This document shows positions 1-64,000 of a DNA stretch of 64,000 bases, piece after piece. The DNA is from Candidatus Hermodarchaeota archaeon (lineage in GTDB: Archaea > Asgardarchaeota > Hermodarchaeia > Hermodarchaeales > Hermodarchaeaceae), in assembly GCA_016839805.1 (NCBI GenBank), contig JAEOTO010000036.1, positions 33,008 to 97,007 of the forward strand, given 5' to 3'. The notes under the pieces were generated by a model that saw nothing but the letters and a program-made list of their open reading frames with translations, was not told where the DNA came from and searched no databases. The translations under genes were made by a program, and so were the position numbers. Within the stretch, counting starts at the first letter, position 1. Each line of letters begins with the position of its first letter.

Positions 1-141
1 GAAGAGGAACTCGTTGACCTAGCCACCCTAGTTATCCAAAATCCCAAATATCTGACGAAAGGTCTTGATCAGGAAATCAATCAAGCTGTGGCCTACCTTT
101 ATGGGCTCAGCTCCAACGATGTAGAACTGCTTGAGGGATAG
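1..141 (+). CDS. 3-prime end of an ORF truncated by the window edge; product unknown (tail resembles DNA methyltransferase / R-M fusion C-termini)
   Basis: Frame 1 is open from base 1 to TAG 139-141: EEELVDLATLVIQNPKYLTKGLDQEINQAVAYLYGLSSNDVELLEG*. The Y-x-LYGLS-x-x-DV-x-LLE ending is typical of tails on many N6-adenine methylase / type IIG proteins. 46 aa is too short for an assignment. Confidence 0.3.
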   Translation, partial: EEELVDLATLVIQNPKYLTKGLDQEINQAVAYLYGLSSNDVELLEG

Positions 142-251
142 ATTTTTAAATTAGTACACTCCATCATTTTTCAATAATAACTCGTCTCATGTCGTGAGAT
201 AAAAAGATTAAAAAGCAAAAACCTACTATTTTCTCCTGAGAAAAATGAGAG

Positions 252-905
252 ATGGTGACCATGCAAAGTCAAGACGTAATTTCCTTCCAACCTGAACGAA
301 TTAAAATTATTCGAGATAAAAAAGCAATTGAAGCCTTATATGATCCCAATCATTATCCAATTATTAAGGCTCTTCGTAAAGGTCCAATGACCGTTCGAGA
401 AATTGAAAAAGCCTACAAGAAAGAAGCCAAAGGCATAGAAGATCTCGACGCCAAATCTGATAAAACCATTTATCGCTATTTGAAAGTTTTAGAGAAAGCT
501 GGTTTAGTTGTTCCGGCCGGTCAACGCGTGGTCATGGGAAAAACCGCAACTGAAACTCTGTTTGCTCGGACTGCTGAAGCTTTTCTTGGTGACGATACTA
601 GTAGTGAATACTGGGAAACTGATGCGGCAAAGCTCATCAGTAAAATCGTTGGGAAAATGCTCGGAAAATCATATGGTGATCGTACTCCTGATTTTGCTTG
701 CATGGAAAAGTTCATGCAAAAATGGGATCGTGAAACGAGTAAACAAACACTTGCAATTATGGAAACTGCAGATGAAGAACTCTACGATTTATTCGCTTCA
801 GTTGATTGGAAATCTAAGAATAAGGTTCTTTCCTTTGTGGGCAATTTTGCAGTTTTTTTAAACAAACCAAAACTCCTCGAAGCACTCAAAAATTGCTTCA
901 AATAA
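252..905 (+). CDS. winged helix-turn-helix (ArsR-like) transcriptional regulator with C-terminal helical extension
   Basis: 217-aa ORF. It has a wHTH-like stretch IIKALRKGPMTVREIEKAY...TIYRYLKVLEKAGLVVPAGQR. It is a paralog of the 13357-14106 product (shared GK.T.....RTAE.F motif after the wing). Confidence 0.6.
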   Translation: MVTMQSQDVISFQPERIKIIRDKKAIEALYDPNHYPIIKALRKGPMTVREIEKAYKKEAKGIEDLDAKSDKTIYRYLKVLEKAGLVVPAGQRVVMGKTATETLFARTAEAFLGDDTSSEYWETDAAKLISKIVGKMLGKSYGDRTPDFACMEKFMQKWDRETSKQTLAIMETADEELYDLFASVDWKSKNKVLSFVGNFAVFLNKPKLLEALKNCFK

Positions 906-1482
906 GAGTTTCAACGATTCGCATTCTTCAGGCAAGAATTACTTTTGTTTGTTTGCTTCTTCTTCCCCCATTAATTGACGACAATCCTCTGACAAGGTCA
1001 TTGTTCCATACTAGCTTTTAATCGTGCTTCCCGCTTGATGTGGCAGTTTATTTTTCTCGGCGAGTAAATTAACCTCTTTGAAACCGATACATTTATATTA
1101 TACTATAGAATAGTATTCTCGTCCTATAAGAAAATCAGGACATGTGATGGTAGAATAATAATGGTGAAAAAGAAAATTCGCTTCGATCGAGTCGGGGTTG
1201 GTGAACGGGCAGCACTCGGTTGTCGCAATCCTAATCCAACTCCTCACTTCCTTCGAGCATACAAAATCGTAACTTCACGAAAAGTTTCGAACTGGTAAAA
1301 GTCGAACATAGAAAGAATAGAGGCGGTGGTTAAGAATGGACTCCACAAATCACGTTAATCGTCAACTGGAATATGCAAGTTATCAGATACATATCGCACT
1401 TGTGACTCCCCGTAGATAAGTGAGCTCAATGTGTGAAGAGCTGAGGTACTTAGGAGCTTCTAATCAATGATGCTACTTAAAC

Positions 1483-1622
1483 GACGGGCCTTCCCGAAAT
1501 TCATGAATGTTCATGAAAATTCGTTGTCCTCCAGTAGGTCCACAAGCCTCAAGCAAGCCGAACAGGAAACGGGTGAAGCTCCTCAAACCTCTTGGTCGGC
1601 TCAAATGTATGGAAGGCCCGTC
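1483..1622. other. GC-rich 12-bp perfect inverted repeat enclosing an internal hairpin; candidate structured RNA or protein-binding element in a 1-kb non-coding gap
   Basis: gacgggccttcc (1483-1494) is the exact reverse complement of ggaaggcccgtc (1611-1622). Directly inside it, cgaa-a-TTCATGAA-tg-TTCATGAA-aa-ttcg (1495-1523) forms an imperfect hairpin. No credible ORF covers the region. Confidence 0.2.
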
Positions 1623-1958
1623 AATATTTCTTTCTTCTCAGTTTTATTTCATTCTTGCTTAAAGAAAAATGGTTTGTGTGTTTAATGGAAAAATTTGTTC
1701 AAATTTAGAGACTTCTGTCATTCTAGTGATCTTTGATGCTAAAACCCACTCATTGGAGCTGCCCCCGTCCACCCCTTATCGGGAGTTATTCACCGCAAAC
1801 ACGCCTCTCCCTATGTCCCAGCCAACTTTGGGTGGGTTTTGGCATCATGTTTTGTAACTATGATTCACGAAAGCAAAAGCTTTTTACATAATGTGAGATG
1901 GTATTCTCATTACTGTAGAAAATTAGGATTTTCGTTAATAAGAAATGTTCTCAAATAG

Positions 1959-3167
1959 GTGAAATTATTGAGCTCAAAAGTCTTTTTTGGTTCCATCCAA
2001 CAAGGAAGGGACTCTGCTTTTGCCTCGCTGGCTGCTAAGCTTGATAAACTCCTCGAACACCTTGATTTTTCCACAATCAAAAAACAAGACAAGGTCGCCG
2101 TCAAGATGCACCTTGGCTTCGCTGTTGGATATCAAACGGTACCCGTGTTCTTCGTCAGGCGCATTGTCAAAGCTGTGAAGGAGGCGGGTGGGTGGCCTTT
2201 CATTACCGATAATCCAACTGCCGTATATAACGCAGTTGACCGTGGCTATACGAAAGAAACCTGTGGTTGTCCGTTGATTCCCATTGCGGGAGTTAAGGAT
2301 GGTTACACTAAACGGGTCAAGGTGGACTTCCATAAGGTGAAATCCTTGGAAATGGGGGGTGTGATGAACGACGCCGATGTCCTCATTGATTTAACTCATG
2401 CAAAAGGACATGCCAATTGTGGTTATGGTGGTGCTGTGAAGAATATAGCTTTAGGTGGGTATGCTGCAACTTCGCGGTGGCATCGCATCCATGGCGTGGA
2501 GAATGTCTTCCCCTGGTGGGATCCAGATAAATGTACGCCTGAACATGCCCAGAAACTTGTGGAGACTTGTCCTTACAATGCCCTTGCTTATGATAAGAAA
2601 AAGCATAAGATGAATATTATGCGATTCGCGTGCCATTATGGTAATTGCAATGAATGTCTTAAAGCAGACAAAGACGTAGGCTGTCTCAATTTACAACCTG
2701 AACAATTTGAAGCCTTCCAAGAAATGATGGCTATCGCAGCCAAGCACGTATTGGGCACCTTCGACAAGGATAAACGCTTCTTCATCAATATCGCCTTAGA
2801 TATCACACCCCATTGCGATTGTGTGGGCATTATTCAACCCGCCGTAGTACCACATATTGGTATCTTAGCAAGCCGTGATATTGTAGCAATTGACCAAGCG
2901 ACACTCGATCTAATCGCGAAAAAAGGGTTAATTGACAGTGAGATTCCCCCATATTTCCGACATGTGAATCTAGATCCAAAAGCAGATTTACATCCGTTTC
3001 AACGGCTATGGGGTCCGTATAAGAATCCATACCTAGTCACAAAACATACAGAAAAGCTCAAGATGGGGACTCGGAAATACGAGCTCATAGAAGTTTTGCC
3101 ACCTGACGAAACTTTAACGATGAAGCCACCAAAGCAAACCTTTGAACGGGCACCCTCGTTTTATTAA
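1959..3167 (+). CDS. DUF362 domain protein (putative Fe-S binding)
   Basis: 402 aa with a GTG start. The N-terminal KVAVKMHLGF..GYQTVPVFFVRRIVKAVKEAGGWPFITDNPT pattern is typical of DUF362. A Cys-rich segment is present (CPYNALAY...CHYGNCNECL...HCDCVG). Confidence 0.7.
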   Translation: MKLLSSKVFFGSIQQGRDSAFASLAAKLDKLLEHLDFSTIKKQDKVAVKMHLGFAVGYQTVPVFFVRRIVKAVKEAGGWPFITDNPTAVYNAVDRGYTKETCGCPLIPIAGVKDGYTKRVKVDFHKVKSLEMGGVMNDADVLIDLTHAKGHANCGYGGAVKNIALGGYAATSRWHRIHGVENVFPWWDPDKCTPEHAQKLVETCPYNALAYDKKKHKMNIMRFACHYGNCNECLKADKDVGCLNLQPEQFEAFQEMMAIAAKHVLGTFDKDKRFFINIALDITPHCDCVGIIQPAVVPHIGILASRDIVAIDQATLDLIAKKGLIDSEIPPYFRHVNLDPKADLHPFQRLWGPYKNPYLVTKHTEKLKMGTRKYELIEVLPPDETLTMKPPKQTFERAPSFY

Positions 3168-3438
3168 ATCAATGGATAACTAGGGGCCCGTTTCGGGTCC
3201 TTGGCATTCATCTTTTTCAATATTAGATTTGAAAATAGTAATGGACGTGGTGAAAAGAAGAGTTTTTATAAGCTCGAATTAGTGATGTTGGTTGAGGCTT
3301 GAGCAGATGACAGGTGTTCACTTTCCTAGTTACCTACCAATCGTTTAAGACCATCCACTCCATTTTTACTGCTCAACGTCTTCTATGTTCACTATCAAAT
3401 TATTCCACGAGTGGTGGCCTCCAACGGCAGGTGAAATC

Positions 3439-4944
3439 ATGACTAAAAAGACAAAGAAACAGTCCACGAAAAAAAATGCAGATCAAGAGGAAATTGTCAC
3501 CTTCCACTACGACAAGGTCGATGATTTTTCCACTTGGTTTACTGAAATCAACAAACGTGCGGAACTCTCCGACCAACGCTATGGCGTCAAAGGGTTGGTG
3601 GTCTTCCGTGCCTGGACAACTGTGACACTAAAAATCATGTACCGGTTGCTCGAGGAAGATTTAGAACGTCACGGACATCTCCCCGTTATTTTCCCTGCCC
3701 TGGTTCCCGAATCAAATCTCATCAAAGAGGCTGAGCACGTTGAGGGGTTTGCCCCGGAAGTGTTTTGGTGTACACGGTCAGGCGCCGATAATATCTTCGA
3801 GGAACCGTTAGCGCTGCGTCCGACGAGCGAGTCGGCTATGTATCCATTGTACGCTCTATGGATTCGAAGTTGGCGGGACCTCCCATTCAAGCGTTATCAA
3901 AGTGTGGCGATTTGGCGTTTTGATACGAAGATGACCCGACCTTTCCTACGGGGACGGGAATTTTACTGGATCGAAGCTCACAATGTTTTTTCGACTGCAA
4001 AAGAGGCAGAAGAGCAGGTGCTCGAAGATTTGGCGATAACGAAGAACTTCGTGGAAGGCCACCTGGCTATGCCAATCCTTGTACTCATACGTCCGCAATG
4101 GGACAAGTTCCCTGGTGCCGTCTATACCATTGCTGGTGAATCGATTTTACCAAATGGACGGTTCATTCAGAACTCAACCAGTCATATGCTAGGCGATAAC
4201 TTCGCACATGCATACAATGTCAAATTTGTTGATGAAAACGAGGAAGAACAATACGCACAGCAGACCTGTTTTGGTCCAGGCATAAGTCGCATGTATGGGG
4301 GACTCATTATCATGCACGGCGATGATGATGGTCTAATCTTCCCCTTCAGTCTAGCCCCAATACAAGTCATCATCATCCCGATTCCGAAAAAGGGTGCAAA
4401 GAAAGCAGTGGAAAAGCGCTGCCAAGAACTAGAGGCAACACTGCGCAAAGCTGGATTCAGGGTCCATTTCGACAACACAGAGAAACGACCTGGCGATAAG
4501 TACTATCATTGGGAGATGCGTGGTGTCCCACTGCGCCTTGAAATCGGAAACCGTGAAGTCCAGGACAATTCAGCGACCATCTTTCGACGGGACCTTCGAA
4601 CACGAGAAACGAGTTCAGTTGATAATCTAGCCAAAACCGTTAAGAAAGCTGGAAATGCAGTCACAAAGGAACTGTGGCGCCGAGCAAAGAAGCATTTCGA
4701 TAACTCATTTCAAAACGCGGACACCTTCGAGGAAATCTGTGAAATCATCAGCCAAAACAAAGCTGCACGCATTAATTTCTGCACCTTAGAAATAAAAGGC
4801 TTGGCGTGTGCAGAAATGGTTAAGGAGGCGACTGGCGCAGATATTCGTGGGGTGAAACTGGGTGAAGACGAGAAACCATGGGGGTCCTGTCCAATGTGTG
4901 GAGAACCAGCGACAGTCGTAGCCTATGTAGGAAAATCGTATTAG
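3439..4944 (+). CDS. proS: proline--tRNA ligase, archaeal/eukaryotic type
   Basis: Class II aaRS motifs are present (LALRPTSE, RPFLRGREFYWIEAH). There is a C-terminal Zn-binding CPMCGEP segment and a terminal Tyr. I moved the start from 3385 to the ATG at 3439, which has GGTGA 5 nt upstream. Confidence 0.9.
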   Translation: MTKKTKKQSTKKNADQEEIVTFHYDKVDDFSTWFTEINKRAELSDQRYGVKGLVVFRAWTTVTLKIMYRLLEEDLERHGHLPVIFPALVPESNLIKEAEHVEGFAPEVFWCTRSGADNIFEEPLALRPTSESAMYPLYALWIRSWRDLPFKRYQSVAIWRFDTKMTRPFLRGREFYWIEAHNVFSTAKEAEEQVLEDLAITKNFVEGHLAMPILVLIRPQWDKFPGAVYTIAGESILPNGRFIQNSTSHMLGDNFAHAYNVKFVDENEEEQYAQQTCFGPGISRMYGGLIIMHGDDDGLIFPFSLAPIQVIIIPIPKKGAKKAVEKRCQELEATLRKAGFRVHFDNTEKRPGDKYYHWEMRGVPLRLEIGNREVQDNSATIFRRDLRTRETSSVDNLAKTVKKAGNAVTKELWRRAKKHFDNSFQNADTFEEICEIISQNKAARINFCTLEIKGLACAEMVKEATGADIRGVKLGEDEKPWGSCPMCGEPATVVAYVGKSY

Positions 4945-5354
4945 TTGCTAGTTCTGGAATGCGTCTCCATCCAACGCCGCATTGCCGGATACCGACCTGG
5001 TACTGTACGTTCAATATAGGTAAAAACAGTGTAAAGAAGATCTCGGTCAAATTCGGGACCAAACGCTACATCCTGAACCCCATCATCACCATAGAAAAAG
5101 ATGTTTTCGCTTGGTTTAACGGTGATACTGGCTTCATTTCCTTCGATGTAATAGTCCCAACGGATGAAGAGCTGAATAAAGAAATTGCGGTCTAAGGGGC
5201 GCTCAACTGTAATGTTTGCATAGCCGGAAGCTGTCACTTCGATTTCCAAATTACCCAGAAAAATAGTGTCCCCTTGGATGAGCGGCTCAGCTCTAGATAA
5301 GAGGGACAGAAGCGCTTCTTTGCTAGTTTGTTTAATGACTTGGTTGGTTGACAA
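4941..5354 (-). CDS. hypothetical protein
   Basis: 137-aa ORF with ordinary amino-acid composition and no recognisable motif. Its stop overlaps the proS stop by 4 nt (convergent). The competing + strand ORF 4878-5195 looks less protein-like. Confidence 0.4.
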   Translation of the reverse strand: MSTNQVIKQTSKEALLSLLSRAEPLIQGDTIFLGNLEIEVTASGYANITVERPLDRNFFIQLFIRWDYYIEGNEASITVKPSENIFFYGDDGVQDVAFGPEFDRDLLYTVFTYIERTVPGRYPAMRRWMETHSRTSN

Positions 5355-5452
5355 ACCCGATATCCCATTTTATCAATACAACAATGGTATTTCACTATTA
5401 CGTTTCACTTCAAGAACACTAAAAGCAGCTATAAGAAAATTTAAATTGATTT

Positions 5453-5926
5453 TTAGTCGTTTGAGTCGGTGTCTAATGCCTGAAGAAGGTCATGAGCAAG
5501 CCCAGTAGTGGTTCGCACAATATCACGACAACGCGTTTCCCATAGCTGCTGGTCCTTGTAGATTTTTCTGTCCTCCGCGCGATGTAAATTTAATCCGATA
5601 AGGTCTCGACACCGAATATGGCTAAACCAGGCAACAAACAAATTGACAATATTAGTGCTAAACCCATAAGGGGGTGTATCCGGAGGTGTCTCCGATACTA
5701 ATGTACGGCCAAACCGAAGTCCTAATCCCATTACGGCACCAGACAGGGCTCCACACACTTCACCATGCCGACCAATCCCCGCCCCAAAACCTGTAGCAAT
5801 TTTGGGGATAACCTCGCTTTGAATATTCAGATACTGGCTTAAAGCTAATAAAACTGCCTCAGAACATAAGTATCCCTGTTCAGTAAATTGCTCAGCTAGG
5901 CTCATAATTTCCTTTTTTGATAGCAT
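5453..5926 (-). CDS. C_GCAxxG_C_C family redox-active protein
   Basis: GYLCSEAVLLAL ... GFGAGIGRHGEVCGALSGAVMGLGL ... CRD matches the characteristic Cys spacing of this family. Confidence 0.75.
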   Translation of the reverse strand: MLSKKEIMSLAEQFTEQGYLCSEAVLLALSQYLNIQSEVIPKIATGFGAGIGRHGEVCGALSGAVMGLGLRFGRTLVSETPPDTPPYGFSTNIVNLFVAWFSHIRCRDLIGLNLHRAEDRKIYKDQQLWETRCRDIVRTTTGLAHDLLQALDTDSND

Positions 5927-5965
5927 ATGAGGTCTCCTTTAGTTGACGTGCAATGTTTCCTAAAA

Positions 5966-8005
5966 CTAGTTTGTGGTTTTGTCAGGTGATGTTGCATCGT
6001 TGGAATTCCTTGTCTCAGATGAGTTATTTGGCGGATCACGACGATAGTGCCAAAGAATAACTCCTAAAATTACTAGCCAAATTGGGAGGATCCAAAATTG
6101 TAATCCAGGTGAAAGGAATGATACAATTACCTGGCTAATTGCTGCTCCCGCGATGAACCCCACTGCAATAACCTGTCCACGCTTGGCAAACCATTCTTTA
6201 CCATATTTTTTATCGGTGTATAAGCGGATGAACCCACCAATTGAGAAGGGGATGAAATAAGATGGTGGCAAGAACATGGCTAGTGCTACCCCCAGATATG
6301 AAATAGGAAAAAAGGTTGCTAGAACACCGACGATTCCCCCTGCAACAAGGAACGCAATGAAGTCAAATCCAGCTCCCGTTGCAGTGGTCGCAAAAATCGA
6401 AACGATGGCAAAGCCTTGCAGCACTCCTACGGCTGGAAAGGTCTCCGTAGGAAACCCGATTAAATACCACGCCGCAAGGACAAATATAACGCTCGTTATG
6501 ACCCCCGGAAAAATCTTGATGAGCTGAGCGATAAGGACCGAGCGACGAGGAGTATCCGTCATACCACCAATCTTCATATTACCTAATAAGTCGGTTGTCG
6601 TGAAGGGATTAATCGCGGGATATGCTAGAAACGGAACATACCCTTGAACTCCGATCATGGCAAGAGGAATTTCGTAAAAAGCAAGACGTTGAACGCCCAT
6701 ACCAATTCCAGCTTCTCCAACAAATTTGACCAAAACGAAGGTATCAATTAATGCTATAGGTAAGAGTAACACAATTGCGATTAGTACGCTGACCCACATT
6801 GGATAGGATGAAAATACGTTGAGACCAACAATTACTGCAATGAAAATTAATAAAATACTTAGATATGCTAGCCCCAATCGTCGCTTCCGAACTAATCCTA
6901 ATATGTAGCTTTTAGCATAATCACCAAACCCTACGGTATTTCCCTCCGTTTCGTCGGTTATAGATTGCGTAGTATTTTCTCCAGACTTTCTAGCCTTTAG
7001 GAGTCTTCGAATACCAAAAACAATTAACCCACTGAGGAGCATAATCCCCAAAGCTGGACTAAGCATATATTGGAATAGGAGATTGAAGTACATCTCCATA
7101 CCAGTGAATCCCGGTGTGACTACACCTAAGGTTACCAAGATTGGTGAAATCACTGCATAGGTGATAATCCCGGCTACGAGCATTGTAATGGAAACTTTTG
7201 GGTCAATAATGAATGAAATAGCTAAGAGGCTGATATTTAGAATGAAACCCAAAGCAAATCCAGAAAGAAGAAACGGGGTAAAGTCCCAACTTATCGTTGT
7301 GAATCCAAAGGGCATTACTAACAAATTGATAAAATATTGCAAAATTGTAACAAAAATTCCGATTCCAAGCCAACGAAACATAAAGCGACTTTGTTGTCCG
7401 GCTTCCATACAAGTATTAATGGTCACACCACTTGCGAGATAGAACGGGAATTTTGTTTGTTTCCGGGTTTGAATGTAATCCACTACTGCTAAGGCTGCAA
7501 TAAACCCAAGGAGTGTTGATAGAAACACAAAACCGAGGTGGAAGAGAATTGGGGGTATCCAGCTGGGATCGAACGGACTTCCATAGAGTAGCACATCTTT
7601 GGATGGGACAAGCCAAAATGGTAGAGTATACACAGTATACGCTTGCACATACATGGAAATAGTTAGCATATAATACACGACGAAACCTGTAGAAGCAATC
7701 ATGGTTGTAGCAATTTCTTGGCGATTCGAACCACCGCGTGCAACATGAAATAAGGTATATGCTGTTAGAACGGTGACAATGCCAAAGCCCAGACCAAATC
7801 CGAAGTTAATGCCGAGATAAGCGTTGATGGTCGTATACACCACATTAAGAACGACTGCTAGCATGATGCCCCGAAGCGTAATGCTTTGCATCGAAGGGTT
7901 TTTTGAAGGTTTGTCCAGGCCTTTTTCACTGGTCTCACAGAAAGGATCAGGCTGATGTTGACCGGGTCCTAATTCCTCATCACGCAAGGGTTCAGAATCA
8001 GTCAT
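5966..8005 (-). CDS. OPT-family oligopeptide transporter (polytopic membrane protein)
   Basis: 679 aa with many TM segments. After a polar N-terminal extension there is an OPT-like N-terminal pattern, ITLRGIMLAVVLNVVYTTINAYLGINFGFGLG. Confidence 0.7.
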   Translation of the reverse strand: MTDSEPLRDEELGPGQHQPDPFCETSEKGLDKPSKNPSMQSITLRGIMLAVVLNVVYTTINAYLGINFGFGLGFGIVTVLTAYTLFHVARGGSNRQEIATTMIASTGFVVYYMLTISMYVQAYTVYTLPFWLVPSKDVLLYGSPFDPSWIPPILFHLGFVFLSTLLGFIAALAVVDYIQTRKQTKFPFYLASGVTINTCMEAGQQSRFMFRWLGIGIFVTILQYFINLLVMPFGFTTISWDFTPFLLSGFALGFILNISLLAISFIIDPKVSITMLVAGIITYAVISPILVTLGVVTPGFTGMEMYFNLLFQYMLSPALGIMLLSGLIVFGIRRLLKARKSGENTTQSITDETEGNTVGFGDYAKSYILGLVRKRRLGLAYLSILLIFIAVIVGLNVFSSYPMWVSVLIAIVLLLPIALIDTFVLVKFVGEAGIGMGVQRLAFYEIPLAMIGVQGYVPFLAYPAINPFTTTDLLGNMKIGGMTDTPRRSVLIAQLIKIFPGVITSVIFVLAAWYLIGFPTETFPAVGVLQGFAIVSIFATTATGAGFDFIAFLVAGGIVGVLATFFPISYLGVALAMFLPPSYFIPFSIGGFIRLYTDKKYGKEWFAKRGQVIAVGFIAGAAISQVIVSFLSPGLQFWILPIWLVILGVILWHYRRDPPNNSSETRNSNDATSPDKTTN

Positions 8006-8265
8006 GAAAAGCTCCTCAATATTCTAATAACGGTTAGGAGGTCTGTGATTCTGCACATTGCGTTTCAAGATATACAAATGCGTTGTGAAGATTTCATAAT
8101 AACGCATAATTCATCACCAAATCTGTAAAGACCTGGTCATAGTACAAAGAAAATCCGTGAAAAACTGCTCAAAACACTGGTCACTATCTGAGCACTTTGA
8201 GAAATCGTAAAACAGTGCTACTCAAATACTAAGACCTCCTTTTCCGATTAGAGGACTGACTTTTC

Positions 8266-9441
8266 ATGATTAATTTTCAACTCACAGATGACCAACTAGC
8301 CCTTCAGGAAAAAGCCCGAGAATTTGCATTAAATGAAGTTCTTCCGATTTCACAGCACTATGATCAAACTGGTGAATTTCCTCGTAAGATTATTGCTAGG
8401 GCGCACAAAGCAGGTCTCATGAATTTAGGTATACCCAAAGAATATGGTGGTCCAGATTATGGATCCCTAGATTCAGTCTTGGTTGTGGAAGAATTTTCAG
8501 CAGCTTGTGCTGGCATGACGACCTCCATTTACGTTAACGATCTCGGTCTAGCCCCTATTATACTGGGGGGAAGTGAAGCACAAAAACAGAAGTGGCTACC
8601 ACCACTCACCAAAGAGCTCCGCTTCGTCTCCTTTGCTACTAGTGAACCAGGCATGGGTTCAGACGTCGCTGGTATCAAATGTAGTTATGAACGAAAAGGT
8701 GATGATTTCATTCTCAATGGGAACAAGTTCTGGATTACTAACGGCAATCACGCTGACTTATTCGTCATCTTTGCTCGACAAACGGGCAGTGAACGTCATA
8801 CTGGATTGTCTGCATTCATTGTTCCAGCAGATACTGAAGGGCTCTCAACTGGGAAACCCTTGAAAAAGCTGGGTCATCGGGCCTCAGATACTGCTGCTGT
8901 CATCTTAAGGGATGTCAAAGTGCCTGCAGAAAATCTTCTCAGCACCGAAGGAATGGGCTTTCTATTAGCGATGATGACCTTTGTCAAAACCCGCCCCGCC
9001 ATCGGTGCCATGGCTACTGGTCTCGCTCGATCTGCCATGGAATATGCTATAAACTTCGCAAAACAACGAGAGGCTTTTGGTAAGAAAATCAGCAGCTTCC
9101 AAGCCATCCAAGACATGACAGCTGATATGTATGCTCGGATTGAAGCCATACGTCTCCTTACCTGGAAAGCTGCATGGATGGTCGACCAAAAAACTGATGG
9201 TAACCTCGCCAACGTAGCCTCATCTTGTGCCAAACTAATCGGTGCTGAAGATGCCATGAAAATCGTTACCGATGCTCTCCAAATCTATGGTGGTAAAGGC
9301 TACCTTGAACAATATCCCATCCAAAAACTCTTCCGCGATGCCAAACTCTACCAAATCTATGAAGGAACGTCGCAAATTCAGCGGTACGTAATTTCACGGT
9401 ATCTCTTTAAAGAATATAATCCGATAATGAAGAATTTTTAA
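8266..9441 (+). CDS. acyl-CoA dehydrogenase
   Basis: 391 aa, with ATSEPGMGSDVAGIKC, FWITNG, and the C-terminal QIYGGKGY..P.QKLFRDAKLYQIYEGTSQIQR signature. Confidence 0.9.
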   Translation: MINFQLTDDQLALQEKAREFALNEVLPISQHYDQTGEFPRKIIARAHKAGLMNLGIPKEYGGPDYGSLDSVLVVEEFSAACAGMTTSIYVNDLGLAPIILGGSEAQKQKWLPPLTKELRFVSFATSEPGMGSDVAGIKCSYERKGDDFILNGNKFWITNGNHADLFVIFARQTGSERHTGLSAFIVPADTEGLSTGKPLKKLGHRASDTAAVILRDVKVPAENLLSTEGMGFLLAMMTFVKTRPAIGAMATGLARSAMEYAINFAKQREAFGKKISSFQAIQDMTADMYARIEAIRLLTWKAAWMVDQKTDGNLANVASSCAKLIGAEDAMKIVTDALQIYGGKGYLEQYPIQKLFRDAKLYQIYEGTSQIQRYVISRYLFKEYNPIMKNF

Positions 9442-9581
9442 TTGACTTGAATGCCGTAACAATAAGAAAGAATGCATGGGGAAGTCTTCACAAGGTCTAG
9501 GTGAGTTCCCTCATACTTTGTTATTTCTTCCACTCGGGTATCTTTGTTATGTATTCGTCGACATGCTTTTTTACTGCAAAT

Positions 9582-10244
9582 TCACGATCGGTATTTGATT
9601 ATTAACGAAATGATAGCATGGGCAATTTCATTCGCGAGATCACCGATTCTTCCAAGAAGTTTGATAACATCATGCAAAATCACAAACGTTGAAGTTTTTA
9701 TTTTATATTTCATCAGAAGCTTAAGTGTTTCAAACTCAACATTCCGGTTCTTTTTACGAATGGGTCGTACCTTGTGCGCTTCATCCATAGCAGAATCAAA
9801 GTCTGTACTTAGAAAGATGATACTATTCGCAACCGCTTCTGTAGCCTCAAGGCAATTATGACCCATTTCACTTAGTTTCTCCTTAATTGGTAATTTTATA
9901 GGCTCATCAATAAGCCGGAATTTTCGAACAACGATTTCACTTCGATCCGCAATGTCATCCATTTTTTCAACTAGCGAATATCGCTCGCTACTAGTCACCG
10001 GAAGTGCCGTTGTCCGAAGTTTTTCATCAATGCGTTCTTCAAATCGATCTGCTTCAGATTCTAACACTAGCACACGTTCAGCAAGTGCCTTTTCTTCCTT
10101 ATGGAGGCGGTCATCAGCCTTTTTCTTCAAAATAATATCAAGGTATTTACTAAGTGCTGTCACTGTGTCCAAAATAATCTTGGTGTATTCACTGATGAGT
10201 TCGCTAATTTCTTTCTCCTCTTTTTTTCTCCACAATCTTGACAC
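9582..10244 (-). CDS. DUF47 / PhoU-like phosphate transport regulator (PiT accessory protein)
   Basis: 220-aa all-helical protein with duplicated LESEADR / DDIADRSE-type motifs. It sits directly upstream of a PiT transporter, which is the conserved DUF47-PiT pairing. Confidence 0.7.
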   Translation of the reverse strand: MSRLWRKKEEKEISELISEYTKIILDTVTALSKYLDIILKKKADDRLHKEEKALAERVLVLESEADRFEERIDEKLRTTALPVTSSERYSLVEKMDDIADRSEIVVRKFRLIDEPIKLPIKEKLSEMGHNCLEATEAVANSIIFLSTDFDSAMDEAHKVRPIRKKNRNVEFETLKLLMKYKIKTSTFVILHDVIKLLGRIGDLANEIAHAIISLIIKYRS

Positions 10245-10335
10245 CTGAACGCGAGTTTTGGGATTTTCTAGTCTAAAATACTTTGTATAGCATGGTAATT
10301 GTGCCTAAATAAAAACCATACTGAAACAGCTTTAA

Positions 10336-11352
10336 CTAAATACCTCCCAACATAAGAAAGAAGGGCCTAATCGCTAAATAGAGCCAAAATAATCCAACAG
10401 CTAACAGGGCAGAGAGTGGAACTGTTAGAAACGAAGCAATTACAATCTTGTTTAATCCTGGACCCCTAACTGGGTTTCGGTTCGCGAGTCCGACTCCCAC
10501 CACTGCTGCTACTAGAACATGAGTTCCTGAAAGGGGGATACCCCAAAGAGTTCCGACTAAAAGAACTGAAGCCACTGCAAGTTCTGCTGAAAAACTTGTA
10601 CTGGGACGTAGTTCGGTTACCTCCATCCCCACTGTAGCTACAACTCGTCGTCCAATTAAAAACAAACCAATGGCCATTCCAATACCTCCAAGAAGTAAAA
10701 ACCATGACCATAACGCAGGGTCCGGAAAGACCATTGTTAGGATTCCGACGGCTTTAGAAACGTCATTTCCTCCCCGGCTCAAAGCAGTAATTACGACTAC
10801 GACGAGTAGCAGCCATCCAAAAATTCGCTCTAATCGTTCGATTTTATCCAGGCTTGTGGCTTGGGGTAATATGGTTTTGCTCACCGCTAGTTGAACTATG
10901 AATGCAATCATCAAGCCAAAGATTGGACTCAGAACCCAGCCAATTGCGATCTCTGTCATAGTGTACCAATTGACTAACGGTCCCTGAGTGATCAGTTCGA
11001 TGAGGAGTCCCACACCCAATACGCAGCCAACGATTGAATGTGTGGTTGAGATTGGATAGCCACGAAGAGACGCAACAAGAAGCCATATTGTCATAGCGAT
11101 AACTAATATCAGTACAAAATCAAAGGGCAGCGGGGTTAGTACCATATCTTGCCCAATAGTCTCAGATACTCCCGCTCCTAACAATTGGGCACCAATAACT
11201 TGAAGGCACATCCCCAAAAGAATCGCTGCATTCAATTTGAGTACTTTTCCACCAACAACACTTGCCATTGTCTCATCATTTGCCCCAATCGCTACTGCAA
11301 CAATAAACACGAGAATGAGTAGGACTGCAATCCATAGTATTGGGGAAATCAT
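10336..11352 (-). CDS. inorganic phosphate transporter, PiT family
   Basis: It has the duplicated PiT signature GANDETMASVVG and RGGNDVSKAVG plus multiple TM helices. I moved the start to the ATG at 11352 (MISPILWIAV...), because the 41-aa N-terminal extension in the ORF track is not membrane-like. Confidence 0.85.
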   Translation of the reverse strand: MISPILWIAVLLILVFIVAVAIGANDETMASVVGGKVLKLNAAILLGMCLQVIGAQLLGAGVSETIGQDMVLTPLPFDFVLILVIAMTIWLLVASLRGYPISTTHSIVGCVLGVGLLIELITQGPLVNWYTMTEIAIGWVLSPIFGLMIAFIVQLAVSKTILPQATSLDKIERLERIFGWLLLVVVVITALSRGGNDVSKAVGILTMVFPDPALWSWFLLLGGIGMAIGLFLIGRRVVATVGMEVTELRPSTSFSAELAVASVLLVGTLWGIPLSGTHVLVAAVVGVGLANRNPVRGPGLNKIVIASFLTVPLSALLAVGLFWLYLAIRPFFLMLGGI

Positions 11353-11581
11353 GAGTGAAATACATCCTCGGTGACTAAACCGTAGCTGGTCACAATAAAT
11401 TCTATATTTTCTATAGGTATCAGCTTTTTCGTAACTGAGTAAAAGAATTTTTCGAAATTGTATAGACCAAATCAAAAAGAATCGATGAGGGAACTTCTCA
11501 CGTCGTGAAGATTGGTTCCCTCGGATTTACGATTTTTTCGGAGTCTAAATGTCCTAGGTGATTAATACTAGAATCTAGTAA

Positions 11582-13186
11582 CTACTCGTCTTCTTCGAAT
11601 AGCTCCTTGCTAGATTTCCGTGCTCTTTGCATACTCATCGCGGCATCTTCATCTGCAATTGGTGCAGCTTGGGCAACTCCCACTACCGAACGTTTGCTCA
11701 TCTCTTCCTTTTGCCGTTCTGCAACCTGTTCGGCTTCCGCGATTTCTTCATCAAGGACCTTATCAGCCTTCTTGATCGCTTTCGCAAGAGATGCTGGAGC
11801 TTGACTCTGTACGGCTCTATACGCATTTTGGGTATCTTCGAGGATTTTCTTACTCTTCGCCACTTCACCGCGATATTGTTCTTCTCCTGCTCGTTGCACC
11901 GCATAGGTAGCCGGGAGTTCTGCATCAAGGGTGTCAATGATTGGCTTTGCATCATCAGTAACTTTTACTCGTTTGGTCATCACGCGCATGCGCTGGTTAC
12001 CTTCATCATCCATATAGGAGACTTGCACTTGGATGGGAACTTCTTTCTCTTTCACTTTCGCAGAAGGGCTGAGCCGAACATACACTTCACGGTCTTCGGT
12101 CACGGAGCCAATCCGTATTCCCTTCCTTAGGGAATCTGCTTCAGCACCACCTAGTCCACTAACTTCTGCGAGTTCCACGTCATCGGGGGCAATGACTCGC
12201 ATTTTAACTCCCCGTGCGACAATCTTACCAGTAGATGAAGAGCTCATGGCATCAGCGATTTCAGATGCTTGGGCATAGTACATGGTTCCACCGGTTTGCA
12301 TGGGCATCACGGCTAACGCTTCTAAGGCCATAAAAGCCGATGGATCTTTGATTCCTACCACATCGATGATGATACTAGCGTTCGCAGCTTTGATGGCTAA
12401 GTCTTCATAGAGTTGGGCTCCAGTGGTCGAGGACCCTTCGAGGGCTCCGACACCTTCATTGGCAAGTCCATCAGTGAGAAGAATAATGCGTCCTCCTCTG
12501 TCTTTCATGATGATATACCCAGCGACCATGGCGGGACCGAGGGCTGTCATATCAATATCTCGGAGTTTTTGAATATTTGAAACCCATTTTTTCGTTGTCT
12601 TTTTTAATGGTTTGAGTTCAACGTTCTTCAATTTCTTCTCGACGGCTTTGGTAATTTCGTCCACGCTATACCGCATATCGCCTGAAAGTGTGAAGATTGT
12701 CTTCATGTTCTCATCATAACAGTACACATCACTGTGGAAGGCAAGGAGGCCAAATGCCGTTTTGGGGGCATTGACACTTAAATCGGTCACTGTCCGAATA
12801 AGTGACTCTTTTACAGCTGCGAGTTTACCGCCACCCATGGATCCAGAAATATCTATCACCGCAAGAAGCGTATCTTCAGTGATGGGTTTTGCGTGAGCAA
12901 GCTGTCCTAGAATAAATTCGGAAAGATCCGTTCCTGGCATTAGCTCTTCAGGAATGACATTCACGGTACCACAAAACTCGCACTGGAATGTCTTTCTCTT
13001 GGTCTGAGACACCTTTATGATCTCTGGATTGGTTAGGGCTCCTCCACAGTTGCTACACATGATGGGGCGAGTGCTGATTTCCTTTACTTTTTCTTTCATA
13101 TCGGCAAAGGAGACGCGTCCAACCCAAGGCATATCCTTGAGGATCTTTTCGTCTTTGGGAAAATAATCTGAACTAGTTTTGAACAT
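11582..13186 (-). CDS. Zn-ribbon + vWA (intact MIDAS) + beta-sandwich protein with Sec23/24-like domain order and a helical acidic C-terminus
   Basis: Zn ribbon: CSNCGG-x23-CEFCG followed by VNVIPEE. vWA domain: VIDISGSMGG, LLTDGLANEG. A beta-rich segment ends VPIQVQVSYMDDEGNQRMRVMTKRVKVTDD. The start is either the ATG at 13186 or the GTG at 13219. Confidence 0.7.
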   Translation of the reverse strand: MFKTSSDYFPKDEKILKDMPWVGRVSFADMKEKVKEISTRPIMCSNCGGALTNPEIIKVSQTKRKTFQCEFCGTVNVIPEELMPGTDLSEFILGQLAHAKPITEDTLLAVIDISGSMGGGKLAAVKESLIRTVTDLSVNAPKTAFGLLAFHSDVYCYDENMKTIFTLSGDMRYSVDEITKAVEKKLKNVELKPLKKTTKKWVSNIQKLRDIDMTALGPAMVAGYIIMKDRGGRIILLTDGLANEGVGALEGSSTTGAQLYEDLAIKAANASIIIDVVGIKDPSAFMALEALAVMPMQTGGTMYYAQASEIADAMSSSSTGKIVARGVKMRVIAPDDVELAEVSGLGGAEADSLRKGIRIGSVTEDREVYVRLSPSAKVKEKEVPIQVQVSYMDDEGNQRMRVMTKRVKVTDDAKPIIDTLDAELPATYAVQRAGEEQYRGEVAKSKKILEDTQNAYRAVQSQAPASLAKAIKKADKVLDEEIAEAEQVAERQKEEMSKRSVVGVAQAAPIADEDAAMSMQRARKSSKELFEEDE

Positions 13187-13274
13187 TATACATAAATCCC
13201 CGTTAAGGTACTGCTCCACGCTGATGTAATAGCAAGTACAAAAGCTTGTCGTGCATAATTAAAAAATGTTTATT

Positions 13275-13317
13275 TGACAAACTATTCGGCTCAAAATTGT
13301 TTGTATGACAAACTATT
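13275..13317. promoter_or_regulatory. two perfect 12-bp direct repeats (TGACAAACTATT) 31 bp apart in a divergent promoter region; candidate operator
   Basis: The copies lie at 13275-13286 and 13306-13317, between the vWA gene (minus) and the wHTH regulator gene (plus). Confidence 0.35.
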
Positions 13318-13356
13318 TAGATAAGAACCCTATAATTCACCTGTAAACCTGCTGCC

Positions 13357-14106
13357 GTGAAGAAAATGCCAGAACCTTTGAGTGATAAAATCCGGGGCAT
13401 CAAACTGACCGAGGAAGGTAAGAGGCCTCCAAAACCAGTTTTTTTCATTACTGATTCAGAAATGGCTCAATCCCTTGATGATCCCGTAAAGGTCGAGATA
13501 ATCCGGGTTCTTCGAGAAGGAATTGACGATACCCAAACGACTGAGAAGTATCATGAGAAAACCAAGGAGACAGTGATACGGCAATGGTCTGTAAAACGAT
13601 TTGTCCTTTCAGTCGCTGAAATCGTTAAACAATCCAAACGGCGTCGCGAGAACCCTCTTTCACGTAATCAAGTCTACCATCATCTTCCTGGATTAATTGA
13701 AAGCGGATATATCATGAAATTCGGAACGGTGACGACGGGAAAACGAACGACCGATTATTTCCGTCGAACAGCAGAAACATTTGTTTTACCAAAAGGTACG
13801 CCAGCCATTGATGAAAAGTTTCTCGCGAAACAACTAGCAAGTGATGTAGAATACATTGGTCGTGTCTTTGGGTTTTCAATACCTAAGACTAAACACCAAG
13901 AGTTTATCCAGTTAGGTATTAAAATGTGGGAAATAAGGGACGAATGGGCAGACATGATTCTTCAGGATCTGAAGGAAGATTTAGTTGATTCAAGGTCTCT
14001 AAAACTATACGATTGGCTTTTTGAATTGACCATGTTGGGTATTGATGAGTACGTAGAATTAGGACGCAGGATGCGGGAACTGTTATTCATGGGAAAAACG
14101 GAGTAA
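13357..14106 (+). CDS. winged helix-turn-helix (ArsR-like) transcriptional regulator, paralog of 252-905
   Basis: VEIIRVLREG ... LSVAEIVKQS ... NQVYHHLPGLIESGYIMKFGTVTTGKRTTDYFRRTAETF. The start is either the GTG at 13357 or the ATG at 13366. Confidence 0.6.
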   Translation: MKKMPEPLSDKIRGIKLTEEGKRPPKPVFFITDSEMAQSLDDPVKVEIIRVLREGIDDTQTTEKYHEKTKETVIRQWSVKRFVLSVAEIVKQSKRRRENPLSRNQVYHHLPGLIESGYIMKFGTVTTGKRTTDYFRRTAETFVLPKGTPAIDEKFLAKQLASDVEYIGRVFGFSIPKTKHQEFIQLGIKMWEIRDEWADMILQDLKEDLVDSRSLKLYDWLFELTMLGIDEYVELGRRMRELLFMGKTE

Positions 14107-14112
14107 TGGATT

Positions 14113-15498
14113 ATGGAAGATTTAGCGGAAATAGCGATTTCATCAGCTTTGGACGAAGGGGTGAGCTTCGCTGATATACGAATCGAAGATACACACAAAA
14201 ATCAAATTGAGATCAATAATGGTGTGTCAAAAACCTCATTGGGTGCACAATTAAAGGGAGCAGGTATTCGGTGTTTCATTGACGGTGCATGGGCTTTTGC
14301 TCAAACCTCAGACTTCTCGTCTAAAGGAATGAAAAAGACTGGTCAGCAAGTAGCTCAAATGGCTTTAGCAATTCGTGAGTGGACAACTGAAAAATATCAA
14401 CTCATTGGTCCAAACTTCCAGGATAGGGTCAAGATCCAAGTAAAACAGAATTTACTGGATGTTCCCTTGGAAGATAAAATCTCACTTGTTCAGATGTTAG
14501 ATCAAGAGATTCGTGCTGTTGATAATCGAATCATTAATGCTCGGTCAATCTATCAGGATCTTACTACTCAATTATATGTTGCTAACTCGTTGGGTACACG
14601 TGTATGGATATCGAACTCCTTACCACGACTTATCCTACAAATTATTGCCAAAGAAAATGGTGTTCGTCAACGTGCATGGGGGCAACTAGCGGGGAGAGGA
14701 GGTTTTGAAATCATTAATGAATCAAAAGCTCGAAAGATTGCTCACGATTCTGCGAAGTTAGCTATTGATTTACTATCATCCAAAACGATTGAAGGTGGAA
14801 CACATGATGTCGTTATTGATCCACGGTTGAATGCGGCAATGGTTCATGAAGCATTTGGACATCCATGTGAAGCTGATAATTGGGTTGCACAAACAACAAT
14901 ACTCGAAGGAATGCTAGGGGCTCAAGTAGGTCCTGAGTTCCTAAATTTAACTGACGATCCAACACAAAAGAATTGGCGTGGTTCCTTTGAATATGATTGG
15001 GAAGGAACTAAAGCTATTAAACGCAACCTTGTGAAAGATGGAGTTCTAACTGAATTGATGCATTCCTTAGAAACTGCTTCTCGATTAGAAATGAAACCTA
15101 ATGGAGCAGCTCGGTGTCAATCCTTTATGTATCAACCAATTCCCCGGATGAGTAATACCTTCATGGAACCCGGTGATTGGGATGTAGATGAGTTGATTTC
15201 AGACATGCAAAAAGGAATCTTACTTTGTGACTACAATTATGGATATACTGATTCTTCAAAGGGCCAATTCATGTTTCAGGCAAATTACGGTTATCTGATT
15301 GAGAAAGGGGAAAAAAGTCACATCGTGCGAGATGTTTCCATTGCAGGACAAATCCTTGATTTTCTTACAAAAATCGACGCAATTGGGAAGGACTTCGGGA
15401 TGTCTGCTGGTACCTGTGGTAAGGCGAACCAACTTATTCCCGATAATTCTGGAGGACCCCATGCTAGGATTCGACAAGTTCCTGTAGGAGGAATGTAA
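14113..15498 (+). CDS. tldD: TldD-family metalloprotease
   Basis: 461 aa with the metal-binding motif HEAFGHPCEAD. It is adjacent to, and abuts, a PmbA-like partner gene. Confidence 0.85.
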   Translation: MEDLAEIAISSALDEGVSFADIRIEDTHKNQIEINNGVSKTSLGAQLKGAGIRCFIDGAWAFAQTSDFSSKGMKKTGQQVAQMALAIREWTTEKYQLIGPNFQDRVKIQVKQNLLDVPLEDKISLVQMLDQEIRAVDNRIINARSIYQDLTTQLYVANSLGTRVWISNSLPRLILQIIAKENGVRQRAWGQLAGRGGFEIINESKARKIAHDSAKLAIDLLSSKTIEGGTHDVVIDPRLNAAMVHEAFGHPCEADNWVAQTTILEGMLGAQVGPEFLNLTDDPTQKNWRGSFEYDWEGTKAIKRNLVKDGVLTELMHSLETASRLEMKPNGAARCQSFMYQPIPRMSNTFMEPGDWDVDELISDMQKGILLCDYNYGYTDSSKGQFMFQANYGYLIEKGEKSHIVRDVSIAGQILDFLTKIDAIGKDFGMSAGTCGKANQLIPDNSGGPHARIRQVPVGGM

Positions 15499-16848
15499 AT
15501 GAAACAAGAACTTTTCGACCTCGGAGAACACGTCATTCGCGATGCTGAGAAATTAGGGGCCCAACAAGTTGAAGCTTATTTAACATCGAGGAAACAAATT
15601 CAGATAAGAGTAGAGCAAGGCACGATTAAAACAGCTGAGGAAAAACATGATGTGGGCTGCGCCATTCGAACAGTGATTGGGAAAAAATTAGGTTTTGCTT
15701 TTACTTCAACCATTAACCGATCAGATATTCAGGCAAGCACAAAGGAAGCTGTAAGCCTAGCGAAATTTTCTCTACCAGATAATGAGTTCCACAGCTTTCC
15801 TACCTATTCTGGCTCTTTTCGAACCCTCGATGGAATTTATGATCCGAAAACAACGCAAATCACATCAGAGGCTGCTGTTGAACTCTTATTACGAGGGATT
15901 GATGCCTGTAAAACTAAACTCGGTAAAGAAAAAGCATTGATAGAAGGAGAATTGGACATTCAAGTGACTGAATTAGCGATCATTAACTCCTTAGACACTT
16001 CTGGTTCGTATCGGGATACTTTGATTGAGTTATCTGTGGATCCCACTATAAAATCAGCCAATTCTCAAGCCTCAAGTTTTGAATTTCAAATCTCGCGTAC
16101 TCTGACAGAGATTGATCCCGAGTGGATTGGAAGAATTGCTGCAACCAATACGCAGAATTCATTGTACCCCAAAACAATAAAGGATGCGCAACTTCCTGTA
16201 ATCTTTACACCAATGGCTTTGGATTTCCTCTTCAGAGTTGGATTAGCTGCAGCATTTAATGCCGAAGAGATCCAAATGGGACGTTCTTATTTAGCAGAAT
16301 CCATTGATTGTCAAATTGCTCCATCATATTTCCATCTGAGTGATAACGCATTATTACCTAAAGGGAATCGGTCAAGACCATTTGATGCAGAGGGGTATCC
16401 GTCACAAAATACGGAAATCATCGTAGATGGTGAGCTGAACCATTTTCTCCATAATTCCTATACGGCACATAAAGCTCAACTCGCCAATACAGGTAATGCA
16501 GATCGCTCCTCGTATCAAGAATTTCCTCGAATTGCACCCTCAAATCTAGTAATTACTCCAGGAAAAGGCACTTTGGATGACCTAATCGCTGAAATGGGTA
16601 GGGGGATTCTCTGCCGATTCACATTTGATAAACCAAATCTGAGCACCGGGGATCTCAGCGCCCTAGTCATGGAAGGTTATTACATAGATAAAGGTGAGAT
16701 ACAGTATCCTGTGAAAAACACGCTCATCGGTATCAATATGCGTGATTTCTTCCAAGGGATAACACTCATTGGAGCAGACACTCGATCTCTCCACACGGTC
16801 GTTTCTCCATCGCTCGTGATTGAATCTGCTAAAATTACTTCTGGTTAG
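15499..16848 (+). CDS. pmbA: PmbA/TldE-family protein (TldD partner)
   Basis: 449 aa. It has the same fold family as TldD but lacks the HExxxH motif. Its start codon follows the tldD stop directly. Confidence 0.8.
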   Translation: MKQELFDLGEHVIRDAEKLGAQQVEAYLTSRKQIQIRVEQGTIKTAEEKHDVGCAIRTVIGKKLGFAFTSTINRSDIQASTKEAVSLAKFSLPDNEFHSFPTYSGSFRTLDGIYDPKTTQITSEAAVELLLRGIDACKTKLGKEKALIEGELDIQVTELAIINSLDTSGSYRDTLIELSVDPTIKSANSQASSFEFQISRTLTEIDPEWIGRIAATNTQNSLYPKTIKDAQLPVIFTPMALDFLFRVGLAAAFNAEEIQMGRSYLAESIDCQIAPSYFHLSDNALLPKGNRSRPFDAEGYPSQNTEIIVDGELNHFLHNSYTAHKAQLANTGNADRSSYQEFPRIAPSNLVITPGKGTLDDLIAEMGRGILCRFTFDKPNLSTGDLSALVMEGYYIDKGEIQYPVKNTLIGINMRDFFQGITLIGADTRSLHTVVSPSLVIESAKITSG

Positions 16849-16970
16849 AAAGAATTCTTCTTGCGATATCTTCAAGAGGTTTAGAGGATACCGTTTCGAG
16901 CAACTAAGCTTTTTATTCGTGATTTTCAAGTTCTAGGCAAGCAACGCATCCTTTAGCGGGGATTCGAGCT

Positions 16971-19900
16971 ATGAATAAACGACTGAGTGTACTTGCTATC
17001 TGTCTAGTTGCACTGATTTGCACACAAGTTATCCCTCTGAGTTTAACGATGGCCCAAACTCCAGGTGATACTGTGCCAGTTATTGCGGTTCACTGGAACC
17101 GCCACCAATGGACTGAGGACAATACTTACGATGGTAGTGGCGAGGAGTGGCTCTTTGGTGAGAGCATTGAACTCGTTATCTTTTACGAGAATGGTACAAA
17201 CATCGCTGATAACGACTATGAAGTCAATCGTGATGAACTAGTTAATTTTACTCTGATAATTCCCACCCGGTTCTTTGAAGGCGATCGTGAACTCGAACAA
17301 GCGTCGGTGGGAGCGAATATGGGAACGATGAACATGTCTGCCGACATGCACATTAGCTATAACGTACCCCGAGATGAATGGTATGTTTTCAGTGCTATTC
17401 ACGAGATGGGAAAAACAGAACCACCGGGACCAACCGAGTTTTTCGACTTTAACAGTCAATTAAGCGGAATCACTACCGTCGGTGAATACTTCGTTGTCAA
17501 CTTTGTCGGCACCTTCAACACCGATTCCCCACGTGGTGTCTATCAAACCTACGCTGATGCCATGGACAACGCCAGTAACTTCATTCATCCCGCCTTCTTT
17601 TCAACCCAACCAGGGGAATATCCACTTCCCCCTATTGCCCTCGACTGCTCCCTCGATGACAGGATGGGAACCTGGCATAAACCACCCGAATACGATTTAC
17701 GGGTTTTAAACGAAACCTATCATCCTGTGCAGTTCATCGATGCCGGTGAATATGTCTACTTCGAACTTACCATGGACAAAGAAATCGGGTTTGCGGCATT
17801 TGACTTAGGACCAGTAGCATCATGGGACCAGCGTCAATACCTCAAGAACGTCACCCAGTGGTGGCCTGATGACTGGTGTAACCCAGACACAACCTGGACC
17901 ACTAACCAGTGGGAAGAACCTCCTCGTCTTGGCTTCTTCTACAATGCCTCAGCTGCTCCCCCCAACGATATTGGTGCATTCATCTTCTACACCAATACCT
18001 CCTTTGTCTGGCGTGATGATGAATATGGATATTACGGCTGGGAAAGCTACGCAGATCCCATCATTGACACTACAGGAATGCTTTCAGACTTCTTCAACTT
18101 CCACATAGCAGGAAGTCAAGCCGTAGATCCTTATACAGTGAAGTGGAAAGGTAGTTTTACTAATCTTGTTTGTAATCGCACAGAATATCCAATGTATGGT
18201 CCGCCTAAGGTCAAATATGGAACCACATTCCATGTATGGCCTCATGACCTCCGGTTCTGGGGTACACAAGATATTGAGGGATTCTTCGCAGAGCCAAGCT
18301 TTGAGTTCATGCAATCCAACGGTCTTGTACTTGCCTTTAACGATATTCTTATCCAAGCCTGGCTTCAGGAATACGGTACATCCACACCCCTCGAAAGCAT
18401 TCATCAAGATGACTGGTTCACGGTATCGATGGATATCCATGCACCCATTGAACTCTTCAACTATACATCAGGTCCCTATGAAGTAGATCCAATTATGCAT
18501 GTTTGGCGTAATGATACGCTGCTACTGGACAATATTTCACTGAGAATAGATGGCTACACTAATGGTTGGAACGATACCCACAATTGGAATGCCTACACCA
18601 ACATCGAATTTACTATCGATGTAGAAACCTTGATGCTCATCGATCAGTATTGCTTCATTCAGAACTCAACTTATCGTACATATGATTGGGTTCTAGTTGA
18701 CGATGTGTGGATAGATTCGAATTCAGGACTCACTGATTTAATCGCCGTTACTAACGTGCAGCTGAATCTTGGTACAGATTATTCATTCTTACAATTCGAT
18801 GCACAGTTACTATCCAATACTCCTGACGGAGACTACCACTTCTGGGATTTCCTTATCGATCAATACTTCATTGACCAACACAACCAAACTGGTATTTGGG
18901 AGACCTACATCTATCCACAGTCCGACTTCTTTATGGGCGGACAAGTTCACTGGGCTCCTAACTTCTTCATTCTAGGGAATGCTTGGAAGTGGATTCCTGA
19001 ACCCTGGACAGTAACCGATGAAGGGGCCTTAGACCTCGATGGTAATCTCGACACGACTTATGATCAATACTTTGTCAAGCGGGTTCACTATTGGCACGAT
19101 GAATGGAACCGTACAGAGGATTCCATGCATGTTGACATTATGTTTGATCCCACTGCAAGAAGGGAGTGGCACCCTGACGGTGACGAATTCCAATCCCACA
19201 ATTGGATGGGACTGATGACCGAAGAACTCACCTACACCTGGAACGAGACCTTCTATTGGTTCCACACAGATATGACACCGGTCAATGCTTCGGAATTGGT
19301 TACCATTCGAGACGTCGTCTGGCACGATGTGGCAGAACAGATACCAGCACCAGGTTATGATATGATTTCCTGGATGACACTCAACCGAACGTGGCAGGAT
19401 TTGTTAGATGAATGGTGGTGGCTTGGTGATAACACCTGGGAGTGGTCCTGGTTTGGCTTTAGCACTGACCAGAACTTCAATCTGGCCACAGAAGAGAACT
19501 CAATGATTTGGGCTCACTTCCGATCCGAATTCGCAGGATTACTCATCTTCATTGACAATGTAACCATCAATGGAGGTAACGGCGTTCCTGACTTTAATGT
19601 CCATGATGGCTTCGTTGATACGAGCGAAGTCAGTCACTACTTCCTCGTCGATCATGTTGGAGATATCGAATTCACTTATCCTTTCGGTTCCACTGAAGAC
19701 ACCGGCGAAGAGATCATCATGGTACACAGCGGTTACGACGAAAGCATCGATTTTGGTGTAAGAATCACGGAAGTAAACGGCACTCTCTTTCCAGTCCACA
19801 CAGCAGTTGGCACTGGCATCAAAGGCTGCTGGGACTACTATCAATCAGCTGAGGGTCTAATCGGTATTGATAACTCCGACTTCGACCACATCCTATCTAC

Positions 19901-20627
19901 ATCAACCATTGATGAAATCGCTTTTGATGTCCACTATCACTTACACCTCCCGAATACTCCAGAAAACCTCGATCCCAACAACAACCTCATCCAAATTAAA
20001 GTCGACCAATACATTGGCGATTGGACACTGCACCACTTTGACAACTCTGTCCTTGAAGGTCGTGGACTTGCCATTACCTACTTTGGTTCACTCGGAACCC
20101 AAACCTACGCCGAATTCAGCGTGGACGACACACCTGTTGCAAGCAACAACGACGACAGCCAAATCGGTGACATGTATCGCTTTGGTGCTGAAGGTCGAAC
20201 CTTTGCAGCCGTACAAATGGGCAGTCAAGTCTATGATTGGGGCAAAGACGGTCAGACCTATACCTGTGATGCAGCCACAGTTCCAATGGGTGCTTTTAGT
20301 GCGATGTTCTACTCACAAAGTGGAAAGAGCGTTACACACTGGGAAATGGATACCAGTTACTTCTTCATGCTCTCAGGATTCACTCACTGGGATGGTTACT
20401 CTATTAATAACGATCCGAGCTTCGGAATCTACACTAGTGCCTTGAACATGATTGTTGGTCCACCACCCGGTGCCGATCCATTTGACATGTTAATGGGCAT
20501 TTTATTTGTAGGGATCACACTCTTAGTAATTGTGATTATCGTGGTCGCAATGAATATTCGCCGCCGTGGAAAAGGCACCACAAAGGGTTCTAGCAAGCCA
20601 GTGGACGATTATTGGGCTAAACAATAG
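16971..20627 (+). CDS. large secreted or cell-surface protein (signal peptide, about 20 N-glycosylation sequons, C-terminal TM anchor)
   Basis: 1218 aa. The N-terminus MNKRLSVLAICLVALICTQVIPLSLTMAQ looks like a signal peptide. The protein is rich in W/D/N/Y/T. I count about 20 N-x-S/T sequons by eye (NGT, NFT, NMS, NAS, NET, NVT ...). The C-terminus MGILFVGITLLVIVIIVVAMNIRRRGKG is a TM helix plus basic tail. Confidence 0.7.
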   Translation: MNKRLSVLAICLVALICTQVIPLSLTMAQTPGDTVPVIAVHWNRHQWTEDNTYDGSGEEWLFGESIELVIFYENGTNIADNDYEVNRDELVNFTLIIPTRFFEGDRELEQASVGANMGTMNMSADMHISYNVPRDEWYVFSAIHEMGKTEPPGPTEFFDFNSQLSGITTVGEYFVVNFVGTFNTDSPRGVYQTYADAMDNASNFIHPAFFSTQPGEYPLPPIALDCSLDDRMGTWHKPPEYDLRVLNETYHPVQFIDAGEYVYFELTMDKEIGFAAFDLGPVASWDQRQYLKNVTQWWPDDWCNPDTTWTTNQWEEPPRLGFFYNASAAPPNDIGAFIFYTNTSFVWRDDEYGYYGWESYADPIIDTTGMLSDFFNFHIAGSQAVDPYTVKWKGSFTNLVCNRTEYPMYGPPKVKYGTTFHVWPHDLRFWGTQDIEGFFAEPSFEFMQSNGLVLAFNDILIQAWLQEYGTSTPLESIHQDDWFTVSMDIHAPIELFNYTSGPYEVDPIMHVWRNDTLLLDNISLRIDGYTNGWNDTHNWNAYTNIEFTIDVETLMLIDQYCFIQNSTYRTYDWVLVDDVWIDSNSGLTDLIAVTNVQLNLGTDYSFLQFDAQLLSNTPDGDYHFWDFLIDQYFIDQHNQTGIWETYIYPQSDFFMGGQVHWAPNFFILGNAWKWIPEPWTVTDEGALDLDGNLDTTYDQYFVKRVHYWHDEWNRTEDSMHVDIMFDPTARREWHPDGDEFQSHNWMGLMTEELTYTWNETFYWFHTDMTPVNASELVTIRDVVWHDVAEQIPAPGYDMISWMTLNRTWQDLLDEWWWLGDNTWEWSWFGFSTDQNFNLATEENSMIWAHFRSEFAGLLIFIDNVTINGGNGVPDFNVHDGFVDTSEVSHYFLVDHVGDIEFTYPFGSTEDTGEEIIMVHSGYDESIDFGVRITEVNGTLFPVHTAVGTGIKGCWDYYQSAEGLIGIDNSDFDHILSTSTIDEIAFDVHYHLHLPNTPENLDPNNNLIQIKVDQYIGDWTLHHFDNSVLEGRGLAITYFGSLGTQTYAEFSVDDTPVASNNDDSQIGDMYRFGAEGRTFAAVQMGSQVYDWGKDGQTYTCDAATVPMGAFSAMFYSQSGKSVTHWEMDTSYFFMLSGFTHWDGYSINNDPSFGIYTSALNMIVGPPPGADPFDMLMGILFVGITLLVIVIIVVAMNIRRRGKGTTKGSSKPVDDYWAKQ

Positions 20628-20640
20628 CAATTCAACTTGT

Positions 20641-20691
20641 GTACCTACTTAGGTACAGGGGACCTCTGGTCCCTAAATCCCCTTTTTTTTT
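20641..20691 (+). terminator. two tandem hairpins followed by a T9 run between convergent genes
   Basis: gtaccta-ct-taggtac (20641-20656), gggacc-tct-ggtccc (20659-20673), then ttttttttt (20683-20691). This lies 14 nt after the stop of the surface-protein gene. Confidence 0.5.
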
Positions 20692-20702
20692 CTGTGCTAA
20701 GA

Positions 20703-21788
20703 TTAAGGTAGGGGAATTGGAGTAGGAATGAAGACTTGGAAGAATATCCAATAGAATCCCGCTTGGAGAAGGCAAAGAAATACGAAGGAAACTGCAATGG
20801 CAAGGACATGTTGTAGAGGTTTTGGACGCTGGATATTGTAGGTTACATATGCATAGATGACAAGCCACCCAAAGAGGAAGATGGTGCTTGGAACCTGCCA
20901 TAGTATAAACGCAAATGGCGCTAACGAGGTATTGATCTGAATAATTCGGTCAGCGACTGATAGTTCTCCAAATCCTGGCAGGAATATCCCTAAGATAGAG
21001 TTGACATAGATCCGGGATGCAACGAAATAGAGTCCCAAAAGAAAAATGAGGACATAGCCTGAGGAAATGATGACTTGGCGGATGGTATCAGTTTTTCCAT
21101 TGATTGCTGCTGTCATCACAGGCATGATTAACCAGGCGGCAAAGATGTTGAAGCCCATGGTCAAAAGATATGGCCAACCCGGAACAGGTATAAATCCCAA
21201 CATCATGGTTGGCTCAATCCACATATTAGACCATGCTACGACTTGACCTCCTAAGAAGAATGAGACAGCAAGTGTGAGAAGAGCAAAGATAACAGGTGTT
21301 AGGAGGTAACTGTTTCCCAGATATTGTGCACCTACGACTCGACTGGGTCGTGACACTGTTTCACGCACAAATCGTCCTTGGTTTTTAATGCTAAATTTTC
21401 GTCCCTCGCCTAACCACCATAAATTGTCAACGATGATACGTTCGGCCTCGTCAGCAAAAGGTAGGAATTTTGATCGGTCGACTTTCGGATCATCATGTTC
21501 GCCGTAATGTAAGATCCAGTAGTCTCGAATCCGTGCAATAACATCGATGGCATCTTTATCAGGAAGCTTGATATTGACGGTTGCAGCGAAAAGGAGGGTT
21601 TCACTTTCCTGAAAGATGAGCTTGAGGTCCTCCATCTCAAATTTTTGGATCATTTCTGCATGAGTGTCTCTTGTGAAATGATAGAGTGCGGTGATGAGGC
21701 CTGAAGAAAGGTCAGGATCGGTAGTTGTGGTTCCTTTGATGTAGGTTCGTTCAAAGAGTAGTGGTCCATTCTTACTTATGACGTACAA
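20703..21788 (-). CDS. longin/roadblock-like N-terminal domain fused to a multi-pass membrane domain
   Basis: 361 aa. The first ~110 aa (YVISKNGPLLFERTY...GLITALYHF...MEDLKLIFQESETLLFAATVN...AIDVIARIRDYWILHYG) have the beta-beta-alpha-beta-beta-beta-alpha pattern of longin / sigma-adaptin / roadblock folds. The C-terminal ~200 aa contain about 6 hydrophobic helices. The only available start is the TTG at 21788. Confidence 0.6.
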   Translation of the reverse strand: MYVISKNGPLLFERTYIKGTTTTDPDLSSGLITALYHFTRDTHAEMIQKFEMEDLKLIFQESETLLFAATVNIKLPDKDAIDVIARIRDYWILHYGEHDDPKVDRSKFLPFADEAERIIVDNLWWLGEGRKFSIKNQGRFVRETVSRPSRVVGAQYLGNSYLLTPVIFALLTLAVSFFLGGQVVAWSNMWIEPTMMLGFIPVPGWPYLLTMGFNIFAAWLIMPVMTAAINGKTDTIRQVIISSGYVLIFLLGLYFVASRIYVNSILGIFLPGFGELSVADRIIQINTSLAPFAFILWQVPSTIFLFGWLVIYAYVTYNIQRPKPLQHVLAIAVSFVFLCLLQAGFYWIFFQVFIPTPIPLP

Positions 21789-21888
21789 TTGGTGAATCAG
21801 GTCTTTCCACCCCTTAATAGCTGGAAATAATTTAGCCTTAAAGATACTTTACGAACTGTATTCAAAAATCTGCCGTGACTGGATATTG

Positions 21889-22953
21889 TCATTCAATAAC
21901 GCCTGTGATTCGTGCAAGGCGTTCAGCTGCTTTCTCAGTCAGTCCCCGTTTTCCCAAAATGGTATACCGTGAAGGATTAATTGTATGTGCAACATTTAGG
22001 GCTTCAATGATATAGTCATTTTTGAATCCTAATTCTTTGGCGGTAGTTGGAGCACCTATTGTAGTGAGGGTGTCACGAATTTCTTGCCAATTAATTTCAT
22101 GCAAGTAACCCATTAGAATTGTACCAATACCACATTGTTCACCGTGGAGGGCTGGTTTGGGGGCAATACGGTCAAGGGCGTGACTAAATTTGTGTTCGGC
22201 TCCACTAGCCGGGCGGCTTGATCCAGCGATGCCCATGGCAATGCCACTAGCAATTAACGCTTCTAGGACAAGTCGCACGCTTTGTTCATCATTTGGTTTG
22301 ATTGTTGTGGCATTCTCCATAATGATATTTGCACCCATCAGAGAAAGCGAGGCAGCATACTCTCCATAATATTCATATCCTAGGGTATGAGCAAGTTTCC
22401 AATCTCTAACAGCAGTAATCTTTGAAATGAGATCTCCACAACCAGCTGCTGTGAACCGGTAGGGTGCCTGTGCGACAATTCGTGTATCAGCAACAACGGC
22501 AATCGGTGATTGACCATCAATAGAAATCGATGTTCCTCCCTTTTTGATTGATGCTCGTGGACTGGATATCCCATCATGGGCTGCAGAGGTTGGTACGCTG
22601 ATAAAGGGCTGGTTTTCCCTCGTTGAACACAGTTTTGCTGTATCGATTACGGAACCGCCCCCAACGCCTACAACTACTCCGGCACTATGTTTACGAATGT
22701 TCTCACAGGATTTTTCAACCGCACTCTCCGTTGCTTTTTCAATGTGAACAACTTCCACGCTGAACCTCCCTTTTTCCAAAGCTGCAATCGCGTCTTCACC
22801 CACAATTTTCATCAGGTCCTTATTCGTAATCAATACAGACCGCCGCGTGGAAACAACTCTTTGTGCGACTTCACCCAGCTGCTGTACAACACCTGATCCA
22901 ATAACAACTTCACCAGGGAGTTGCATCCGATGAGCCTTATCTTCCATTGACAT
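21889..22953 (-). CDS. egsA: sn-glycerol-1-phosphate dehydrogenase (archaeal lipid backbone synthesis)
   Basis: GVGGGSVIDTAK, SVPTSAAHDGISSPRASI, GSSRPASGAEHKFSHALDRIAPKPALHGEQCG, and the C-terminal RYTILGKRGLTEKAAERLARITGVI closely follow the EgsA family pattern. Confidence 0.85.
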   Translation of the reverse strand: MSMEDKAHRMQLPGEVVIGSGVVQQLGEVAQRVVSTRRSVLITNKDLMKIVGEDAIAALEKGRFSVEVVHIEKATESAVEKSCENIRKHSAGVVVGVGGGSVIDTAKLCSTRENQPFISVPTSAAHDGISSPRASIKKGGTSISIDGQSPIAVVADTRIVAQAPYRFTAAGCGDLISKITAVRDWKLAHTLGYEYYGEYAASLSLMGANIIMENATTIKPNDEQSVRLVLEALIASGIAMGIAGSSRPASGAEHKFSHALDRIAPKPALHGEQCGIGTILMGYLHEINWQEIRDTLTTIGAPTTAKELGFKNDYIIEALNVAHTINPSRYTILGKRGLTEKAAERLARITGVIE

Positions 22954-23089
22954 CTGCGTTCCTCTCTTGATATCTAAATTCGGGATTGCTATTCATGTAA
23001 TTCTATTAAGAGATATCTCCTAATTTCACTTATCAAGTTCTTTTTATGCTGAACGCTTCTCATCGATTCAATACCTGAATATTAGCTTA

Positions 23090-23440
23090 CTATACCTGCT
23101 TCGAATAGTTGAGCTTTAAATCAGCTAACCTCGCTTCTAGTGTTTTTTTGTCATCTAGTGAAATATTCTCACCGAGATGGGTAAGTAGTGATTCAAATGA
23201 ATCAATCGCTGCTCGAGCTTGATCGAGATCTTTGTCAATCTCTTGTGTTTGGGGATTCACAATTAGTCCCATTTTTTGCCATGCAAGTGATTCAAAGAGA
23301 CTCATACTAAATTGCATAATCTGCCAAACAGGCAATGCTCGGAGGTCCACAAACGTTGTTTCACCGGTTTCCTCAGATTTTTTTTCCTTTTTTTCCACGT
23401 CCTTGGGCATTGGTTTCACCGACATGATCACATCTTTCAA
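23090..23440 (-). CDS. DUF1844 domain protein
   Basis: 116 aa. The pattern FSMSLFESLAWQKMGLIVNPQTQEIDKDLDQARAAIDSFESLLTHLGENISLDDKKTLEARLADLKLNY matches the DUF1844 layout. Confidence 0.55.
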   Translation of the reverse strand: MKDVIMSVKPMPKDVEKKEKKSEETGETTFVDLRALPVWQIMQFSMSLFESLAWQKMGLIVNPQTQEIDKDLDQARAAIDSFESLLTHLGENISLDDKKTLEARLADLKLNYSKQV

Positions 23441-23473
23441 TCAAAGTTAGCCCGCTAAAAAGGTTACTTCCCA

Positions 23474-24628
23474 CTAGCTATTACGACTGATTTTCATCAT
23501 TCGCCAGGTGCGATAATCGACCAAGACTCGTATAAAGCCGCTCAAAATTTTATCGACATCTGAATCGCCGGTATCGATGTGAAGACCTCGCTCAGCAAGA
23601 CTGCTGACTTTACTGTGCGTAGCTATTACTAGAATTTGCTCCGGTGGAATACGACGAATAATATTTGGACTAATCTGTTGATTCCCACGACCAAATAACA
23701 TCCCTTGGTTCCCAATGGGAGAAACAATAACCCAGGCTTGAAGAAAATCGGGGACAAGCTCAAGTAATTGTTGTTCATTCACGTCCAGGTGAACATTTCC
23801 ATTCACATACAAGTCCACGCCTAAAAGCGTCTTCTTAATTCCCAATGCCTTCGCTACGGCTCGGACAGTAGAACCTGGTCCAAAAATATATGCATCGCCT
23901 TCAACCATATCCTCAACGATAGTACGAGCTACTGCCTCTTGATTATCCTGTTCATTCACCGTGGTTGGCGATGTTAATTTTGCGCCTGGCATTCGAGCGG
24001 GAACGAGAGGTCCTCGAAGATACCCATACAATTTGACAACGAATTGGTCCTGCCGAATCGCTTCTTCATCTGCATCCATGACCTCAAAGAGCTCCTCCAA
24101 GGTTTCCTCTTCCAACCATTCAACCAATACACCTGCTGCGGCATCCGGAGAAAACGCAAAAATCCCACTATACATTTTCACTCCTGCAGGGACTCCTAAG
24201 ACCAACATGTTTTCCTTTTCCTTTAATGCATCTAAGATGTCCCGAGCTGTACCATCACCACCCACAAATATAATGAGATCTACGTCGCGTTCACAGAATA
24301 ACTCTACAGCCTTCTGGGTGTCCTCAGCTTTCGTAATTAGTTCCAGTCCTATTGGAATGACCTCAGGAGTAAATCCCGCTTCACGCAACACTCCTGCTCC
24401 CATGGGTTCTGGACATGTTACCCATTCAACATCATCCTCCTTGCGACGCAATCGCAGAAATGCCTTCAAGAATTGTTTCGCTCGGTTCGAGGCAACTGGC
24501 TTAGCGCCCAAGCGTTCAGCCGCTTCTACCATTCCATCTGTACCTTTCAGGCCAACGCGTCCTCCCATTCCTGCAATGGGATTAATTAAGAAACCTAGTC
24601 GTCGACGCGTTTTTGCCTTACTCGACAC
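23474..24628 (-). CDS. ATP-NAD kinase family protein (COG3199-like)
   Basis: It has the N-terminal LGFLINPIAGMGGRVGLKGTDG and the GGDGTARD motif. Confidence 0.75.
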   Translation of the reverse strand: MSSKAKTRRRLGFLINPIAGMGGRVGLKGTDGMVEAAERLGAKPVASNRAKQFLKAFLRLRRKEDDVEWVTCPEPMGAGVLREAGFTPEVIPIGLELITKAEDTQKAVELFCERDVDLIIFVGGDGTARDILDALKEKENMLVLGVPAGVKMYSGIFAFSPDAAAGVLVEWLEEETLEELFEVMDADEEAIRQDQFVVKLYGYLRGPLVPARMPGAKLTSPTTVNEQDNQEAVARTIVEDMVEGDAYIFGPGSTVRAVAKALGIKKTLLGVDLYVNGNVHLDVNEQQLLELVPDFLQAWVIVSPIGNQGMLFGRGNQQISPNIIRRIPPEQILVIATHSKVSSLAERGLHIDTGDSDVDKILSGFIRVLVDYRTWRMMKISRNS

Positions 24629-24785
24629 ATTGAATCCTTCCTAACCAGAACCCTTCCTAACCTGAAATAACCTTTGCCCTCCACCAATGGGGAATACTAG
24701 TGGTCTTGCATGAATTAACGCCGTTAATAAATGCATATACTTTATTAACTCAACCCCAACACCTGTTCGACGGTGCTGAATAACC

Positions 24786-25430
24786 ATGGAAGCCACTGGA
24801 ATGCCATTAATAGGCGATAAAGCCCCAAGTTTCGAAGTACAAACCACCCATGGTAAAATAAAATTCCCTGATGACTACAAGGGTAAATGGGTTGTGCTCT
24901 TCAGCCACCCTGCAGATTTTACACCTGTGTGTACAACAGAGTTCTGGGCTTTTCAAAAACGCTTTGATGAATTCAAGAAACTGAATACCGAACTCATTGG
25001 ACTCAGTGTGGATAGTGTCTTTTCACACATCAAATGGGTCGAATGGATTGGCGAAAAATTCGGAGAAGAAATCAAGTTTCCGGTCATTGCTGATGATACT
25101 GGTAAAATTGCCCGGCTGATGGGCATGATTCATCCTAATCGTAGTCAAGTTACGGTTCGTGCCGTCTTCTTTATCGATCCTGAAAGCAAAATCCGTGCAA
25201 TTATTTACTATCCACCCGAGTTGGGTCGGAATTTTGATGAAATCTTACGCGTGATTAAAGCCTTTCAGATTGCTGATGAGAAGGGTGTTGCGATGCCAGC
25301 GAATTGGCCTGAAAATGAGCTCATCAAAGACCGGGTGATTATACCCCCTGCATCAGATGTCAAAGCAGCCAAACAACGACTGAAAGACTATGAGTGTTAT
25401 GACTGGTGGTTCTGCCACAAAGAAGCATAA
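24786..25430 (+). CDS. peroxiredoxin (Prx6/1-Cys-like archaeal type)
   Basis: [12 protein letters not shown] ... [18 protein letters not shown] ... [11 protein letters not shown]. An alternative start at 24801 gives MPLIGDK. Confidence 0.9.
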
Positions 25431-25464
25431 GAAGTGTGGATCTCTGGTTTCTACTTCTCTTTTT

Positions 25465-25995
25465 TTAGTTATCTTGGGATTGTTGTTTTTTCTTCTTCGG
25501 TGGTTCCTGAGTTGAGACAATGGCTTGATAGGAGCGGACTTGTCCTGGTTTTCGGATTCGCTCCTCTGGTTTCATTTTTAATTGATGGTAAACATCTGGA
25601 ATTACCACCACTATACTAAGTAATGCAAACCCCATTTGCAGGAGTCCGTTAAACATCAGAATAAGACTGGGTCCAAAAAAGGAAGATTGACCTTGTCCGA
25701 TAGGAAACATAATCGGCCAACCTAGTACAAAGGGGACAAGATAGAAACCTAGCCCTATTAATAGAAGGATGCCACTGCCGCTCAGAATTCTATTGGCAGC
25801 ATATTCGGTTCCCGTAAAAATCCCCTCAATAATTAAAACATAGGCTCCATATAGTGATAGTGCCAGTCCAATAAAGGCGAGAATGTAGTAGATTGCTGGG
25901 ATTAAAGAGAGGAGAAGACCCCCAATCAGGGCAATTCCTACGCCACCTAGAAAAAATAGTTCACCTCGAATAAATTGACGAACGTTTTGTGCCAT
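25465..25995 (-). CDS. hypothetical multi-pass membrane protein
   Basis: It has about 5 hydrophobic helices and a lysine-rich tail. I took the ATG at 25995, which is preceded by GGTGAGTGAGG, rather than the GTG at 26004. Confidence 0.5.
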   Translation of the reverse strand: MAQNVRQFIRGELFFLGGVGIALIGGLLLSLIPAIYYILAFIGLALSLYGAYVLIIEGIFTGTEYAANRILSGSGILLLIGLGFYLVPFVLGWPIMFPIGQGQSSFFGPSLILMFNGLLQMGFALLSIVVVIPDVYHQLKMKPEERIRKPGQVRSYQAIVSTQEPPKKKKQQSQDN

Positions 25996-26081
25996 AAACC
26001 TCACTCACCTTCTTGTACTCAATGTTCTAAGTAAAAACCTTCTCTTTTCAGAACAACATATAACAGTGGCATCGGATTGAA

Positions 26082-26477
26082 TTAGTCCTCTATTTCCACT
26101 AATTCTTCATCATCAGGTCGCCAATAAGGATTAACGATGCAAATGAAGACGATATCAGAGGTACCCGTGTTTTCCAAGAATTGTGTAGCCTTTGGTGGAA
26201 TGTAGATGAGTGAACCCGGACCCACTTCCTTCGTTTCAGCATCAACGTGCATAAGACCTCTGCCCTGAAGAATATAATACACCTCTGAAGCTTTTATGAG
26301 GCGATGTGGTAAAGACGTTTTTCCAACCGGGATAATAGCATGAGCGATACTATACCCTAGATGAAATTTACTGCCATCGTGAAGGGGGTTTAGGAGTTCA
26401 CGAAGAATGGTTCCATCTAACGCTGTGATGACCTTACAATCCCTGAGTTTTCGTAGAAACAATAAATCAGCCTCCAT
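26082..26477 (-). CDS. cupin domain protein
   Basis: The cupin_2-like core is HRLIKASEVYYILQGRGLMHVD...GPGSLIYIPPKATQFLENTG. Confidence 0.7.
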   Translation of the reverse strand: MEADLLFLRKLRDCKVITALDGTILRELLNPLHDGSKFHLGYSIAHAIIPVGKTSLPHRLIKASEVYYILQGRGLMHVDAETKEVGPGSLIYIPPKATQFLENTGTSDIVFICIVNPYWRPDDEELVEIED

Positions 26478-26615
26478 ATCACACTCATTTTGTGTTTAAG
26501 TTCTAATGATTTTCTCTATACCTCTAAGCAGGGTTATCGATAAGATTTTGAATCATGGAACGATAAAAAGACGGGGATACTTAGCGGATTTTCCTCTCTT
26601 TGAGGGATACTGAAA

Positions 26616-27164
26616 TTGAGTACAAATGAAGCAGAAAAAGTGCTTCAAGAAATTGAAGCATCACAGAATTACAATATCATTGGCAGACAACGAGGTCAAA
26701 TTTTAGTCCGTTTAGCCCGCGAATTTCATCCGAGACGGATTCTGGAAGTTGGCACAAATGTAGGTTATTCAGCTATTCTAATGGGCAAGGAATTGCCTTC
26801 CTGGACCAGTATTACTACAATTGAAATCAAGCTAAATTATGCAAAAGAAGCTAGGGAGAATATTAAACGTGCTGCTATTGAACCAACAGTAGAAGTACTC
26901 GTAGGTGATGCCCTTGAGATACTACCTACACTTAATGGGGATTTTGATCTGGTTTTTCTTGATGCAATCAAAACCCAATACCTGAGTTATTTGAAAGCAT
27001 CAGAACCCCACCTATTTCGAGGAAGCATGGTCATCGCTGACAATGTTGTCCGCAGAAGTGAGGAAGTGAAAGATTATCTTGAGTATGTTCGTGAATCAGG
27101 AGAGTACACAAGTCGTATTATTTTAGTGGGGAATGACGGGGTTGAATTAAGTATCAAACGATGA
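26616..27164 (+). CDS. class I SAM-dependent O-methyltransferase (family 3-like)
   Basis: ILEVGTNVGYSAILMG, DLVFLDAIKTQY and ADNV motifs are present. TTG start. Confidence 0.75.
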   Translation: MSTNEAEKVLQEIEASQNYNIIGRQRGQILVRLAREFHPRRILEVGTNVGYSAILMGKELPSWTSITTIEIKLNYAKEARENIKRAAIEPTVEVLVGDALEILPTLNGDFDLVFLDAIKTQYLSYLKASEPHLFRGSMVIADNVVRRSEEVKDYLEYVRESGEYTSRIILVGNDGVELSIKR

Positions 27165-27251
27165 GTTCATCTGTCTAATTCGGCTTTTAATCCAACACAA
27201 AGAAACAAATAGCACTCACAATTAACCTCAACGTTAGTGATCAATTTCGAG

Positions 27252-28331
27252 ATGATCGTGACCATGGAAGCCTTTTTGAAAAAAACCCCGGGACCTGGTG
27301 TTGAACGGGGCACTGTGGATAAACCTGGTTTTGAGGAAACTGATGTTCTCGTTGAGGTAAAAGGTGCTGCGATTTGCGGAACCGATGTTCACATCTATGA
27401 ATGGGATGATTGGGCGGCAAATCGTATTAAACCTCCACTCGTCGTGGGTCATGAAATGTCAGGGAAGGTTGTAGAGGTTGGAAAAAACGTCGATCACATT
27501 ACTATTGGTGACATGGTCTCAGCGGAAACCCATATTGTCGATCGCACATGTCTGCAATGTCTAACCGGTCGTGAACATGTCTGTCAACATATGACTATCC
27601 TGGGAGTAGATCGGGACGGTGTATTTGCTGAATATGTATCAGTTCCTGCCCATAATGCGTGGAAAAATGACGCTGATTTAGATCCGGTTATCGGAGCAAT
27701 ACAGGAGCCCTTAGGGAATGCCGTGCAAACGTTGCTGCCAATTAATAATGTTGAGGATATCGCTGGACGCAATGTCGCAGTAATTGGTATGGGACCAATT
27801 GGATTAATGGCGGTTGCTGTTGCAAAAGAACTGGGCGCAGACAGAGTCTTTGCTACTGCAGGTGGACGCAACAAAACACGTATGGAACTTGCTAAAGCGA
27901 TGGGTGCTGATGAAGTTTTCAGTGCTCGGGAGTTAGGTCGTGAAGCCATTGTCAAAGCCATTCATGATTCCACGGATGGAAATGGTGTAGATGTTTCGGT
28001 GGAAATGAGTGGGCATCCTGATGGACTTGTTACTGCCTTTGAAATGCTCACGGCAGGCGGGCGAGTAAGCCTTCTAGGCGTATTTCCTCGACCCTTTGAA
28101 GTAGACCTGAACCGTTTAATGATTTTCAAAGCCGCCACCGTCTACGGTATTAGTGGACGACTCATGTATCGTACCTGGTTTCAGGTTCGAGGTCTCCTCC
28201 GTCGATCGCAACTCCGTGAAAAAGTCAGTAAAGTTGTTACGCATCGATTACCGATTCGAGACCTTGAACAGGGTTTTGACCTCATTCTTTCGAAGCAAGC
28301 TGCAAAAGTTGGTCTAACACCAAAGTGGTAA
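27252..28331 (+). CDS. tdh: L-threonine 3-dehydrogenase (Zn-dependent)
   Basis: AAICGTDVHIYEWDDWAANRIKPPLVVGHEMSGKVVEVG closely follows the TDH signature, and GMGPIGLMAV is the Rossmann motif. The start is ambiguous (27237 GTG, 27252 ATG or 27264 ATG). Confidence 0.85.
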   Translation: MIVTMEAFLKKTPGPGVERGTVDKPGFEETDVLVEVKGAAICGTDVHIYEWDDWAANRIKPPLVVGHEMSGKVVEVGKNVDHITIGDMVSAETHIVDRTCLQCLTGREHVCQHMTILGVDRDGVFAEYVSVPAHNAWKNDADLDPVIGAIQEPLGNAVQTLLPINNVEDIAGRNVAVIGMGPIGLMAVAVAKELGADRVFATAGGRNKTRMELAKAMGADEVFSARELGREAIVKAIHDSTDGNGVDVSVEMSGHPDGLVTAFEMLTAGGRVSLLGVFPRPFEVDLNRLMIFKAATVYGISGRLMYRTWFQVRGLLRRSQLREKVSKVVTHRLPIRDLEQGFDLILSKQAAKVGLTPKW

Positions 28332-28344
28332 TATATGTTAGTAC

Positions 28345-28983
28345 TTAGCTGGTTTCTTTTGTAAGGTTGTGTCCACACCCAGGACAGTATTGTTCATCAC
28401 CAAAAAGACCATGAGCGCAAATTGGACATTGTGGTTGTGTACCCTCTGGACTTGTGAACTCTCTTTCAACCGTTGTGGTGATTGGTTCTAGACCTATGGA
28501 TCTGGGAATTGGTATCCAGAGGGCTATAAGAATCGCTGTGATTACAAGAAGGATTCCACCGATGACATGGGGAATAAATGGCAGAATACTCCACACTGCG
28601 ATAATGGCGTCAAGAACTATGGAGCCTCCTATTATCATGGGTGGTATAGTGAGAGCTCCGATAATAAAGAAGTAGATGGCAGCCGCAGTTTTGCGTTGTG
28701 CCCGTAGGATGGATAGTCCAATTGCAGGTCCCATAAATCCGATTATCGCCTTTATTGTAGGACTCATTACAAAGCTGAATCCATAAATCGGATTGATAAC
28801 AGAAAACATGGCCCAGCCAAGGACTGCCACTCCAGCAAAATTCACAAAGATTGCAATGCTAGCTAGAGTTGCTGCATATTGGCCAAACATATTGCGTTTA
28901 GTCAAATCAGCTTGATTCATAGTATCCGCATCCTCTTCCATTTGGATTGTTCTATTAGTTGGTGAGGTATTATCCCTCATCAA
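28345..28983 (-). CDS. hypothetical membrane protein with C-terminal zinc ribbon
   Basis: It has about 5 TM helices followed by CPICAHGLFGDEQYCPGCGHNL. Confidence 0.5.
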   Translation of the reverse strand: MMRDNTSPTNRTIQMEEDADTMNQADLTKRNMFGQYAATLASIAIFVNFAGVAVLGWAMFSVINPIYGFSFVMSPTIKAIIGFMGPAIGLSILRAQRKTAAAIYFFIIGALTIPPMIIGGSIVLDAIIAVWSILPFIPHVIGGILLVITAILIALWIPIPRSIGLEPITTTVEREFTSPEGTQPQCPICAHGLFGDEQYCPGCGHNLTKETS

Positions 28984-29046
28984 ATAACTGAAAAAAAGCT
29001 TACTATATCTTGATAGTTTGATGATTCATCGAAGGTTTAAGAACTC

Positions 29047-29856
29047 TCAACCAAATGTGACATAGTAGAGTTCGGTTTTGATGCGCAAATGCTCCTTGTC
29101 ATCTAAGCTCATAAACTGACTTGTAGCAAAAGTACGAACTTCCTGGATAATTTGACGGTGAATTACATCGGGTAAATTCTCCCACATCGAGGAAAAAACG
29201 CGTCGATCAAGATAAGAGAGGGTTTTTCGTAAGGAGATTTTCACATCGGTATGGATGTTATGAGTTTCGATTTGAGCCCCCTCAACCTTGAGTACTTCGA
29301 ATACCTCGGTGAGACGAGGTCCAGGATAATCATACACGTATCCCAGTTCTTCCCTTCTGCGAGTGTAAAACCGCATTAGGGTTGATACATGCGCTGGTGC
29401 TGGAATAATACCCATTACTAGTGTTCCATCTGGTCGTAGCACGCGCATCGCTTCAGACAAAACCTCCTTCCAATCTGAGAGTAAATGCAATAAATGGATG
29501 AGAATGATACAAGAAAAGAGTCCTCGATGGAAAGGTAAGGCGATGGCATCTCCCGCCATCAAATTAGATCTAAAATATTTCCTTGACTGTTGGTTTAAAC
29601 AGGCTTTCTCAAGCATCCCTTTAGAAATATCAATGCCGATAACAGGTATTTTTCGTTCAGCTAACTCACGTAGGAAACGACCGGCTCCACATCCCAGATC
29701 AATAACCAATGTGTGAGGTTTCAATCTACACGTGTTAGTAAAATCCTCCATTAATTCATTCATGAATTGAACAGAAAGACCACGACTAGCTTCATACTCT
29801 TCGGCAACATGCCCATAGTCGATGCGTAATTGAGGAGAATCCACGGAATCACTCAT
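29047..29856 (-). CDS. class I SAM-dependent methyltransferase
   Basis: The SAM motif I is VIDLGCGAGRFLRELA. Overall it is Methyltransf_11/25-like. Confidence 0.75.
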   Translation of the reverse strand: MSDSVDSPQLRIDYGHVAEEYEASRGLSVQFMNELMEDFTNTCRLKPHTLVIDLGCGAGRFLRELAERKIPVIGIDISKGMLEKACLNQQSRKYFRSNLMAGDAIALPFHRGLFSCIILIHLLHLLSDWKEVLSEAMRVLRPDGTLVMGIIPAPAHVSTLMRFYTRRREELGYVYDYPGPRLTEVFEVLKVEGAQIETHNIHTDVKISLRKTLSYLDRRVFSSMWENLPDVIHRQIIQEVRTFATSQFMSLDDKEHLRIKTELYYVTFG

Positions 29857-30128
29857 ACTCGTCTCAAAAAGAAACGGTTTTTTCCTATCTAAAGGGTTGT
29901 GTTCCTAGGCTTTCGTCGTCCTAAATTTCTGTTTTTCCTTACGACAAATGATCCCGCCATAAAAGCCGGTGTCTTCACCGTGCAACTTTGTCCCTATCGC
30001 ACAGCCTTGCGACAATGAAGCATTTCCCTCAAATTGAATCCCTTGTCAATACATTCACTGGGTTTCCACATTCCGGTAACCATTTAAAACCTCCTAAATA
30101 GAAGTGCACCCAAAGGAGCGTTGCGAAC

Positions 30129-31325
30129 ATGACACGTGATCCAACAGCCTTTCTGAAAGAAGAGTATGAAGAGCTAGTCAAACAAGCCTTAGATTGGAGG
30201 CTCCGTGAACTCCAAGGCCCCAGCTCCCCCAGAGCCATGGTGGACGGCAAAGAAGTCATCATGCTCTGTAGTAACAATTACCTCGGATTGAGTAACCATC
30301 CCAAACTCAAACAAGCAGCTATTAACGCCATCAAAACGCATGGTGTTGGAAGTGGCAGCGTCCGCCCCATTGCTGGGAACATGGACCTTCACGAAGAACT
30401 CGAACGCAGACTGGCGAAATTCAAGGGAGCTGAAGCTAGCCTCGTTTATCAGACTGGATTTGCAGCTAATGCGGGTCTAATTCCACAAATGGCAGGAAAA
30501 GGTGATCTCATCATCAGCGACGAACTTAACCATGGATCTATCATTGATGGCGTTCGATTAACTCGAGCTGAACGGGCGATCTTCAAACACGCCGATGCCC
30601 CGGATCTCAATCGGGTGTTAAATGAAGCGAAAAAACATAAACCAAAATATCGTCGCATTCTCGTTATCACTGACGGCGTCTTCAGTATGGATGGCGATAT
30701 TGCCCCCCTAGACCAAATTGTCAAAATTGCTAAACCCCACGGTGCCATAGTGTATGTCGATGATGCCCACGGTGAAGCAGTTCTTGGTGAAGGAGGAAGA
30801 GGGATAGTCTCACACTTCAACCTCTCACACAAAGACGTCCACGTAGAAATGGGCACTTTCAGCAAAGCCTTCGGCGTCGTCGGTGGACATGTATCCGGTA
30901 GCGAATGGCTCCGAAAATATGCTCTGAATAAATCCCGCACCTGGCTCCTCAGCGGCTCCCACCCACCCCCTGTAGCCGCTGCATGCATTGCCGCTATTGA
31001 TATTCTTGAAAATGAACCCCAACACGTAAAGAATCTGTGGAAGAATACCGACTACTTCAAGAAGGCCCTCAATGATCTTGGCTTCAACACTGGAATGAGT
31101 GAAACTCCAATTACTCCCGTAATCATTGGTGAAAGTGATCAAGCTCAAAAGTTCAGTGTACGACTTTATGAAGAAGGGGTCTTTGCCTTACCTATCGTGT
31201 ACCCAATGGTTGCACGGGATACTGCTCGAATTCGCACTATTATGAACGCCGCTCTTAAAATGGAAGATCTTAATGACGCTATCACAGCTTTTGATAAAGT
31301 CGGTAAGGAACTAAACGTCACTTAA
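30129..31325 (+). CDS. kbl: glycine C-acetyltransferase (2-amino-3-ketobutyrate CoA ligase)
   Basis: CSNNYLGL, ISDELNHGSIIDGVRL, TDGVFSMDGDIAPL, VDDAHG and the PLP lysine context GTFSKAFG run collinear with Kbl/BioF-family enzymes. Threonine dehydrogenase nearby supports Kbl. Confidence 0.85.
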   Translation: MTRDPTAFLKEEYEELVKQALDWRLRELQGPSSPRAMVDGKEVIMLCSNNYLGLSNHPKLKQAAINAIKTHGVGSGSVRPIAGNMDLHEELERRLAKFKGAEASLVYQTGFAANAGLIPQMAGKGDLIISDELNHGSIIDGVRLTRAERAIFKHADAPDLNRVLNEAKKHKPKYRRILVITDGVFSMDGDIAPLDQIVKIAKPHGAIVYVDDAHGEAVLGEGGRGIVSHFNLSHKDVHVEMGTFSKAFGVVGGHVSGSEWLRKYALNKSRTWLLSGSHPPPVAAACIAAIDILENEPQHVKNLWKNTDYFKKALNDLGFNTGMSETPITPVIIGESDQAQKFSVRLYEEGVFALPIVYPMVARDTARIRTIMNAALKMEDLNDAITAFDKVGKELNVT

Positions 31326-31349
31326 CCTCTTCCTAAATAATGACACTCC

Positions 31350-32621
31350 CTATTGGTGTTTTAGTCGATCTGGCGCTGGCTGAATTGGTGGTAGATGACC
31401 TAATTTTGTCTGGGCAATGACTGTTTTGAGTCCTATTCCTTCAAGTAGTTGTTTTACGTATCGGATTTCTTCAACTGATGGACGGCAAATATCTCGACGA
31501 CGGAATGTTGGGCGGTAATCCAAAATGCAGACTTGAATGTGATCATCGATGGCGCTAAGTCGGGCTCCCCATTTATGAAGTTCAGTTTCCTTCTGATCAG
31601 AAGAGGAAAAGAATGCTGCATTATATGGTAATCCAACACCCATGAAGATTTGATTTGGATAATAATAATCTGCAATATATTTCACTGCCGCCCAAGAAGT
31701 TTCCAAATATTGTCGAGCTAATGTAGGTTCAGTAATACCTGTAATGATTTGGTAAGTAGCAAGTTGGACAGCTTTCAGATCAGGTCCAATATCAGTGATG
31801 CCTGCCAATACAAGTTCATCAATGTAATCAGGTGTGAGAATCGATGCGTTTGTATCTAAATGTAACCGGGCATCAGGATCAGGATTGAGAGACTTCAGTT
31901 CACTGAAAAACTGGGTCAACCACCTTCGGTTCAGGGTTGGTTCTCCACCTGAAATGGCAAGACGGTTAACGTGGTATTTTTTACGGAGTCTAGTAAGTAT
32001 TTCCGCAGCTTCGTGAGGTGTGACTGCTGGTGCACGGCTATTATAGGTTGTATCGAAATTCTGACAGGTTTTACATCTGAGATTGCAACCTGCGGTGAAA
32101 CAGGCTACTTCAATATATGAGAATCGGGATCTACCAAAATTTTTTGCACTCCCGGGAGTTCCAACACCACCAACTGGGTGAGGGCTGTACCATCCAACAA
32201 TTCTGTGGGGTATGAAATCCTCTGGTAGCTTCGTCTGAATGTGTTGACCTGCTTTTACCGGCATGTGACAACTACGAAGTATTTTACTGTCAACTAATAC
32301 CAAACATGAAAAACACCCTCCTGTCTGACAGGGGGCAAATATGTCAGGTGAGTGGGGAAAACGGGAAAAGCGGATGCCTAGCGTTTCAAGAGCGGTTTTG
32401 ATAGTGACCTGACTGGGCACACTAACCGGTTGTTCATCGACGATGATAGTTATCTCAGGTTTTATTTTCTGTTTGATTGGTTCAATAGCTTCTCTATAAC
32501 ATGCCAAATAGCATGATTGACACCCGATACATGCTTGGGGACTTGGACAACTCACCGCTTCAGTACAAAATCCGCAATTCCAGCATTTATCAAGGTTCCG
32601 ACGATAGATCTGATGAACCAT
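31350..32621 (-). CDS. radical SAM protein (PflA/AmrS-like core) with N-terminal 4Fe-4S ferredoxin and 2Fe-2S-like domains
   Basis: N-terminus: CWNCGFCTEAVSCP...CIGCQSCYLAC. A beta-grasp-like segment ends CQTGGCFSCLV...SCH. The radical SAM motifs are GCNLRCKTCQN and AISGGEPTL. Confidence 0.8.
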   Translation of the reverse strand: MVHQIYRRNLDKCWNCGFCTEAVSCPSPQACIGCQSCYLACYREAIEPIKQKIKPEITIIVDEQPVSVPSQVTIKTALETLGIRFSRFPHSPDIFAPCQTGGCFSCLVLVDSKILRSCHMPVKAGQHIQTKLPEDFIPHRIVGWYSPHPVGGVGTPGSAKNFGRSRFSYIEVACFTAGCNLRCKTCQNFDTTYNSRAPAVTPHEAAEILTRLRKKYHVNRLAISGGEPTLNRRWLTQFFSELKSLNPDPDARLHLDTNASILTPDYIDELVLAGITDIGPDLKAVQLATYQIITGITEPTLARQYLETSWAAVKYIADYYYPNQIFMGVGLPYNAAFFSSSDQKETELHKWGARLSAIDDHIQVCILDYRPTFRRRDICRPSVEEIRYVKQLLEGIGLKTVIAQTKLGHLPPIQPAPDRLKHQ

Positions 32622-32846
32622 GGGTCTAGCCCTAATATTCCTTGATACTATTGTTTGAGATTAACAGCAGCTGTTAAGTATTATGGCAGAACGTCAGAAA
32701 TCTCTGATTCATAACAGTCTAGATCTGTCATTTCGTAAGAATTTCGGAGAAGGAAGATTAAAAACCCATATTCTCCTCACCATAATAAGAAGTAGGTGTG
32801 GACAGTTGTCTGTCCGCATTAGATTCATATATTGGCGGAATGAAAA

Positions 32847-33452
32847 ATGGCTGATTTTGAAAAATACCATATTCAACGGGGACACGTCATGCGTGTTCCC
32901 GAAGAGATGAATAATGATTTTGGTGACGGTGATTGTTATCTTGTTGATACAGGACCACTCATCTATCTGTGGTGCGGAAGCAGAGCCACCGTTGATGAGC
33001 GCTTCATTGGTGCAGTCACCTCAGTCTGGCGTGACCAAGCCCGCGAAGGTGTAGCGCGCCTTGTCACCGTGGAGGCTCGAAGTGAACCCCCTGCATTCCT
33101 GGACCTTTTTGGTGGTAAAATTTACGTCACCGACCAAGATACCGAGGGCATATTGAAGAAAGTCATCTTAGAGAAACACGAGTTCAAACTTTTCCGGTTA
33201 AACATCGTAGGAGGTGTCCATCTTTTCATCGAGGTTCCCCGTGACCGAAATAGCCTCAAATCTGATGATGTCTATATCCTCGACACATTCGATAAGATCT
33301 ATATCTGGCGTGGTAGTTCCTCAACGGGACATGAAAAATTCCATGCGATGCTCATTGCTCGAAGGTATGACTATGAACGGGCAGGAGCTCAGAACATTGT
33401 ACTGATAGAAGATGGAGAAGAAACAAAAGAATTTTTACAGGCATTAGGATGA
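32847..33452 (+). CDS. two-domain gelsolin/cofilin-like actin-regulator homolog (2DGel-like)
   Basis: 201 aa with two gelsolin-repeat patterns. Repeat 1: DGDCYLVDTGPLIYLWCGSRATVDERF...EPPAFLDLFGGKIYV. Repeat 2: KLFRLN...LKSDDVYILDTFDKIYIWRGSSSTGHEKFHAMLIA...IEDGEETKEFLQAL. Confidence 0.8.
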   Translation: MADFEKYHIQRGHVMRVPEEMNNDFGDGDCYLVDTGPLIYLWCGSRATVDERFIGAVTSVWRDQAREGVARLVTVEARSEPPAFLDLFGGKIYVTDQDTEGILKKVILEKHEFKLFRLNIVGGVHLFIEVPRDRNSLKSDDVYILDTFDKIYIWRGSSSTGHEKFHAMLIARRYDYERAGAQNIVLIEDGEETKEFLQALG

Positions 33453-33905
33453 AAAATTTGGTAAAAATGCCCTATGTGTACAATTAAAATATTAACCTCA
33501 AAACGTATTAAATCACAGTGAATTTATTCAATATATCATAATTAACATAGTATTACAATTAAAACAAACAATAAATGGGACTTTAAGATAGATTTTTTCA
33601 TAATTTTTACTGTTGAATAGCCAATTCAAGACCTTAAAAATAATAATTGTTACATTAAATTTTAGGTGTTAGATTGGACTATTTGATATTTTTATACAAT
33701 ATTAGAAAGAATACTGTATTAATATTTATTAAATAGAATAAGGTATGACTGGAAAGTATTACGACACTTTTATAAAGACAATTCTTTAAAAAATACAAGG
33801 AAAAATTTTGTTAATAGTTCATTTGAAAAGTTAGGCTATTTCATAGGGATTTTTATGTAACCAATTCTTATTTTTTCTAAACTAATATTCTCTGGAAGAT
33901 TACGA
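33453..33905. other. ~450-bp strongly AT-rich non-coding island
   Basis: No ORF is present. The composition is visibly far more AT-rich than the flanking coding DNA. It contains several TATA-like runs and short repeats (e.g. TACAATTAAAA twice). Confidence 0.5.
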
Positions 33906-34316
33906 ATGACCAACAACCAAGATCAGCTCGAAGGATTCGTCGCAGATGTTCTATTACCTCGCATTGACGAAGTAATGGATGCTGCAGCTAATGGCGTGGA
34001 TGAAATACAACTCAGGGATCTATTTGCTCGTAACATTTTCGATGCATTGAAGTTTTTCTATGAACGATGGACTTCTGTCTATCTGGATATGCATGGACAG
34101 GAGAAAACAACGCATGCGAGTCGAACACTAGATAAGTTATTTCAGGATGTCATTGAAGTTCCAGAGGAACTATTGCAGGAAACCTTAGTGAAAGCACTCT
34201 GGTATTTGTTAGCGATTAGCCTTGAAGATATGGATAATGTTCCTGTCTTTCCCGACGAGCTCACGTTTACCGGATTAGGATCTGCAATTAAAAATGCGAC
34301 GCGGCGTATATCATAA
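33906..34316 (+). CDS. hypothetical helical protein
   Basis: 136-aa ORF with protein-like composition and no recognisable motif. Confidence 0.45.
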   Translation: MTNNQDQLEGFVADVLLPRIDEVMDAAANGVDEIQLRDLFARNIFDALKFFYERWTSVYLDMHGQEKTTHASRTLDKLFQDVIEVPEELLQETLVKALWYLLAISLEDMDNVPVFPDELTFTGLGSAIKNATRRIS

Positions 34317-34413
34317 CGTCAGGGGCTTTTTGGGGAATCGTTCTTTTATATAACCACTACGCTTTTGTATTGAATTCTCTGCTTTGATCGAGTATATTCG
34401 GAGTCATTTGAGT

Positions 34414-35295
34414 ATGAGTTTCTTAACAGCAAAAGACTGGCAAGAGCCGGTTATGACCCAGATTCTTATCCCGTTGCAAGGGATTCCTGCGGAGGCTAAC
34501 ATTATTAGTCTTGGGTTTTCCTTGGCTGAAAGCTCCAAAGCCCAGATCAAGATTCTGCATTGTAAGGAGCGGTTCGGAAAAACAGATGAAGCATTGCTAA
34601 ATCAGCTGATAAAACATAGCCAATCTCTTTCCAAACGACTTAAGGTTCCCTTTGATTTTGAACGAGTCAAACGAGTCCGGGCTTCAGATGCGATCTTAAA
34701 GTCTAGCAATGAATCAGGTTGCGATTTAGTTATCATGGGTATTGCTGAAAAACCAACTCACAAGTACCTGCTAGGATCAACGGTCCGACGTGTTGCGCGT
34801 AAAAGTAAGATACCTGTTTTAGTAGTTGTCTCCTGGTTGAACGATTTCAAGGACCGTCAAAAGTTTAAGATTCAGAAAATACTCCTACCGATTCGGAAAA
34901 CTAGCAAAGACATTACCGCGCTTCGGCTGGCTGCAGCGCTAAAAAAGAGTTCTGCTGCTCAAGAAGCTGAGCTTATCGCGTTAAACCTTACTCACTTTCC
35001 AGAGGTTGTTAATCAAAAACCGCTTGATACACCTGAAATAAAAGTAGCACGCGAGCTCTTCATTGATGATATCACCATTTTTTCAGAACAAACAGGACTG
35101 AAGATAACGCCTAGACATGTTGCTGTTCAAAAGATTGGGGAGTCAACACTGGAGATTGCAGCTAAGGAGAAATCCGATCTCATAATACTTGGTGCTCATC
35201 GTAAGCCAGGTCGGTTTCGTAGCACTTTGGGAAGTGTTTCCCAAGAAATTGCCTTGGAAGCTCCCACTACTGTAGTGATTACTTTCACCCCTTAA
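34414..35295 (+). CDS. tandem universal stress protein (UspA) domains
   Basis: Two USP repeats. Repeat 1: ILIPLQG...CDLVIMG...LGSTVRRVARKSKIPVLVV. Repeat 2: KILLPIRK...SDLIILGAHRK...LGSVSQEIALEAPTTVVI. The start is ambiguous (34384 TTG, 34414 ATG or 34453 ATG). Confidence 0.75.
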   Translation: MSFLTAKDWQEPVMTQILIPLQGIPAEANIISLGFSLAESSKAQIKILHCKERFGKTDEALLNQLIKHSQSLSKRLKVPFDFERVKRVRASDAILKSSNESGCDLVIMGIAEKPTHKYLLGSTVRRVARKSKIPVLVVVSWLNDFKDRQKFKIQKILLPIRKTSKDITALRLAAALKKSSAAQEAELIALNLTHFPEVVNQKPLDTPEIKVARELFIDDITIFSEQTGLKITPRHVAVQKIGESTLEIAAKEKSDLIILGAHRKPGRFRSTLGSVSQEIALEAPTTVVITFTP

Positions 35296-35391
35296 CTATC
35301 AATAGATATTTGTCGTAGCCTGATAAATCGAATAGGTTATTGCTTAACAAGCAAATGAAAAAATAAACAAGGCTGGCTAATGGTGTAAATA

Positions 35392-36306
35392 CTATTTTTC
35401 AGTATCGTAAGTTTCGATGAATTCTTCCACTTCATATGCTGCAGGTAATCCGGCTCTGGCACCAGGTTGCATAACTTGTAAGGAGGCGCAAGCACTTGAT
35501 CGCTTAACGACTTCCTCTAAAGGAAGCTGCTGTAGGTAGAAATGAATGAATCCAGCTGCATAAGCATCACCCGCACCTGTTGTGTCAACAACTTCGACGT
35601 TAAAGGTTGGGGTATGAAATGCGGTTTTATGTGAAGCTGTAATAGAACCTTTCCTTCCTAACGTGACGCTTAGGACCTCAAGATTACCTTCAATCTCTGA
35701 TTGAACATTGGAGAGAGTTGGAGGTTCTTTGAAGATGCGTGCAAAGACGATTTCGTTTATGAAAACAATCGAAAAACTTCGTAGCATCTTACGAAATGCA
35801 TCAATCGATTGATTCGCGATGTCCTCGCCCACATCAAGTGAAGACCGTACCCCTACTTCTCTACAAGTTGTTGCCAATTTTTTGGCAATTGGGATAGTAA
35901 CACTTGCAGCATAAGCTATGTCAATACCTTCTAACAATTTGGGTGTCAAATCATCTGGAGATAGTCGACTATTAGCTCCCCGAAATCGGAGTTTTGTTGA
36001 CTGCCCCTCTTCACTAATCAGAACAATTACAAAACCTGTAGCAAGATCTTTTTCTAAAATTACTCGTGAAGTGTCCACACCTTCTTCTTTTAAGGTTTGC
36101 AGAGCCTCATAACCTTCGGTGTCATCTCCAACGTGTCCGAATAGCGATACTTTGGTTCCAAGGCGGGCCAAGCTAACTGCAAAATTACTGGCTGCACCAC
36201 CAGGGTGCACTTCGAATTTTTGAATATTTCCTTTTTCATCGGGGACTGGAAGATGAGATAAAGTGCAAATCCAATCCAGATTGATGTTCCCGATTGCCAG
36301 TATCAT
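35392..36306 (-). CDS. PfkB-family carbohydrate/nucleoside kinase
   Basis: The N-terminus is ILAIGNINLDW, followed by GGAASNFA and the C-terminal DTTGAGDAYAAGFI signature. Confidence 0.8.
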   Translation of the reverse strand: MILAIGNINLDWICTLSHLPVPDEKGNIQKFEVHPGGAASNFAVSLARLGTKVSLFGHVGDDTEGYEALQTLKEEGVDTSRVILEKDLATGFVIVLISEEGQSTKLRFRGANSRLSPDDLTPKLLEGIDIAYAASVTIPIAKKLATTCREVGVRSSLDVGEDIANQSIDAFRKMLRSFSIVFINEIVFARIFKEPPTLSNVQSEIEGNLEVLSVTLGRKGSITASHKTAFHTPTFNVEVVDTTGAGDAYAAGFIHFYLQQLPLEEVVKRSSACASLQVMQPGARAGLPAAYEVEEFIETYDTEK

Positions 36307-36528
36307 CGAGTCTCGACTCTTATTCTTTTACAGTATTCTTGGTAATATGTCTTTATCCCCTAGCATGATTAGTTTCTAATGGCCAGTTTGTCAATAGCCG
36401 GAACTACGAATTGGATCTCCGTTCATCTCCATCTGCGATCCTTTGTCTTTTATTTATCTAGCTTCCGTGAACGACGTTCACGCATTGAGTCGTTCCGAAA
36501 AAGTGTGTAATGAATACCATAAAATGAC

Positions 36529-37494
36529 TTAACGTTTCGTGATATTGAAAGATTTAACACTAGAACCGTGTTTCCTAGATTTACGGGTTTCCTCAAAGCC
36601 CACGCGTTCCTTAATGGTCGGAATGAGTTGAGCATCAATTTCATACCCGTAGCAATTTCGATGTGTTTTCATAGCAACCTTCATTGTCGTGCCAGTGCCA
36701 AGGAAGGGATCAACAATAGTATCACCAATAACTGAAAACATACGGATTAGTCGATAGGCGATTTCTTCAGGAAACGCTGCGATTCGTCGTGAAAGTTGCG
36801 GGTTCTCCTGTCGTGCCCCTGGCAGTTGCCAAATTTGTGTGAACCATGCATTCCTTTCGTCAAGGGTGTAACTGCTAGCATACCTGTACAAATCCTTTGG
36901 TGGAAATGGACGCGAAGAGCCTTTCCGAAAAATGAGAATGAATTCACAATCTTGAGTTATATAGGCATTCGGTGGAAGGAAACCAGATCCAAGAAACGCA
37001 TTGGGACGTTTTGTGGGTTTTTTCCAGAGAATATAAGGGAGACTTGTGAAACCAATTGCTTCGCAATTCTCAATGACTTTGACGTGATTTGGGAAGAGTT
37101 GAAAGTTACCATCGATTTTACGTAATGCATCGCCAATATTAATGCAAGCGATACCACCATCGATTAAAATTCGATAGCATTCTTTCCAAGTCGTTGCGAG
37201 AAAGCTGTGCATGGCATTAAAATCAAAACAGCCCATTGTCTCAAATAGGTCATCCCAGAGTTCAATCATGGGATAAGGAGGCGAGGTTACGATTAGATGA
37301 ACAGAAGAATCTGCCACTTCAGGCATGTGGCGACTATCACCAACTATTAGATGGTGTTTGGTAGAAGGGATTTCTAATTCATTACCTTCAAGCATAATTT
37401 CTAATTGTCGTTCGGGAAAGGTAGCAGACTTTGGTTTCTTCATGGAACGGCGGGTTTTCTTATCGAGCTCACTATGCAAAGTCGCACCATCCAC
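36529..37494 (-). CDS. beta-class N6-adenine/N4-cytosine DNA methyltransferase (N6_N4_Mtase family), no adjacent endonuclease
   Basis: Catalytic motif IV (VHLIVTSPPY) precedes SAM motif I (DPFLGTGTTMKVA...GYEID), which is the beta-class order. The start is either GTG 37494 or ATG 37443. Confidence 0.85.
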   Translation of the reverse strand: MDGATLHSELDKKTRRSMKKPKSATFPERQLEIMLEGNELEIPSTKHHLIVGDSRHMPEVADSSVHLIVTSPPYPMIELWDDLFETMGCFDFNAMHSFLATTWKECYRILIDGGIACINIGDALRKIDGNFQLFPNHVKVIENCEAIGFTSLPYILWKKPTKRPNAFLGSGFLPPNAYITQDCEFILIFRKGSSRPFPPKDLYRYASSYTLDERNAWFTQIWQLPGARQENPQLSRRIAAFPEEIAYRLIRMFSVIGDTIVDPFLGTGTTMKVAMKTHRNCYGYEIDAQLIPTIKERVGFEETRKSRKHGSSVKSFNITKR

Positions 37495-37554
37495 CCCCTC
37501 AAATATCCCTCAATCGCTAAATATTCTTTGCCTATAGTATGATTGTCCCATATC

Positions 37555-38298
37555 CTATAATGAAATAATTAATCGGGCAATGTCTGACTCCGTTAATTCA
37601 AGGATTCCCTTGTTTTCCATATCTTTCAAAACTCGTGTAGTAATCGCTGGAGGCGTTTTTGCTATCCTCTTAATTTCTGCAACAGGAACCTCCTTCTGGT
37701 GGATTAAAACAGCTAGGATATCCAACTCAGGAGGTTCCAATCCTTCCGTTAACAAAAAATCTGCCACAGGATTGTCTTTTCGGATACGGCTAGTTTTTTC
37801 TTTAGCCTTTGCCAAGTCTTCTTCATACCGGGATAAATCTCGTTTCTTTTTAGCATCACGATTCTCAAGCTTACTCTGGAGTTCTCCGAGCTTTGCCTTT
37901 TGAGCTTGTAATCCCATCTGGTGTTCTGCAAGATCTTTTTCTTCTACATTGATTCGACTTTGAGTCTCTATAAGGGTTGCATTTAGCACAGCAATTTGCT
38001 GTTGGTGTTCACTTAGTTCAGTGTATAGTCCAGCAATTTTTGCTTCGATAACACTACCCGTTTCTCGAAGCTGAGCTAGCTGCTCCTGATGATAATTAAT
38101 CATCTCTCGCTGTTCTTGAATTTGTGAATCTGATAGTTGAAATTCTCGTTCAATCCGCGTTAAAATTTGCAGGCTTCCAACAACTTCCTTGACTAATGTG
38201 GAGATTTGGCTGCGAAAGGATTCACGTAGCGCCTTCATGTGGGCTTGGTTTTGTTCCATGACCTGTTGGAGTTGTTTAATTTCTGACATCTTTCTCAC
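37555..38298 (-). CDS. coiled-coil protein with C-terminal winged-helix domain, type A copy 1 (uncharacterised)
   Basis: 247 aa. The first ~170 aa are heptad-rich and rich in Q/E/K/L. The C-terminus KDNPVADFLLTEGLEPPELDILAVLIHQKEVPVAEIKRIAKTPPAITTRVLKDMENKGILEL resembles MarR/TrmB-type wHTH. The start has GGTGA 5 nt upstream and lies 13 nt after the stop of the preceding gene. Confidence 0.75.
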   Translation of the reverse strand: MRKMSEIKQLQQVMEQNQAHMKALRESFRSQISTLVKEVVGSLQILTRIEREFQLSDSQIQEQREMINYHQEQLAQLRETGSVIEAKIAGLYTELSEHQQQIAVLNATLIETQSRINVEEKDLAEHQMGLQAQKAKLGELQSKLENRDAKKKRDLSRYEEDLAKAKEKTSRIRKDNPVADFLLTEGLEPPELDILAVLIHQKEVPVAEIKRIAKTPPAITTRVLKDMENKGILELTESDIARLIISL

Positions 38299-38311
38299 CT
38301 ATTTCATTCCA

Positions 38312-39058
38312 TCACAAATCAATCGAGGAAAGAACCTTGACCTCCCCTGAACCTTTATCAAATTTAACAATTTTTTGTTCGTCCATTTTAATGAGAATTT
38401 CTTTCACCTTGAATCGTCCAATGAATGTAGTTTTCTGGAGGTGATCTATAGTCGTCGATTCCTTCCCCTTGAGTTCTGCAGCCACTTTGGCTTCGGGCAT
38501 TGTAATGATATTTTCTCGAAGAAGATAGCGGAGCGCCTTAAACTTAGCTTCCAATAATTCGGCTTCCATAATAGCTTCAGAAGATTTCGATTCAAGTTGT
38601 TGGATTTTTTCGGTAAATTGATCATCACCGGCAACAAGCTTAGCTTCAATATCAGCTATTATGGCACTATTATTTCGCGATGAACGCTCAATATTCCGAA
38701 TTTGGTCCTCCAAGTTCTCAAGCGTTTTTTGTGCAGCACCAACCTCTTGCTGAAGCTTTTCTCGCTCAGCCCTTGCCTCCTCAATCGCCTTTGTTTGAGT
38801 GGAATCCACAGTCTCAAGCTTACTCTTTTCTCGACTTTCAGCTGTGAGTTCCCCCTCTAATGAGGAAACCTCACGGTTCAACTCTTCTTCAGTCGCTTTC
38901 TTATTTTCCCAAATTTCTTGTAAATGAGCTGATAACTGAAGAAGACGATCAACCTCATTGAGGATAATTTTGAGTTCCTTTTGAGTCGATGTAGCCAATT
39001 CTTTGACAACAGATTGATTCTTCTTAAGCGAGCCCATTAATGAAGGAATTCCAGTCAT
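38312..39058 (-). CDS. coiled-coil protein with C-terminal winged-helix domain, type B copy 1 (uncharacterised)
   Basis: 248 aa. The N-terminus is MTGIPSLMGSLKKN, followed by a long heptad region. The C-terminus is ALRYLLRENIITMPEAKVAAELKGKESTTIDHLQKTTFIGRFKVKEILIKMDEQKIV. Confidence 0.75.
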   Translation of the reverse strand: MTGIPSLMGSLKKNQSVVKELATSTQKELKIILNEVDRLLQLSAHLQEIWENKKATEEELNREVSSLEGELTAESREKSKLETVDSTQTKAIEEARAEREKLQQEVGAAQKTLENLEDQIRNIERSSRNNSAIIADIEAKLVAGDDQFTEKIQQLESKSSEAIMEAELLEAKFKALRYLLRENIITMPEAKVAAELKGKESTTIDHLQKTTFIGRFKVKEILIKMDEQKIVKFDKGSGEVKVLSSIDL

Positions 39059-39169
39059 GAATCACAACCTTCCAATTCATCATTTAGTATTCTATTCTAA
39101 CCTAGATAATTGAAGTTCCTTAGTAATGAAATCCCTAAAGGATTTTGCTATTCGTGGTCCTTTGAGAGT

Positions 39170-39907
39170 TTAGAGGGGCTTAAGAAATCTGATATTTCCA
39201 TCAGTTTGGATCGTAATAATGCCCTTTGATTGCAATGAATTAACCAAATCGTTTGCGGCTTCTATGGATATTTTACTCTCACTTCGAAGTTTATTCAAGG
39301 TTACTTCGGTTTTTTGAATCAATAACGCTAAGAAATTAACTTCCGGTACGTTACGAAGACCCTCATTAAGAAGATAATCGATAACCACATTTTCCTTGCG
39401 TAATTCTCGAAGCGAACGCTCCGCTTCATCGCGTTCATGACGCGAGGCAGCAATAGTTGTCTCGTTAGCTTCGCGAGTCTGCTTGATCCTCATCTCGACA
39501 CTTTGAACCTGGTTCATGATTTCTTGTAGCTCCATTCTACGCTGGGAGTTTTGTTCCTCGAGTTTCTCTAGCTGCTTTTGAATGCTAGAGAGCTCTTTTT
39601 CATTCGTTCGTACTTGTTGCTTCAATTTCTCAATCGATAATTGTAATCTATCCCTTTCCTTTTCTAATGCCAAGTTCATTTTCTCTGAATCTTTGATTTT
39701 GCGTTTCGTTTCAGCCAACACATCTTTTCGCTTTTCAATCTGAATACCAAAATCGTCTAATTCTTTTTCGACATAAACTAGTCTTTGATCAACATCCTTG
39801 GCGAATTGTAGGAGTTCGGTAAGTTGGTCAGTAGTAGATTGTCGATATGTATCGATATTATTTCGTGCCCGATCAATGAGTTCAGCAATTTTTAGTAATT
39901 CTTTCAT
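39170..39907 (-). CDS. coiled-coil protein with C-terminal winged-helix domain, type A copy 2 (uncharacterised)
   Basis: 245 aa. The C-terminus KENVVIDYLLNEGLRNVPEVNFLALLIQKTEVTLNKLRSESKISIEAANDLVNSLQSKGIITI aligns with type A copy 1. The start lies 11 nt after the upstream stop, with GAGGGG upstream. Confidence 0.75.
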   Translation of the reverse strand: MKELLKIAELIDRARNNIDTYRQSTTDQLTELLQFAKDVDQRLVYVEKELDDFGIQIEKRKDVLAETKRKIKDSEKMNLALEKERDRLQLSIEKLKQQVRTNEKELSSIQKQLEKLEEQNSQRRMELQEIMNQVQSVEMRIKQTREANETTIAASRHERDEAERSLRELRKENVVIDYLLNEGLRNVPEVNFLALLIQKTEVTLNKLRSESKISIEAANDLVNSLQSKGIITIQTDGNIRFLKPL

Positions 39908-39918
39908 CGGTGTCCCCT

Positions 39919-40671
39919 CTATGATTCGATCTTGATGGGTTTACGTATCTTAATCGTTCCACTTTCTGATTCTATCCGAAGTAAACCCCGTTCAGCAAGT
40001 TGTGCAGCTGCCTTTTCTACTCTATAGCGAGTTAGGTATGTTTCGTCTTGAAGTTCCTGGATTGAGCTTGAACGTTTACCCTGTAGTGCACTCACAATTT
40101 TTGCTTCGGGAGTTGAGAGCATTTCCTCGCGCAGGAGAAATTGTAAAGCCCAATATTTTGATGCCAATTCATCATGTTCCTCTCTGAGGAGATTAATTTC
40201 TTCGGCAAGGTGCTCCATGAGATCCTCTTGGTCTCCTTGAAGAGAGTTCAGTTCCTTGTCCCGCGCGTTACTTTCTGATCCTTTTTTCTGAAGACTTTCT
40301 TCTGTTGAACGTAAATTCGCATTAGCTCTTTTCAGCTTAGTTTTTACCTCAGATAACTTCAACTCAACAGATTTGAGGGTCTTCTCAGAAATTCTCAAGT
40401 CTTGTTGTTTCGTAGAAATGTTTGTTTGAAGAGAATCACGTACTTCTTGGAGTTTCAAAACTTCTCGTTCTATTTGGACTATCTTTTTCGATAGCGCCTT
40501 CTCCTCTGCCTGTTTCTCTATCCAACGCTTTTTGACTCTATCCGCAACATCTAAGAGTGTATCAAATTCCAGAACGATTCGATTAATCTTTTTTGAGGAA
40601 TCAGTACTCATCTTGGAGAGTTGGCTTCGATTTTTCTTCAATAATGTAATCAGTGACGTTATGGCAGTCAC
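39919..40671 (-). CDS. coiled-coil protein with C-terminal winged-helix domain, type B copy 2 (uncharacterised)
   Basis: The C-terminus ALQFLLREEMLSTPEAKIVSALQGKRSSSIQELQDETYLTRYRVEKAAAQLAERGLL aligns with type B copy 1. I chose the GTG at 40671 because it is preceded by GAGGTG + 6 nt and gives MTAITSLITLLKKN, matching MTGIPSLMGSLKKN of copy 1. The ORF track starts at 40680. Confidence 0.75.
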   Translation of the reverse strand: MTAITSLITLLKKNRSQLSKMSTDSSKKINRIVLEFDTLLDVADRVKKRWIEKQAEEKALSKKIVQIEREVLKLQEVRDSLQTNISTKQQDLRISEKTLKSVELKLSEVKTKLKRANANLRSTEESLQKKGSESNARDKELNSLQGDQEDLMEHLAEEINLLREEHDELASKYWALQFLLREEMLSTPEAKIVSALQGKRSSSIQELQDETYLTRYRVEKAAAQLAERGLLRIESESGTIKIRKPIKIES

Positions 40672-41003
40672 AATCCACACCTCAACTCATGCCGAATCTC
40701 ACTACTTTCTGAAACCGAACTTACTTCAAAAGCTATTTGGTCAAAGGTTATGCTAAAAACCCCGAGGGTCATATTCCGCAATCGCCTTTGTGACAACAGG
40801 GTTATATGCTCAATTACAAAAGAGATAGAGGAAGGTAGTAACAGTGAGTCCTCTAGACGATTCTCTCCAGTTATATCGCAACGGGAATGACAAATGTTCC
40901 AATCTTCCTAAGAGCTGATAATGTAGAAATCGAAATTGCGGAGTTCATCGAGAAATCATCTCTAAAATCGAATTAGAGTTATCGATAAGGTTCATTGAAA
41001 GAA

Positions 41004-41468
41004 TCAGTTAGCCAGAATTCCTTGGGTTTGTTCTAATCGCTCTGAAAATGTTCGAAGTTCACTTGTTAATTCCTTTTGTAAAGAATCAGCCAAAGATCCA
41101 GTTGACCGTTTACGCGAGGATGAACCTTGAGTTAGTTTCTTCACGTCCATAATGCGTTCAAGATATTTAGATACCGCCAAAAGATGCCCCAAGATATCCT
41201 TTGCATACAAATATGTCTGAAATGTTTTCGGATTCTCCAAGTCAATCTTTCCAATTTTACTGTCAAACTCTGAAACATGATCATCATAGATTTGATCGAA
41301 TTGCGTTTTCAAACGCGAAATTCCTTCAATGTTCATTGAATATATGGTCCCCAAGAGTTTACGAAGCCACGAAAGGGCTTCGGGTAAGTCCTCTGGTATA
41401 TCAGAATTAATCGTGCGTCGGCGAGGTTTTCGGCTCTTCTGTGGAGTCCTCCGACTACTCTTACTCAT
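41004..41468 (-). CDS. hypothetical helical protein with a strongly basic N-terminus
   Basis: 154 aa, starting MSKSSRRTPQKSRKPRRRT, then predicted helices. No known motif. A decayed copy of this gene lies 480 bp upstream. Confidence 0.55.
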   Translation of the reverse strand: MSKSSRRTPQKSRKPRRRTINSDIPEDLPEALSWLRKLLGTIYSMNIEGISRLKTQFDQIYDDHVSEFDSKIGKIDLENPKTFQTYLYAKDILGHLLAVSKYLERIMDVKKLTQGSSSRKRSTGSLADSLQKELTSELRTFSERLEQTQGILAN

Positions 41469-41604
41469 AGCATTGCACCCGCAATCTATAGCCCAGTTCC
41501 TATTCGAAACTCCCGAAAAGGAACTAGATAATCATTTACAATGGCGAGTTATAATCATTCCGTAGCTAGGATTTCCGTATTTAAGTCGTCAACGATATTA
41601 ATTG

Positions 41605-41900
41605 CCTATTTGCATTGTATCTTAATTTCTGCAAGGCATTCAAGATATTTACAGACCGCTAACATGTGACCTAGTATGACTTTAGCATCTGACGGGTCTT
41701 CAACTTCATCAGACTTTTTCGAAATCTGTCATAGGGAGTTTCCGATTAAATTCAACTACGTGATCATCATAGATTTGATCGAACTGATCCATTATTCGCA
41801 CAATACCTTCTCAGTTCATCGAATAACTATTGGTAAAACTTCTCGTAAGAAGCATCTTTTATCAATGCAACTTCATAAACTGAGAGCCCTTCTAGTTTCA
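41605..41900 (-). pseudogene. decayed duplicate of the 41004-41468 gene (in-frame TGA plus a frameshift)
   Basis: There is a 22-nt identical block gatcatcatagatttgatcgaa at 41279-41300 and 41761-41782. The minus-strand translation reads ..SYSMN*EGIVRIMDQFDQIYDDHVVEF.. and then, in another frame, ..KVILGHMLAVCKYLE.., compared with the intact SMNIEGISRLKTQFDQIYDDHVSEF...DILGHLLAVSKYLE. Confidence 0.7.
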
Positions 41901-41987
41901 AATTAATATCTCACACATAACAAACTGTAAAAGTAACCTCGAAACCCTATAGGATGACTCTCTATCTGTCATGGGAGCTAGAAAGTA

Positions 41988-42752
41988 ATGCCAATAGTCG
42001 AACTTGAAAAAGAGAATCAGGTTGCGTTAGTTACAATAAACAATCCCCCCGCAAACACTTTGACTCCGAAAGTCTTTCAAACACTTGAAGAAGTATTTTC
42101 AAAACTTGATCAGGATGATACCAAGGTTGTAATCCTCACTGGAGCAGGTGATAAGTTCTTTGTTGGCGGTGCAGACATCAAACAGTTTGAGGGACAGGAG
42201 GCTGACAGGGCTGACCAGTTGACTAGAACTGGTCAGAATTTTACACTATCATTGGAAAGAATTTCAAAGCCAATTATTGTCGCTGTCAATGGATTTTGCC
42301 TTGGTGGCGGCATGGAAATTGCCATGGCCTGTGATTTTGTCATTGCTTCAGAAACAGCAAAATTCGGGCAACCCGAAATCAAGCTGGGTGTCATTCCCGG
42401 GTGGGGTGGCACTCAACGGATACAACGTTGGATGAATCCCCAACTGGCCCGTGAACTCATTTTCACCGGTGAAATTTTACCCGCTTCTAAAATGGGGGAG
42501 TTTGTGTACAAAATCGTCCCACCTGATCAGTTATTACCCACAGCAAGGGATTTCGCAGAACGCATTGCAAAGCGTGGTCTTGTAGCATTAAAATACGCTA
42601 AACGAGCTCTCAAGGAAGCCACTCAGCGAACCCTTGAAGAAGGATTGTTTATCGAAGCTCAATATATGAGAAAACTCCTCGAAACTGAAGACGCCCGAGA
42701 AGGCGTAAGAGCTTTCTTAGAAAAGCGTGAACCAAAAGTTGTGGATAAATAG
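41988..42752 (+). CDS. enoyl-CoA hydratase (crotonase family)
   Basis: VALVTINNPPANTL, VILTGAGDKFFVGGADI, AVNGFCLGGGMEIAMACD, QPEIKLGVIPGWGGTQR. Confidence 0.9.
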   Translation: MPIVELEKENQVALVTINNPPANTLTPKVFQTLEEVFSKLDQDDTKVVILTGAGDKFFVGGADIKQFEGQEADRADQLTRTGQNFTLSLERISKPIIVAVNGFCLGGGMEIAMACDFVIASETAKFGQPEIKLGVIPGWGGTQRIQRWMNPQLARELIFTGEILPASKMGEFVYKIVPPDQLLPTARDFAERIAKRGLVALKYAKRALKEATQRTLEEGLFIEAQYMRKLLETEDAREGVRAFLEKREPKVVDK

Positions 42753-43815
42753 GAGGCAAGAGAATCTGTCAGACACACTGAAATTTGGAGTTGTGAGTAC
42801 CCCTTCAGCTTGGAACCGAATCCTAGACACAGCAACGTATATCGAAAAAATGGGATTCGATTCATTCTGGATGCCAGATCACACCGTTGGATTTGGCATT
42901 CGAAGATGGGATGCATTAGAAGCTTGGTCTGCACTCTCAGCTGTAGCCACTCAAACAAAGAATGTACAACTAGGCACTTGTGTTGGTGATACCTATCGTC
43001 ACCATCCAGCAGCTTTAGCACAGATGGTGACTACTTGTGATCACATCTCTAATGGGCGAGCAATTGTTGGTGTCGGTCTTGGTGAGGCGATGAATCTCTT
43101 TCCATTTGGAATTAATCTCAAGAAACCTCTTGGGCGAACGCGTGAAGCCGTGAAAGTCATGCGGATGCTGTGGACAGAAGAGATTTCCAATTATGATGGC
43201 AAGTACTACAAATTAGAAAACGCGTTTCTCCACCCACGACCAATTCAAGAACCAAACCCCCCTGTATGGATAGCCGCTAATTCGCCCAAAACCATGAAGA
43301 TGGCTGGAGAATTGGGTGATGGGTGGGTTCCGGCAAGTATGTTTCCTGATGAATATGCAGAGAAATTACAGATTGTACGAGATCATGCAAAGAAGGCTGG
43401 ACGTGATCCTTATGCAATTGAACCCGCAGCCTTTGTGTTTACAGTTGTAGCGGATGAATACGAAACAGCTCGAAAAAGTGTCGGACTTGGGGCGAAAATC
43501 TATTTCCTAACTCGTCCGCGTATTCTTCGTCGACTAGGGTATGATGATGTTACTGATGAGTTTGATATGACTTGGCATTTGGTGATGAACTCAGAGATTA
43601 CGGAAAAATTACTTGCGATGGCGAAAGAGATTCCTGATGATGTACTTGACAAGGCTCCGGTTTTCTTTGGGACACCAGATGATGTTATCAAAGGTATCAA
43701 AGATTATCAGAAAGCGGGTGTCCGACATATGGTTGTCAACTTCTTTGTTCCCCCTAAGATGCTAAAGGACACCTTGAAGCTCTTTGCCAACGAAGTTATC
43801 CCAGAATTTCGTTAG
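42727..43815 (+). CDS. LLM-class flavin/F420-dependent oxidoreductase
   Basis: LKFGVV...GFDSFWMPDH...GRAIVGVGLGE...PPVWIAANSPKTMKMAGELGDGW. The start is uncertain. The GTG at 42727 overlaps the upstream gene by 26 nt, and AGGAGG sits at 42752-42757. Confidence 0.75.
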   Translation: MNQKLWINRRQENLSDTLKFGVVSTPSAWNRILDTATYIEKMGFDSFWMPDHTVGFGIRRWDALEAWSALSAVATQTKNVQLGTCVGDTYRHHPAALAQMVTTCDHISNGRAIVGVGLGEAMNLFPFGINLKKPLGRTREAVKVMRMLWTEEISNYDGKYYKLENAFLHPRPIQEPNPPVWIAANSPKTMKMAGELGDGWVPASMFPDEYAEKLQIVRDHAKKAGRDPYAIEPAAFVFTVVADEYETARKSVGLGAKIYFLTRPRILRRLGYDDVTDEFDMTWHLVMNSEITEKLLAMAKEIPDDVLDKAPVFFGTPDDVIKGIKDYQKAGVRHMVVNFFVPPKMLKDTLKLFANEVIPEFR

Positions 43816-43820
43816 CTCCT

Positions 43821-44243
43821 TTAGGGCATCTGAAACTCGTATATCACTCGTTCTTCGTCAATTTTACAGGGCACTAGTTGTATAGCCATTCCTATTTTCA
43901 TCTGTTCTAATAGTACATCCTTGGAAAATCGGGCAAAAACATGTTGTCCACTGTTCAACTGTCCAAGTGCTAGGATATAGGGAACGTCTTCTTGGAATCC
44001 GGTTGGGGCAAAGTTGACTTGGGTGTAGGTAACAAGTTTGCCCTCACCCTTGATTTCAACCCATTCAATTTCCTCTCCAAGGCATGATGTGCAATCTCCA
44101 CGTGGTGGGAAATAGACTTTCCCGCATTTTTTGCACTTTGTACCCATTAGCCGATTGTTTATCAGGTACTCGGTAAATTCACCAATTTTTGCCTGCGAAA
44201 CATAACTGACAAAACCAAACTGTTCAAACCCCATTCTTCTCAC
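43821..44243 (-). CDS. Zn-ribbon OB-fold protein (DUF35), thiolase partner
   Basis: GTKCKKCGKVYFPPRGDCTSC followed by an OB-fold-like segment. It lies immediately downstream of a thiolase. Confidence 0.8.
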   Translation of the reverse strand: MRRMGFEQFGFVSYVSQAKIGEFTEYLINNRLMGTKCKKCGKVYFPPRGDCTSCLGEEIEWVEIKGEGKLVTYTQVNFAPTGFQEDVPYILALGQLNSGQHVFARFSKDVLLEQMKIGMAIQLVPCKIDEERVIYEFQMP

Positions 44244-44257
44244 CTCAAACCTCGAAA

Positions 44258-45418
44258 CTACGCCTCCAGAATAGTCACATTCGTATACATCCCAATTCCA
44301 CCAACATTGTGACCCAGAGCAACTTTTGCCCCATCAACTTGCACTTTCCCACCTTCACCACGAAGTTGATGCACCAGGGTTCGAATCTGTGAACCGCCTG
44401 TTGCACCTACAGGATGACCCTTTGATAAGAGTCCCCCATCAATGTTCACAGGTATGCGTCCGCCAAGATGCGTTTCCTCATCACGAATCATTTTGGGGCT
44501 GTCTTCACGTTTACAGAATCCAAGATCTCCATAGGCAATGAGTTCTGCAATTGTAAAACAGTCATGAACTTCCGCAACATCGATATCTTCGGGCATAACC
44601 CCCGCCATGGTGTAGGCTTGGCGTGCTGCTTCGAGTGCACTTTCAAAGCCAGTGAAAGGAGGGTTACGGCTGGCAAGGGACATTGGTGTCGAGCCAAGAC
44701 CTAACCCTTTGATCCATACAGGTTGTTCTGCGAACTTTTTCGCTTTCGATTCATTTGCTACAATCAGGCAAGACGCACCATCAGCGTTTGCACAGCAGTC
44801 AAGACTCTTTAAGGGGCTGGCGATAACGCGGGTTGACAGCACTTTCTCTAAGGTGAATTCTTTCTGAAACATCGCTTTTGGATTAAATTGGCTGTAATAA
44901 TGATTTTTAACAGAGACCTTCGCGAGATCCTCCTCAGTTGTACCGTATGCATCCATGTGAGCTCGTGCAAACATGGCATAATATGCAGGCATGCTAGTGC
45001 CAAAAGGTGATTCAAACATTACATCACCTGCTCGACCCATGACTTCTTGAATCGCATCTGAAGTCATATCCGTCATTTTCTGATAACCAATCACGGCGAC
45101 AACATCATGAAGGCCAGATTTCACAAAAGACCAAGCAGTCCGTAAAGCAACTGTACTCGATGCACAAGCCGCCTCAGTCAGAAAAGTCGGTTGGGGATTC
45201 AATTCTAAGTACTCTGCAATCACAGCCGCAGGTGACCTCTGTTTATCATAGCCAGCTGCAGTTGCTACCAATGAAGCATCAATATCCTTCCTACCTAAAT
45301 TCTTGGTGTCCTCAATGGCTTCGTGAAATGCTTCAAACGTTAAATCACGGATTGACGAGTTTGGACGTTTTCCAAAACTACTTTGACCAACGCCAATAAT
45401 GGCAACACGGGCTGTCAC
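44258..45418 (-). CDS. thiolase (archaeal SCP-x/acetyl-CoA C-acyltransferase type)
   Basis: VAIIGVGQSSFGK, the active-site context AACASSTVALR, and the C-terminal GHPVGATGGSQI...GHNVGGIG. Confidence 0.85.
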   Translation of the reverse strand: MTARVAIIGVGQSSFGKRPNSSIRDLTFEAFHEAIEDTKNLGRKDIDASLVATAAGYDKQRSPAAVIAEYLELNPQPTFLTEAACASSTVALRTAWSFVKSGLHDVVAVIGYQKMTDMTSDAIQEVMGRAGDVMFESPFGTSMPAYYAMFARAHMDAYGTTEEDLAKVSVKNHYYSQFNPKAMFQKEFTLEKVLSTRVIASPLKSLDCCANADGASCLIVANESKAKKFAEQPVWIKGLGLGSTPMSLASRNPPFTGFESALEAARQAYTMAGVMPEDIDVAEVHDCFTIAELIAYGDLGFCKREDSPKMIRDEETHLGGRIPVNIDGGLLSKGHPVGATGGSQIRTLVHQLRGEGGKVQVDGAKVALGHNVGGIGMYTNVTILEA

Positions 45419-45462
45419 AATCTACCACCTTTTCCTCAAATACAGATGTTGACTGTAAAAAA

Positions 45463-45509
45463 TGTTTCATTGTTTCAGACACATAAGAACAAAGAATTAT
45501 GAACAAAGA
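45463..45509. promoter_or_regulatory. short direct repeats in a divergent promoter region; candidate operator sites
   Basis: TGTTTCA-T-TGTTTCA (45463-45477), and GAACAAAGA at 45487-45495 and 45501-45509. The 12-mer AATTATGAACAA (45495-45506) recurs at 49170-49181, upstream of the next + strand operon. Confidence 0.3.
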
Positions 45510-45552
45510 CCGACCGATAACACTATACAATATTCCTTAGGAGTGTCGCAGT

Positions 45553-47487
45553 ATGAGTGAAATTGTTTGGCGTTCTACTGGTGATTATCAAACCAACAGT
45601 AATATTCGCCGATTCATGAATAAACATGATATCAAAACATACAATGAACTAATTCATCGAAGCACAGAAGACATTGAGTGGTTTTGGGATGCTGCACTCA
45701 AGGATCTTGGTATTGAATGGTATCAACCCTATTCAAAGGTGTTAGACGACTCAAAAGGAATTGAATGGGCCAAGTGGTTTGTTGGGGGCAAAATCAACAT
45801 TGTGCACAACATACTTGACCGTCATGTGCAATCAGCACGCGTGGAAAAAACGGCTCTCATTTGGGTGAGTGAAACTGGTGAGAAACGAATCCTTTCTTAT
45901 CAGCAACTCAATGAAGGCGTTTGTAAACTCGCAAATGCCTTACAAACACTCGGTGTTGAGAAAGGCGATCCCTGCGCAATCTATATGCCAATGGTCCCGG
46001 AAACCGTCATGGCCTTATTAGCGAGTTACAAAATTGGAGCAATAGGTGTCCCAATCTTTTCCGGGTTTAGTCCCGATGCTGTGAAAATGCGTATCCAGGA
46101 TGTCGGAGCAAAAATTCTCTTCACTGCGGATGGCTCAACTCGACGGGGAAAACAAATTCCGATCAAGCAAAATGCTGATTCAAGTATTGATGGAGTCGAA
46201 TCAATCAACCATTTGATTGTGTTTAAACGGCTAGGTATCAACATTCCTTGGAATAAAGATGTAGATTTGTGGTGGCACGATGCCGTTGACAACATGGAAC
46301 CTTCTGCTCCTACGGTACAAATGGATTCAGAAGACCCTGCTATGGTATTATACAGCTCGGGCACAACTGGGAAGCCGAAAGGTACAGTCCATTCTCATGC
46401 TGGGGCTTTGGTACAGGCAGCAAAAGAAGTCGCGTATTATTGTGATATCAAAGAAACTGACACTCTGTTCTGGCTAAGTGACCTCGGTTGGATGATGGGT
46501 CCTTGGCAAATCGTTGGAGCACAACATCAAGGTGCTGCTCATCTCATTTACGAAGGTGCCATTGATTATCCTGAACCTGATCAGTTATGGAAAACCATCC
46601 ATGACCATGAAGTGACAGCATTTGGCATCTCACCTACAGCCATACGATATCTCATTCGGTTAGGTGATGATTGGGTTAAAAAACATGACCTACGTTCTCT
46701 ACGCATTTTGGGTTCTACTGGTGAACCATGGGATGATACAAGTTGGCTTTGGTATTTCAAAACGGTTGGAAAAGGCAAACTCCCAATTATCAACTTGTCT
46801 GGAGGAACTGAAATTTTTGGTTGTTTCTTGAGTCCCATGCCCATTAATGATTTAAAGCCCCGAACACTTCGTGGTCCGGGGTTGGGGATGGATATTGATT
46901 GTGTTGATGATGCTGGGAAAAGTGTTAGAGGAGATATTGGCACCTTAATTTGCCGGAAGCCAGCTCCTTCGATGACGAGAGGATTCTGGAATGCCCCGGA
47001 GCGTTATATCGAAACATATTGGTCAACATTTCCTGGTATCTGGTGGCATGGTGATCTTGCTCAAGTTGACGAGGATGGATTCTGGTTTCTGTTGGGGCGA
47101 GCTGATGATGTCATCAAGGTGTCAAGCCAGCGAGTTGGTCCATCCGAAATCGAAACTGCTTTAATCAGCCATATTGCTGTTTCTGAGGTTGCTGCGATTG
47201 GGGTTCCTCATGAAATTAAAGGGGCGGGAATTGTTGCTTATGTTGTTCTCAAATCCGGATGTGAAATCAGTGATGAACTCCGTGAAGAGTTGAGGCAATA
47301 TGTTGGAAAAACTATGGGCAAACCTTTTCTCCCTGAAGAAGTTCGATTTGTTTCCGCTCTACCTAAAACCCGATCCGGTAAAATTGTCCGAAGATTGATC
47401 AAACGAGTTTATCTTGGACAAGAGGTCGGTGACTTATCTTCAGTAGAAAATCCTGAAGCCTTTGGTTCGATCCGTGATTCAAAATAG
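45553..47487 (+). CDS. AMP-forming acetyl/acyl-CoA synthetase (ACS family)
   Basis: 644 aa. It has the N-terminal FW...WF.GGKINIVHNILDRH, the AMP motif YSSGTTGKPKG, and a C-terminal PKTRSGKIVRR. Confidence 0.85.
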   Translation: MSEIVWRSTGDYQTNSNIRRFMNKHDIKTYNELIHRSTEDIEWFWDAALKDLGIEWYQPYSKVLDDSKGIEWAKWFVGGKINIVHNILDRHVQSARVEKTALIWVSETGEKRILSYQQLNEGVCKLANALQTLGVEKGDPCAIYMPMVPETVMALLASYKIGAIGVPIFSGFSPDAVKMRIQDVGAKILFTADGSTRRGKQIPIKQNADSSIDGVESINHLIVFKRLGINIPWNKDVDLWWHDAVDNMEPSAPTVQMDSEDPAMVLYSSGTTGKPKGTVHSHAGALVQAAKEVAYYCDIKETDTLFWLSDLGWMMGPWQIVGAQHQGAAHLIYEGAIDYPEPDQLWKTIHDHEVTAFGISPTAIRYLIRLGDDWVKKHDLRSLRILGSTGEPWDDTSWLWYFKTVGKGKLPIINLSGGTEIFGCFLSPMPINDLKPRTLRGPGLGMDIDCVDDAGKSVRGDIGTLICRKPAPSMTRGFWNAPERYIETYWSTFPGIWWHGDLAQVDEDGFWFLLGRADDVIKVSSQRVGPSEIETALISHIAVSEVAAIGVPHEIKGAGIVAYVVLKSGCEISDELREELRQYVGKTMGKPFLPEEVRFVSALPKTRSGKIVRRLIKRVYLGQEVGDLSSVENPEAFGSIRDSK

Positions 47488-47579
47488 GTTTCCAATGAAA
47501 TAACCTGTTGAATGCACTTAAAAGAGTGCACGGTGCAAAGATGGAGAGTTGCTCCTTCCTATTTGAATGGTGGAATCAA

Positions 47580-48749
47580 ATGAGACCTGTATCTGTTGTT
47601 GGTGTTGGACTCACCCAATGGGGCAAACGCAATGATGTTTCATTGGGTGAACTCATTGTTGAATCAGCCAAACATGCCTTCGAAGATACTAAGAGGCTCG
47701 CGCCTAAAGATATTGAAGCATTGTATGTCGCAAATGCCCAATCAGAACGATTTACCGAACAAGCACACCCAGCAAATCTCGCTGCAGAATTTCTGGGTAT
47801 CTCTCCTAAGGTAACCGCTCGAGTTGAAATGGCCTGTGCCAGTGGAGGCGCTGCGTTTCGCAATGCCTTCTTTACTATTGCATCAGGACAAGCAGAATCG
47901 GCTCTTGTTTCTGGCGTTGAAAAAATGTGTAATGTGCCTTCTTCTGAAGCTATGCGCAATCTCTGCTTGGTTGAAGATTTGACCTGGGAAAGCTTCCATG
48001 GCATGATTCCGCCCTCTGGATTTGCCCTTATTGCATCACGGTATATGCATGAATATGGTGTGACTCAAGAACAACTCGCAAAGATTGCAGTAAAAAATCA
48101 TAAGAATGGCAGTAAAAATCCTATTGCTCAGTTTCGTAAAGAGATCACCATTGAAACAGTCCTTGAATCACCCATGATTGCACACCCACTGAATCTCTAT
48201 GACTGTAGTCCGATTTCTGACGGATCCGCAGCAGTCATTCTGGTCCCTACAAAAGAAGCCCGAAAATACAACGATACTCCTGTTGATGTGATCGGTTCAG
48301 GACAGTTCATGGAACCTTCCTTCAACTGTTCTAATATGCAAAGCCTGACAACGTGGCGAGCACTAGTCAATGCTGCAAATAACGCTTATTCCATGGCAAA
48401 ACTCACACCTAAAGATATGGATCTAGCCGAAACCCACGATTGCTTTACCATTGCTGAACTCATCGAATATGAAGATCTAGGATTATGTAAAAAAGGTGAG
48501 GGACCACAACTCGTTGATAGTGGGGATACTGAAATTGGAGGACGAATCCCCGTCAACCCCTCTGGAGGTCTCAAATCGAAAGGTCATCCTGTGGGTGCAA
48601 CTGGTGTTGCACAAATCGCTGAAGTAACAGAACAGCTTCGTGGTGAAGGTGGTCCACGACAAGTCGATGGAGCAATCACAGGGATCACTCAGAACCTAAG
48701 TGGATTTGCCACACATCATGTGGTACACATTCTACGGAGGCAAAACTAA
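47580..48749 (+). CDS. thiolase (archaeal SCP-x type), second copy
   Basis: VSVVGVGLTQWGKR, MACASGGAAFR, GHPVGATGVAQI. I moved the start to the ATG at 47580, which has GGTGG 6 nt upstream. Confidence 0.85.
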   Translation: MRPVSVVGVGLTQWGKRNDVSLGELIVESAKHAFEDTKRLAPKDIEALYVANAQSERFTEQAHPANLAAEFLGISPKVTARVEMACASGGAAFRNAFFTIASGQAESALVSGVEKMCNVPSSEAMRNLCLVEDLTWESFHGMIPPSGFALIASRYMHEYGVTQEQLAKIAVKNHKNGSKNPIAQFRKEITIETVLESPMIAHPLNLYDCSPISDGSAAVILVPTKEARKYNDTPVDVIGSGQFMEPSFNCSNMQSLTTWRALVNAANNAYSMAKLTPKDMDLAETHDCFTIAELIEYEDLGLCKKGEGPQLVDSGDTEIGGRIPVNPSGGLKSKGHPVGATGVAQIAEVTEQLRGEGGPRQVDGAITGITQNLSGFATHHVVHILRRQN

Positions 48750-48750
48750 G

Positions 48751-49161
48751 ATGACCGAACAACCCATGGACCTTCCCTATTGCCTTGACTATCCTGGATC
48801 TCAAATCAAACCATTCTGGGATAATCTTGCTCAAAATAAATTCACCACTACAAAATGCCCCAAATGCGGAGTACTATGGCCACCCAAATCAACCTGCCCC
48901 CAATGTGGCGATAAGACCGCAGAATGGATTGAACTGAAAGGAATGGGTGAAATCTATGCGAAAACCCACGTTGGTGCAGCTCCTCCTGCATTCAAGGAGA
49001 TGCTACCCTACATCCTTGCTGTCGGGAAACTCGATGAAGGGATACTAGTGGTCGCTCGGGTGGAAAATGCGAAATATGAAGATCTTGAAATTGGTTCACC
49101 AATTAAAATTGAAATAAAGAAATCCTTTGGGCTAGATTCCTACGTATTCGTTCCGATTTAA
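48751..49161 (+). CDS. Zn-ribbon OB-fold protein (DUF35), second copy
   Basis: TTKCPKCGVLWPPKSTCPQCG. I moved the start to the ATG at 48751, directly after the thiolase stop and with GGAGG upstream. Confidence 0.8.
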   Translation: MTEQPMDLPYCLDYPGSQIKPFWDNLAQNKFTTTKCPKCGVLWPPKSTCPQCGDKTAEWIELKGMGEIYAKTHVGAAPPAFKEMLPYILAVGKLDEGILVVARVENAKYEDLEIGSPIKIEIKKSFGLDSYVFVPI

Positions 49162-49317
49162 TTCACACAAATTATGAACAAGTTGGACTTTTTGAAGCAA
49201 TTTCCTTCTACAACCATTTTCATAATGAATTTTTTCACGCCAATCAGAAATTGTGGTATCAAGTAGAAACTTCAAATAAGAGAATCTGGTATTAACCCAC
49301 CTACTTTGGTGGTTAAG

Positions 49318-50253
49318 ATGGCTAAACCCAAATACAAAGAAATTCTCTATGAGAAGAAAGACTGGGTCGCTACCATCACAATCAATCGTCCAGACAAATA
49401 TAACGCATATACCCTTTTGACACTCAACGAAATGTCTGAAGCTCTTCACAACGCTTCATGGGATGATGAAGTCGGTGTCATCGTCGTGACCGGTGCAGGT
49501 AAGAACGCATTCTGCACCGGAGGTGATGTCAAAGAATATGCAACCAAATACACCAAAAAACCCCGAGATTTTTGGAAATGGTGCGAAATCTTCGAACGTG
49601 CATTACATCTGCTACGACATTGTGGAAAACCAGTAATTGCCAGGCTGAATGGAATTGTCGCTGGTGGTGGAAATGAAGTCCAAATGGCTTGCGACCTAGC
49701 AATAGCCGCAGACCATGTTGAGATACTACAGGTTGGAACACGGGTTGGCAGTGTCGCTGCGGGAGGTGCAACTCAGTGGCTACCAATTATCATCGGTGAC
49801 CGCCGAGCCCGGGAAATGCTCTTCACATGCGATCGAATCAGTGCAGAAAAAGCCAAGGATTGGGGCCTTGTCAACGAAGTAGTCCCCTATGATAAACTCG
49901 ATGATGCCATCGCTGATTGGTCAAAGAAAATCCTCGAAAAATTCCCCGAATGCCTTCGCTTTACCAAAGCTCAAGTAAACTTCTGGAAAGACCTTGTCTG
50001 GTCACTCACATGGCCCAGCGTTCGAGACTGGCTTAGCGTCCACTTCAGTTCCCAAGAACCTCATGAAGGAATGTGGGCATTCGTTGAGAAACGACCTCCA
50101 GCATATATGCGACTTCGACAGGAAGCCGCGGATGGCAAATCACCTGAATTCAAATGGGGTCCATGGGAAAAGACCTGCCCCAGTTGTGGAACAAAATACC
50201 TACCCAGCGAGTTTACACACTGCGGAAAATGTGGCGCAAAGCTAAACAAATAA
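49318..50253 (+). CDS. MenB/BadI-like crotonase-family enzyme with a C-terminal zinc-ribbon extension
   Basis: YKEILYEKKDWVATITINRPDKYNAY...VVTGAGKNAFCTGGDVKEY...GGGNEVQMACDLAIA resembles the DHNA-CoA synthase / 2-ketocyclohexanecarboxyl-CoA hydrolase subgroup. An extra tail carries CPSCGTKYLPSEFTHCGKCG. The start is the ATG at 49318, after GGTGG. Confidence 0.75.
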   Translation: MAKPKYKEILYEKKDWVATITINRPDKYNAYTLLTLNEMSEALHNASWDDEVGVIVVTGAGKNAFCTGGDVKEYATKYTKKPRDFWKWCEIFERALHLLRHCGKPVIARLNGIVAGGGNEVQMACDLAIAADHVEILQVGTRVGSVAAGGATQWLPIIIGDRRAREMLFTCDRISAEKAKDWGLVNEVVPYDKLDDAIADWSKKILEKFPECLRFTKAQVNFWKDLVWSLTWPSVRDWLSVHFSSQEPHEGMWAFVEKRPPAYMRLRQEAADGKSPEFKWGPWEKTCPSCGTKYLPSEFTHCGKCGAKLNK

Positions 50254-50337
50254 CCCACAATCACTTCTCAAATAACCCTCATTTCCACCTCAATTCGAGG
50301 TTTCAAACCAATAAAGGGTTCTAGACAGATTAAGGGG

Positions 50338-51201
50338 TTATTTATTCCAATCGTAGAATCCTTGCTTCGTCTTTCTTCCCAACTTGCCTTCCTTAACCAT
50401 CTTGGCAAGTAGTGGAGCTGCGGCATATTTGTCTTTATCCATCTCTTTCTGGAACACTTTCGTAATCGAAAGGGTGGTGTCTAATCCGACATAATCCAAG
50501 AGGGTGATTGGTCCCATTGGCCAGTTTAGGCCCAATTTGATTGCCTTGTCAATATCCTCTGGTTCTGCTACATCCTCTTGGAGCAACCAGATGGCTTCGT
50601 TTAGCGCAGGAACTAGTACACGGTTGACGATAAAACCAGGTGAATCTTTCTTACAAAGCACAGTTTCCTTTCCCATTTTCTCCGATACGTGTTCAACGAT
50701 TTTGACAGTGTCATCCGAAGTCTTCTCTCCCCGAATTATTTCAACAAGCTTCATAATTTGTACAGGATTAAAGAAGTGCATACCAACGACCTTATCTGAA
50801 CGTTTAGTAACTGAGGCTATTCGGCTAATACTAATCGAGGAAGTATTTGATGAGAGAATGGTATGTGATGGGGCGAGTTCATCCATTTCGGCAAAGATCT
50901 TCTGCTTTAGATCCAGGTTTTCAGGAACTGCCTCAATGACGAAATCAGTGTCGCTCATAGCCTCTTTCATATCAAGGGTGGGGTGGATGCGCTTAAGAAC
51001 CGCGTCTGCGTCAGCTTGAGCGATTTTCTCTTTTTCAACTAGCTTGCCAAGGCTCCATTTAATTCGACCCATGCCTGTGTCGATGAATTCTTGTTTGATA
51101 TCTTTCAGGTATACATCATATCCAGCGATCTGGGCTAGAACCTGTGTTATGCCGTGACCCATGAGTCCAGCACCAATAACTGTGACTTTTTTGACTTCCA
51201 A
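50338..51201 (-). CDS. 3-hydroxyacyl-CoA (3-hydroxybutyryl-CoA) dehydrogenase
   Basis: KKVTVIGAGLMGHGI Rossmann motif, HFFNPV, FIVNRVL. I moved the start to the TTG at 51201 (GGTGA + 5 nt), which gives M-EVKKVTVIGAG. The ORF-track start at 51258 would leave only 2 nt to the divergent gene. Confidence 0.85.
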   Translation of the reverse strand: MEVKKVTVIGAGLMGHGITQVLAQIAGYDVYLKDIKQEFIDTGMGRIKWSLGKLVEKEKIAQADADAVLKRIHPTLDMKEAMSDTDFVIEAVPENLDLKQKIFAEMDELAPSHTILSSNTSSISISRIASVTKRSDKVVGMHFFNPVQIMKLVEIIRGEKTSDDTVKIVEHVSEKMGKETVLCKKDSPGFIVNRVLVPALNEAIWLLQEDVAEPEDIDKAIKLGLNWPMGPITLLDYVGLDTTLSITKVFQKEMDKDKYAAAPLLAKMVKEGKLGRKTKQGFYDWNK

Positions 51202-51326
51202 AAGTGTCACCTCACAGACGCTATGCAAGATGTTACTAAAAAAGCTGTTATTCATCAATAATGTATGTTGCTTTCAAGCGTATTTTTATGCGAAATATGT
51301 TATCTGTGGGTATTGAGTGGATTCTT

Positions 51327-52562
51327 TTGCGCCTTGTGATTATTGGAAGCGGAGCTGCTGGACTTAGTGCAGTGCAAACGATAATTGGACAAGGGACCAC
51401 CCTTGACGTTGTATTAATCACAAAGGATACGCGATTCTACGCGCTATTCTCTCTTCCCTCTTTCATCGCTGGAGAAATTGAAGACAAACACCTTGACAGA
51501 TTTGATCTTCAGTACTTCAAAGACGCTGGAATCAAAATAAAACTGGACACCAATGTAACAGCTGTGAATCCAGAATCTAAATCAATCCACCTTGAATCCG
51601 GGGAAGACCTTCCCTTTGATCGACTCCTTATCGCCACAGGTGCATCCGCAATCAAACCTCCTATCGAAGGGCTTGACAAAGATGGCGTAGTAACCCTGGT
51701 AAATTTACAAGATAGCCAAGCCATCCTAGCCAGGGCAAAACACAAGATAAAACATGCAGTCATAATTGGTGGTGGGTTTGTCGGCATCGAAAGCGCCACT
51801 GCTCTCCACAGTCTTGGTGCCCAAGTTACAATCATTGAAAGAGAAAATCATCTTCTACCCCGAATGCTAGATGAAGATACAGCAGGAATTGTGAATCAGC
51901 TCTTACAAAAACAGGCCATAGAAATTCATACTTCAACAACTGTTAGCAAAGTACTCGGTGAGAAAGCCGTCCAAGGAGTCCAAGTGGGTCGAAAACAACT
52001 ACAATGTGATCTAGTCGTCGTAGCCGTGGGAGTTCGTCCTAATCTTGACATTATCAAAGAAACCAAAATTAATACAAATGAAGGAATTCTTGTCAACGAA
52101 TATATGCAAACCAACGTGGCAAACATATACGCGGCAGGAGACGTCGCTGAAGCATTAGATCGCGTAACGAACAAATTAAAAATTAATGCAATATGGCCAA
52201 ATGCCATTTCCCAAGGACAAGTTGCAGCACTAAATATGCTCGACCACCAGATTCCATATCAGGGATCTGATGCAATCAACCTAATTAACATCTTCCAGAC
52301 ACCAGTGCTTAGCATCGGCCAGATTTCAAAAGAGATAGGGACTTGTGAAGTTATCCGTATAAACAGAAATAAGGTGTACAGGAAACTGCTTCTTTGTGAT
52401 GGCAAGGTCTTGGGATATCAGGCAATTGGTGATATTCGGAATGCCGGGTTTCTCTTGCACGCTCATCGAACCGGTGCCGACATAACCGATGTCCTCGATT
52501 CTCTGAAAAAAGATAATCTAATTGCCCAGCACTATTGGCGGTCTCAAGAAAAACTAAAATAA
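51327..52562 (+). CDS. FAD-dependent pyridine nucleotide-disulfide oxidoreductase (AorC-like candidate)
   Basis: VIIGSGAAGLSA (FAD), AVIIGGGFVGIESA (NAD), IYAAGDVAE. The start is uncertain. The ORF opens at 51261. The TTG at 51327 gives the canonical M-RLVIIGSGAAG, and the ATG at 51297 is also possible. Confidence 0.75.
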   Translation: MRLVIIGSGAAGLSAVQTIIGQGTTLDVVLITKDTRFYALFSLPSFIAGEIEDKHLDRFDLQYFKDAGIKIKLDTNVTAVNPESKSIHLESGEDLPFDRLLIATGASAIKPPIEGLDKDGVVTLVNLQDSQAILARAKHKIKHAVIIGGGFVGIESATALHSLGAQVTIIERENHLLPRMLDEDTAGIVNQLLQKQAIEIHTSTTVSKVLGEKAVQGVQVGRKQLQCDLVVVAVGVRPNLDIIKETKINTNEGILVNEYMQTNVANIYAAGDVAEALDRVTNKLKINAIWPNAISQGQVAALNMLDHQIPYQGSDAINLINIFQTPVLSIGQISKEIGTCEVIRINRNKVYRKLLLCDGKVLGYQAIGDIRNAGFLLHAHRTGADITDVLDSLKKDNLIAQHYWRSQEKLK

Positions 52563-52581
52563 TCACAAAAAGGTTCTTGAA

Positions 52582-53037
52582 TTATTTCTCCGTGATGAGA
52601 ACTCGGGCTAGCTGTTCTTTTCGTCGTTGCATTGCTTCCTGTGTTTCCTCAGCATATTCAATGGCCTTTGTGGAACAAAATTTAACGCATTGCGGATCAC
52701 CACCACAAAGGTCGCAATGGATGAGTTCCTTACCATGAGTTGTTATAGCAGAAAAGGGGCAGACAACCGCACATAATCTACAGCCAATACAACGATCATC
52801 GTCGCGTGTTGCAACCCCCTCATCTTTTGTAATAGCGTTTTGTGGACAGGCTGTGACACAAGGCGCATCTTGACATTGAAAACATACTACCGGAAACTCA
52901 AACCGTTCAAATTCGTCTCGAACAACACTAATCGCTGCTTTACGTGGGTTGCATTCACCGAATTTGGTTAATGAGCAAGCGAGTGAGCATAATCGACACC
53001 CTGTACAGCGTTCGGGATAGACGAAGATGTACTTCAT
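52582..53037 (-). CDS. 4x[4Fe-4S] ferredoxin-like electron-transfer subunit (AorA-like)
   Basis: 151 aa with four Cys clusters: CTGCRLCSLAC, CFQCQDAPCVTAC, CIGCRLCAVVC and CDLCGG..PQCVKFC. It overlaps the AOR gene stop by 4 nt. Confidence 0.85.
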   Translation of the reverse strand: MKYIFVYPERCTGCRLCSLACSLTKFGECNPRKAAISVVRDEFERFEFPVVCFQCQDAPCVTACPQNAITKDEGVATRDDDRCIGCRLCAVVCPFSAITTHGKELIHCDLCGGDPQCVKFCSTKAIEYAEETQEAMQRRKEQLARVLITEK

Positions 53038-54881
53038 TCAATCGCCTCCAATTCAGTAATGCGATCTTTTGATAACATCCCTTGGTCATTCCACCCACGA
53101 AGAGCATAATATCGGTTTAACATGGTATCAAATTGTTTACGATCAATATGATGGCCTTTCGCGGTCTTCAGGGGGGCTGGATCATCAAAATAACGTTTAG
53201 GTAGTGAATCATCTGCGCGTGTGAGTCCGAATCGAAGATTGAGGATTCGTTCAGTATCAATGATTCGCTGTCCGACCTTTTGCAACTCTGAAATTTCGAA
53301 GTTGAGGTCAACTGTGGCTTGTAAGAAATCCCTTACATGTTCATATCCAATGAGATGGGGGCTGTTGAAACCATGGCAGATGAATTTGCAGATTCCTACC
53401 GCATCAATTACTGCGTACATGTTATCTGACCAAAAGACGGTTTTTTCCTTGCCTTCGTATGAGCTAGGGTCAGGGGAGATGCCCGATCCATAAATGTTAT
53501 CTTTCACTTCTTGAGGCAATCGGAGAAAGATTTCCAGAGTAGGTCGACTACGCAGATGATCTGCACCTCTCGACGCAGTTGCTATCCCTAATGCAAATGC
53601 CTTGATATACCGAACATCATGAGGGTCGCTTTGTGGTAAGTTCTTCACTGCTATGAGATAATCCGCAGATTTTGATCCAAAATACTTTACAGCTTGACTA
53701 CTTTCCGCTAAAATATCTCCCAGACCCTCACGGTGGGAGATTTTTTCTAGGAGGGATTTAGCGAGTTCGAAGTTTTCGAATTCGAGTTTCTCTCCCTGAA
53801 ACTTAGCTTTGTCTACAATTCCTTTTTCATAGAGTTCGAAGACCCAAGCGAGTATACTCCCAGCAGATGCTGTGTCTAATCCAAGGCGGTTACAGAGGTT
53901 ATTCAACTCAATGACCTGTTTTGGATCCGAGATTCCAATATTCGCTCCCAATAAACCAATAGTCGTGTATTCAGGGCCTTCTCCGTTCATGGTATTTCGA
54001 TGCCGACAATGTACAATGCAAGAGGCACAGGATACCATCTTCTCGACATATTCTTCGAAATATTCCGCGTTCAGTGAATCGGACCAGGCATTCAGCTGGC
54101 TGTTCTTGGTGCGAATCGCTCCCAGTGCATTACTAACATCATACAGATAAGGAGATCCTAACTTGCCCATGACCGAGATGACCTTCGAGTTCAGGACATA
54201 ATCGTTGACACGTTTCGTAATCTCCAGAAGTTGTTCCGGATGAGCGACATTAAGACCTTGAGTTCCATATGCGACCAAGGCCTTCAGGTTCTTTGAACCC
54301 ATGACCGCACCTAGTCCGCCCCGCCCTCCGGCGTTCTTTACTCCGTTTCGTATGTTGGCAAATCGAATGAGTTTTTCACCAGCTTCTCCGGTGACAGCGG
54401 CCTGTACATCCCCCAAATCCTTCCGTAGCTCGGTTTGAACTTTATAAGTATCAAGACCCCAATAATCCAACGCATCTCGAATTTCAACAGAGCCATCCTG
54501 AAGGAAAATATAACTCGGTTTCTTCGCTTTACCAAGAATAATAATCCGGTCAAAGCCAGCATAGCGCATCTCCGGGCCAAAATAACCTCCACAATTAGTG
54601 TCACCAAGAAACCCTGATTCCGGGGATTTCGCTGTCACATTGAAACGTGACGCGTTCGGGATAAGGAACCCAGTAAGCAAACCAGCACCAAATATCAGCA
54701 CGTTTTCCGGAGAAAAGGGATCCACATTCTTCCTAAGCAATTTGTTAAGATAGTAGACGTTCGTACCTCGACCGCCTAAATAGCTTCTAATTACATTTGC
54801 TGGTGTTTTACCAATTTTCACTGAGCCTTTAGTAAGGTTGACAATAGCATATTGATTTGCTGCCATTTTGGGTTCTTCCAT
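53034..54881 (-). CDS. tungsten-dependent aldehyde:ferredoxin oxidoreductase (AOR family)
   Basis: 615 aa. YAIVNLTKGSVKI...YLGGRGTNVYYL at the N-terminus, plus GLDTASAGSILAWVFELYEKGI and the overall length, are typical of the AOR family. Confidence 0.85.
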   Translation of the reverse strand: MEEPKMAANQYAIVNLTKGSVKIGKTPANVIRSYLGGRGTNVYYLNKLLRKNVDPFSPENVLIFGAGLLTGFLIPNASRFNVTAKSPESGFLGDTNCGGYFGPEMRYAGFDRIIILGKAKKPSYIFLQDGSVEIRDALDYWGLDTYKVQTELRKDLGDVQAAVTGEAGEKLIRFANIRNGVKNAGGRGGLGAVMGSKNLKALVAYGTQGLNVAHPEQLLEITKRVNDYVLNSKVISVMGKLGSPYLYDVSNALGAIRTKNSQLNAWSDSLNAEYFEEYVEKMVSCASCIVHCRHRNTMNGEGPEYTTIGLLGANIGISDPKQVIELNNLCNRLGLDTASAGSILAWVFELYEKGIVDKAKFQGEKLEFENFELAKSLLEKISHREGLGDILAESSQAVKYFGSKSADYLIAVKNLPQSDPHDVRYIKAFALGIATASRGADHLRSRPTLEIFLRLPQEVKDNIYGSGISPDPSSYEGKEKTVFWSDNMYAVIDAVGICKFICHGFNSPHLIGYEHVRDFLQATVDLNFEISELQKVGQRIIDTERILNLRFGLTRADDSLPKRYFDDPAPLKTAKGHHIDRKQFDTMLNRYYALRGWNDQGMLSKDRITELEAIE

Positions 54882-54889
54882 GGGGTTCG

Positions 54890-55186
54890 TTATCCACCAC
54901 CAACTGCCATTACTAGCGTTAATGTCGTGGAATGATGAATCAGGATATCATTAAGATTTTCCTGAAGGACAGGTTTGTTGTCAACAAAAATGTTGAGATA
55001 CTTGTGAACCTCACCAGACTTGTTATATAATTCTTGACTTAGAACAGGATGCATTTTAATTAGTCTGCTAAGAATGGTATGAATAGTATCATTACCCTCT
55101 AGGTCCAGGACTACTTCTTCGATTCCCGTCGTAATCTTCAATACGCCAACCAGACGTATTGTAATACCCAAATCCGCATTTTCCAT
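54890..55186 (-). CDS. MoaD/ThiS-family ubiquitin-like beta-grasp protein ending in Gly-Gly
   Basis: 98 aa ending ..LVMAVGGG*. It lies immediately upstream of the AOR gene. Confidence 0.7.
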   Translation of the reverse strand: MENADLGITIRLVGVLKITTGIEEVVLDLEGNDTIHTILSRLIKMHPVLSQELYNKSGEVHKYLNIFVDNKPVLQENLNDILIHHSTTLTLVMAVGGG

Positions 55187-55292
55187 CGAATCTCTCCATA
55201 ACGTCCATCGACAGAAATCAAAAATCTTTACTTTTCTCCAGTTCTCTTTGCTTCCTAAAGGCTATAAGGTTCAAAGTCAGATATGCACCTCG

Positions 55293-56324
55293 GTGGTTAT
55301 ACTGAAAGCCGCAGTTTTTTATGAAGCTGGAAAACCTCTAAAAATTGAAGATGTCCCGACACCAGAAATTGGACCCGCTGACGTTTTGATTAAAGTGGCA
55401 GCCTGTGGTGTGTGCAGGACCGATTTACACTATTTGCATGGGACTCCGACCTTCAAAAAACCCCCATTGATCCTTGGACATGAAGCCTCGGGGACCATCG
55501 CAGAAATGGGTTCTGCCGTTGAAAACTGGGCTAAGGGTGATCGCGTTTTAATTCCTGCTGTTCTTAGCTGTGGATTTTGTGATAATTGTCGTTTAGGACG
55601 TGAAAACATATGCCAACGACAAGAAATGGTTGGGAATAACATTGATGGCGCCTATGCTGAATACATCCGTGTTCCTGCTAAGGATGTACTTCGAATTCCC
55701 GATTCATTACCTTTGGAAGAAACAAGTATCGTAGCTGATGCGATTTCTACACCTTATCACGCTGTGAAAAATCGTGGAGAAGTTCGACCGGGGGATTTGG
55801 TTGCCGTATTTGGATGTGGTGGCGTTGGTATCAATGTAGTTCAAATTGCTGCTGCAGCGGGTGGCTTTGTTTATGCCGTTGATATCGATGATAAGAAACT
55901 AAAGTTAGCCGAAAAACTTGGTGCTTCTGTGACTATTAATTCGAAGGATGAAAATCCTGTCAAACAGATTAGAGCTATGACAAAGAAGCGAGGTGTCGAT
56001 ATCTCCTTTGAGGCAATTGGAATTCCTGACGTTATGAGTCAAGCACTGGCGGCTGTGAGATGGGGTGGTCGGATGGTTGTTGTAGGCTATGCCGAATCCG
56101 ATTGGACCGTTTCAGCTTCACGAATCATGTTCCGAGAAGTAGAAATCCGTGGATCTCTTGGTTGCCGTCTCGTTGACTATCCTCCCCTCCTACGGATGGT
56201 GGAAAAAGGTTTCATTCAGATCAAACCGATAATCGACAGCAAACGACCACTTGGAGAAATTAATGAAGCATTCAAACTTCTTGAGGAAGGAAAGGTTCTT
56301 GGTCGGATTATCATTATTCCCTAA
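55293..56324 (+). CDS. Zn-dependent alcohol dehydrogenase
   Basis: KAAVFYEAGKPLKIEDV, CGVCRTDLHY, GHEASGTIAEMG, and the structural Zn Cys cluster CGFCDNCRLGRENIC. No in-frame ATG exists. The candidates are TTG 55248, GTG 55293 and possibly CTG 55302. Confidence 0.8.
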   Translation: MVILKAAVFYEAGKPLKIEDVPTPEIGPADVLIKVAACGVCRTDLHYLHGTPTFKKPPLILGHEASGTIAEMGSAVENWAKGDRVLIPAVLSCGFCDNCRLGRENICQRQEMVGNNIDGAYAEYIRVPAKDVLRIPDSLPLEETSIVADAISTPYHAVKNRGEVRPGDLVAVFGCGGVGINVVQIAAAAGGFVYAVDIDDKKLKLAEKLGASVTINSKDENPVKQIRAMTKKRGVDISFEAIGIPDVMSQALAAVRWGGRMVVVGYAESDWTVSASRIMFREVEIRGSLGCRLVDYPPLLRMVEKGFIQIKPIIDSKRPLGEINEAFKLLEEGKVLGRIIIIP

Positions 56325-56337
56325 TCCAGACCTGTCT

Positions 56338-57114
56338 CTATTTTCCTTTCCATTCGGGTTTTCGTTTTTCTAAGAACGCTTTGAGTCCCTCTGAAGCATC
56401 CTCTGTGTTCTTTAATGCGTCTAGGTAAATCTCTGTGGATTTTTCGATGGCAGCCATGAAGTCAAGGTGCAAGCTCTCGTAAATCGCCCGACGAATGTAT
56501 CGGAGCATTATGGGACTGTACTCTCTTAGTTTGGTAATAAATTCATTGACGGTGTTATCTAATTGGTCAGCAGGCACAGCGTGGTTAATGAGTCCAATCT
56601 GTTCAGCCTTTTCTGCGGAAATGCTATCTCCAGTATAAAGCAGCTCAAAGGTTCGTTTTTGGCCAATCAGGTGATGTATAGCCGCTGCGGCTACTGTGGG
56701 TACTGCACCAACTTGGATTTCTGGTTGACCAAACTTGGCTGAATCAACGGCAATCACCACATCACAAGCGAAGGCTATTTCACATCCTCCACCCAATGCG
56801 GATCCTTGAACAACAGCGATAACGGGTTTATCGACATCAACGATGGCTTCAAAGACATTATTGAATGCCTCTAACGTTTTCGGTGCATATTTTGGGAGGT
56901 GTTGTTCCACATCCACTCCAACTGAAAAGAACCGGTCGCCAGCTGTTTTTAAAAGAATGATATTGGCTTCTCCATTGGTCTTCATCTCCTGAAGCGCCTT
57001 TTGAAGTTCTGTAAGTGTTTTTTGATCAAGAATATTTAAGGGCGGTCGGTTCACCAAAATGGTACATACTCCGTCTGAAACTTCAACCTTGATATTAGAA
57101 TATCTAGAACCCAT
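56338..57114 (-). CDS. enoyl-CoA hydratase (crotonase family)
   Basis: VCTILVNRPPLNIL, GDRFFSVGVDV, GSALGGGCEIAFACD, QPEIQVGAVP. The start is the ATG at 57114, preceded by GGAAGGAG. Confidence 0.85.
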   Translation of the reverse strand: MGSRYSNIKVEVSDGVCTILVNRPPLNILDQKTLTELQKALQEMKTNGEANIILLKTAGDRFFSVGVDVEQHLPKYAPKTLEAFNNVFEAIVDVDKPVIAVVQGSALGGGCEIAFACDVVIAVDSAKFGQPEIQVGAVPTVAAAAIHHLIGQKRTFELLYTGDSISAEKAEQIGLINHAVPADQLDNTVNEFITKLREYSPIMLRYIRRAIYESLHLDFMAAIEKSTEIYLDALKNTEDASEGLKAFLEKRKPEWKGK

Positions 57115-57217
57115 GGTATTGCTCCTTCCAAACACGAGTTCAATAGTTATTATGATATAGAAAGAAAGAGACTTAAGTTTATACTTTCCATATTAGTTAA
57201 TTAGGCTGGCTGAGACA

Positions 57218-58507
57218 ATGATGCTTGACGAATTAGAGGCAGATGGTTTAATTGTTAACTTTAACAAGGTTCAACAAACTAAACCAAAGCATTTACCCAA
57301 AGAAGTACTTATCTGGGATGAAACCCTCCGCGATGGCGAGCAGACACCAGGGACTAGTCTTTTGATTGATGAAAAAATCGAAATCGCAAAGCTAATGGAT
57401 GAGATGGGTATTGCCATTATCAATGTCGGTTTTCCTGCGGTTTCAAAAGATGAACAAGAGGTCGTTCGGCGAATTGCCGCTGAGGGATTCAAACAAGCCA
57501 AAATTTGCGCTCCGGCTCGTGCCATTAAGTCTGATATCGATGTTGCCATCCAATCTGGAGCGGAAGAAGTACCTATCTTCATTGCCTTCAGTAATCTTCA
57601 CTTGAAGTACAAACTTAAGAAAACCCCTGAAGAGGTACTTAACATCGTGACAGACTGTGTTGAATATGCCAAAAAACATGGAGTTATTATCGATTTCGTC
57701 TCTGAAGATACATCTCGCACTAGCATTGATAATACAGTGAAGATCTTCAAAACTGCCATTGAGGCTGGCGCCGATCGAGTCGTTATTACGGATACCGTGG
57801 GCTTTCTGAGACCTGAATCGATGCGATATTTGGTCTCCCAAATCCGCGACCGCCTTTACGAAGAGGTCAAACGAAAAGTTCCCCTCTCGATTCATAACCA
57901 CAATGACTTTGGTTTAGCCACCGCCAACACATTAGCCGCGATTGAAGAGGGTGTCACTGTTCCCCACGTTTGTGTTGCAGGTTTTGGAGAACGTGCTGGC
58001 AATGCTCCCCTCGAAGAAGTTGTGATGGCGTTAGAATTCCTTTATGGTGTTCGAACAGGCATCAAAACTGAACGAATCCAAGAACTTGCCGATCTAGTTA
58101 GCCAGTCGTTTGCCATTCTCCTTCCTGTACATAAAGCGATCACTGGCGAAAACGCTTTTTCACATGAAGCAGGCATCCACGTTCATGGTATCCTCTCTCA
58201 TCGTCTCACTTACGAACCAATCCCCGCTGAAACTGTTGGACGCAAAACAGAGTTCTACTTGGGCAAACACACTGGAAGTCAAATTGTGAAAACAAAACTT
58301 GAACAAAAAAACATTGAGGCCACAGATGAGCAAATCGGACAAATTGTTTTACAAGTTAAAGAGACACACAAACTCAGAGACAAAGTCGAAATGCTACGAC
58401 AATTACAAAGTGCTGCAGAACTCCTTCGAGAAACACGCCTTGGTTTGAAAGAAGATGAGTTCTGGAATATTGTAACCGCCGTTACTGGGAAAAAACCCAA
58501 AAAATGA
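57218..58507 (+). CDS. 2-isopropylmalate / homocitrate / citramalate synthase family enzyme (HMGL-like)
   Basis: IWDETLRDGEQTPG, HNHNDFGLATANTLAAIEEG and GERAGNAPLEEV are present. At 429 aa it lacks a long LeuA regulatory domain. Confidence 0.8.
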   Translation: MMLDELEADGLIVNFNKVQQTKPKHLPKEVLIWDETLRDGEQTPGTSLLIDEKIEIAKLMDEMGIAIINVGFPAVSKDEQEVVRRIAAEGFKQAKICAPARAIKSDIDVAIQSGAEEVPIFIAFSNLHLKYKLKKTPEEVLNIVTDCVEYAKKHGVIIDFVSEDTSRTSIDNTVKIFKTAIEAGADRVVITDTVGFLRPESMRYLVSQIRDRLYEEVKRKVPLSIHNHNDFGLATANTLAAIEEGVTVPHVCVAGFGERAGNAPLEEVVMALEFLYGVRTGIKTERIQELADLVSQSFAILLPVHKAITGENAFSHEAGIHVHGILSHRLTYEPIPAETVGRKTEFYLGKHTGSQIVKTKLEQKNIEATDEQIGQIVLQVKETHKLRDKVEMLRQLQSAAELLRETRLGLKEDEFWNIVTAVTGKKPKK

Positions 58508-58529
58508 TCAAAACCAAATACTGTCAATC

Positions 58530-59198
58530 ATGCGGAAAAACTCTCGCAAAAAGGTGAATGAAATCCCAACAAAAAGAGAGAAGCTCACCAACGCGGCAGT
58601 CAAAAACGTAGCAAATTTAATGGCGGCTGCAGCTACAACCGCACCCAAATCCAAAGGCTTCGATGATCTTACAATTGAAATTGTCTCTGGAGCCACAATT
58701 CAGCAAATTGCAAAAGAAATTCAAAAAATGCGCCAAGAAGACCTCACTAACCAAACATTTTGGTTTTTGGAACCCGACGCTGAAGCCGTAAAGGAAAGTG
58801 CAGCCATTTTCCTCCTAGGTATTCAGGCCAAACGCCCTCCTCTTACGCTTGATTGTCAAGCCTGTGGCTTCGAAACCTGCGCTGATTTTGAAGAAGCCAT
58901 TCGCCAAAATAGAACCACAGCCCTTTGCGCCTTCAAAATTCTAGATTTAGGCATAGCTCTCTCCTCTGCAACAACGGTGGCAGCCCAACACTTCATCGAT
59001 AATCGAATGATGTGGTCCGTCGGCATGGCTGCACAACGATTAGATCTAATAAAAGGCGACATGGTCCTCGGAATCCCTCTCGCCGTAAAGGGCAGTAATC
59101 CCTTCTTTGATCGTTATCTTCGGTTTTTTCTGCAACGCGCCCGTGAGCAAGGAAAGAATCTAACGCAAGTACTCCGCGAACAAGGGTTCAATCTCTAG
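58530..59198 (+). CDS. DUF2148 domain protein
   Basis: AVKNVANLMAAAATTAPKSKGFDDL...LDCQACGFETCADFEEA matches the DUF2148 pattern as I remember it. Confidence 0.55.
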   Translation: MRKNSRKKVNEIPTKREKLTNAAVKNVANLMAAAATTAPKSKGFDDLTIEIVSGATIQQIAKEIQKMRQEDLTNQTFWFLEPDAEAVKESAAIFLLGIQAKRPPLTLDCQACGFETCADFEEAIRQNRTTALCAFKILDLGIALSSATTVAAQHFIDNRMMWSVGMAAQRLDLIKGDMVLGIPLAVKGSNPFFDRYLRFFLQRAREQGKNLTQVLREQGFNL

Positions 59199-59689
59199 AG
59201 AGAACGATCCCACGATTCTTCAAAGTCAGAATTGGTAACCATCTGTCTTAGCATTCGAGTAATTCTGCGCCCCATGGCAGTTGCGACAATAACCCGCGCG
59301 TCTTCCTCTGAATGTTTGATTAGCCCAGTCTTCTCAAGTAAAGAAACATGATGGGTTACCACAGCTGGCGAATCACCGCCCTCTTTTGGTTTTAAGGATT
59401 TGAGATGTTGCCGCAGCGATTTATTCGTACCAAAATCACGGTCAGATAAGAATTCCAGAATGGCCACCCGTGATGGGTGGGTGATTGCCGAAAGTAAATC
59501 TCGAATCCTATGCGTATACCAATTTGTCAAGTGATAGACTCCTTGATTGATATGTCCATAACCATACCAATTCTTTTTATCAACATTGAATATTGGACCA
59601 TTATTATAAAACAGTTTTGCAAAAATTCTTAAGGAATTCCATACCAGTATCGCTCGAAGTTTACACTCCATACTCACAATATGTTTCAT
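59195..59689 (-). CDS. wHTH (ArsR-like) transcriptional regulator, divergent from the BCR-like operon
   Basis: The C-terminal HPSRVAILEFLS...VVTHHVSLLEKTGLIKH is ArsR-like. The ORF track extends to 59986, but that extension overlaps the well-supported N-terminus of the + strand dehydratase-family gene. The likely start is ATG 59689 or ATG 59671. Confidence 0.55.
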   Translation of the reverse strand: MKHIVSMECKLRAILVWNSLRIFAKLFYNNGPIFNVDKKNWYGYGHINQGVYHLTNWYTHRIRDLLSAITHPSRVAILEFLSDRDFGTNKSLRQHLKSLKPKEGGDSPAVVTHHVSLLEKTGLIKHSEEDARVIVATAMGRRITRMLRQMVTNSDFEESWDRSL

Positions 59690-59704
59690 GGCAGGAAGAT
59701 CCCT

Positions 59705-60829
59705 ATGTTTGATAAATTCAAAGAATGGTATGATAATCGTCACGACTATGCACAGGCTTGGAAAAAACGAACGGGTGGAAAAGTACTCGGCTACTTCTGC
59801 ACTTATGTCCCTGAAGAACTCCTTATTGCAGCTGATATCCTTCCCGTTCGCATCCTTGGTAGCCACGAGGCACAGGATGTTACCGAACCTCATATCTTTG
59901 GAATGTTTTGCCCCTTTTGCCGTGACTGCTTGGCTCAAGGTTTGAAAGGTCGATACGATTATCTCAATGGCATCATGATTGCCCAATCATGTCTCCATAT
60001 CCGTCAAACGTATAGTAGCTGGGTTAAACACATTCCACAAGAATTCAGCTATTACCTGTATATGCCCCATGGAGTCCAGACACCGCATGCTTATCCCTAT
60101 TTGCGAGGTGAACTAGCAGTTTTCAAGGAGGCATTGGAGAAGTGGATGGGACGCCCAATTTCGAATAAGAACATAGATCGAGGCATTGAGGTCGTTAACA
60201 AAAATCGCCAATTGATGAAAAAAGTCTATGAGTTTCGGAAACAAGAAAATCCTCCATTAACAGGGCTAGAGGCAATGTACATGGTCGTTTCTAGTCAAAT
60301 GGTCAACAAAGAGGAACATAACCGGGCTCTGGAAGAAGTGCTCAAAGAACTGCCGAACCGGAAACTCAACCGAAACACTGGGACCCGCCTAATGATACTG
60401 GGAAGTGAAGACGATGATACGGAATTTGTGGAAATGTTGGAGTCATTGGATTCTACGCTAGTTGTTGACGACCACTGTACGGGAACTCGCTACTTCTGGA
60501 ACGAAGTTGAACCCCAAGAAGACCGTCTGGCAGCTATAGCTGCCCGATATATCGATCGACCACCCTGTCCGAGTAAAGATTGGCCAGAGCGGAAACGGTT
60601 CCCACATATTTTACAGCTGGTTAAAGATTACAATGTTCAAGGTGCTCTCGTCATCCAACAGAAATTCTGTGATCCCCATGAATTAGACATGCCAGCCCTG
60701 AGAAAAATGCTTGAGGAGAATGGCATTCCAACCTATTTCTTAGAGTTTGATGTGACGGTACCAATTGGACAATTTAAGACTCGTGTTGAAGCGTTTCTGG
60801 AAACGTTTGCATTACCCGACCTATTTTAG
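59705..60829 (+). CDS. benzoyl-CoA reductase / 2-hydroxyacyl-CoA dehydratase family subunit (BcrC/BadD/HgdB-like)
   Basis: MFDKFKEWYDNRHDYAQAWKKRTGGKVLGYFCTYVPEELLIAADILPVRILG is the family-typical N-terminus, and the Cys motif CPFCRDC is present. Confidence 0.85.
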   Translation: MFDKFKEWYDNRHDYAQAWKKRTGGKVLGYFCTYVPEELLIAADILPVRILGSHEAQDVTEPHIFGMFCPFCRDCLAQGLKGRYDYLNGIMIAQSCLHIRQTYSSWVKHIPQEFSYYLYMPHGVQTPHAYPYLRGELAVFKEALEKWMGRPISNKNIDRGIEVVNKNRQLMKKVYEFRKQENPPLTGLEAMYMVVSSQMVNKEEHNRALEEVLKELPNRKLNRNTGTRLMILGSEDDDTEFVEMLESLDSTLVVDDHCTGTRYFWNEVEPQEDRLAAIAARYIDRPPCPSKDWPERKRFPHILQLVKDYNVQGALVIQQKFCDPHELDMPALRKMLEENGIPTYFLEFDVTVPIGQFKTRVEAFLETFALPDLF

Positions 60830-60838
60830 GTGATGAAA

Positions 60839-62137
60839 ATGGTTGAGATAAAATATCAAACTAAACCTTTAGATATCTGGAATGAAGGGAAGGCGCTACG
60901 ACAGCAATATTACGAGAATTATGCCAAAGCCCATGAAAAGGGTGGAATCCGATGGGCTGGCGGAGCCTGGGCCTATAGTGCGGTTCCTGCGGGTCTGGGT
61001 GACGATGTATGGAGTCTAACTGGGGAACCTTATGGGGCTTCAGTTGCGTTCAACAAGGAATTTGCAGCTCGATGCCAAGAAGCCATTGAAGCGAAAGGAT
61101 TTGCCCGGGATTTGTGTGCGTATTTACGGAATTATCTTGGTTCGGTAGTTCTAGACGAATATGTGTTTGGTGGAAAATTTCCTAAACCAGATTTCATGTG
61201 GACGACTCATATTTGTTGTAGTCACGCGAAATGGTATCAAATCGCTAGCGACCTAGAAGGCGGAGTACCATTCTTCTGTATAGATGTAAGCACTGGGCTA
61301 ATTCAAGATTTCAGCGAACGCCGTCGAGACTACGTGGTTAATCAATTGCTAGATGGTATTGATTGGCTCGAGGAGACCACAGGGCGAGATTATGATGATG
61401 AAAAACTTATCCAAGCTGTCTATAACGAATGTGAGGCCACTTCTCTGTGGGCTGAAATCTGTGCTATGAATAAAACCATTCCAGCGCCACTTGATGAAAA
61501 GACGATGTATTCACTCTATGTATTTGGTACCATCATGAAGCATCGTCCCGAGATTGTGGCGTTCTATCGAAAACTTCGTGATGAAGTTCAAGAGCGAGTT
61601 GATAATAAAATCGCCGCAGTGGGAAATGAACATCGACGTGTCATCACGGACACTCAACCCCCATGGGGATTTCTTGAGATTTTCCGATATCTCGAAAAGT
61701 ACGGCGTGGTGTCAGTAGGATCACTTTACACTTTTTCCCTGATTGGTGCGTGGGAAGTGAAGGACGATGGGACCTGGGGTCCTAAAACAACTCCCCAAGA
61801 GCAAGGAATTGATATTACAACCCGAAGGCAAGCACTTGAAATTTTAGCTGATTGGACCCATGCTCGGCCTGAGTGGCAGCACTTCTATTCCGCGCAGGAG
61901 AAAAGTGATATGATGCTTCGCATCGTGCGAGAATGGCAAGTTGATGGCGTTATGTTACATTATAATCGCGGATGTGAAGGTTTGTCGTTAAATATCGCTG
62001 AGAATCGTCTCGCTTTTAAGGAAGCAGGTGTCCCCGTTCTTCCCTTTGAAGGGAATATGGGAGATGAACGAGAGTTCGATTTAGAACGCACGAAGAAGGC
62101 TGTGGATTCCTTCTTAGAATTGTTAGGAGTTAAGTAG
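60839..62137 (+). CDS. benzoyl-CoA reductase / 2-hydroxyacyl-CoA dehydratase family subunit (BcrB/BadE/HgdA-like)
   Basis: About 433 aa from the same superfamily (..DLCAYLRNYLG.., ..HICCSHAKWYQ.., ..VDGVMLHYNRGCEGLS..). The start is the ATG at 60839, after GGTGA + 5 nt. Confidence 0.8.
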   Translation: MVEIKYQTKPLDIWNEGKALRQQYYENYAKAHEKGGIRWAGGAWAYSAVPAGLGDDVWSLTGEPYGASVAFNKEFAARCQEAIEAKGFARDLCAYLRNYLGSVVLDEYVFGGKFPKPDFMWTTHICCSHAKWYQIASDLEGGVPFFCIDVSTGLIQDFSERRRDYVVNQLLDGIDWLEETTGRDYDDEKLIQAVYNECEATSLWAEICAMNKTIPAPLDEKTMYSLYVFGTIMKHRPEIVAFYRKLRDEVQERVDNKIAAVGNEHRRVITDTQPPWGFLEIFRYLEKYGVVSVGSLYTFSLIGAWEVKDDGTWGPKTTPQEQGIDITTRRQALEILADWTHARPEWQHFYSAQEKSDMMLRIVREWQVDGVMLHYNRGCEGLSLNIAENRLAFKEAGVPVLPFEGNMGDEREFDLERTKKAVDSFLELLGVK

Positions 62138-62150
62138 GAGGTAGACAAAT

Positions 62151-62927
62151 TTGATTACTGCGGGAATTGACTTTGGCGCTAGGAATGTGAAAGTTGTCAT
62201 TCTCGAAGATGGAAAAATAGCTGCTCGAGGAACTGCCTTAACGGGATTTGATCTTAAAATTGCAGCCAAAGAAGCCTCTGAGATGGCTCTAAAAGCTGCC
62301 AAGTTGAAGCTCGATGAAATAACCCACATCACAGAAACAGGAATTGGTCAAGGGTCAGTCGAGTTTGCAGCAGATAGTGTTAGCGAAGTAGGAGCGAATG
62401 CAAAAGCAGGGGTTAAGTTGTTACCTTCAGCTCGCACCATAATTGATGTGGGGGCTGAAGAAGCTCGTGCGGTCAAATGTAATGAATCTGGTGCTATGGA
62501 AGACTTTGTAGTGAATGAACGGTGTGCTGCTGGTGCAGGCGCATTTGTTGAAGCCATGTCTCGTGCGCTTGAAGTTGAACTAGAGCAAATGGGTCCTATG
62601 TCCTTGAAAGCCACTGAAGCAGTTCCTATGAATGCTCAATGTACTGTTTTCGCTGAATCTGAGGTAGTATCACTAATTCATGCTCAGACACCAAAAGCGA
62701 ATATCGCCTGTGCAATTCACGACGCTATTGCCGAACGAGTGATTTCAATGGTTCGAAGGTTAGGGATAACGGAAGATGTCTTATTGGTTGGAGGATTAGC
62801 CTATGATGTTGGCTTTGTCGATTCGATGAAGCGTGGATTAGGTGTGGAGGTTCACGTGCCTGAGTTTCCCGAATATGTAAGTGCTTATGGCGCTGCATTG
62901 ATAGCCCGGGAAAGGGCAAAGGAGTGA
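62151..62927 (+). CDS. BcrAD/BadFG/HgdC-type ATPase subunit 1
   Basis: ITAGIDFGARNVKVV, cluster-ligand contexts NERCAAGAGAFVE and QCTVFAESEVVSLI, VGGLAYD. The TTG start follows AGGAGGT + 8 nt. Confidence 0.85.
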   Translation: MITAGIDFGARNVKVVILEDGKIAARGTALTGFDLKIAAKEASEMALKAAKLKLDEITHITETGIGQGSVEFAADSVSEVGANAKAGVKLLPSARTIIDVGAEEARAVKCNESGAMEDFVVNERCAAGAGAFVEAMSRALEVELEQMGPMSLKATEAVPMNAQCTVFAESEVVSLIHAQTPKANIACAIHDAIAERVISMVRRLGITEDVLLVGGLAYDVGFVDSMKRGLGVEVHVPEFPEYVSAYGAALIARERAKE

Positions 62928-62932
62928 TGAAA

Positions 62933-63823
62933 ATGGCAAAGAAGGAATTTTGGAGATGGCCTGAATATCGTCATACAGTTGAGGGCATCGACCCCCAAAA
63001 TGGGAAGGTGATTAGTGGAGGGGTTGACATTGGATCCGTCAGTTCGAAGACTGTGATCATGGTTGATGGAGAAGTGTTTGCACAGAGCGTCATGCGAACT
63101 GGGTCCAGTAGTCCTGATAGTGCGGAGCGGACGATGAACTGGGCTCTTGAAGATACTGGGGTTACTCTTAAAGACATTCATTATGTCGTTGGAACTGGTT
63201 ATGGGCGGGTCAATATTCCCTTTGCCCAAAAGGCGATAACTGAAATCGCTTGTCATGGACGTGGAGCAAGCTTCATGTGGGGACCATCGGTTCGGACTGT
63301 TTTGGATATGGGCGGTCAAGATTGTAAAGCTATCCGTGTCGATGAAAGGGGAAAGGTTCAGAACTTTCTCATGAATGATAAGTGCGCAGCGGGAACCGGT
63401 CGTGGCATGGAAGTGTTTGCAGATCTTCTATCGGTTCCTATCCAAGAAGTCGGAGACCGATCCTTTGCGGTGAAAGAAGAACCGCAAGCCGTTAGTAGTA
63501 CTTGTGTGGTGTTTGCAAAGTCAGAAGCTGTTGGGCTTCTTCGAAGCGGTTGGTCAAAGGATGAGGTTCTCGCAGCATATTGTCAAGCTATGGCACATCG
63601 TGTCGTTGACCTTCTAAATCGTGTAGGCGTCGAAAAAGAATTCGTAATCACTGGTGGAATTGCTAAAAATATCGGGATAGTCAAACGTGTTGAAAAAGAG
63701 CTTGGGATTCAGGCACTCAAACCTGATCAATGGCGTGATGACCCACGATTTGATCCCATGCTGGCAGGGGCTGTAGGGGCTGCACTATTTGCTAAGGTTC
63801 TCTATGAACGATCTCAAGGATAA
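62933..63823 (+). CDS. BcrAD/BadFG/HgdC-type ATPase subunit 2
   Basis: GGVDIGSVSSKTVI, NDKCAAGTGRGMEVF, STCVVFAKSEAVGLL, TGGIAKN. It is distinct from subunit 1. Possible starts are GTG 62924, ATG 62927 and ATG 62933. Confidence 0.85.
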   Translation: MAKKEFWRWPEYRHTVEGIDPQNGKVISGGVDIGSVSSKTVIMVDGEVFAQSVMRTGSSSPDSAERTMNWALEDTGVTLKDIHYVVGTGYGRVNIPFAQKAITEIACHGRGASFMWGPSVRTVLDMGGQDCKAIRVDERGKVQNFLMNDKCAAGTGRGMEVFADLLSVPIQEVGDRSFAVKEEPQAVSSTCVVFAKSEAVGLLRSGWSKDEVLAAYCQAMAHRVVDLLNRVGVEKEFVITGGIAKNIGIVKRVEKELGIQALKPDQWRDDPRFDPMLAGAVGAALFAKVLYERSQG

Positions 63824-63838
63824 TGTTAGTTCATCTAG

Positions 63839-64000
63839 GTGAAATTGTTGATAGCAAATTACGGATACAAGGATGGTTCTGGGGAATATTTCATAACTTT
63901 GGATACAGACAAATGTGATGGGTGCGGGAAATGCGTTGAGGTCTGTCCTGCATCGGTATTAGAAGTAATCCCAAATGAGTTCGATATCGAAGATGGCAAT
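63839..64000 (+). CDS. 4Fe-4S ferredoxin, 5-prime part (truncated by the window end)
   Basis: The GTG at 63839 opens VKLLIANYGYKDGSGEYFITLDTDKCDGCGKCVEVCPASVLEV.., which contains a CxxCxxCxxxCP motif. The frame stays open to the window end. Confidence 0.65.
   Translation, partial: MKLLIANYGYKDGSGEYFITLDTDKCDGCGKCVEVCPASVLEVIPNEFDIEDGN

What the first reader, a model, noticed from the sequence alone, without database searches (positions are those of the whole stretch)
37555..40671. Tandem B-A-B-A array of four ~250-aa coiled-coil proteins, each ending in a winged-helix domain, organised as two translationally coupled pairs
Seen in sequence: four consecutive minus-strand genes encode proteins of 245-250 aa with one shared architecture. 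Each has about 170 aa of heptad-rich Q/E/K/L helix followed by a ~65-aa MarR/TrmB-like wHTH. They fall into two paralog types that alternate.

- Type B (38312-39058 and 39919-40671) shares the N-terminus MT[GA]I[PT]SL..LKKN and the C-terminal AL[RQ][YF]LLRE....PEAK...L.GK.S.
- Type A (37555-38298 and 39170-39907) shares K[DE]N.V.D[FY]LL.EGL....[LF]LA[VL]LI...EV........KGI.

Within each pair the B stop and A start are 11-13 nt apart, with a GGTGA or GAGGGG Shine-Dalgarno-like motif. The pairs are 111 nt apart. The copies are strongly diverged, so this is an old duplication of a two-gene cassette, and that argues for selection on both partners.

I do not recognise the family. Inference: the layout suggests obligate A-B heteromeric coiled coils. 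A helical coiled-coil core plus a C-terminal wH is the architecture of crenarchaeal CdvB (ESCRT-III core plus a wH that docks CdvA) and is reminiscent of PspA/Vipp1-like polymers. Alternatives are DNA-bridging or chromatin-organising proteins, or an unusual regulator family. In a genome with gelsolin-, Sec23/24- and longin-like proteins, a new filament, membrane-remodelling or chromosome-organisation module is plausible.
Basis: partly seen in the sequence, partly recalled or inferred. Interest (0 to 1): 0.8.

Follow-up and report, generated by a model that had tools for sequence, protein, structure and literature searches.

The report
Paired coiled-coil winged-helix proteins of Asgard archaea
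Four neighbouring genes in this Hermodarchaeial genome are two copies of a two-gene unit found across Asgard archaea, encoding two related 26-nm rod-shaped proteins that each end in a DNA-regulator-type domain and probably pair with each other; the family is unnamed and its function unknown, but it is not an ESCRT-III/PspA-like membrane remodeller.

Summary
Four minus-strand genes (B2-A2-B1-A1) encode collinear paralogues of about 245-250 aa. Each is one unbroken helix of about 175-180 residues with heptad periodicity, followed by a C-terminal MarR/Lrp-like winged helix (wH). Corrections: A1 most likely starts at ATG 38289 (244 aa), and B2 starts at a GTG.

The B-then-A pair is the conserved unit. 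It was present in all 24 fetched loci, including Odinarchaeum, with unrelated neighbours. Named members come from Hermod, Thor, Odin, Baldr, Njord, Heimdall, Hod, Ran and Loki-type lineages. No Pfam or NCBIfam model and no paper was found. Rod length is fixed: wH begins at residue 189±2-3 in both types, although the coils are only 18-20% identical.

Heptad breaks fall at the same places in A and B. Interhelical charge pairing favours a parallel, in-register A:B heterodimer, but only weakly. The ESCRT-III/PspA analogy fails: no hairpin, and no Snf7/PspA profile or fold match.

Best reading, at moderate confidence: a heterodimeric rod with two juxtaposed wHTH domains at one end, acting as a fixed-length DNA-anchored tether or regulator. 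A palindromic element (CAAAA-N3-TTTTG) is conserved upstream of the B1-type gene in most Hermod-clade loci.

The parts
39919..40671 (-). B2: type-B subunit, 250 aa, GTG start. Coiled-coil rod plus C-terminal winged helix (about nt 39922-40113).
   Evidence: ORF. Orthologues are 250 aa and begin MTAI.SL. B-family HMM scores 274 bits. MarR_2 scores 19.6 bits, sub-threshold. A GAGGTG Shine-Dalgarno-like motif lies upstream.
39170..39907 (-). A2: type-A subunit, 245 aa, starting 11 nt after the B2 stop. Rod plus C-terminal winged helix (about nt 39173-39352).
   Evidence: A-family HMM scores 257 bits. TrmB scores 20.8 bits. An orthologue is P0093.
38312..39058 (-). B1: type-B subunit, 248 aa. A single helix over residues 3-181 plus a winged helix over residues 187-242 (about nt 38315-38500).
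   Evidence: AF2 pLDDT 85.6. There are 37 orthologues at >=54% identity. Foldseek hits the MarR/OhrR wH.
37555..38289 (-). Helix over residues 2-172 and 174-182, plus a winged helix over residues 188-240 (about nt 37558-37743).
   Evidence: An identical 244-aa NCBI protein, P0038, and orthologues of 244-245 aa. AF2 pLDDT 87.1. MarR_2 scores 28.8 bits, above the cutoff.
39132..39149 (-). Conserved cis element AGCAAAATCCTTTAGGGA in the A2-B1 gap, 74 nt upstream of the B1 ATG. It is a slightly decayed copy of the palindromic element AGCAAAACCCTTTTGG(G/A)A. Candidate operator or promoter element.
   Evidence: It is the only alignable block in the B1-type upstream regions. The core CAAAA-N3-TTTTG occurs 18 times in 323 kb of fetched DNA (0.7 expected), 17 of them at this site upstream of a B1-type gene. 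It occurs only once in the window.
40727..40739 (-). Related element CAAATAGCTTTTG, 56 nt upstream of the B2 GTG. Candidate operator or promoter of the B2-A2 pair.
   Evidence: Conserved as GACCAAA(T/C)AGCTTTT in the orthologous B2 upstream regions. It is the single match in the window. On its own the window match is not statistically significant.
41004..41468 (-). 154-aa helical protein with a basic N-terminal tail, immediately upstream on the same strand. A frequent neighbour in the Hermod clade; whether it belongs to the system is uncertain.
   Evidence: A gene of the same size sits upstream of the pair in L001-L004, L008, L009 and the JGI contig. It is absent in L005 and in the Odin, L011 and L012 contexts. 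It has no family hit.

Best explanation
A and B are ancient paralogues that are co-transcribed in the order B then A. They most likely assemble 1:1 into a parallel, in-register, two-stranded coiled-coil rod about 26 nm long.

This arrangement places the two MarR/Lrp-type winged-helix-turn-helix domains side by side at the C-terminal end. There they would form a bipartite head, most probably DNA-binding. The conserved, type-specific N-terminal tips (B: MT.I.SL..LKKNQ; A: M.EI..LQ..LEQNQ) lie at the far end.

The rod would act as a fixed-length spacer that links a DNA site to something about 26 nm away, or that positions the two wH domains. The palindrome conserved upstream of the operon in the Hermod clade is a candidate binding site for autoregulation.

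In this genome the cassette was duplicated long ago, giving two diverged pairs (B2-A2 and B1-A1) that each keep their own upstream element.

Shown: paralogy, architecture, conserved pairing of the genes, fixed rod length, phyletic spread, and the type of wH.

Inferred: heterodimerisation, parallel orientation, DNA binding, and the tether or regulator role.
For: **Gene pairing**
- B-then-A on one strand in 24 of 24 loci, with gaps of 2-22 nt.
- This includes Odinarchaeum yellowstonii LCB_4 and two other distant contexts whose neighbours are unrelated.

**Two ancient types**
- About 46 full-length clusters of 242-254 aa split roughly half A-type and half B-type.
- A and B are reciprocally monophyletic, with mirrored internal topology.

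**Fixed rod length**
- wH helix 1 begins at residue 189.2±2.6 in A (n=26) and 189.0±1.5 in B (n=27).
- This holds despite only 18-20% coil identity within each type.

**Register**
- Hydrophobic profiles of A and B correlate at r=0.83 in register. At a +/-7 shift the values are 0.65-0.71, and at other shifts <=0.27.
- Independent register assignment puts stutter-type breaks at the same places in both types, about 28 and about 146-151.

**Charge pairing (weak evidence)**
- Over residues 29-145 in 9 cognate pairs, parallel in-register A:B scores a mean of +3.1.
- That is the best of 9 parallel shifts (others -2.6 to +1.2) and 10 antiparallel registers (-1.9 to +1.2).
- A:A scores -0.2 and B:B scores -2.4.

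**Type of wH**
- wH profiles match MarR/EmrR, YusO, Lrp/AsnC and Lrs14 DNA-binding regulators at E=1.5e-5 to 1e-4.
- Foldseek top hits are MarR, OhrR, IclR and TrmBL2.
- Basic residues are conserved in the recognition helix and in strand 3 of the wing.

**Candidate operator**
- A palindromic element occurs once per locus, always upstream of the B1-type gene. Observed 18 (17 of them at this site), expected 0.7.
Against: - No multimer model or experiment exists. Heterodimerisation and orientation rest on indirect evidence.
- The charge-pairing signal is small, and 5 of the 9 pairs are orthologues of one another.
- The two stutters are mirror-symmetric about the rod midpoint (28 versus 176-149=27). 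This would also suit antiparallel pairing, or antiparallel lateral association of dimers.
- The wH domains are close to electrically neutral: A mean -0.9 (range -7 to +4), B mean +1.0. The B1 rod is strongly acidic at -14. This argues against non-specific chromatin coating and leaves protein binding possible.
- The palindrome was found only in the Hermod clade. It is absent upstream of the Odin, L011 and L012 pairs. It could instead be a promoter element or the site of another regulator.
- In the window itself one arm of the palindrome has decayed (TTTAG).
Confidence: 0.4

Rival explanations
1. A non-DNA structural or adaptor rod. The A-B coiled coil is a cytoskeletal ruler or scaffold, and its wH domains serve as protein-protein interaction modules, as they do in cullins, ESCRT-II, PCI proteins or CdvB. 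The rod might assemble head-to-tail or laterally into filaments, in the manner of intermediate filaments or tropomyosin.
For: - The wH domains are near-neutral and the B1 rod is acidic.
- The B-type wH profile also hits cullin-2 wH at E=0.004. Foldseek lists cullin WHB and COP9/eIF3 PCI wH domains.
- Rod length is conserved to within 2-3 residues across classes. Conserved N-terminal tips and mirror-symmetric stutters resemble fixed-length rods that assemble further, such as keratin type I/II heterodimers.
- The pair is pan-Asgard and present even in the 1.4-Mb Odin genome.
Against: - The best sequence and fold matches of both wH types are DNA-binding MarR/Lrp regulators, about 100-fold better than cullin.
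- No cytoskeletal or membrane-trafficking gene is consistently linked. The gelsolin gene 4 kb away (4.1 kb) is synteny within the Hermod clade only.
- There is no evidence of filament formation.
Confidence: 0.25
2. An antiparallel A-B (or A-A/B-B) dumbbell. The two rods pair head-to-tail, so one wH sits at each end about 26 nm apart and bridges two DNA segments or two partners. This would be a long version of Sso10a-type wH plus antiparallel coiled-coil chromatin proteins.
For: - The stutters lie at about 28 and about 149 of a 176-residue rod, mirror-symmetric in both types. An antiparallel full-overlap dimer requires this, whereas a parallel dimer does not.
- The type-specific N-terminal tips could dock onto the partner's junction or wH.
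- Sso10a offers a precedent (PMC4941522, seen).
Against: - Charge pairing across 10 antiparallel registers is no better than random, -1.9 to +1.2, against +3.1 for parallel in-register.
- That test is coarse.
Confidence: 0.12
3. Ordinary transcription factors. The proteins are heterodimeric MarR-like regulators in which the long coil is simply a dimerisation device, and they control a small regulon that includes their own operon.
For: - PGAP names one A orthologue "MarR family transcriptional regulator", and A1 passes the MarR_2 cutoff.
- A palindrome is conserved upstream of the operon.
- Coiled-coil rulers that space wHTH domains are known, for example BusR (PMC8517857, seen).
Against: - A 175-residue rod whose length is conserved to within 2-3 residues across Asgard classes is far more than dimerisation needs.
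- Canonical MarR proteins have N- and C-terminal dimerisation helices flanking the wH. Here nothing follows the wH.
- Universal retention of two distinct paralogues in a fixed order is unusual for a local regulator.
Confidence: 0.15
4. An ESCRT-III/CdvB- or PspA/Vipp1-like membrane-remodelling polymer, with a wH that docks a partner.
For: - There is a superficial similarity of layout: a helical N-terminal part of about 170 aa plus a C-terminal wH, as in CdvB.
- Proteins with a coiled coil and a wH are reported in some archaeal ESCRT loci (arCOG09748; PMC10936438).
Against: - AF2 shows one continuous helix with no hairpin, and no conserved Gly/Pro turn.
- No Snf7 or PspA_IM30 hit at E<=1.
- No ESCRT-III or PspA structure appears among the Foldseek matches.
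- The CdvB wH 2xvc scores E=0.52, not significant.
- No Vps4, ESCRT-III or CdvA gene lies near any of the loci inspected.
Confidence: 0.03

Closest known systems
Hop2-Mnd1 (eukaryotic recombination cofactor; crystal structure PMC4402518)
   Same: Two paralogous subunits of about 200-250 aa form an obligate parallel coiled-coil heterodimer, a rod with two juxtaposed winged-helix domains at one end that together bind DNA.
   Different: - In Hop2-Mnd1 the wH domains are N-terminal; here they are C-terminal.
- That rod is three leucine zippers with two kinks; here there is one continuous helix of about 175 residues with two stutters.
- There is no significant sequence similarity: Mnd1 wH scores E=0.13, and there are no TBPIP or Mnd1 Pfam hits.
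- This is an analogy of design, not membership.
MarR / Lrp-AsnC / Lrs14 / TrmB winged-helix regulators
   Same: The C-terminal domain is this kind of wHTH. Profile hits reach E about 1e-5, A1 passes the Pfam MarR_2 cutoff, and Foldseek top hits are of this type.
   Different: - Those regulators are proteins of about 140-170 aa (TrmB is longer, with the wH N-terminal) that homodimerise through short helices flanking the wH.
- Here the wH is the extreme C-terminus of a 26-nm rod.
- Here two distinct paralogues are always encoded together.
CdvB (crenarchaeal ESCRT-III with a C-terminal wH) and PspA/Vipp1
   Same: Similar overall size, and a helical part followed by a wH (CdvB).
   Different: No helical hairpin, no Snf7 or PspA profile or fold match, no specific similarity to the CdvB wH, and no Vps4 or CdvA linkage.
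Sso10a/Sul10a and coiled-coil 'ruler' wHTH proteins such as BusR
   Same: wHTH domains are held at a defined geometry by a coiled coil. Sso10a bridges and compacts DNA (PMC4941522). The BusR coiled coil acts as a molecular ruler for bipartite sites (PMC8517857).
   Different: - Those are homodimers with an N-terminal wHTH and much shorter coils.
- Sso10a is antiparallel.
- No sequence relationship was tested or seen.
Keratin type I/II heterodimers and tropomyosin (fixed-length heptad rods)
   Same: Obligate or preferred pairing of paralogues, a rod length conserved far better than the sequence, and stutters at fixed positions.
   Different: - Those rods carry no wH domain, and their lengths differ (about 310 aa and 284/248 aa).
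- Only coiled-coil-level Pfam noise was seen (Filament, E=0.12-0.28).
- Filament formation was not tested.

Membership tests
ESCRT-III / CdvB (Snf7 superfamily) | Core alpha1-alpha2 helical hairpin with a Snf7-type profile match | tested here: not met
   AF2 gives a single helix over residues 3-181 (B1) and 2-172 (A1). No Snf7 hit at E<=1. No ESCRT-III chain appears among the listed (top 50) Foldseek PDB matches.
ESCRT-III / CdvB (Snf7 superfamily) | C-terminal wH specifically related to the CdvB wH that binds CdvA | tested here: inconclusive
   The B-type wH profile scores E=0.52 against 2xvc. The A-type profile does not list it. MarR-type wH domains score about 1e-5.
ESCRT-III / CdvB (Snf7 superfamily) | Genomic association with Vps4, CdvA or other ESCRT genes | tested here: not met
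   None lies within about 8 kb in six different contexts: the Hermod synteny block, L005, L010 (Odin), L011, L012 and the JGI contig.
PspA / Vipp1 (IM30) | PspA_IM30 profile match and helical-hairpin fold | tested here: not met
   No PspA_IM30 Pfam hit. The NCBIfam 'pneumo_PspA' hits (8-14 bits against an 850-bit cutoff) are to an unrelated coiled-coil surface protein. AF2 shows no hairpin.
MarR family transcription regulators | wHTH matching the MarR profile | tested here: met
   A1 scores 28.8 bits on MarR_2 against a 27-bit cutoff. B2 scores 19.6 and A2 (TrmB) 20.8, both sub-threshold, and B1 has none. Family wH profiles against MarR/EmrR 3nrv give E=1.5e-5 (A) and 4.1e-5 (B).
MarR family transcription regulators | Protein of about 140-170 aa whose N- and C-terminal helices flank the wH and form the homodimer interface | tested here: not met
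   The wH is the last 60 residues, with nothing after it. About 185 residues of single helix precede it. Two distinct paralogues are always co-encoded.
TrmB family | N-terminal wH followed by a coiled coil and a C-terminal sensor domain | tested here: not met
   The domain order is reversed and there is no sensor domain.
Hop2-Mnd1 | N-terminal wH plus three leucine zippers, with TBPIP or Mnd1 profile matches | tested here: not met
   No TBPIP or Mnd1 Pfam hit. Mnd1 4y66 scores E=0.13 on the wH only. The wH here is C-terminal.
SMC / Rad50 ('chromosome segregation ATPase' in JGI annotation) | ABC-type ATPase head (Walker A/B, signature motif) and a hinge or zinc hook flanking the coiled coil | tested here: not met
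   SMC and Rad50 models score 11-33 bits against cutoffs of 567-1087, and only over coiled-coil segments. The protein is 245-250 aa with no ATPase domain.
Anti-phage defence components (PADLOC) | Match to a defence-system protein model beyond coiled-coil similarity | tested here: not met
   Only weak JetC, LmuB and ZorA coiled-coil matches (<=22 bits). No relatives on viral contigs or in phage records.
Intermediate-filament-like / coiled-coil-rich structural proteins | Long heptad rod with conserved length and stutters | tested here: met
Intermediate-filament-like / coiled-coil-rich structural proteins | Self-assembly into filaments | not testable with these tools
   Needs purified protein and EM.

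The most novel reading that the evidence does not exclude
The B-A pair is an Asgard-wide, Asgard-specific heterodimeric molecular ruler. It anchors chromosomal DNA through its twin wHTH head to a cellular structure (membrane, cytoskeleton or division apparatus) at a fixed distance of about 26 nm. That would make it a primitive DNA-tethering or segregation adaptor, with a design parallel to eukaryotic coiled-coil plus globular-head heterodimers such as Hop2-Mnd1 or the kinetochore rods.
Probability: 0.12. Interest if true: 0.85.

Novelty: new variant of a known kind. Interest (0 to 1): 0.55.

Why it matters
Asgard archaea are the closest known prokaryotic relatives of eukaryotes, and most of their lineage-specific conserved proteins are uncharacterised. 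This pair has several features that make it worth attention:

- It is retained in every Asgard class for which a named member was found, including the reduced 1.4-Mb Odinarchaeum genome.
- It is always encoded as two distinct paralogues in the same order.
- Its rod length is conserved to a few residues while the sequence drifts to below 20% identity.

That pattern marks a core cellular component whose geometry matters, rather than a local regulator.

Defining the family also corrects existing annotation. The current labels are "hypothetical protein", "MarR family regulator" and "chromosome segregation ATPase", and the start codons of B-type genes are often truncated. It removes a tempting but wrong ESCRT-III reading. 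It also supplies concrete reagents for experiments: the two subunits and a 22-bp candidate site. These could be tested in cultured Asgard archaea or in vitro.

Tried and rejected
- **ESCRT-III/PspA reading.** Rejected.
- **SMC/Rad50 and defence-system hits (JetC, LmuB, ZorA).** Rejected as coiled-coil noise far below the cutoffs.
- **Direct PDB sequence search with A1.** Returned only designed coiled coils and chance hits.
- **Functional link to the adjacent N6_N4 DNA methyltransferase, PfkB kinase and gelsolin.** Rejected. These neighbours are conserved only within the Hermod-clade synteny block, and are replaced by unrelated genes in Odin, L011 and L012.
- **Mobile or viral origin.** No relatives on IMG/VR contigs or in phage records.
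- **Genome-collection scan with the broad A-type alignment.** It failed because no stretch was conserved enough. The narrower alignment recovered only 12 Hermod-clade species. The wider distribution therefore rests on the representative search and cluster names.
- **Conserved Asn14 as a buried register-setting residue.** Not pursued. The register in residues 1-28 is ambiguous: Asn14 falls at g in one assignment and next to a stutter in another.
- **The upstream palindrome as a generic promoter motif.** Rejected. It occurs once per locus and nowhere else in the 64-kb window.
- **Literature searches for a description of the family.** Nothing found.

Full report
**1. The observation**

Four consecutive minus-strand ORFs lie at the stated coordinates: 37555-38298, 38312-39058, 39170-39907 and 39919-40671.

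Pairwise BLASTP gives these results:
- B1-B2: 28% identity over the full length, E=2e-25.
- A1-A2: 33% over the C-terminal 87 residues, E=7e-11.
- A2-B2: E=7e-6.
- A1-B1: not significant.

Profiles of the A and B orthologue sets align collinearly over their whole length (hhalign probability 96.7%, E=3e-10). The quoted motifs are present.

Two corrections apply.
- A1 almost certainly starts at ATG 38289, giving 244 aa. An identical NCBI protein is 244 aa and all orthologues are 244-245 aa. The B1-A1 gap is then 22 nt, and the GGTGAGG motif lies just upstream of that ATG.
- B2 starts at GTG 40671. Its orthologues also use GTG or TTG, and automatic gene calls often truncate them to 224-230 aa.

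**2. Architecture**

AlphaFold2 was run with family alignments. It gives pLDDT 85.6 for B1 and 87.1 for A1. Each model is one uninterrupted helix (residues 3-181 in B1, residues 2-172 in A1). A canonical H-E-H-H-E-E winged helix follows.

Conserved hydrophobic positions follow a 3.5-residue periodicity throughout. A dynamic-programming register assignment finds about 150 residues of unbroken heptads shared by all four proteins.

For the wH, Pfam support is uneven. Only A1 passes a cutoff (MarR_2, 28.8 bits against 27), A2 and B2 are sub-threshold, and B1 has nothing. Profiles built from the C-terminal 80 residues of diverse A-type and B-type members do better:
- Both hit MarR/EmrR, YusO, Lrp/AsnC and Lrs14 structures at E about 1e-5 to 1e-4.
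- Cullin-2 wH scores 0.004 and TFE scores 0.014.
- Mnd1 scores 0.13.
- The CdvB wH (2xvc) scores 0.52.

Foldseek against PDB matches only the wH domain, to MarR, OhrR, IclR, TrmBL2, FtsK-gamma and cullin WHB, with the best E about 2e-3.

**3. The ESCRT-III/PspA idea fails**
- There is no helical hairpin in the models.
- No conserved turn-forming position exists in the family.
- No Snf7 or PspA profile hit appears even at E<=1.
- No such fold appears among the Foldseek matches.
- No Vps4 or ESCRT neighbour occurs in any context examined.
- The SMC, Rad50, JetC and LmuB hits are coiled-coil noise at 10-33 bits against cutoffs of hundreds. This also explains the JGI label "chromosome segregation ATPase".

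**4. Distribution and gene order**

The word-indexed searches found only close orthologues, at >=52% identity.

An exhaustive profile search of 1.84 billion representatives used a joint A+B profile. It returned many long coiled-coil proteins, which are noise. Among the top 150 it also returned about 46 clusters of 242-254 aa matched end to end. Local HMMs split these cleanly into about half A-type and half B-type.

Every member that carries a source name is Asgard:
- Hermodarchaeia
- Thorarchaeota
- Odinarchaeum yellowstonii LCB_4
- Baldrarchaeia
- Njordarchaeum
- Heimdallarchaeota
- Hodarchaeales
- Ranarchaeia
- Promethearchaeota

Unnamed metagenomic members could not be placed, so restriction to Asgard is likely but not proven.

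The window itself is Hermodarchaeial. Its closest relative is MAG H03M_Hermod_104, at 91%.

In all 24 loci fetched with enough sequence, a B-type gene is followed on the same strand by an A-type gene, with gaps of 2-22 nt. This includes three distant contexts with unrelated neighbours: Odin L010, Thor-labelled L011 and L012. The methyltransferase-PfkB-Usp-gelsolin neighbourhood is only Hermod-clade synteny.

The four-gene array of the window recurs in at least two other assemblies. Several relatives carry a single pair.

An NJ tree separates A from B. It places (A1-clade, A2-clade) and (B1-clade, B2-clade) as mirrored sisters (distance method only). This supports duplication of the cassette as a unit.

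**5. Evidence on how the two proteins fit together**

Rod length is strikingly fixed. The conserved Glu that opens wH helix 1 sits at residue 189.2±2.6 in A-type (n=26) and 189.0±1.5 in B-type (n=27). Mean coil identity is only 18-20% within types and 14% between them.

The hydrophobic profiles of A and B correlate at r=0.83 in register. Register assignments made separately for A and B place stutter-type breaks at the same positions, about 28 and about 146-151.

A simple count of interhelical charge pairs was made over residues 29-145 in nine cognate pairs:

| Arrangement | Mean net score |
|---|---|
| Parallel in-register A:B | +3.1 |
| Eight other parallel shifts | -2.6 to +1.2 |
| Ten antiparallel registers | -1.9 to +1.2 |
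| A:A | -0.2 |
| B:B | -2.4 |

This favours a parallel in-register heterodimer. The signal is weak, and five of the nine pairs are orthologues of one another.

One feature remains unexplained. The two stutters are mirror-symmetric about the rod midpoint. An antiparallel dimer, or antiparallel lateral packing of dimers, would require this, but a parallel dimer would not.

**6. DNA binding or not**

For:
- The wH type is that of DNA-binding regulators.
- Basic residues are conserved in the recognition helix and the wing.
- In the Hermod clade, the only conserved block in the otherwise unalignable region upstream of B1-type genes is AGCAAAACCCTTTTGG(G/A)A. Its palindromic core is CAAAA-N3-TTTTG.
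- The core occurs 18 times in 323 kb of fetched DNA, against 0.7 expected. Seventeen of these are at this site.
- In the window it lies in the A2-B1 gap at 39132-39149, with one arm decayed. A related CAAATAGCTTTTG lies upstream of B2 at 40727-40739.

Against:
- The wH domains are nearly neutral and the B1 rod is very acidic.
- The element was not seen upstream of the Odin, L011 or L012 pairs.
- It may be a promoter element or another factor's site.

**7. Comparison with known systems**

The closest design is eukaryotic Hop2-Mnd1. That complex is a paralogous parallel coiled-coil heterodimer with two juxtaposed wH domains at one end (PMC4402518). However, its wH domains are N-terminal, its rod is kinked, and there is no sequence relationship.

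The wH itself belongs with the MarR/Lrp-type domains, but the proteins lack the MarR dimerisation fold.

Sso10a (PMC4941522) and BusR (PMC8517857) show that coiled coils can set wHTH geometry. Coiled-coil plus wH proteins in Thermococcal ESCRT loci (arCOG09748, PMC10936438) have extra domains. They could not be compared here.

No Pfam or NCBIfam model covers the family, and no paper describing it was found.

**8. Verdict**

The feature is real and the family is conserved across Asgard archaea. It is best described as a new, unnamed variant of coiled-coil-tethered wHTH proteins that is encoded as an obligate B-A pair.

The most likely mechanism is a parallel heterodimeric 26-nm rod with a twin wHTH head that binds DNA and acts as a fixed-length tether or regulator (confidence about 0.4).

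The rivals are a protein-binding structural rod, an antiparallel bridging dumbbell, a plain regulator, and the ESCRT-III-like reading. The last is effectively excluded.

Noticed in passing
window 41004-41468 (-): A 154-aa protein with a strongly basic N-terminal tail (MSKSSRRTPQKSRKPRRRT...) followed by helices. It matches no family. A gene of the same size sits immediately upstream of the B-A unit in many Hermod-clade loci, but not in L005 or in distant lineages.
   Followed up: partly
window 36529-37494 (-): An N6_N4-type (type II-like) DNA methyltransferase lies directly downstream of A1 with no restriction enzyme nearby. It is conserved in this position throughout the Hermod-clade synteny block and absent next to the pair in Odin, L011 and L012. 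It is probably an orphan methylase.
   Followed up: partly
window 32847-33452 (+): A 201-aa two-repeat gelsolin protein (Pfam Gelsolin E=1.7e-24, plus DUF7904) lies 4 kb (4.1 kb) from the array. A conserved 136-aa protein with no family match sits next to it at 33906-34316. Both are syntenic in relatives.
   Followed up: partly
window 40671; L008 1468 and 3090; L007 86; L009 1578: B-type genes, especially B2-type, use GTG or TTG start codons. PGAP and other callers start them 20-25 codons too late, cutting off the conserved N-terminal motif MT.I.SL..LKKN. The database proteins of 224-230 aa are therefore truncated.
   Followed up: yes
family-wide (alignment of 53 members); window rods, residues about 28 and about 146-151 of each protein: Two heptad stutters sit at the same positions in A-type and B-type proteins, and they are mirror-symmetric about the midpoint of the 176-residue rod. 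This hints at antiparallel lateral association or another symmetric assembly. It remains unexplained.
   Followed up: partly
L011 8001-9493 (GCA_048882505.1): A third, more divergent B-A pair type (B with a RILC/YLSTPE junction, 251-254 aa) lies in a different genomic context in a Thorarchaeota-labelled MAG. Some Asgard genomes may therefore carry several unlinked pairs.
   Followed up: partly
window 39095-39125 (-), in the A2-B1 gap: A short inverted repeat AAAGGA...(16 nt)...TCCTTT overlaps the conserved AGCAAAATCCTTT element just downstream of the A2 stop. It could be a transcript-end hairpin, or simply part of the conserved element.
   Followed up: no

Follow-up and report, generated by a model that had tools for sequence, protein, structure and literature searches.

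The reductase genes lie at the end of the window, by which we mean the whole 64,000-nucleotide stretch that was analysed, and all are on the plus strand. The first, bzdN (59705-60829, 374 aa, with an alternative ATG at 59681), is directly followed by bzdO (60830-62137, 435 aa), and both products belong to the Pfam family HGD-D. Next come two ATPase genes of the BcrAD_BadFG family, a bzdP-like gene (62151-62927, 258 aa) and bzdQ (62924-63823, 299 aa), which overlap by 4 bases. The gene for a bzdM-like Fer4 ferredoxin begins at 63839 and is truncated at 64000, where the window stops; the whole gene encodes 105 aa (L004:1847-2164) and ends about 156 bases past the window. Just beyond it lies a gene for a BzdV-like flavoprotein of NuoG/GltD type (2Fe-2S/4Fe-4S/FAD-NAD(P)H; L004:2233-4437) of more than 735 aa.

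Upstream of the reductase genes we found a had-like Zn-dehydrogenase gene (55248-56324, plus strand) and a dch-like crotonase gene (56338-57135, minus strand), then, between the latter and a divergent putative regulator, an HMGL/isopropylmalate-synthase-like gene (57218-58507) and a gene for a DUF2148 Fe-S protein (58530-59198), both on the plus strand. The region from 41988 to 55186 holds an F420-type LLM oxidoreductase, an ACS-like CoA ligase, two thiolase/DUF35 pairs and a tungsten aldehyde oxidoreductase (AOR) set made up of a PadH/AorC-like protein, a 4Fe-4S subunit, the AOR and a MoaD-like protein. Profile matches placed a crotonase at 41988-42752, thiolases at 44258-45418 and 47508-48749 and Hbd at 50338-51258, and 49306-50253 on the plus strand encodes a MenB/BadI/Oah-like crotonase whose C-terminus weakly matches a zinc ribbon. 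The inventory that an earlier note had drawn up, of two HGD-D-type subunits, two ATPases, a ferredoxin and, nearby, a MenB/BadI-like hydrolase, Hbd, crotonases and thiolases, is therefore all present, now with coordinates for the neighbours.

The divergent gene (59195-59530, minus strand) encodes 111 aa from a TTG start. A 263-aa minus-strand open reading frame overlapping bzdN was also considered as the regulator and rejected, as its upstream part contains stop codons in the orthologues. With the gene thus delimited, a 174-bp divergent intergenic region (59531-59704) remains, in which A/T-rich TATA-like stretches can be read. The gene occupies the same position in eight Hermodarchaeota loci at 80-86% identity, and five of the eight orthologues start with ATG. 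Its product scored 21.8 bits with the ArsR/SmtB model NF033788 (cut-off 55) and a sub-threshold 14-16 bits with HTH_20, and it matched ArsR-type proteins in the PDB weakly (E 0.5-0.9); AlphaFold yielded a poor model (pLDDT 53.7) in which the elements follow the order H-H-H-H-E-E-H. These matches weakly suggest a small putative winged-helix (ArsR/HTH_20-like) regulator. The divergent gene reported earlier is thus present and conserved, but its extent had to be corrected, and what backs its regulatory identity is a set of sub-threshold matches.

Family assignment and cluster ligands

Three of the four subunits passed the NCBIfam equivalog cut-offs for Bzd-type reductases: BzdN with 516 bits (TIGR03190, cut-off 454), BzdO with 611 (TIGR03191, cut-off 449) and BzdQ with 405 (TIGR03192, cut-off 380). 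The profile scan returned no BzdP-specific model, and the fourth subunit matched BcrAD_BadFG and the generic activase model TIGR00241 (200 bits), the latter being its top scorer; we placed it by its position and by its similarity to P genes from other bzd operons (48-64% identity), almost all related loci having such an orthologue flanked by bzdO and bzdQ. The models for the Thauera/Rhodopseudomonas type (TIGR02259 to TIGR02263) gave 139, 44, 91-155 and 112-126 bits, below cut-offs of 313-578, with BcrC, BcrB and BcrA at 139, 44 and 155 bits. Among solved structures the best matches were Aromatoleum BzdO (591 bits, 8S02_A) and BzdN (494 bits, 8S02_B); the catalytic subunits reached 99 and 172 bits against HadB and HadC and 35 and 119 bits against MbdO and MbdN, and BzdQ matched MbdQ and HadI with 211 and 195 bits. 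By manual count, BzdO and its Aromatoleum counterpart are identical in 61 of the initial 102 columns of their alignment (about 60%). The order N-O-P-Q, with two HGD-D and two different BcrAD_BadFG genes, recurs in most related loci, and of 80 loci spanning more than 10 phyla, most keep the six-gene unit that also includes the ferredoxin and the BzdV-like gene, with the last two genes behind bzdQ at 41-64% and 39-53% identity, respectively.

The cluster ligands and catalytic residues published for the Aromatoleum enzyme are all conserved. On the alignment with 8S02_B, the six cysteines C32, C69, C96, C258, C288 and C322 of BzdN correspond to Cys36, 73, 100, 263, 293 and 327 of the crystallised protein, R49, R262, R285 and H325 to Arg53, 267 and 290 and His330, and S234 and Q319 to Ser239 and Gln324 (PMC11971306). 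In BzdO, C96, C129, C382, E66 and H132, the equivalents of Aromatoleum Cys95, Cys128, Cys380, Glu65 and His131, are invariant in 91 homologues, as are the pocket residues W47, Y98, Q276, Y300, L304 and L385 (Trp46, Tyr97, Gln274, Tyr298, Leu302 and Leu383 in Aromatoleum). Two positions differ: Ser44 is replaced by Gly, likewise in 89 of the 91 homologues, and Gln124 by Thr in Hermodarchaeota and Bathyarchaeia. By homology, BzdN would be the electron-transfer subunit with a double-cubane [8Fe-9S] site, and BzdO the probable active-site subunit with an aqua-[4Fe-4S] cluster and a benzoyl-CoA pocket. Both ATPases carry the two cysteine contexts noticed earlier (NERCAAGAG and CTVFAESE in P, NDKCAAGTG and CVVFAKSE in Q), and the pair aligns with Cys127 and Cys166 of HgdC (numbering counted on the 1HUX alignment of the 258-aa ATPase), the [4Fe-4S] ligands in that structure.

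From these matches we infer reductase activity, and consider it very probable that these genes specify a true class I (ATP-dependent) benzoyl-CoA reductase of Bzd type, along with the proteins that supply its electrons, in an Asgard archaeon of the Hermodarchaeota. The four-subunit enzyme with a ferredoxin that had been proposed from the letters alone is upheld by the equivalog scores of N, O and Q.

Downstream enzymes and substrate

We searched the 87%-complete genome for the enzymes that would act on the product, and no dch, had or oah gene reached its equivalog cut-off anywhere in it (TIGR03189, TIGR03201 and TIGR03200). The best scores were 143 against 292.5 bits for dch-like, 263 against 339 for had-like and 147-171 against 464 for Oah-like genes; the best dch-like and had-like matches genome-wide are the two genes upstream of the regulator. 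Benzoate-CoA ligase was likewise not found at the NCBIfam cut-off across this genome. The search for glycyl-radical enzymes in the genome returned none, so that a supply of benzoyl-CoA from upstream is not apparent. None of the family's 18 other genomes has a canonical Oah/BamA, so that the step that would make ring reduction useful has no known enzyme to account for it. Unlike this family, another Asgard family, f10, has canonical Oah in 15 of 22 genomes, at 520-570 bits.

The island does contain sub-threshold candidates, and a lower-pathway function may still be present. Hermodarchaeota loci keep the had-like and dch-like genes in synteny, with 82-92% identity, and among the 80 related loci compared, the HMGL-like and DUF2148 genes are kept at this position only in Hermodarchaeota. 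The MenB/BadI/Oah-like crotonase scored 207 bits with MenB, 199 with BadI and 171 with Oah, all under the cut-offs; its top PDB matches are MenB, and MenD was not found in the genome. Its gene occurs in all 11 bzdO-positive family members and is absent from seven of the eight bzdO-negative ones. In Acidobacteriota, Bathyarchaeia and an unclassified bacterial MAG (L043), homologues that share 44-54% identity with it are found close to bzd operons. We infer that this crotonase is a candidate ring-opening hydrolase, co-occurring with bzdO in place of Oah. The earlier note had set two observations against its own reading, a genome-wide absence of ring-cleavage genes and clustering of the subunits with dehydratases; the first was found in part, with no dch, had or oah at cut-off but with had-like, dch-like and MenB/BadI/Oah-like genes below it in the island, and the second was not borne out.

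The low scores of these candidates and the missing Oah also suit a Bzd-type reductase for an analogue substrate (hydroxy-, methyl- or halo-benzoyl-CoA, or another aryl- or alicyclic-CoA), with the island encoding a variant lower pathway and not the textbook route. This would fit the exchange of Gln124 for Thr and the score of Hermodarchaeota BzdO on the Bzd model, about 90 bits lower than that of other Asgard copies (about 700 bits in family f20). However, the residues that contact the benzoyl ring and the thioester in the crystal structure are all invariant in the 91 homologues. Class I reductases, moreover, commonly accept several substituted benzoyl-CoA analogues in addition. Gln124 itself touches only a solvent molecule beside Glu65 in the Aromatoleum enzyme (PMC11971306). 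We therefore regard an analogue substrate as unlikely. The earlier view that the sequence does not reveal the substrate can be softened, since all of the benzoyl-binding pocket seen in the crystal structure is conserved, which points to benzoyl-CoA as the probable substrate.

The island and its host

The operon is the core of an accessory island of about 25 kb, present or absent at one site among congeners. From about 41.9 kb of the window to the contig end the sequence is collinear in the bzdO-positive congeners G099 and G106. In the bzdO-negative congener G100 the island is absent at the same site, with the flanks 1.7 kb apart, and G101 matches at the left flank alone, its contig stopping soon after.

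In a BzdO tree, the Hermodarchaeota form a clade (support 100) within a larger one (support 100) that also holds Bathyarchaeia and two Anaerolineae. The other Asgard copies in the tree, from f20, form a separate clade, implying separate acquisitions among Asgard families. The island is a lateral acquisition whose closest relatives lie in Bathyarchaeia and Anaerolineae. Given this origin, and a source genome that consists of a MAG of 50 contigs with contamination estimated at 3%, we considered whether a bacterial or bathyarchaeal contig had been misbinned into an Asgard genome. This is very improbable: a Sec23/24-like gene and an archaeal/eukaryal-type ProRS lie on the same 99-kb contig as the island, the left-flank junction recurs in independent MAGs (G099, G106 and that of Ca. 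Hermodarchaeum yapensis, L018), the site is empty in G100, and GC content is even across the window. The nearest loci come from MAGs named as Hermodarchaeota and share 92-95% identity, apart from one at 84%; with the Sec23/24-like gene, they identify the contig as Asgard. A wetland metatranscriptome library contained contigs on bzdN, bzdO, bzdP and bzdQ, one of them a 264-nt contig on bzdQ with 4 differences; such matches cannot prove transcription.

Proposed mechanism and known systems

By homology to the Aromatoleum enzyme, the BzdM-like ferredoxin would be kept reduced by the BzdV-like NAD(P)H/Fe-S flavoprotein and would in turn reduce the [4Fe-4S] cluster bridging the BzdP-BzdQ ATPase heterodimer. 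ATP hydrolysis would lower the potential and drive the electron onto the double-cubane [8Fe-9S] site of BzdN, from where it would pass to the water-bearing [4Fe-4S] cluster of BzdO. The ring of benzoyl-CoA would then gain a hydrogen atom, followed by an electron and a proton, the latter from the Glu66 equivalent, to yield cyclohexa-1,5-diene-1-carbonyl-CoA. Candidates for the further steps in the island would be the dch-like hydratase, the had-like dehydrogenase, the MenB/BadI/Oah-like hydrolase, Hbd, crotonase and the thiolases, alongside the aldehyde oxidoreductase set.

The cluster is real and already known, having been published for Hermodarchaeota in 2021 (Zhang et al., ISME J, PMC8163825), that is, for the same lineage. 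Zhang et al. described BzdQ, BzdO, the ferredoxin BzdM, BzdV, dch and had on one contig, proposed lateral transfer from Chloroflexi and treated dch, had and oah as identified, whereas here all three fall below the equivalog cut-offs and the family has no canonical Oah. Their MAG h03m_104 is locus L020 of our set, and its BzdO is 95% identical. The presence/absence polymorphism of the ~25-kb island, the Bathyarchaeia grouping (here with Anaerolineae) and the conservation of the [8Fe-9S] ligands are not reported in PMC8163825; our analysis further adds the lack of canonical Oah/BamA in the family, the co-occurrence of the MenB/BadI-like gene and the 111-aa regulator.

A close characterised relative is BzdNOPQ of Aromatoleum sp. 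CIB. The locus has the same subunits in the same gene order, and it keeps all ligands of the clusters as well as the Glu/His pair and the residues of the benzoyl pocket. Its BzdNO has been crystallised and is enzymatically active (structures 8S02, 8S1T and 8S2R; Fuchs et al., 2025, PMC11971306). The host there is a denitrifying betaproteobacterium, whereas here it is an anaerobic archaeon in which the canonical downstream genes are missing. Within the same phylum, other Asgard families, f10 among them, share the N-O-P-Q-ferredoxin-BzdV unit, there in operons with oah, dch and had adjacent. Another archaeon, Ferroglobus placidus, also has an ATP-dependent reductase of Bzd type, a likeness drawn from description and not from sequence. 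PMC6500515 describes it as degrading benzoate anaerobically via a benzoyl-CoA ligase and reductase.

More distantly, HadBC and HadI, the 2-hydroxyisocaproyl-CoA dehydratase and its activator, and MbdONQP, a 3-methylbenzoyl-CoA reductase, have in common with the locus the radical enzyme superfamily and an ATPase fold with a bridging cluster, but their catalytic subunits match at 35-172 bits, far lower than Aromatoleum BzdNO, and the dehydratase is served by one activator gene. The MBR/Thauera type reportedly forms a permanent tetramer and shares only 24-26% identity with Aromatoleum BzdNO. That the locus encodes a 2-hydroxyacyl-CoA dehydratase or another non-aromatic BCR/HAD radical enzyme with two activator paralogues, as the shared Pfam families and the top score of P on the generic activase model might suggest, is improbable in the extreme, given that N and O score just 191 and 136 bits with the HadC and HadB models (cut-offs 700 and 750), that the His131 equivalent is present where HadB has Ala, that the double-cubane ligand set is complete, and that the same genome has a separate dehydratase-type locus. 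The contrast drawn earlier between two ATPase genes and a single activator gene can be seen within this one genome, where that separate three-gene locus (C38) combines HadC-like and HadB-like genes with a single activase.

The Bzd-type benzoyl-CoA reductase operon

Anaerobic aromatic degradation centres on the ring reduction of benzoyl-CoA, its hardest step, and the genes predicted to carry out this reduction lie tightly packed on the plus strand at the end of the window. They are bzdN (59705–60829, 374 aa) and bzdO (60830–62137, 435 aa), both matching Pfam HGD-D, followed by a bzdP-like ATPase gene (62151–62927, 258 aa) and bzdQ (62924–63823, 299 aa), both matching BcrAD_BadFG. A ferredoxin gene on the same strand starts at 63839 and is cut at the window end. 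The contig extends a further 2.4 kb, within which the ferredoxin is completed (105 aa) and is followed by a BzdV-like protein, longer than 735 aa, that combines 2Fe-2S, NuoG-type 4Fe-4S and GltD-type FAD/NAD(P)H domains. BzdV is the name used for the corresponding gene in the MAGs of Zhang et al., 2021 (PMC8163825).

Subtypes were called with NCBIfam equivalog models and their curated cut-offs, which told them clearly apart. The Bzd-type models gave 516 bits for the N subunit (cut-off 454), 611 for O (cut-off 449) and 405 for Q (cut-off 380), while the Thauera-type models gave 139, 44 and 155, respectively, and the dehydratase models 191 for N and 136 for O (not applicable to Q). Among solved structures the top matches were BzdO (591 bits) and BzdN (494 bits) of Aromatoleum sp. 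CIB (8S02), with weaker matches to the dehydratase HadB/HadC (99/172 bits), to MbdO/MbdN (35/119) and to a double-cubane protein (90).

We then mapped the functional residues named for BzdNO (PMC11971306) onto the proteins of this genome via the printed alignments. BzdN keeps all six cysteines of the [8Fe-9S] cluster together with the surrounding three arginines and histidine. In BzdO, Glu65, His131 and the three cysteines of the cluster are retained, as are the residues around the benzoyl ring and thioester; all of these are invariant in 91 homologues. In the alignment the equivalents of HgdC Cys127 and Cys166 are kept in both ATPases. At the position of BzdO Gln124, Hermodarchaeota and Bathyarchaeia have Thr. 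Ser44 of BzdO is replaced by Gly, which could be read as a change in substrate specificity; we rejected this reading and attach no meaning to the replacement because Gly is the rule at this position (89 of the 91 homologues). Read against the 2025 crystal structure, these residues are evidence that the archaeal enzyme has the full catalytic apparatus.

Because equivalog scores, structure matches and functional residues agree, the class I, Bzd-type assignment made in the earlier note stands, as does the observation behind it: the operon for a Bzd-type benzoyl-CoA reductase is real and complete, with predicted enzyme activity. It is not a discovery. A Bcr/Bzd cluster, with BzdV, ferredoxin, Dch, Had and regulators on a single contig, was published for Hermodarchaeota MAGs in 2021 (PMC8163825), and the window confirms that report. 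That Asgard archaea would carry out benzoyl-CoA reduction matters for the part they play in sediment carbon cycling, a point also made in 2021.

Host genome, accessory island and origin of the operon

The host is a 2.3-Mb MAG in 50 contigs, 87% complete, and the window is part of its 99-kb contig. That contig encodes an archaeal/eukaryal-type prolyl-tRNA synthetase and a Sec23/24-like protein with Sec23/Sec24 trunk, VWA and beta-sandwich domains (11582–13219, minus strand), an Asgard eukaryote-like signature gene. It also carries a 1218-aa open reading frame (16971–20627, plus strand) for which Pfam gave no match at E ≤ 1e-5. The nearest loci in named genomes, which include Ca. Hermodarchaeum yapensis, Hermodarchaeota FT1_005 and H03M_Hermod_104 (the last among the MAGs of PMC8163825), have BzdO identities of 92–95%, and H02S_Hermod_124 has 84%. 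Together with the Sec23/24-like and prolyl-tRNA synthetase genes, these loci bear out the assignment of the genome to Hermodarchaeota.

Comparison with congeners placed the operon in an accessory island of about 25–26 kb, running from about 41900 to 64000 in the window and on to the contig end (about 74900–99437 of the contig). The island comprises a crotonase, an F420-type oxidoreductase, two thiolase/DUF35 pairs, an ACS-like CoA ligase, a MenB/BadI-like crotonase (49306–50253) with Hbd, a tungsten aldehyde oxidoreductase set (51261–55186), had-like (55248–56324) and dch-like (56338–57135) genes, a small putative regulator, the bzd genes, the ferredoxin and BzdV. It also has, at 57218–59198 between the dch-like gene and the putative regulator, an HMGL/isopropylmalate-synthase-like gene that reaches no equivalog cut-off, together with a gene for a DUF2148 Fe-S protein; the two are kept at that place only in Hermodarchaeota.

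From about 41.9 kb to the window end, two bzdO-positive congeners, G099 and G106, align collinearly at 82–87% nucleotide identity. Because their left flanks are only 65–79% identical to that of the window, the greater likeness of the island hints at a recent exchange within the genus. In the bzdO-negative congeners G100 and G101 the left flank is matched and the island is not. In G100 a gap of 1.7 kb separates the left flank from the sequence that follows the island, immediately after the BzdV-like gene, in G099, so that the empty site is directly shown in this one genome; in G101 the contig stops shortly beyond the left flank. With regard to the island boundary, no tRNA gene was found anywhere in the window. 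BzdO scored above cut-off in 57 of 400 genomes of the GTDB phylum, in 8 of 14 congeners and in 10 of 18 family members. The trait appears to belong to a mobile island of about 25 kb and not to the lineage as a whole.

A tblastn survey of the best 80 named loci (all of them MAGs) and 12 Asgard loci found the N-O-P-Q-ferredoxin-BzdV-like unit kept across more than 10 phyla. Identities to the window's proteins were 62–77% for N, 64–74% for O, 48–64% for P, 62–75% for Q, 41–64% for the ferredoxin and 39–53% for the BzdV-like protein. In a quick maximum-likelihood, midpoint-rooted BzdO tree, built without Aromatoleum, Thauera or Ferroglobus sequences (cultured references were compared outside the tree, by pairwise scores to PDB chains), the Hermodarchaeota form a clade with support 100, nested in a further support-100 clade with Bathyarchaeia and two Anaerolineae. 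BzdO of another Asgard family is placed elsewhere, and the Asgard sequences divide between at least two clades unrelated to each other (loci L005–L016 and L017–L025). From these separate placements we conclude that, on the tree's evidence, Asgard archaea gained the operon at least twice. For the Hermodarchaeota cluster, a transfer from Chloroflexi has been proposed (Zhang et al., 2021; PMC8163825).

Candidate genes for ring opening and aromatic acid supply

The earlier note had proposed a search of the rest of the genome for benzoate-CoA ligase, Dch, Had and Oah. Genome-wide, no gene reaches the equivalog cut-off for any of the four; the had-like, dch-like and MenB/BadI-like genes of the island are sub-threshold candidates. 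Another Asgard family has canonical Oah in 15 of its 22 genomes, whereas none of the 18 other genomes of the host's family and none of the 135 of a further Asgard family with BzdO has it. Canonical Had (463 bits) and Oah (553 bits) do occur at other bzd loci. How the ring is opened is a concrete question that can be tested.

We infer only that the MenB/BadI-like protein is the best candidate for the ring-opening hydrolase. It has a weak C-terminal zinc-ribbon match (residues 288–313), and bzd operons in Acidobacteriota (54%), Bathyarchaeia and an unclassified bacterial MAG (locus L043) have homologues of 44–54% identity nearby. A true MenB would fit its nearest structures, which are MenB structures; we disfavour this, since no MenD was found in the genome and the gene travels with bzdO, being present in 11 of 11 bzdO-positive and missing from 7 of 8 bzdO-negative family members, which are non-independent relatives whose two genes share the island. 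The divergent had-like gene also occurs, at 58% identity, in Acidobacteriota and Gemmatimonadota loci, the Acidobacteriota one being that with the 54% MenB/Oah-like homologue. A tentative and rather doubtful extension of the candidate hydrolase is that Hermodarchaeota and related Bathyarchaeia- and Acidobacteriota-type islands have a variant lower pathway, in which a short MenB/BadI-like zinc-ribbon crotonase replaces Oah/BamA and works with the divergent had-like dehydrogenase. If so, surveys of anaerobic aromatic degradation based on bamA/oah markers would miss these archaea.

The tungsten aldehyde:ferredoxin oxidoreductase (AOR) set within 51261–55186 comprises a PadH/AorC-like FAD protein on the plus strand and, on the minus strand, a 4Fe-4S subunit, AOR and a MoaD/SAMP-like gene. 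That this AOR is a subunit of a class II reductase was rejected, with 382 bits to Pyrococcus furiosus AOR versus 228 to BamB. The set resembles the three-subunit AorABC of Aromatoleum, and could supply aromatic acids to the pathway. A PFL-like family search found no glycyl-radical enzymes in the 87%-complete MAG, which does not prove their absence.

Putative regulator, metatranscriptome contigs and a second locus

Of the divergent regulator proposed in the earlier note, a conserved minus-strand gene beside bzdN survives (59195–59530, 111 aa). The longer reading frame is an artefact, its upstream part being interrupted by stops in orthologues, and matches of the 111-aa protein to ArsR/HTH_20 are all sub-threshold (PDB profile search and Pfam). 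Its structure model is poor (pLDDT 53.7), and by tblastn across the 80 named and 12 Asgard loci the gene is kept beside bzdN only in Hermodarchaeota. A regulatory role is plausible.

The wetland metatranscriptome library X18 has contigs that match each of the four bzd genes, one of them with 98.5% identity over 264 nt, although contigs cannot show transcription, strand or level. None falls on 59195–59677, an uncovered part that proves nothing. The contigs fit, without proving transcription, the weak transcript evidence of Zhang et al., 2021 (PMC8163825).

A further locus on another contig of the genome (C38:43170–46440, minus strand; L002:380–3649) encodes a HadC-like protein (407 aa), a HadB-like protein (419 aa) and a single activase (262 aa), all scoring below equivalog cut-offs. 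By its gene content it is a locus of dehydratase-type architecture, and the second predicted member of the BCR/HAD family in this genome.
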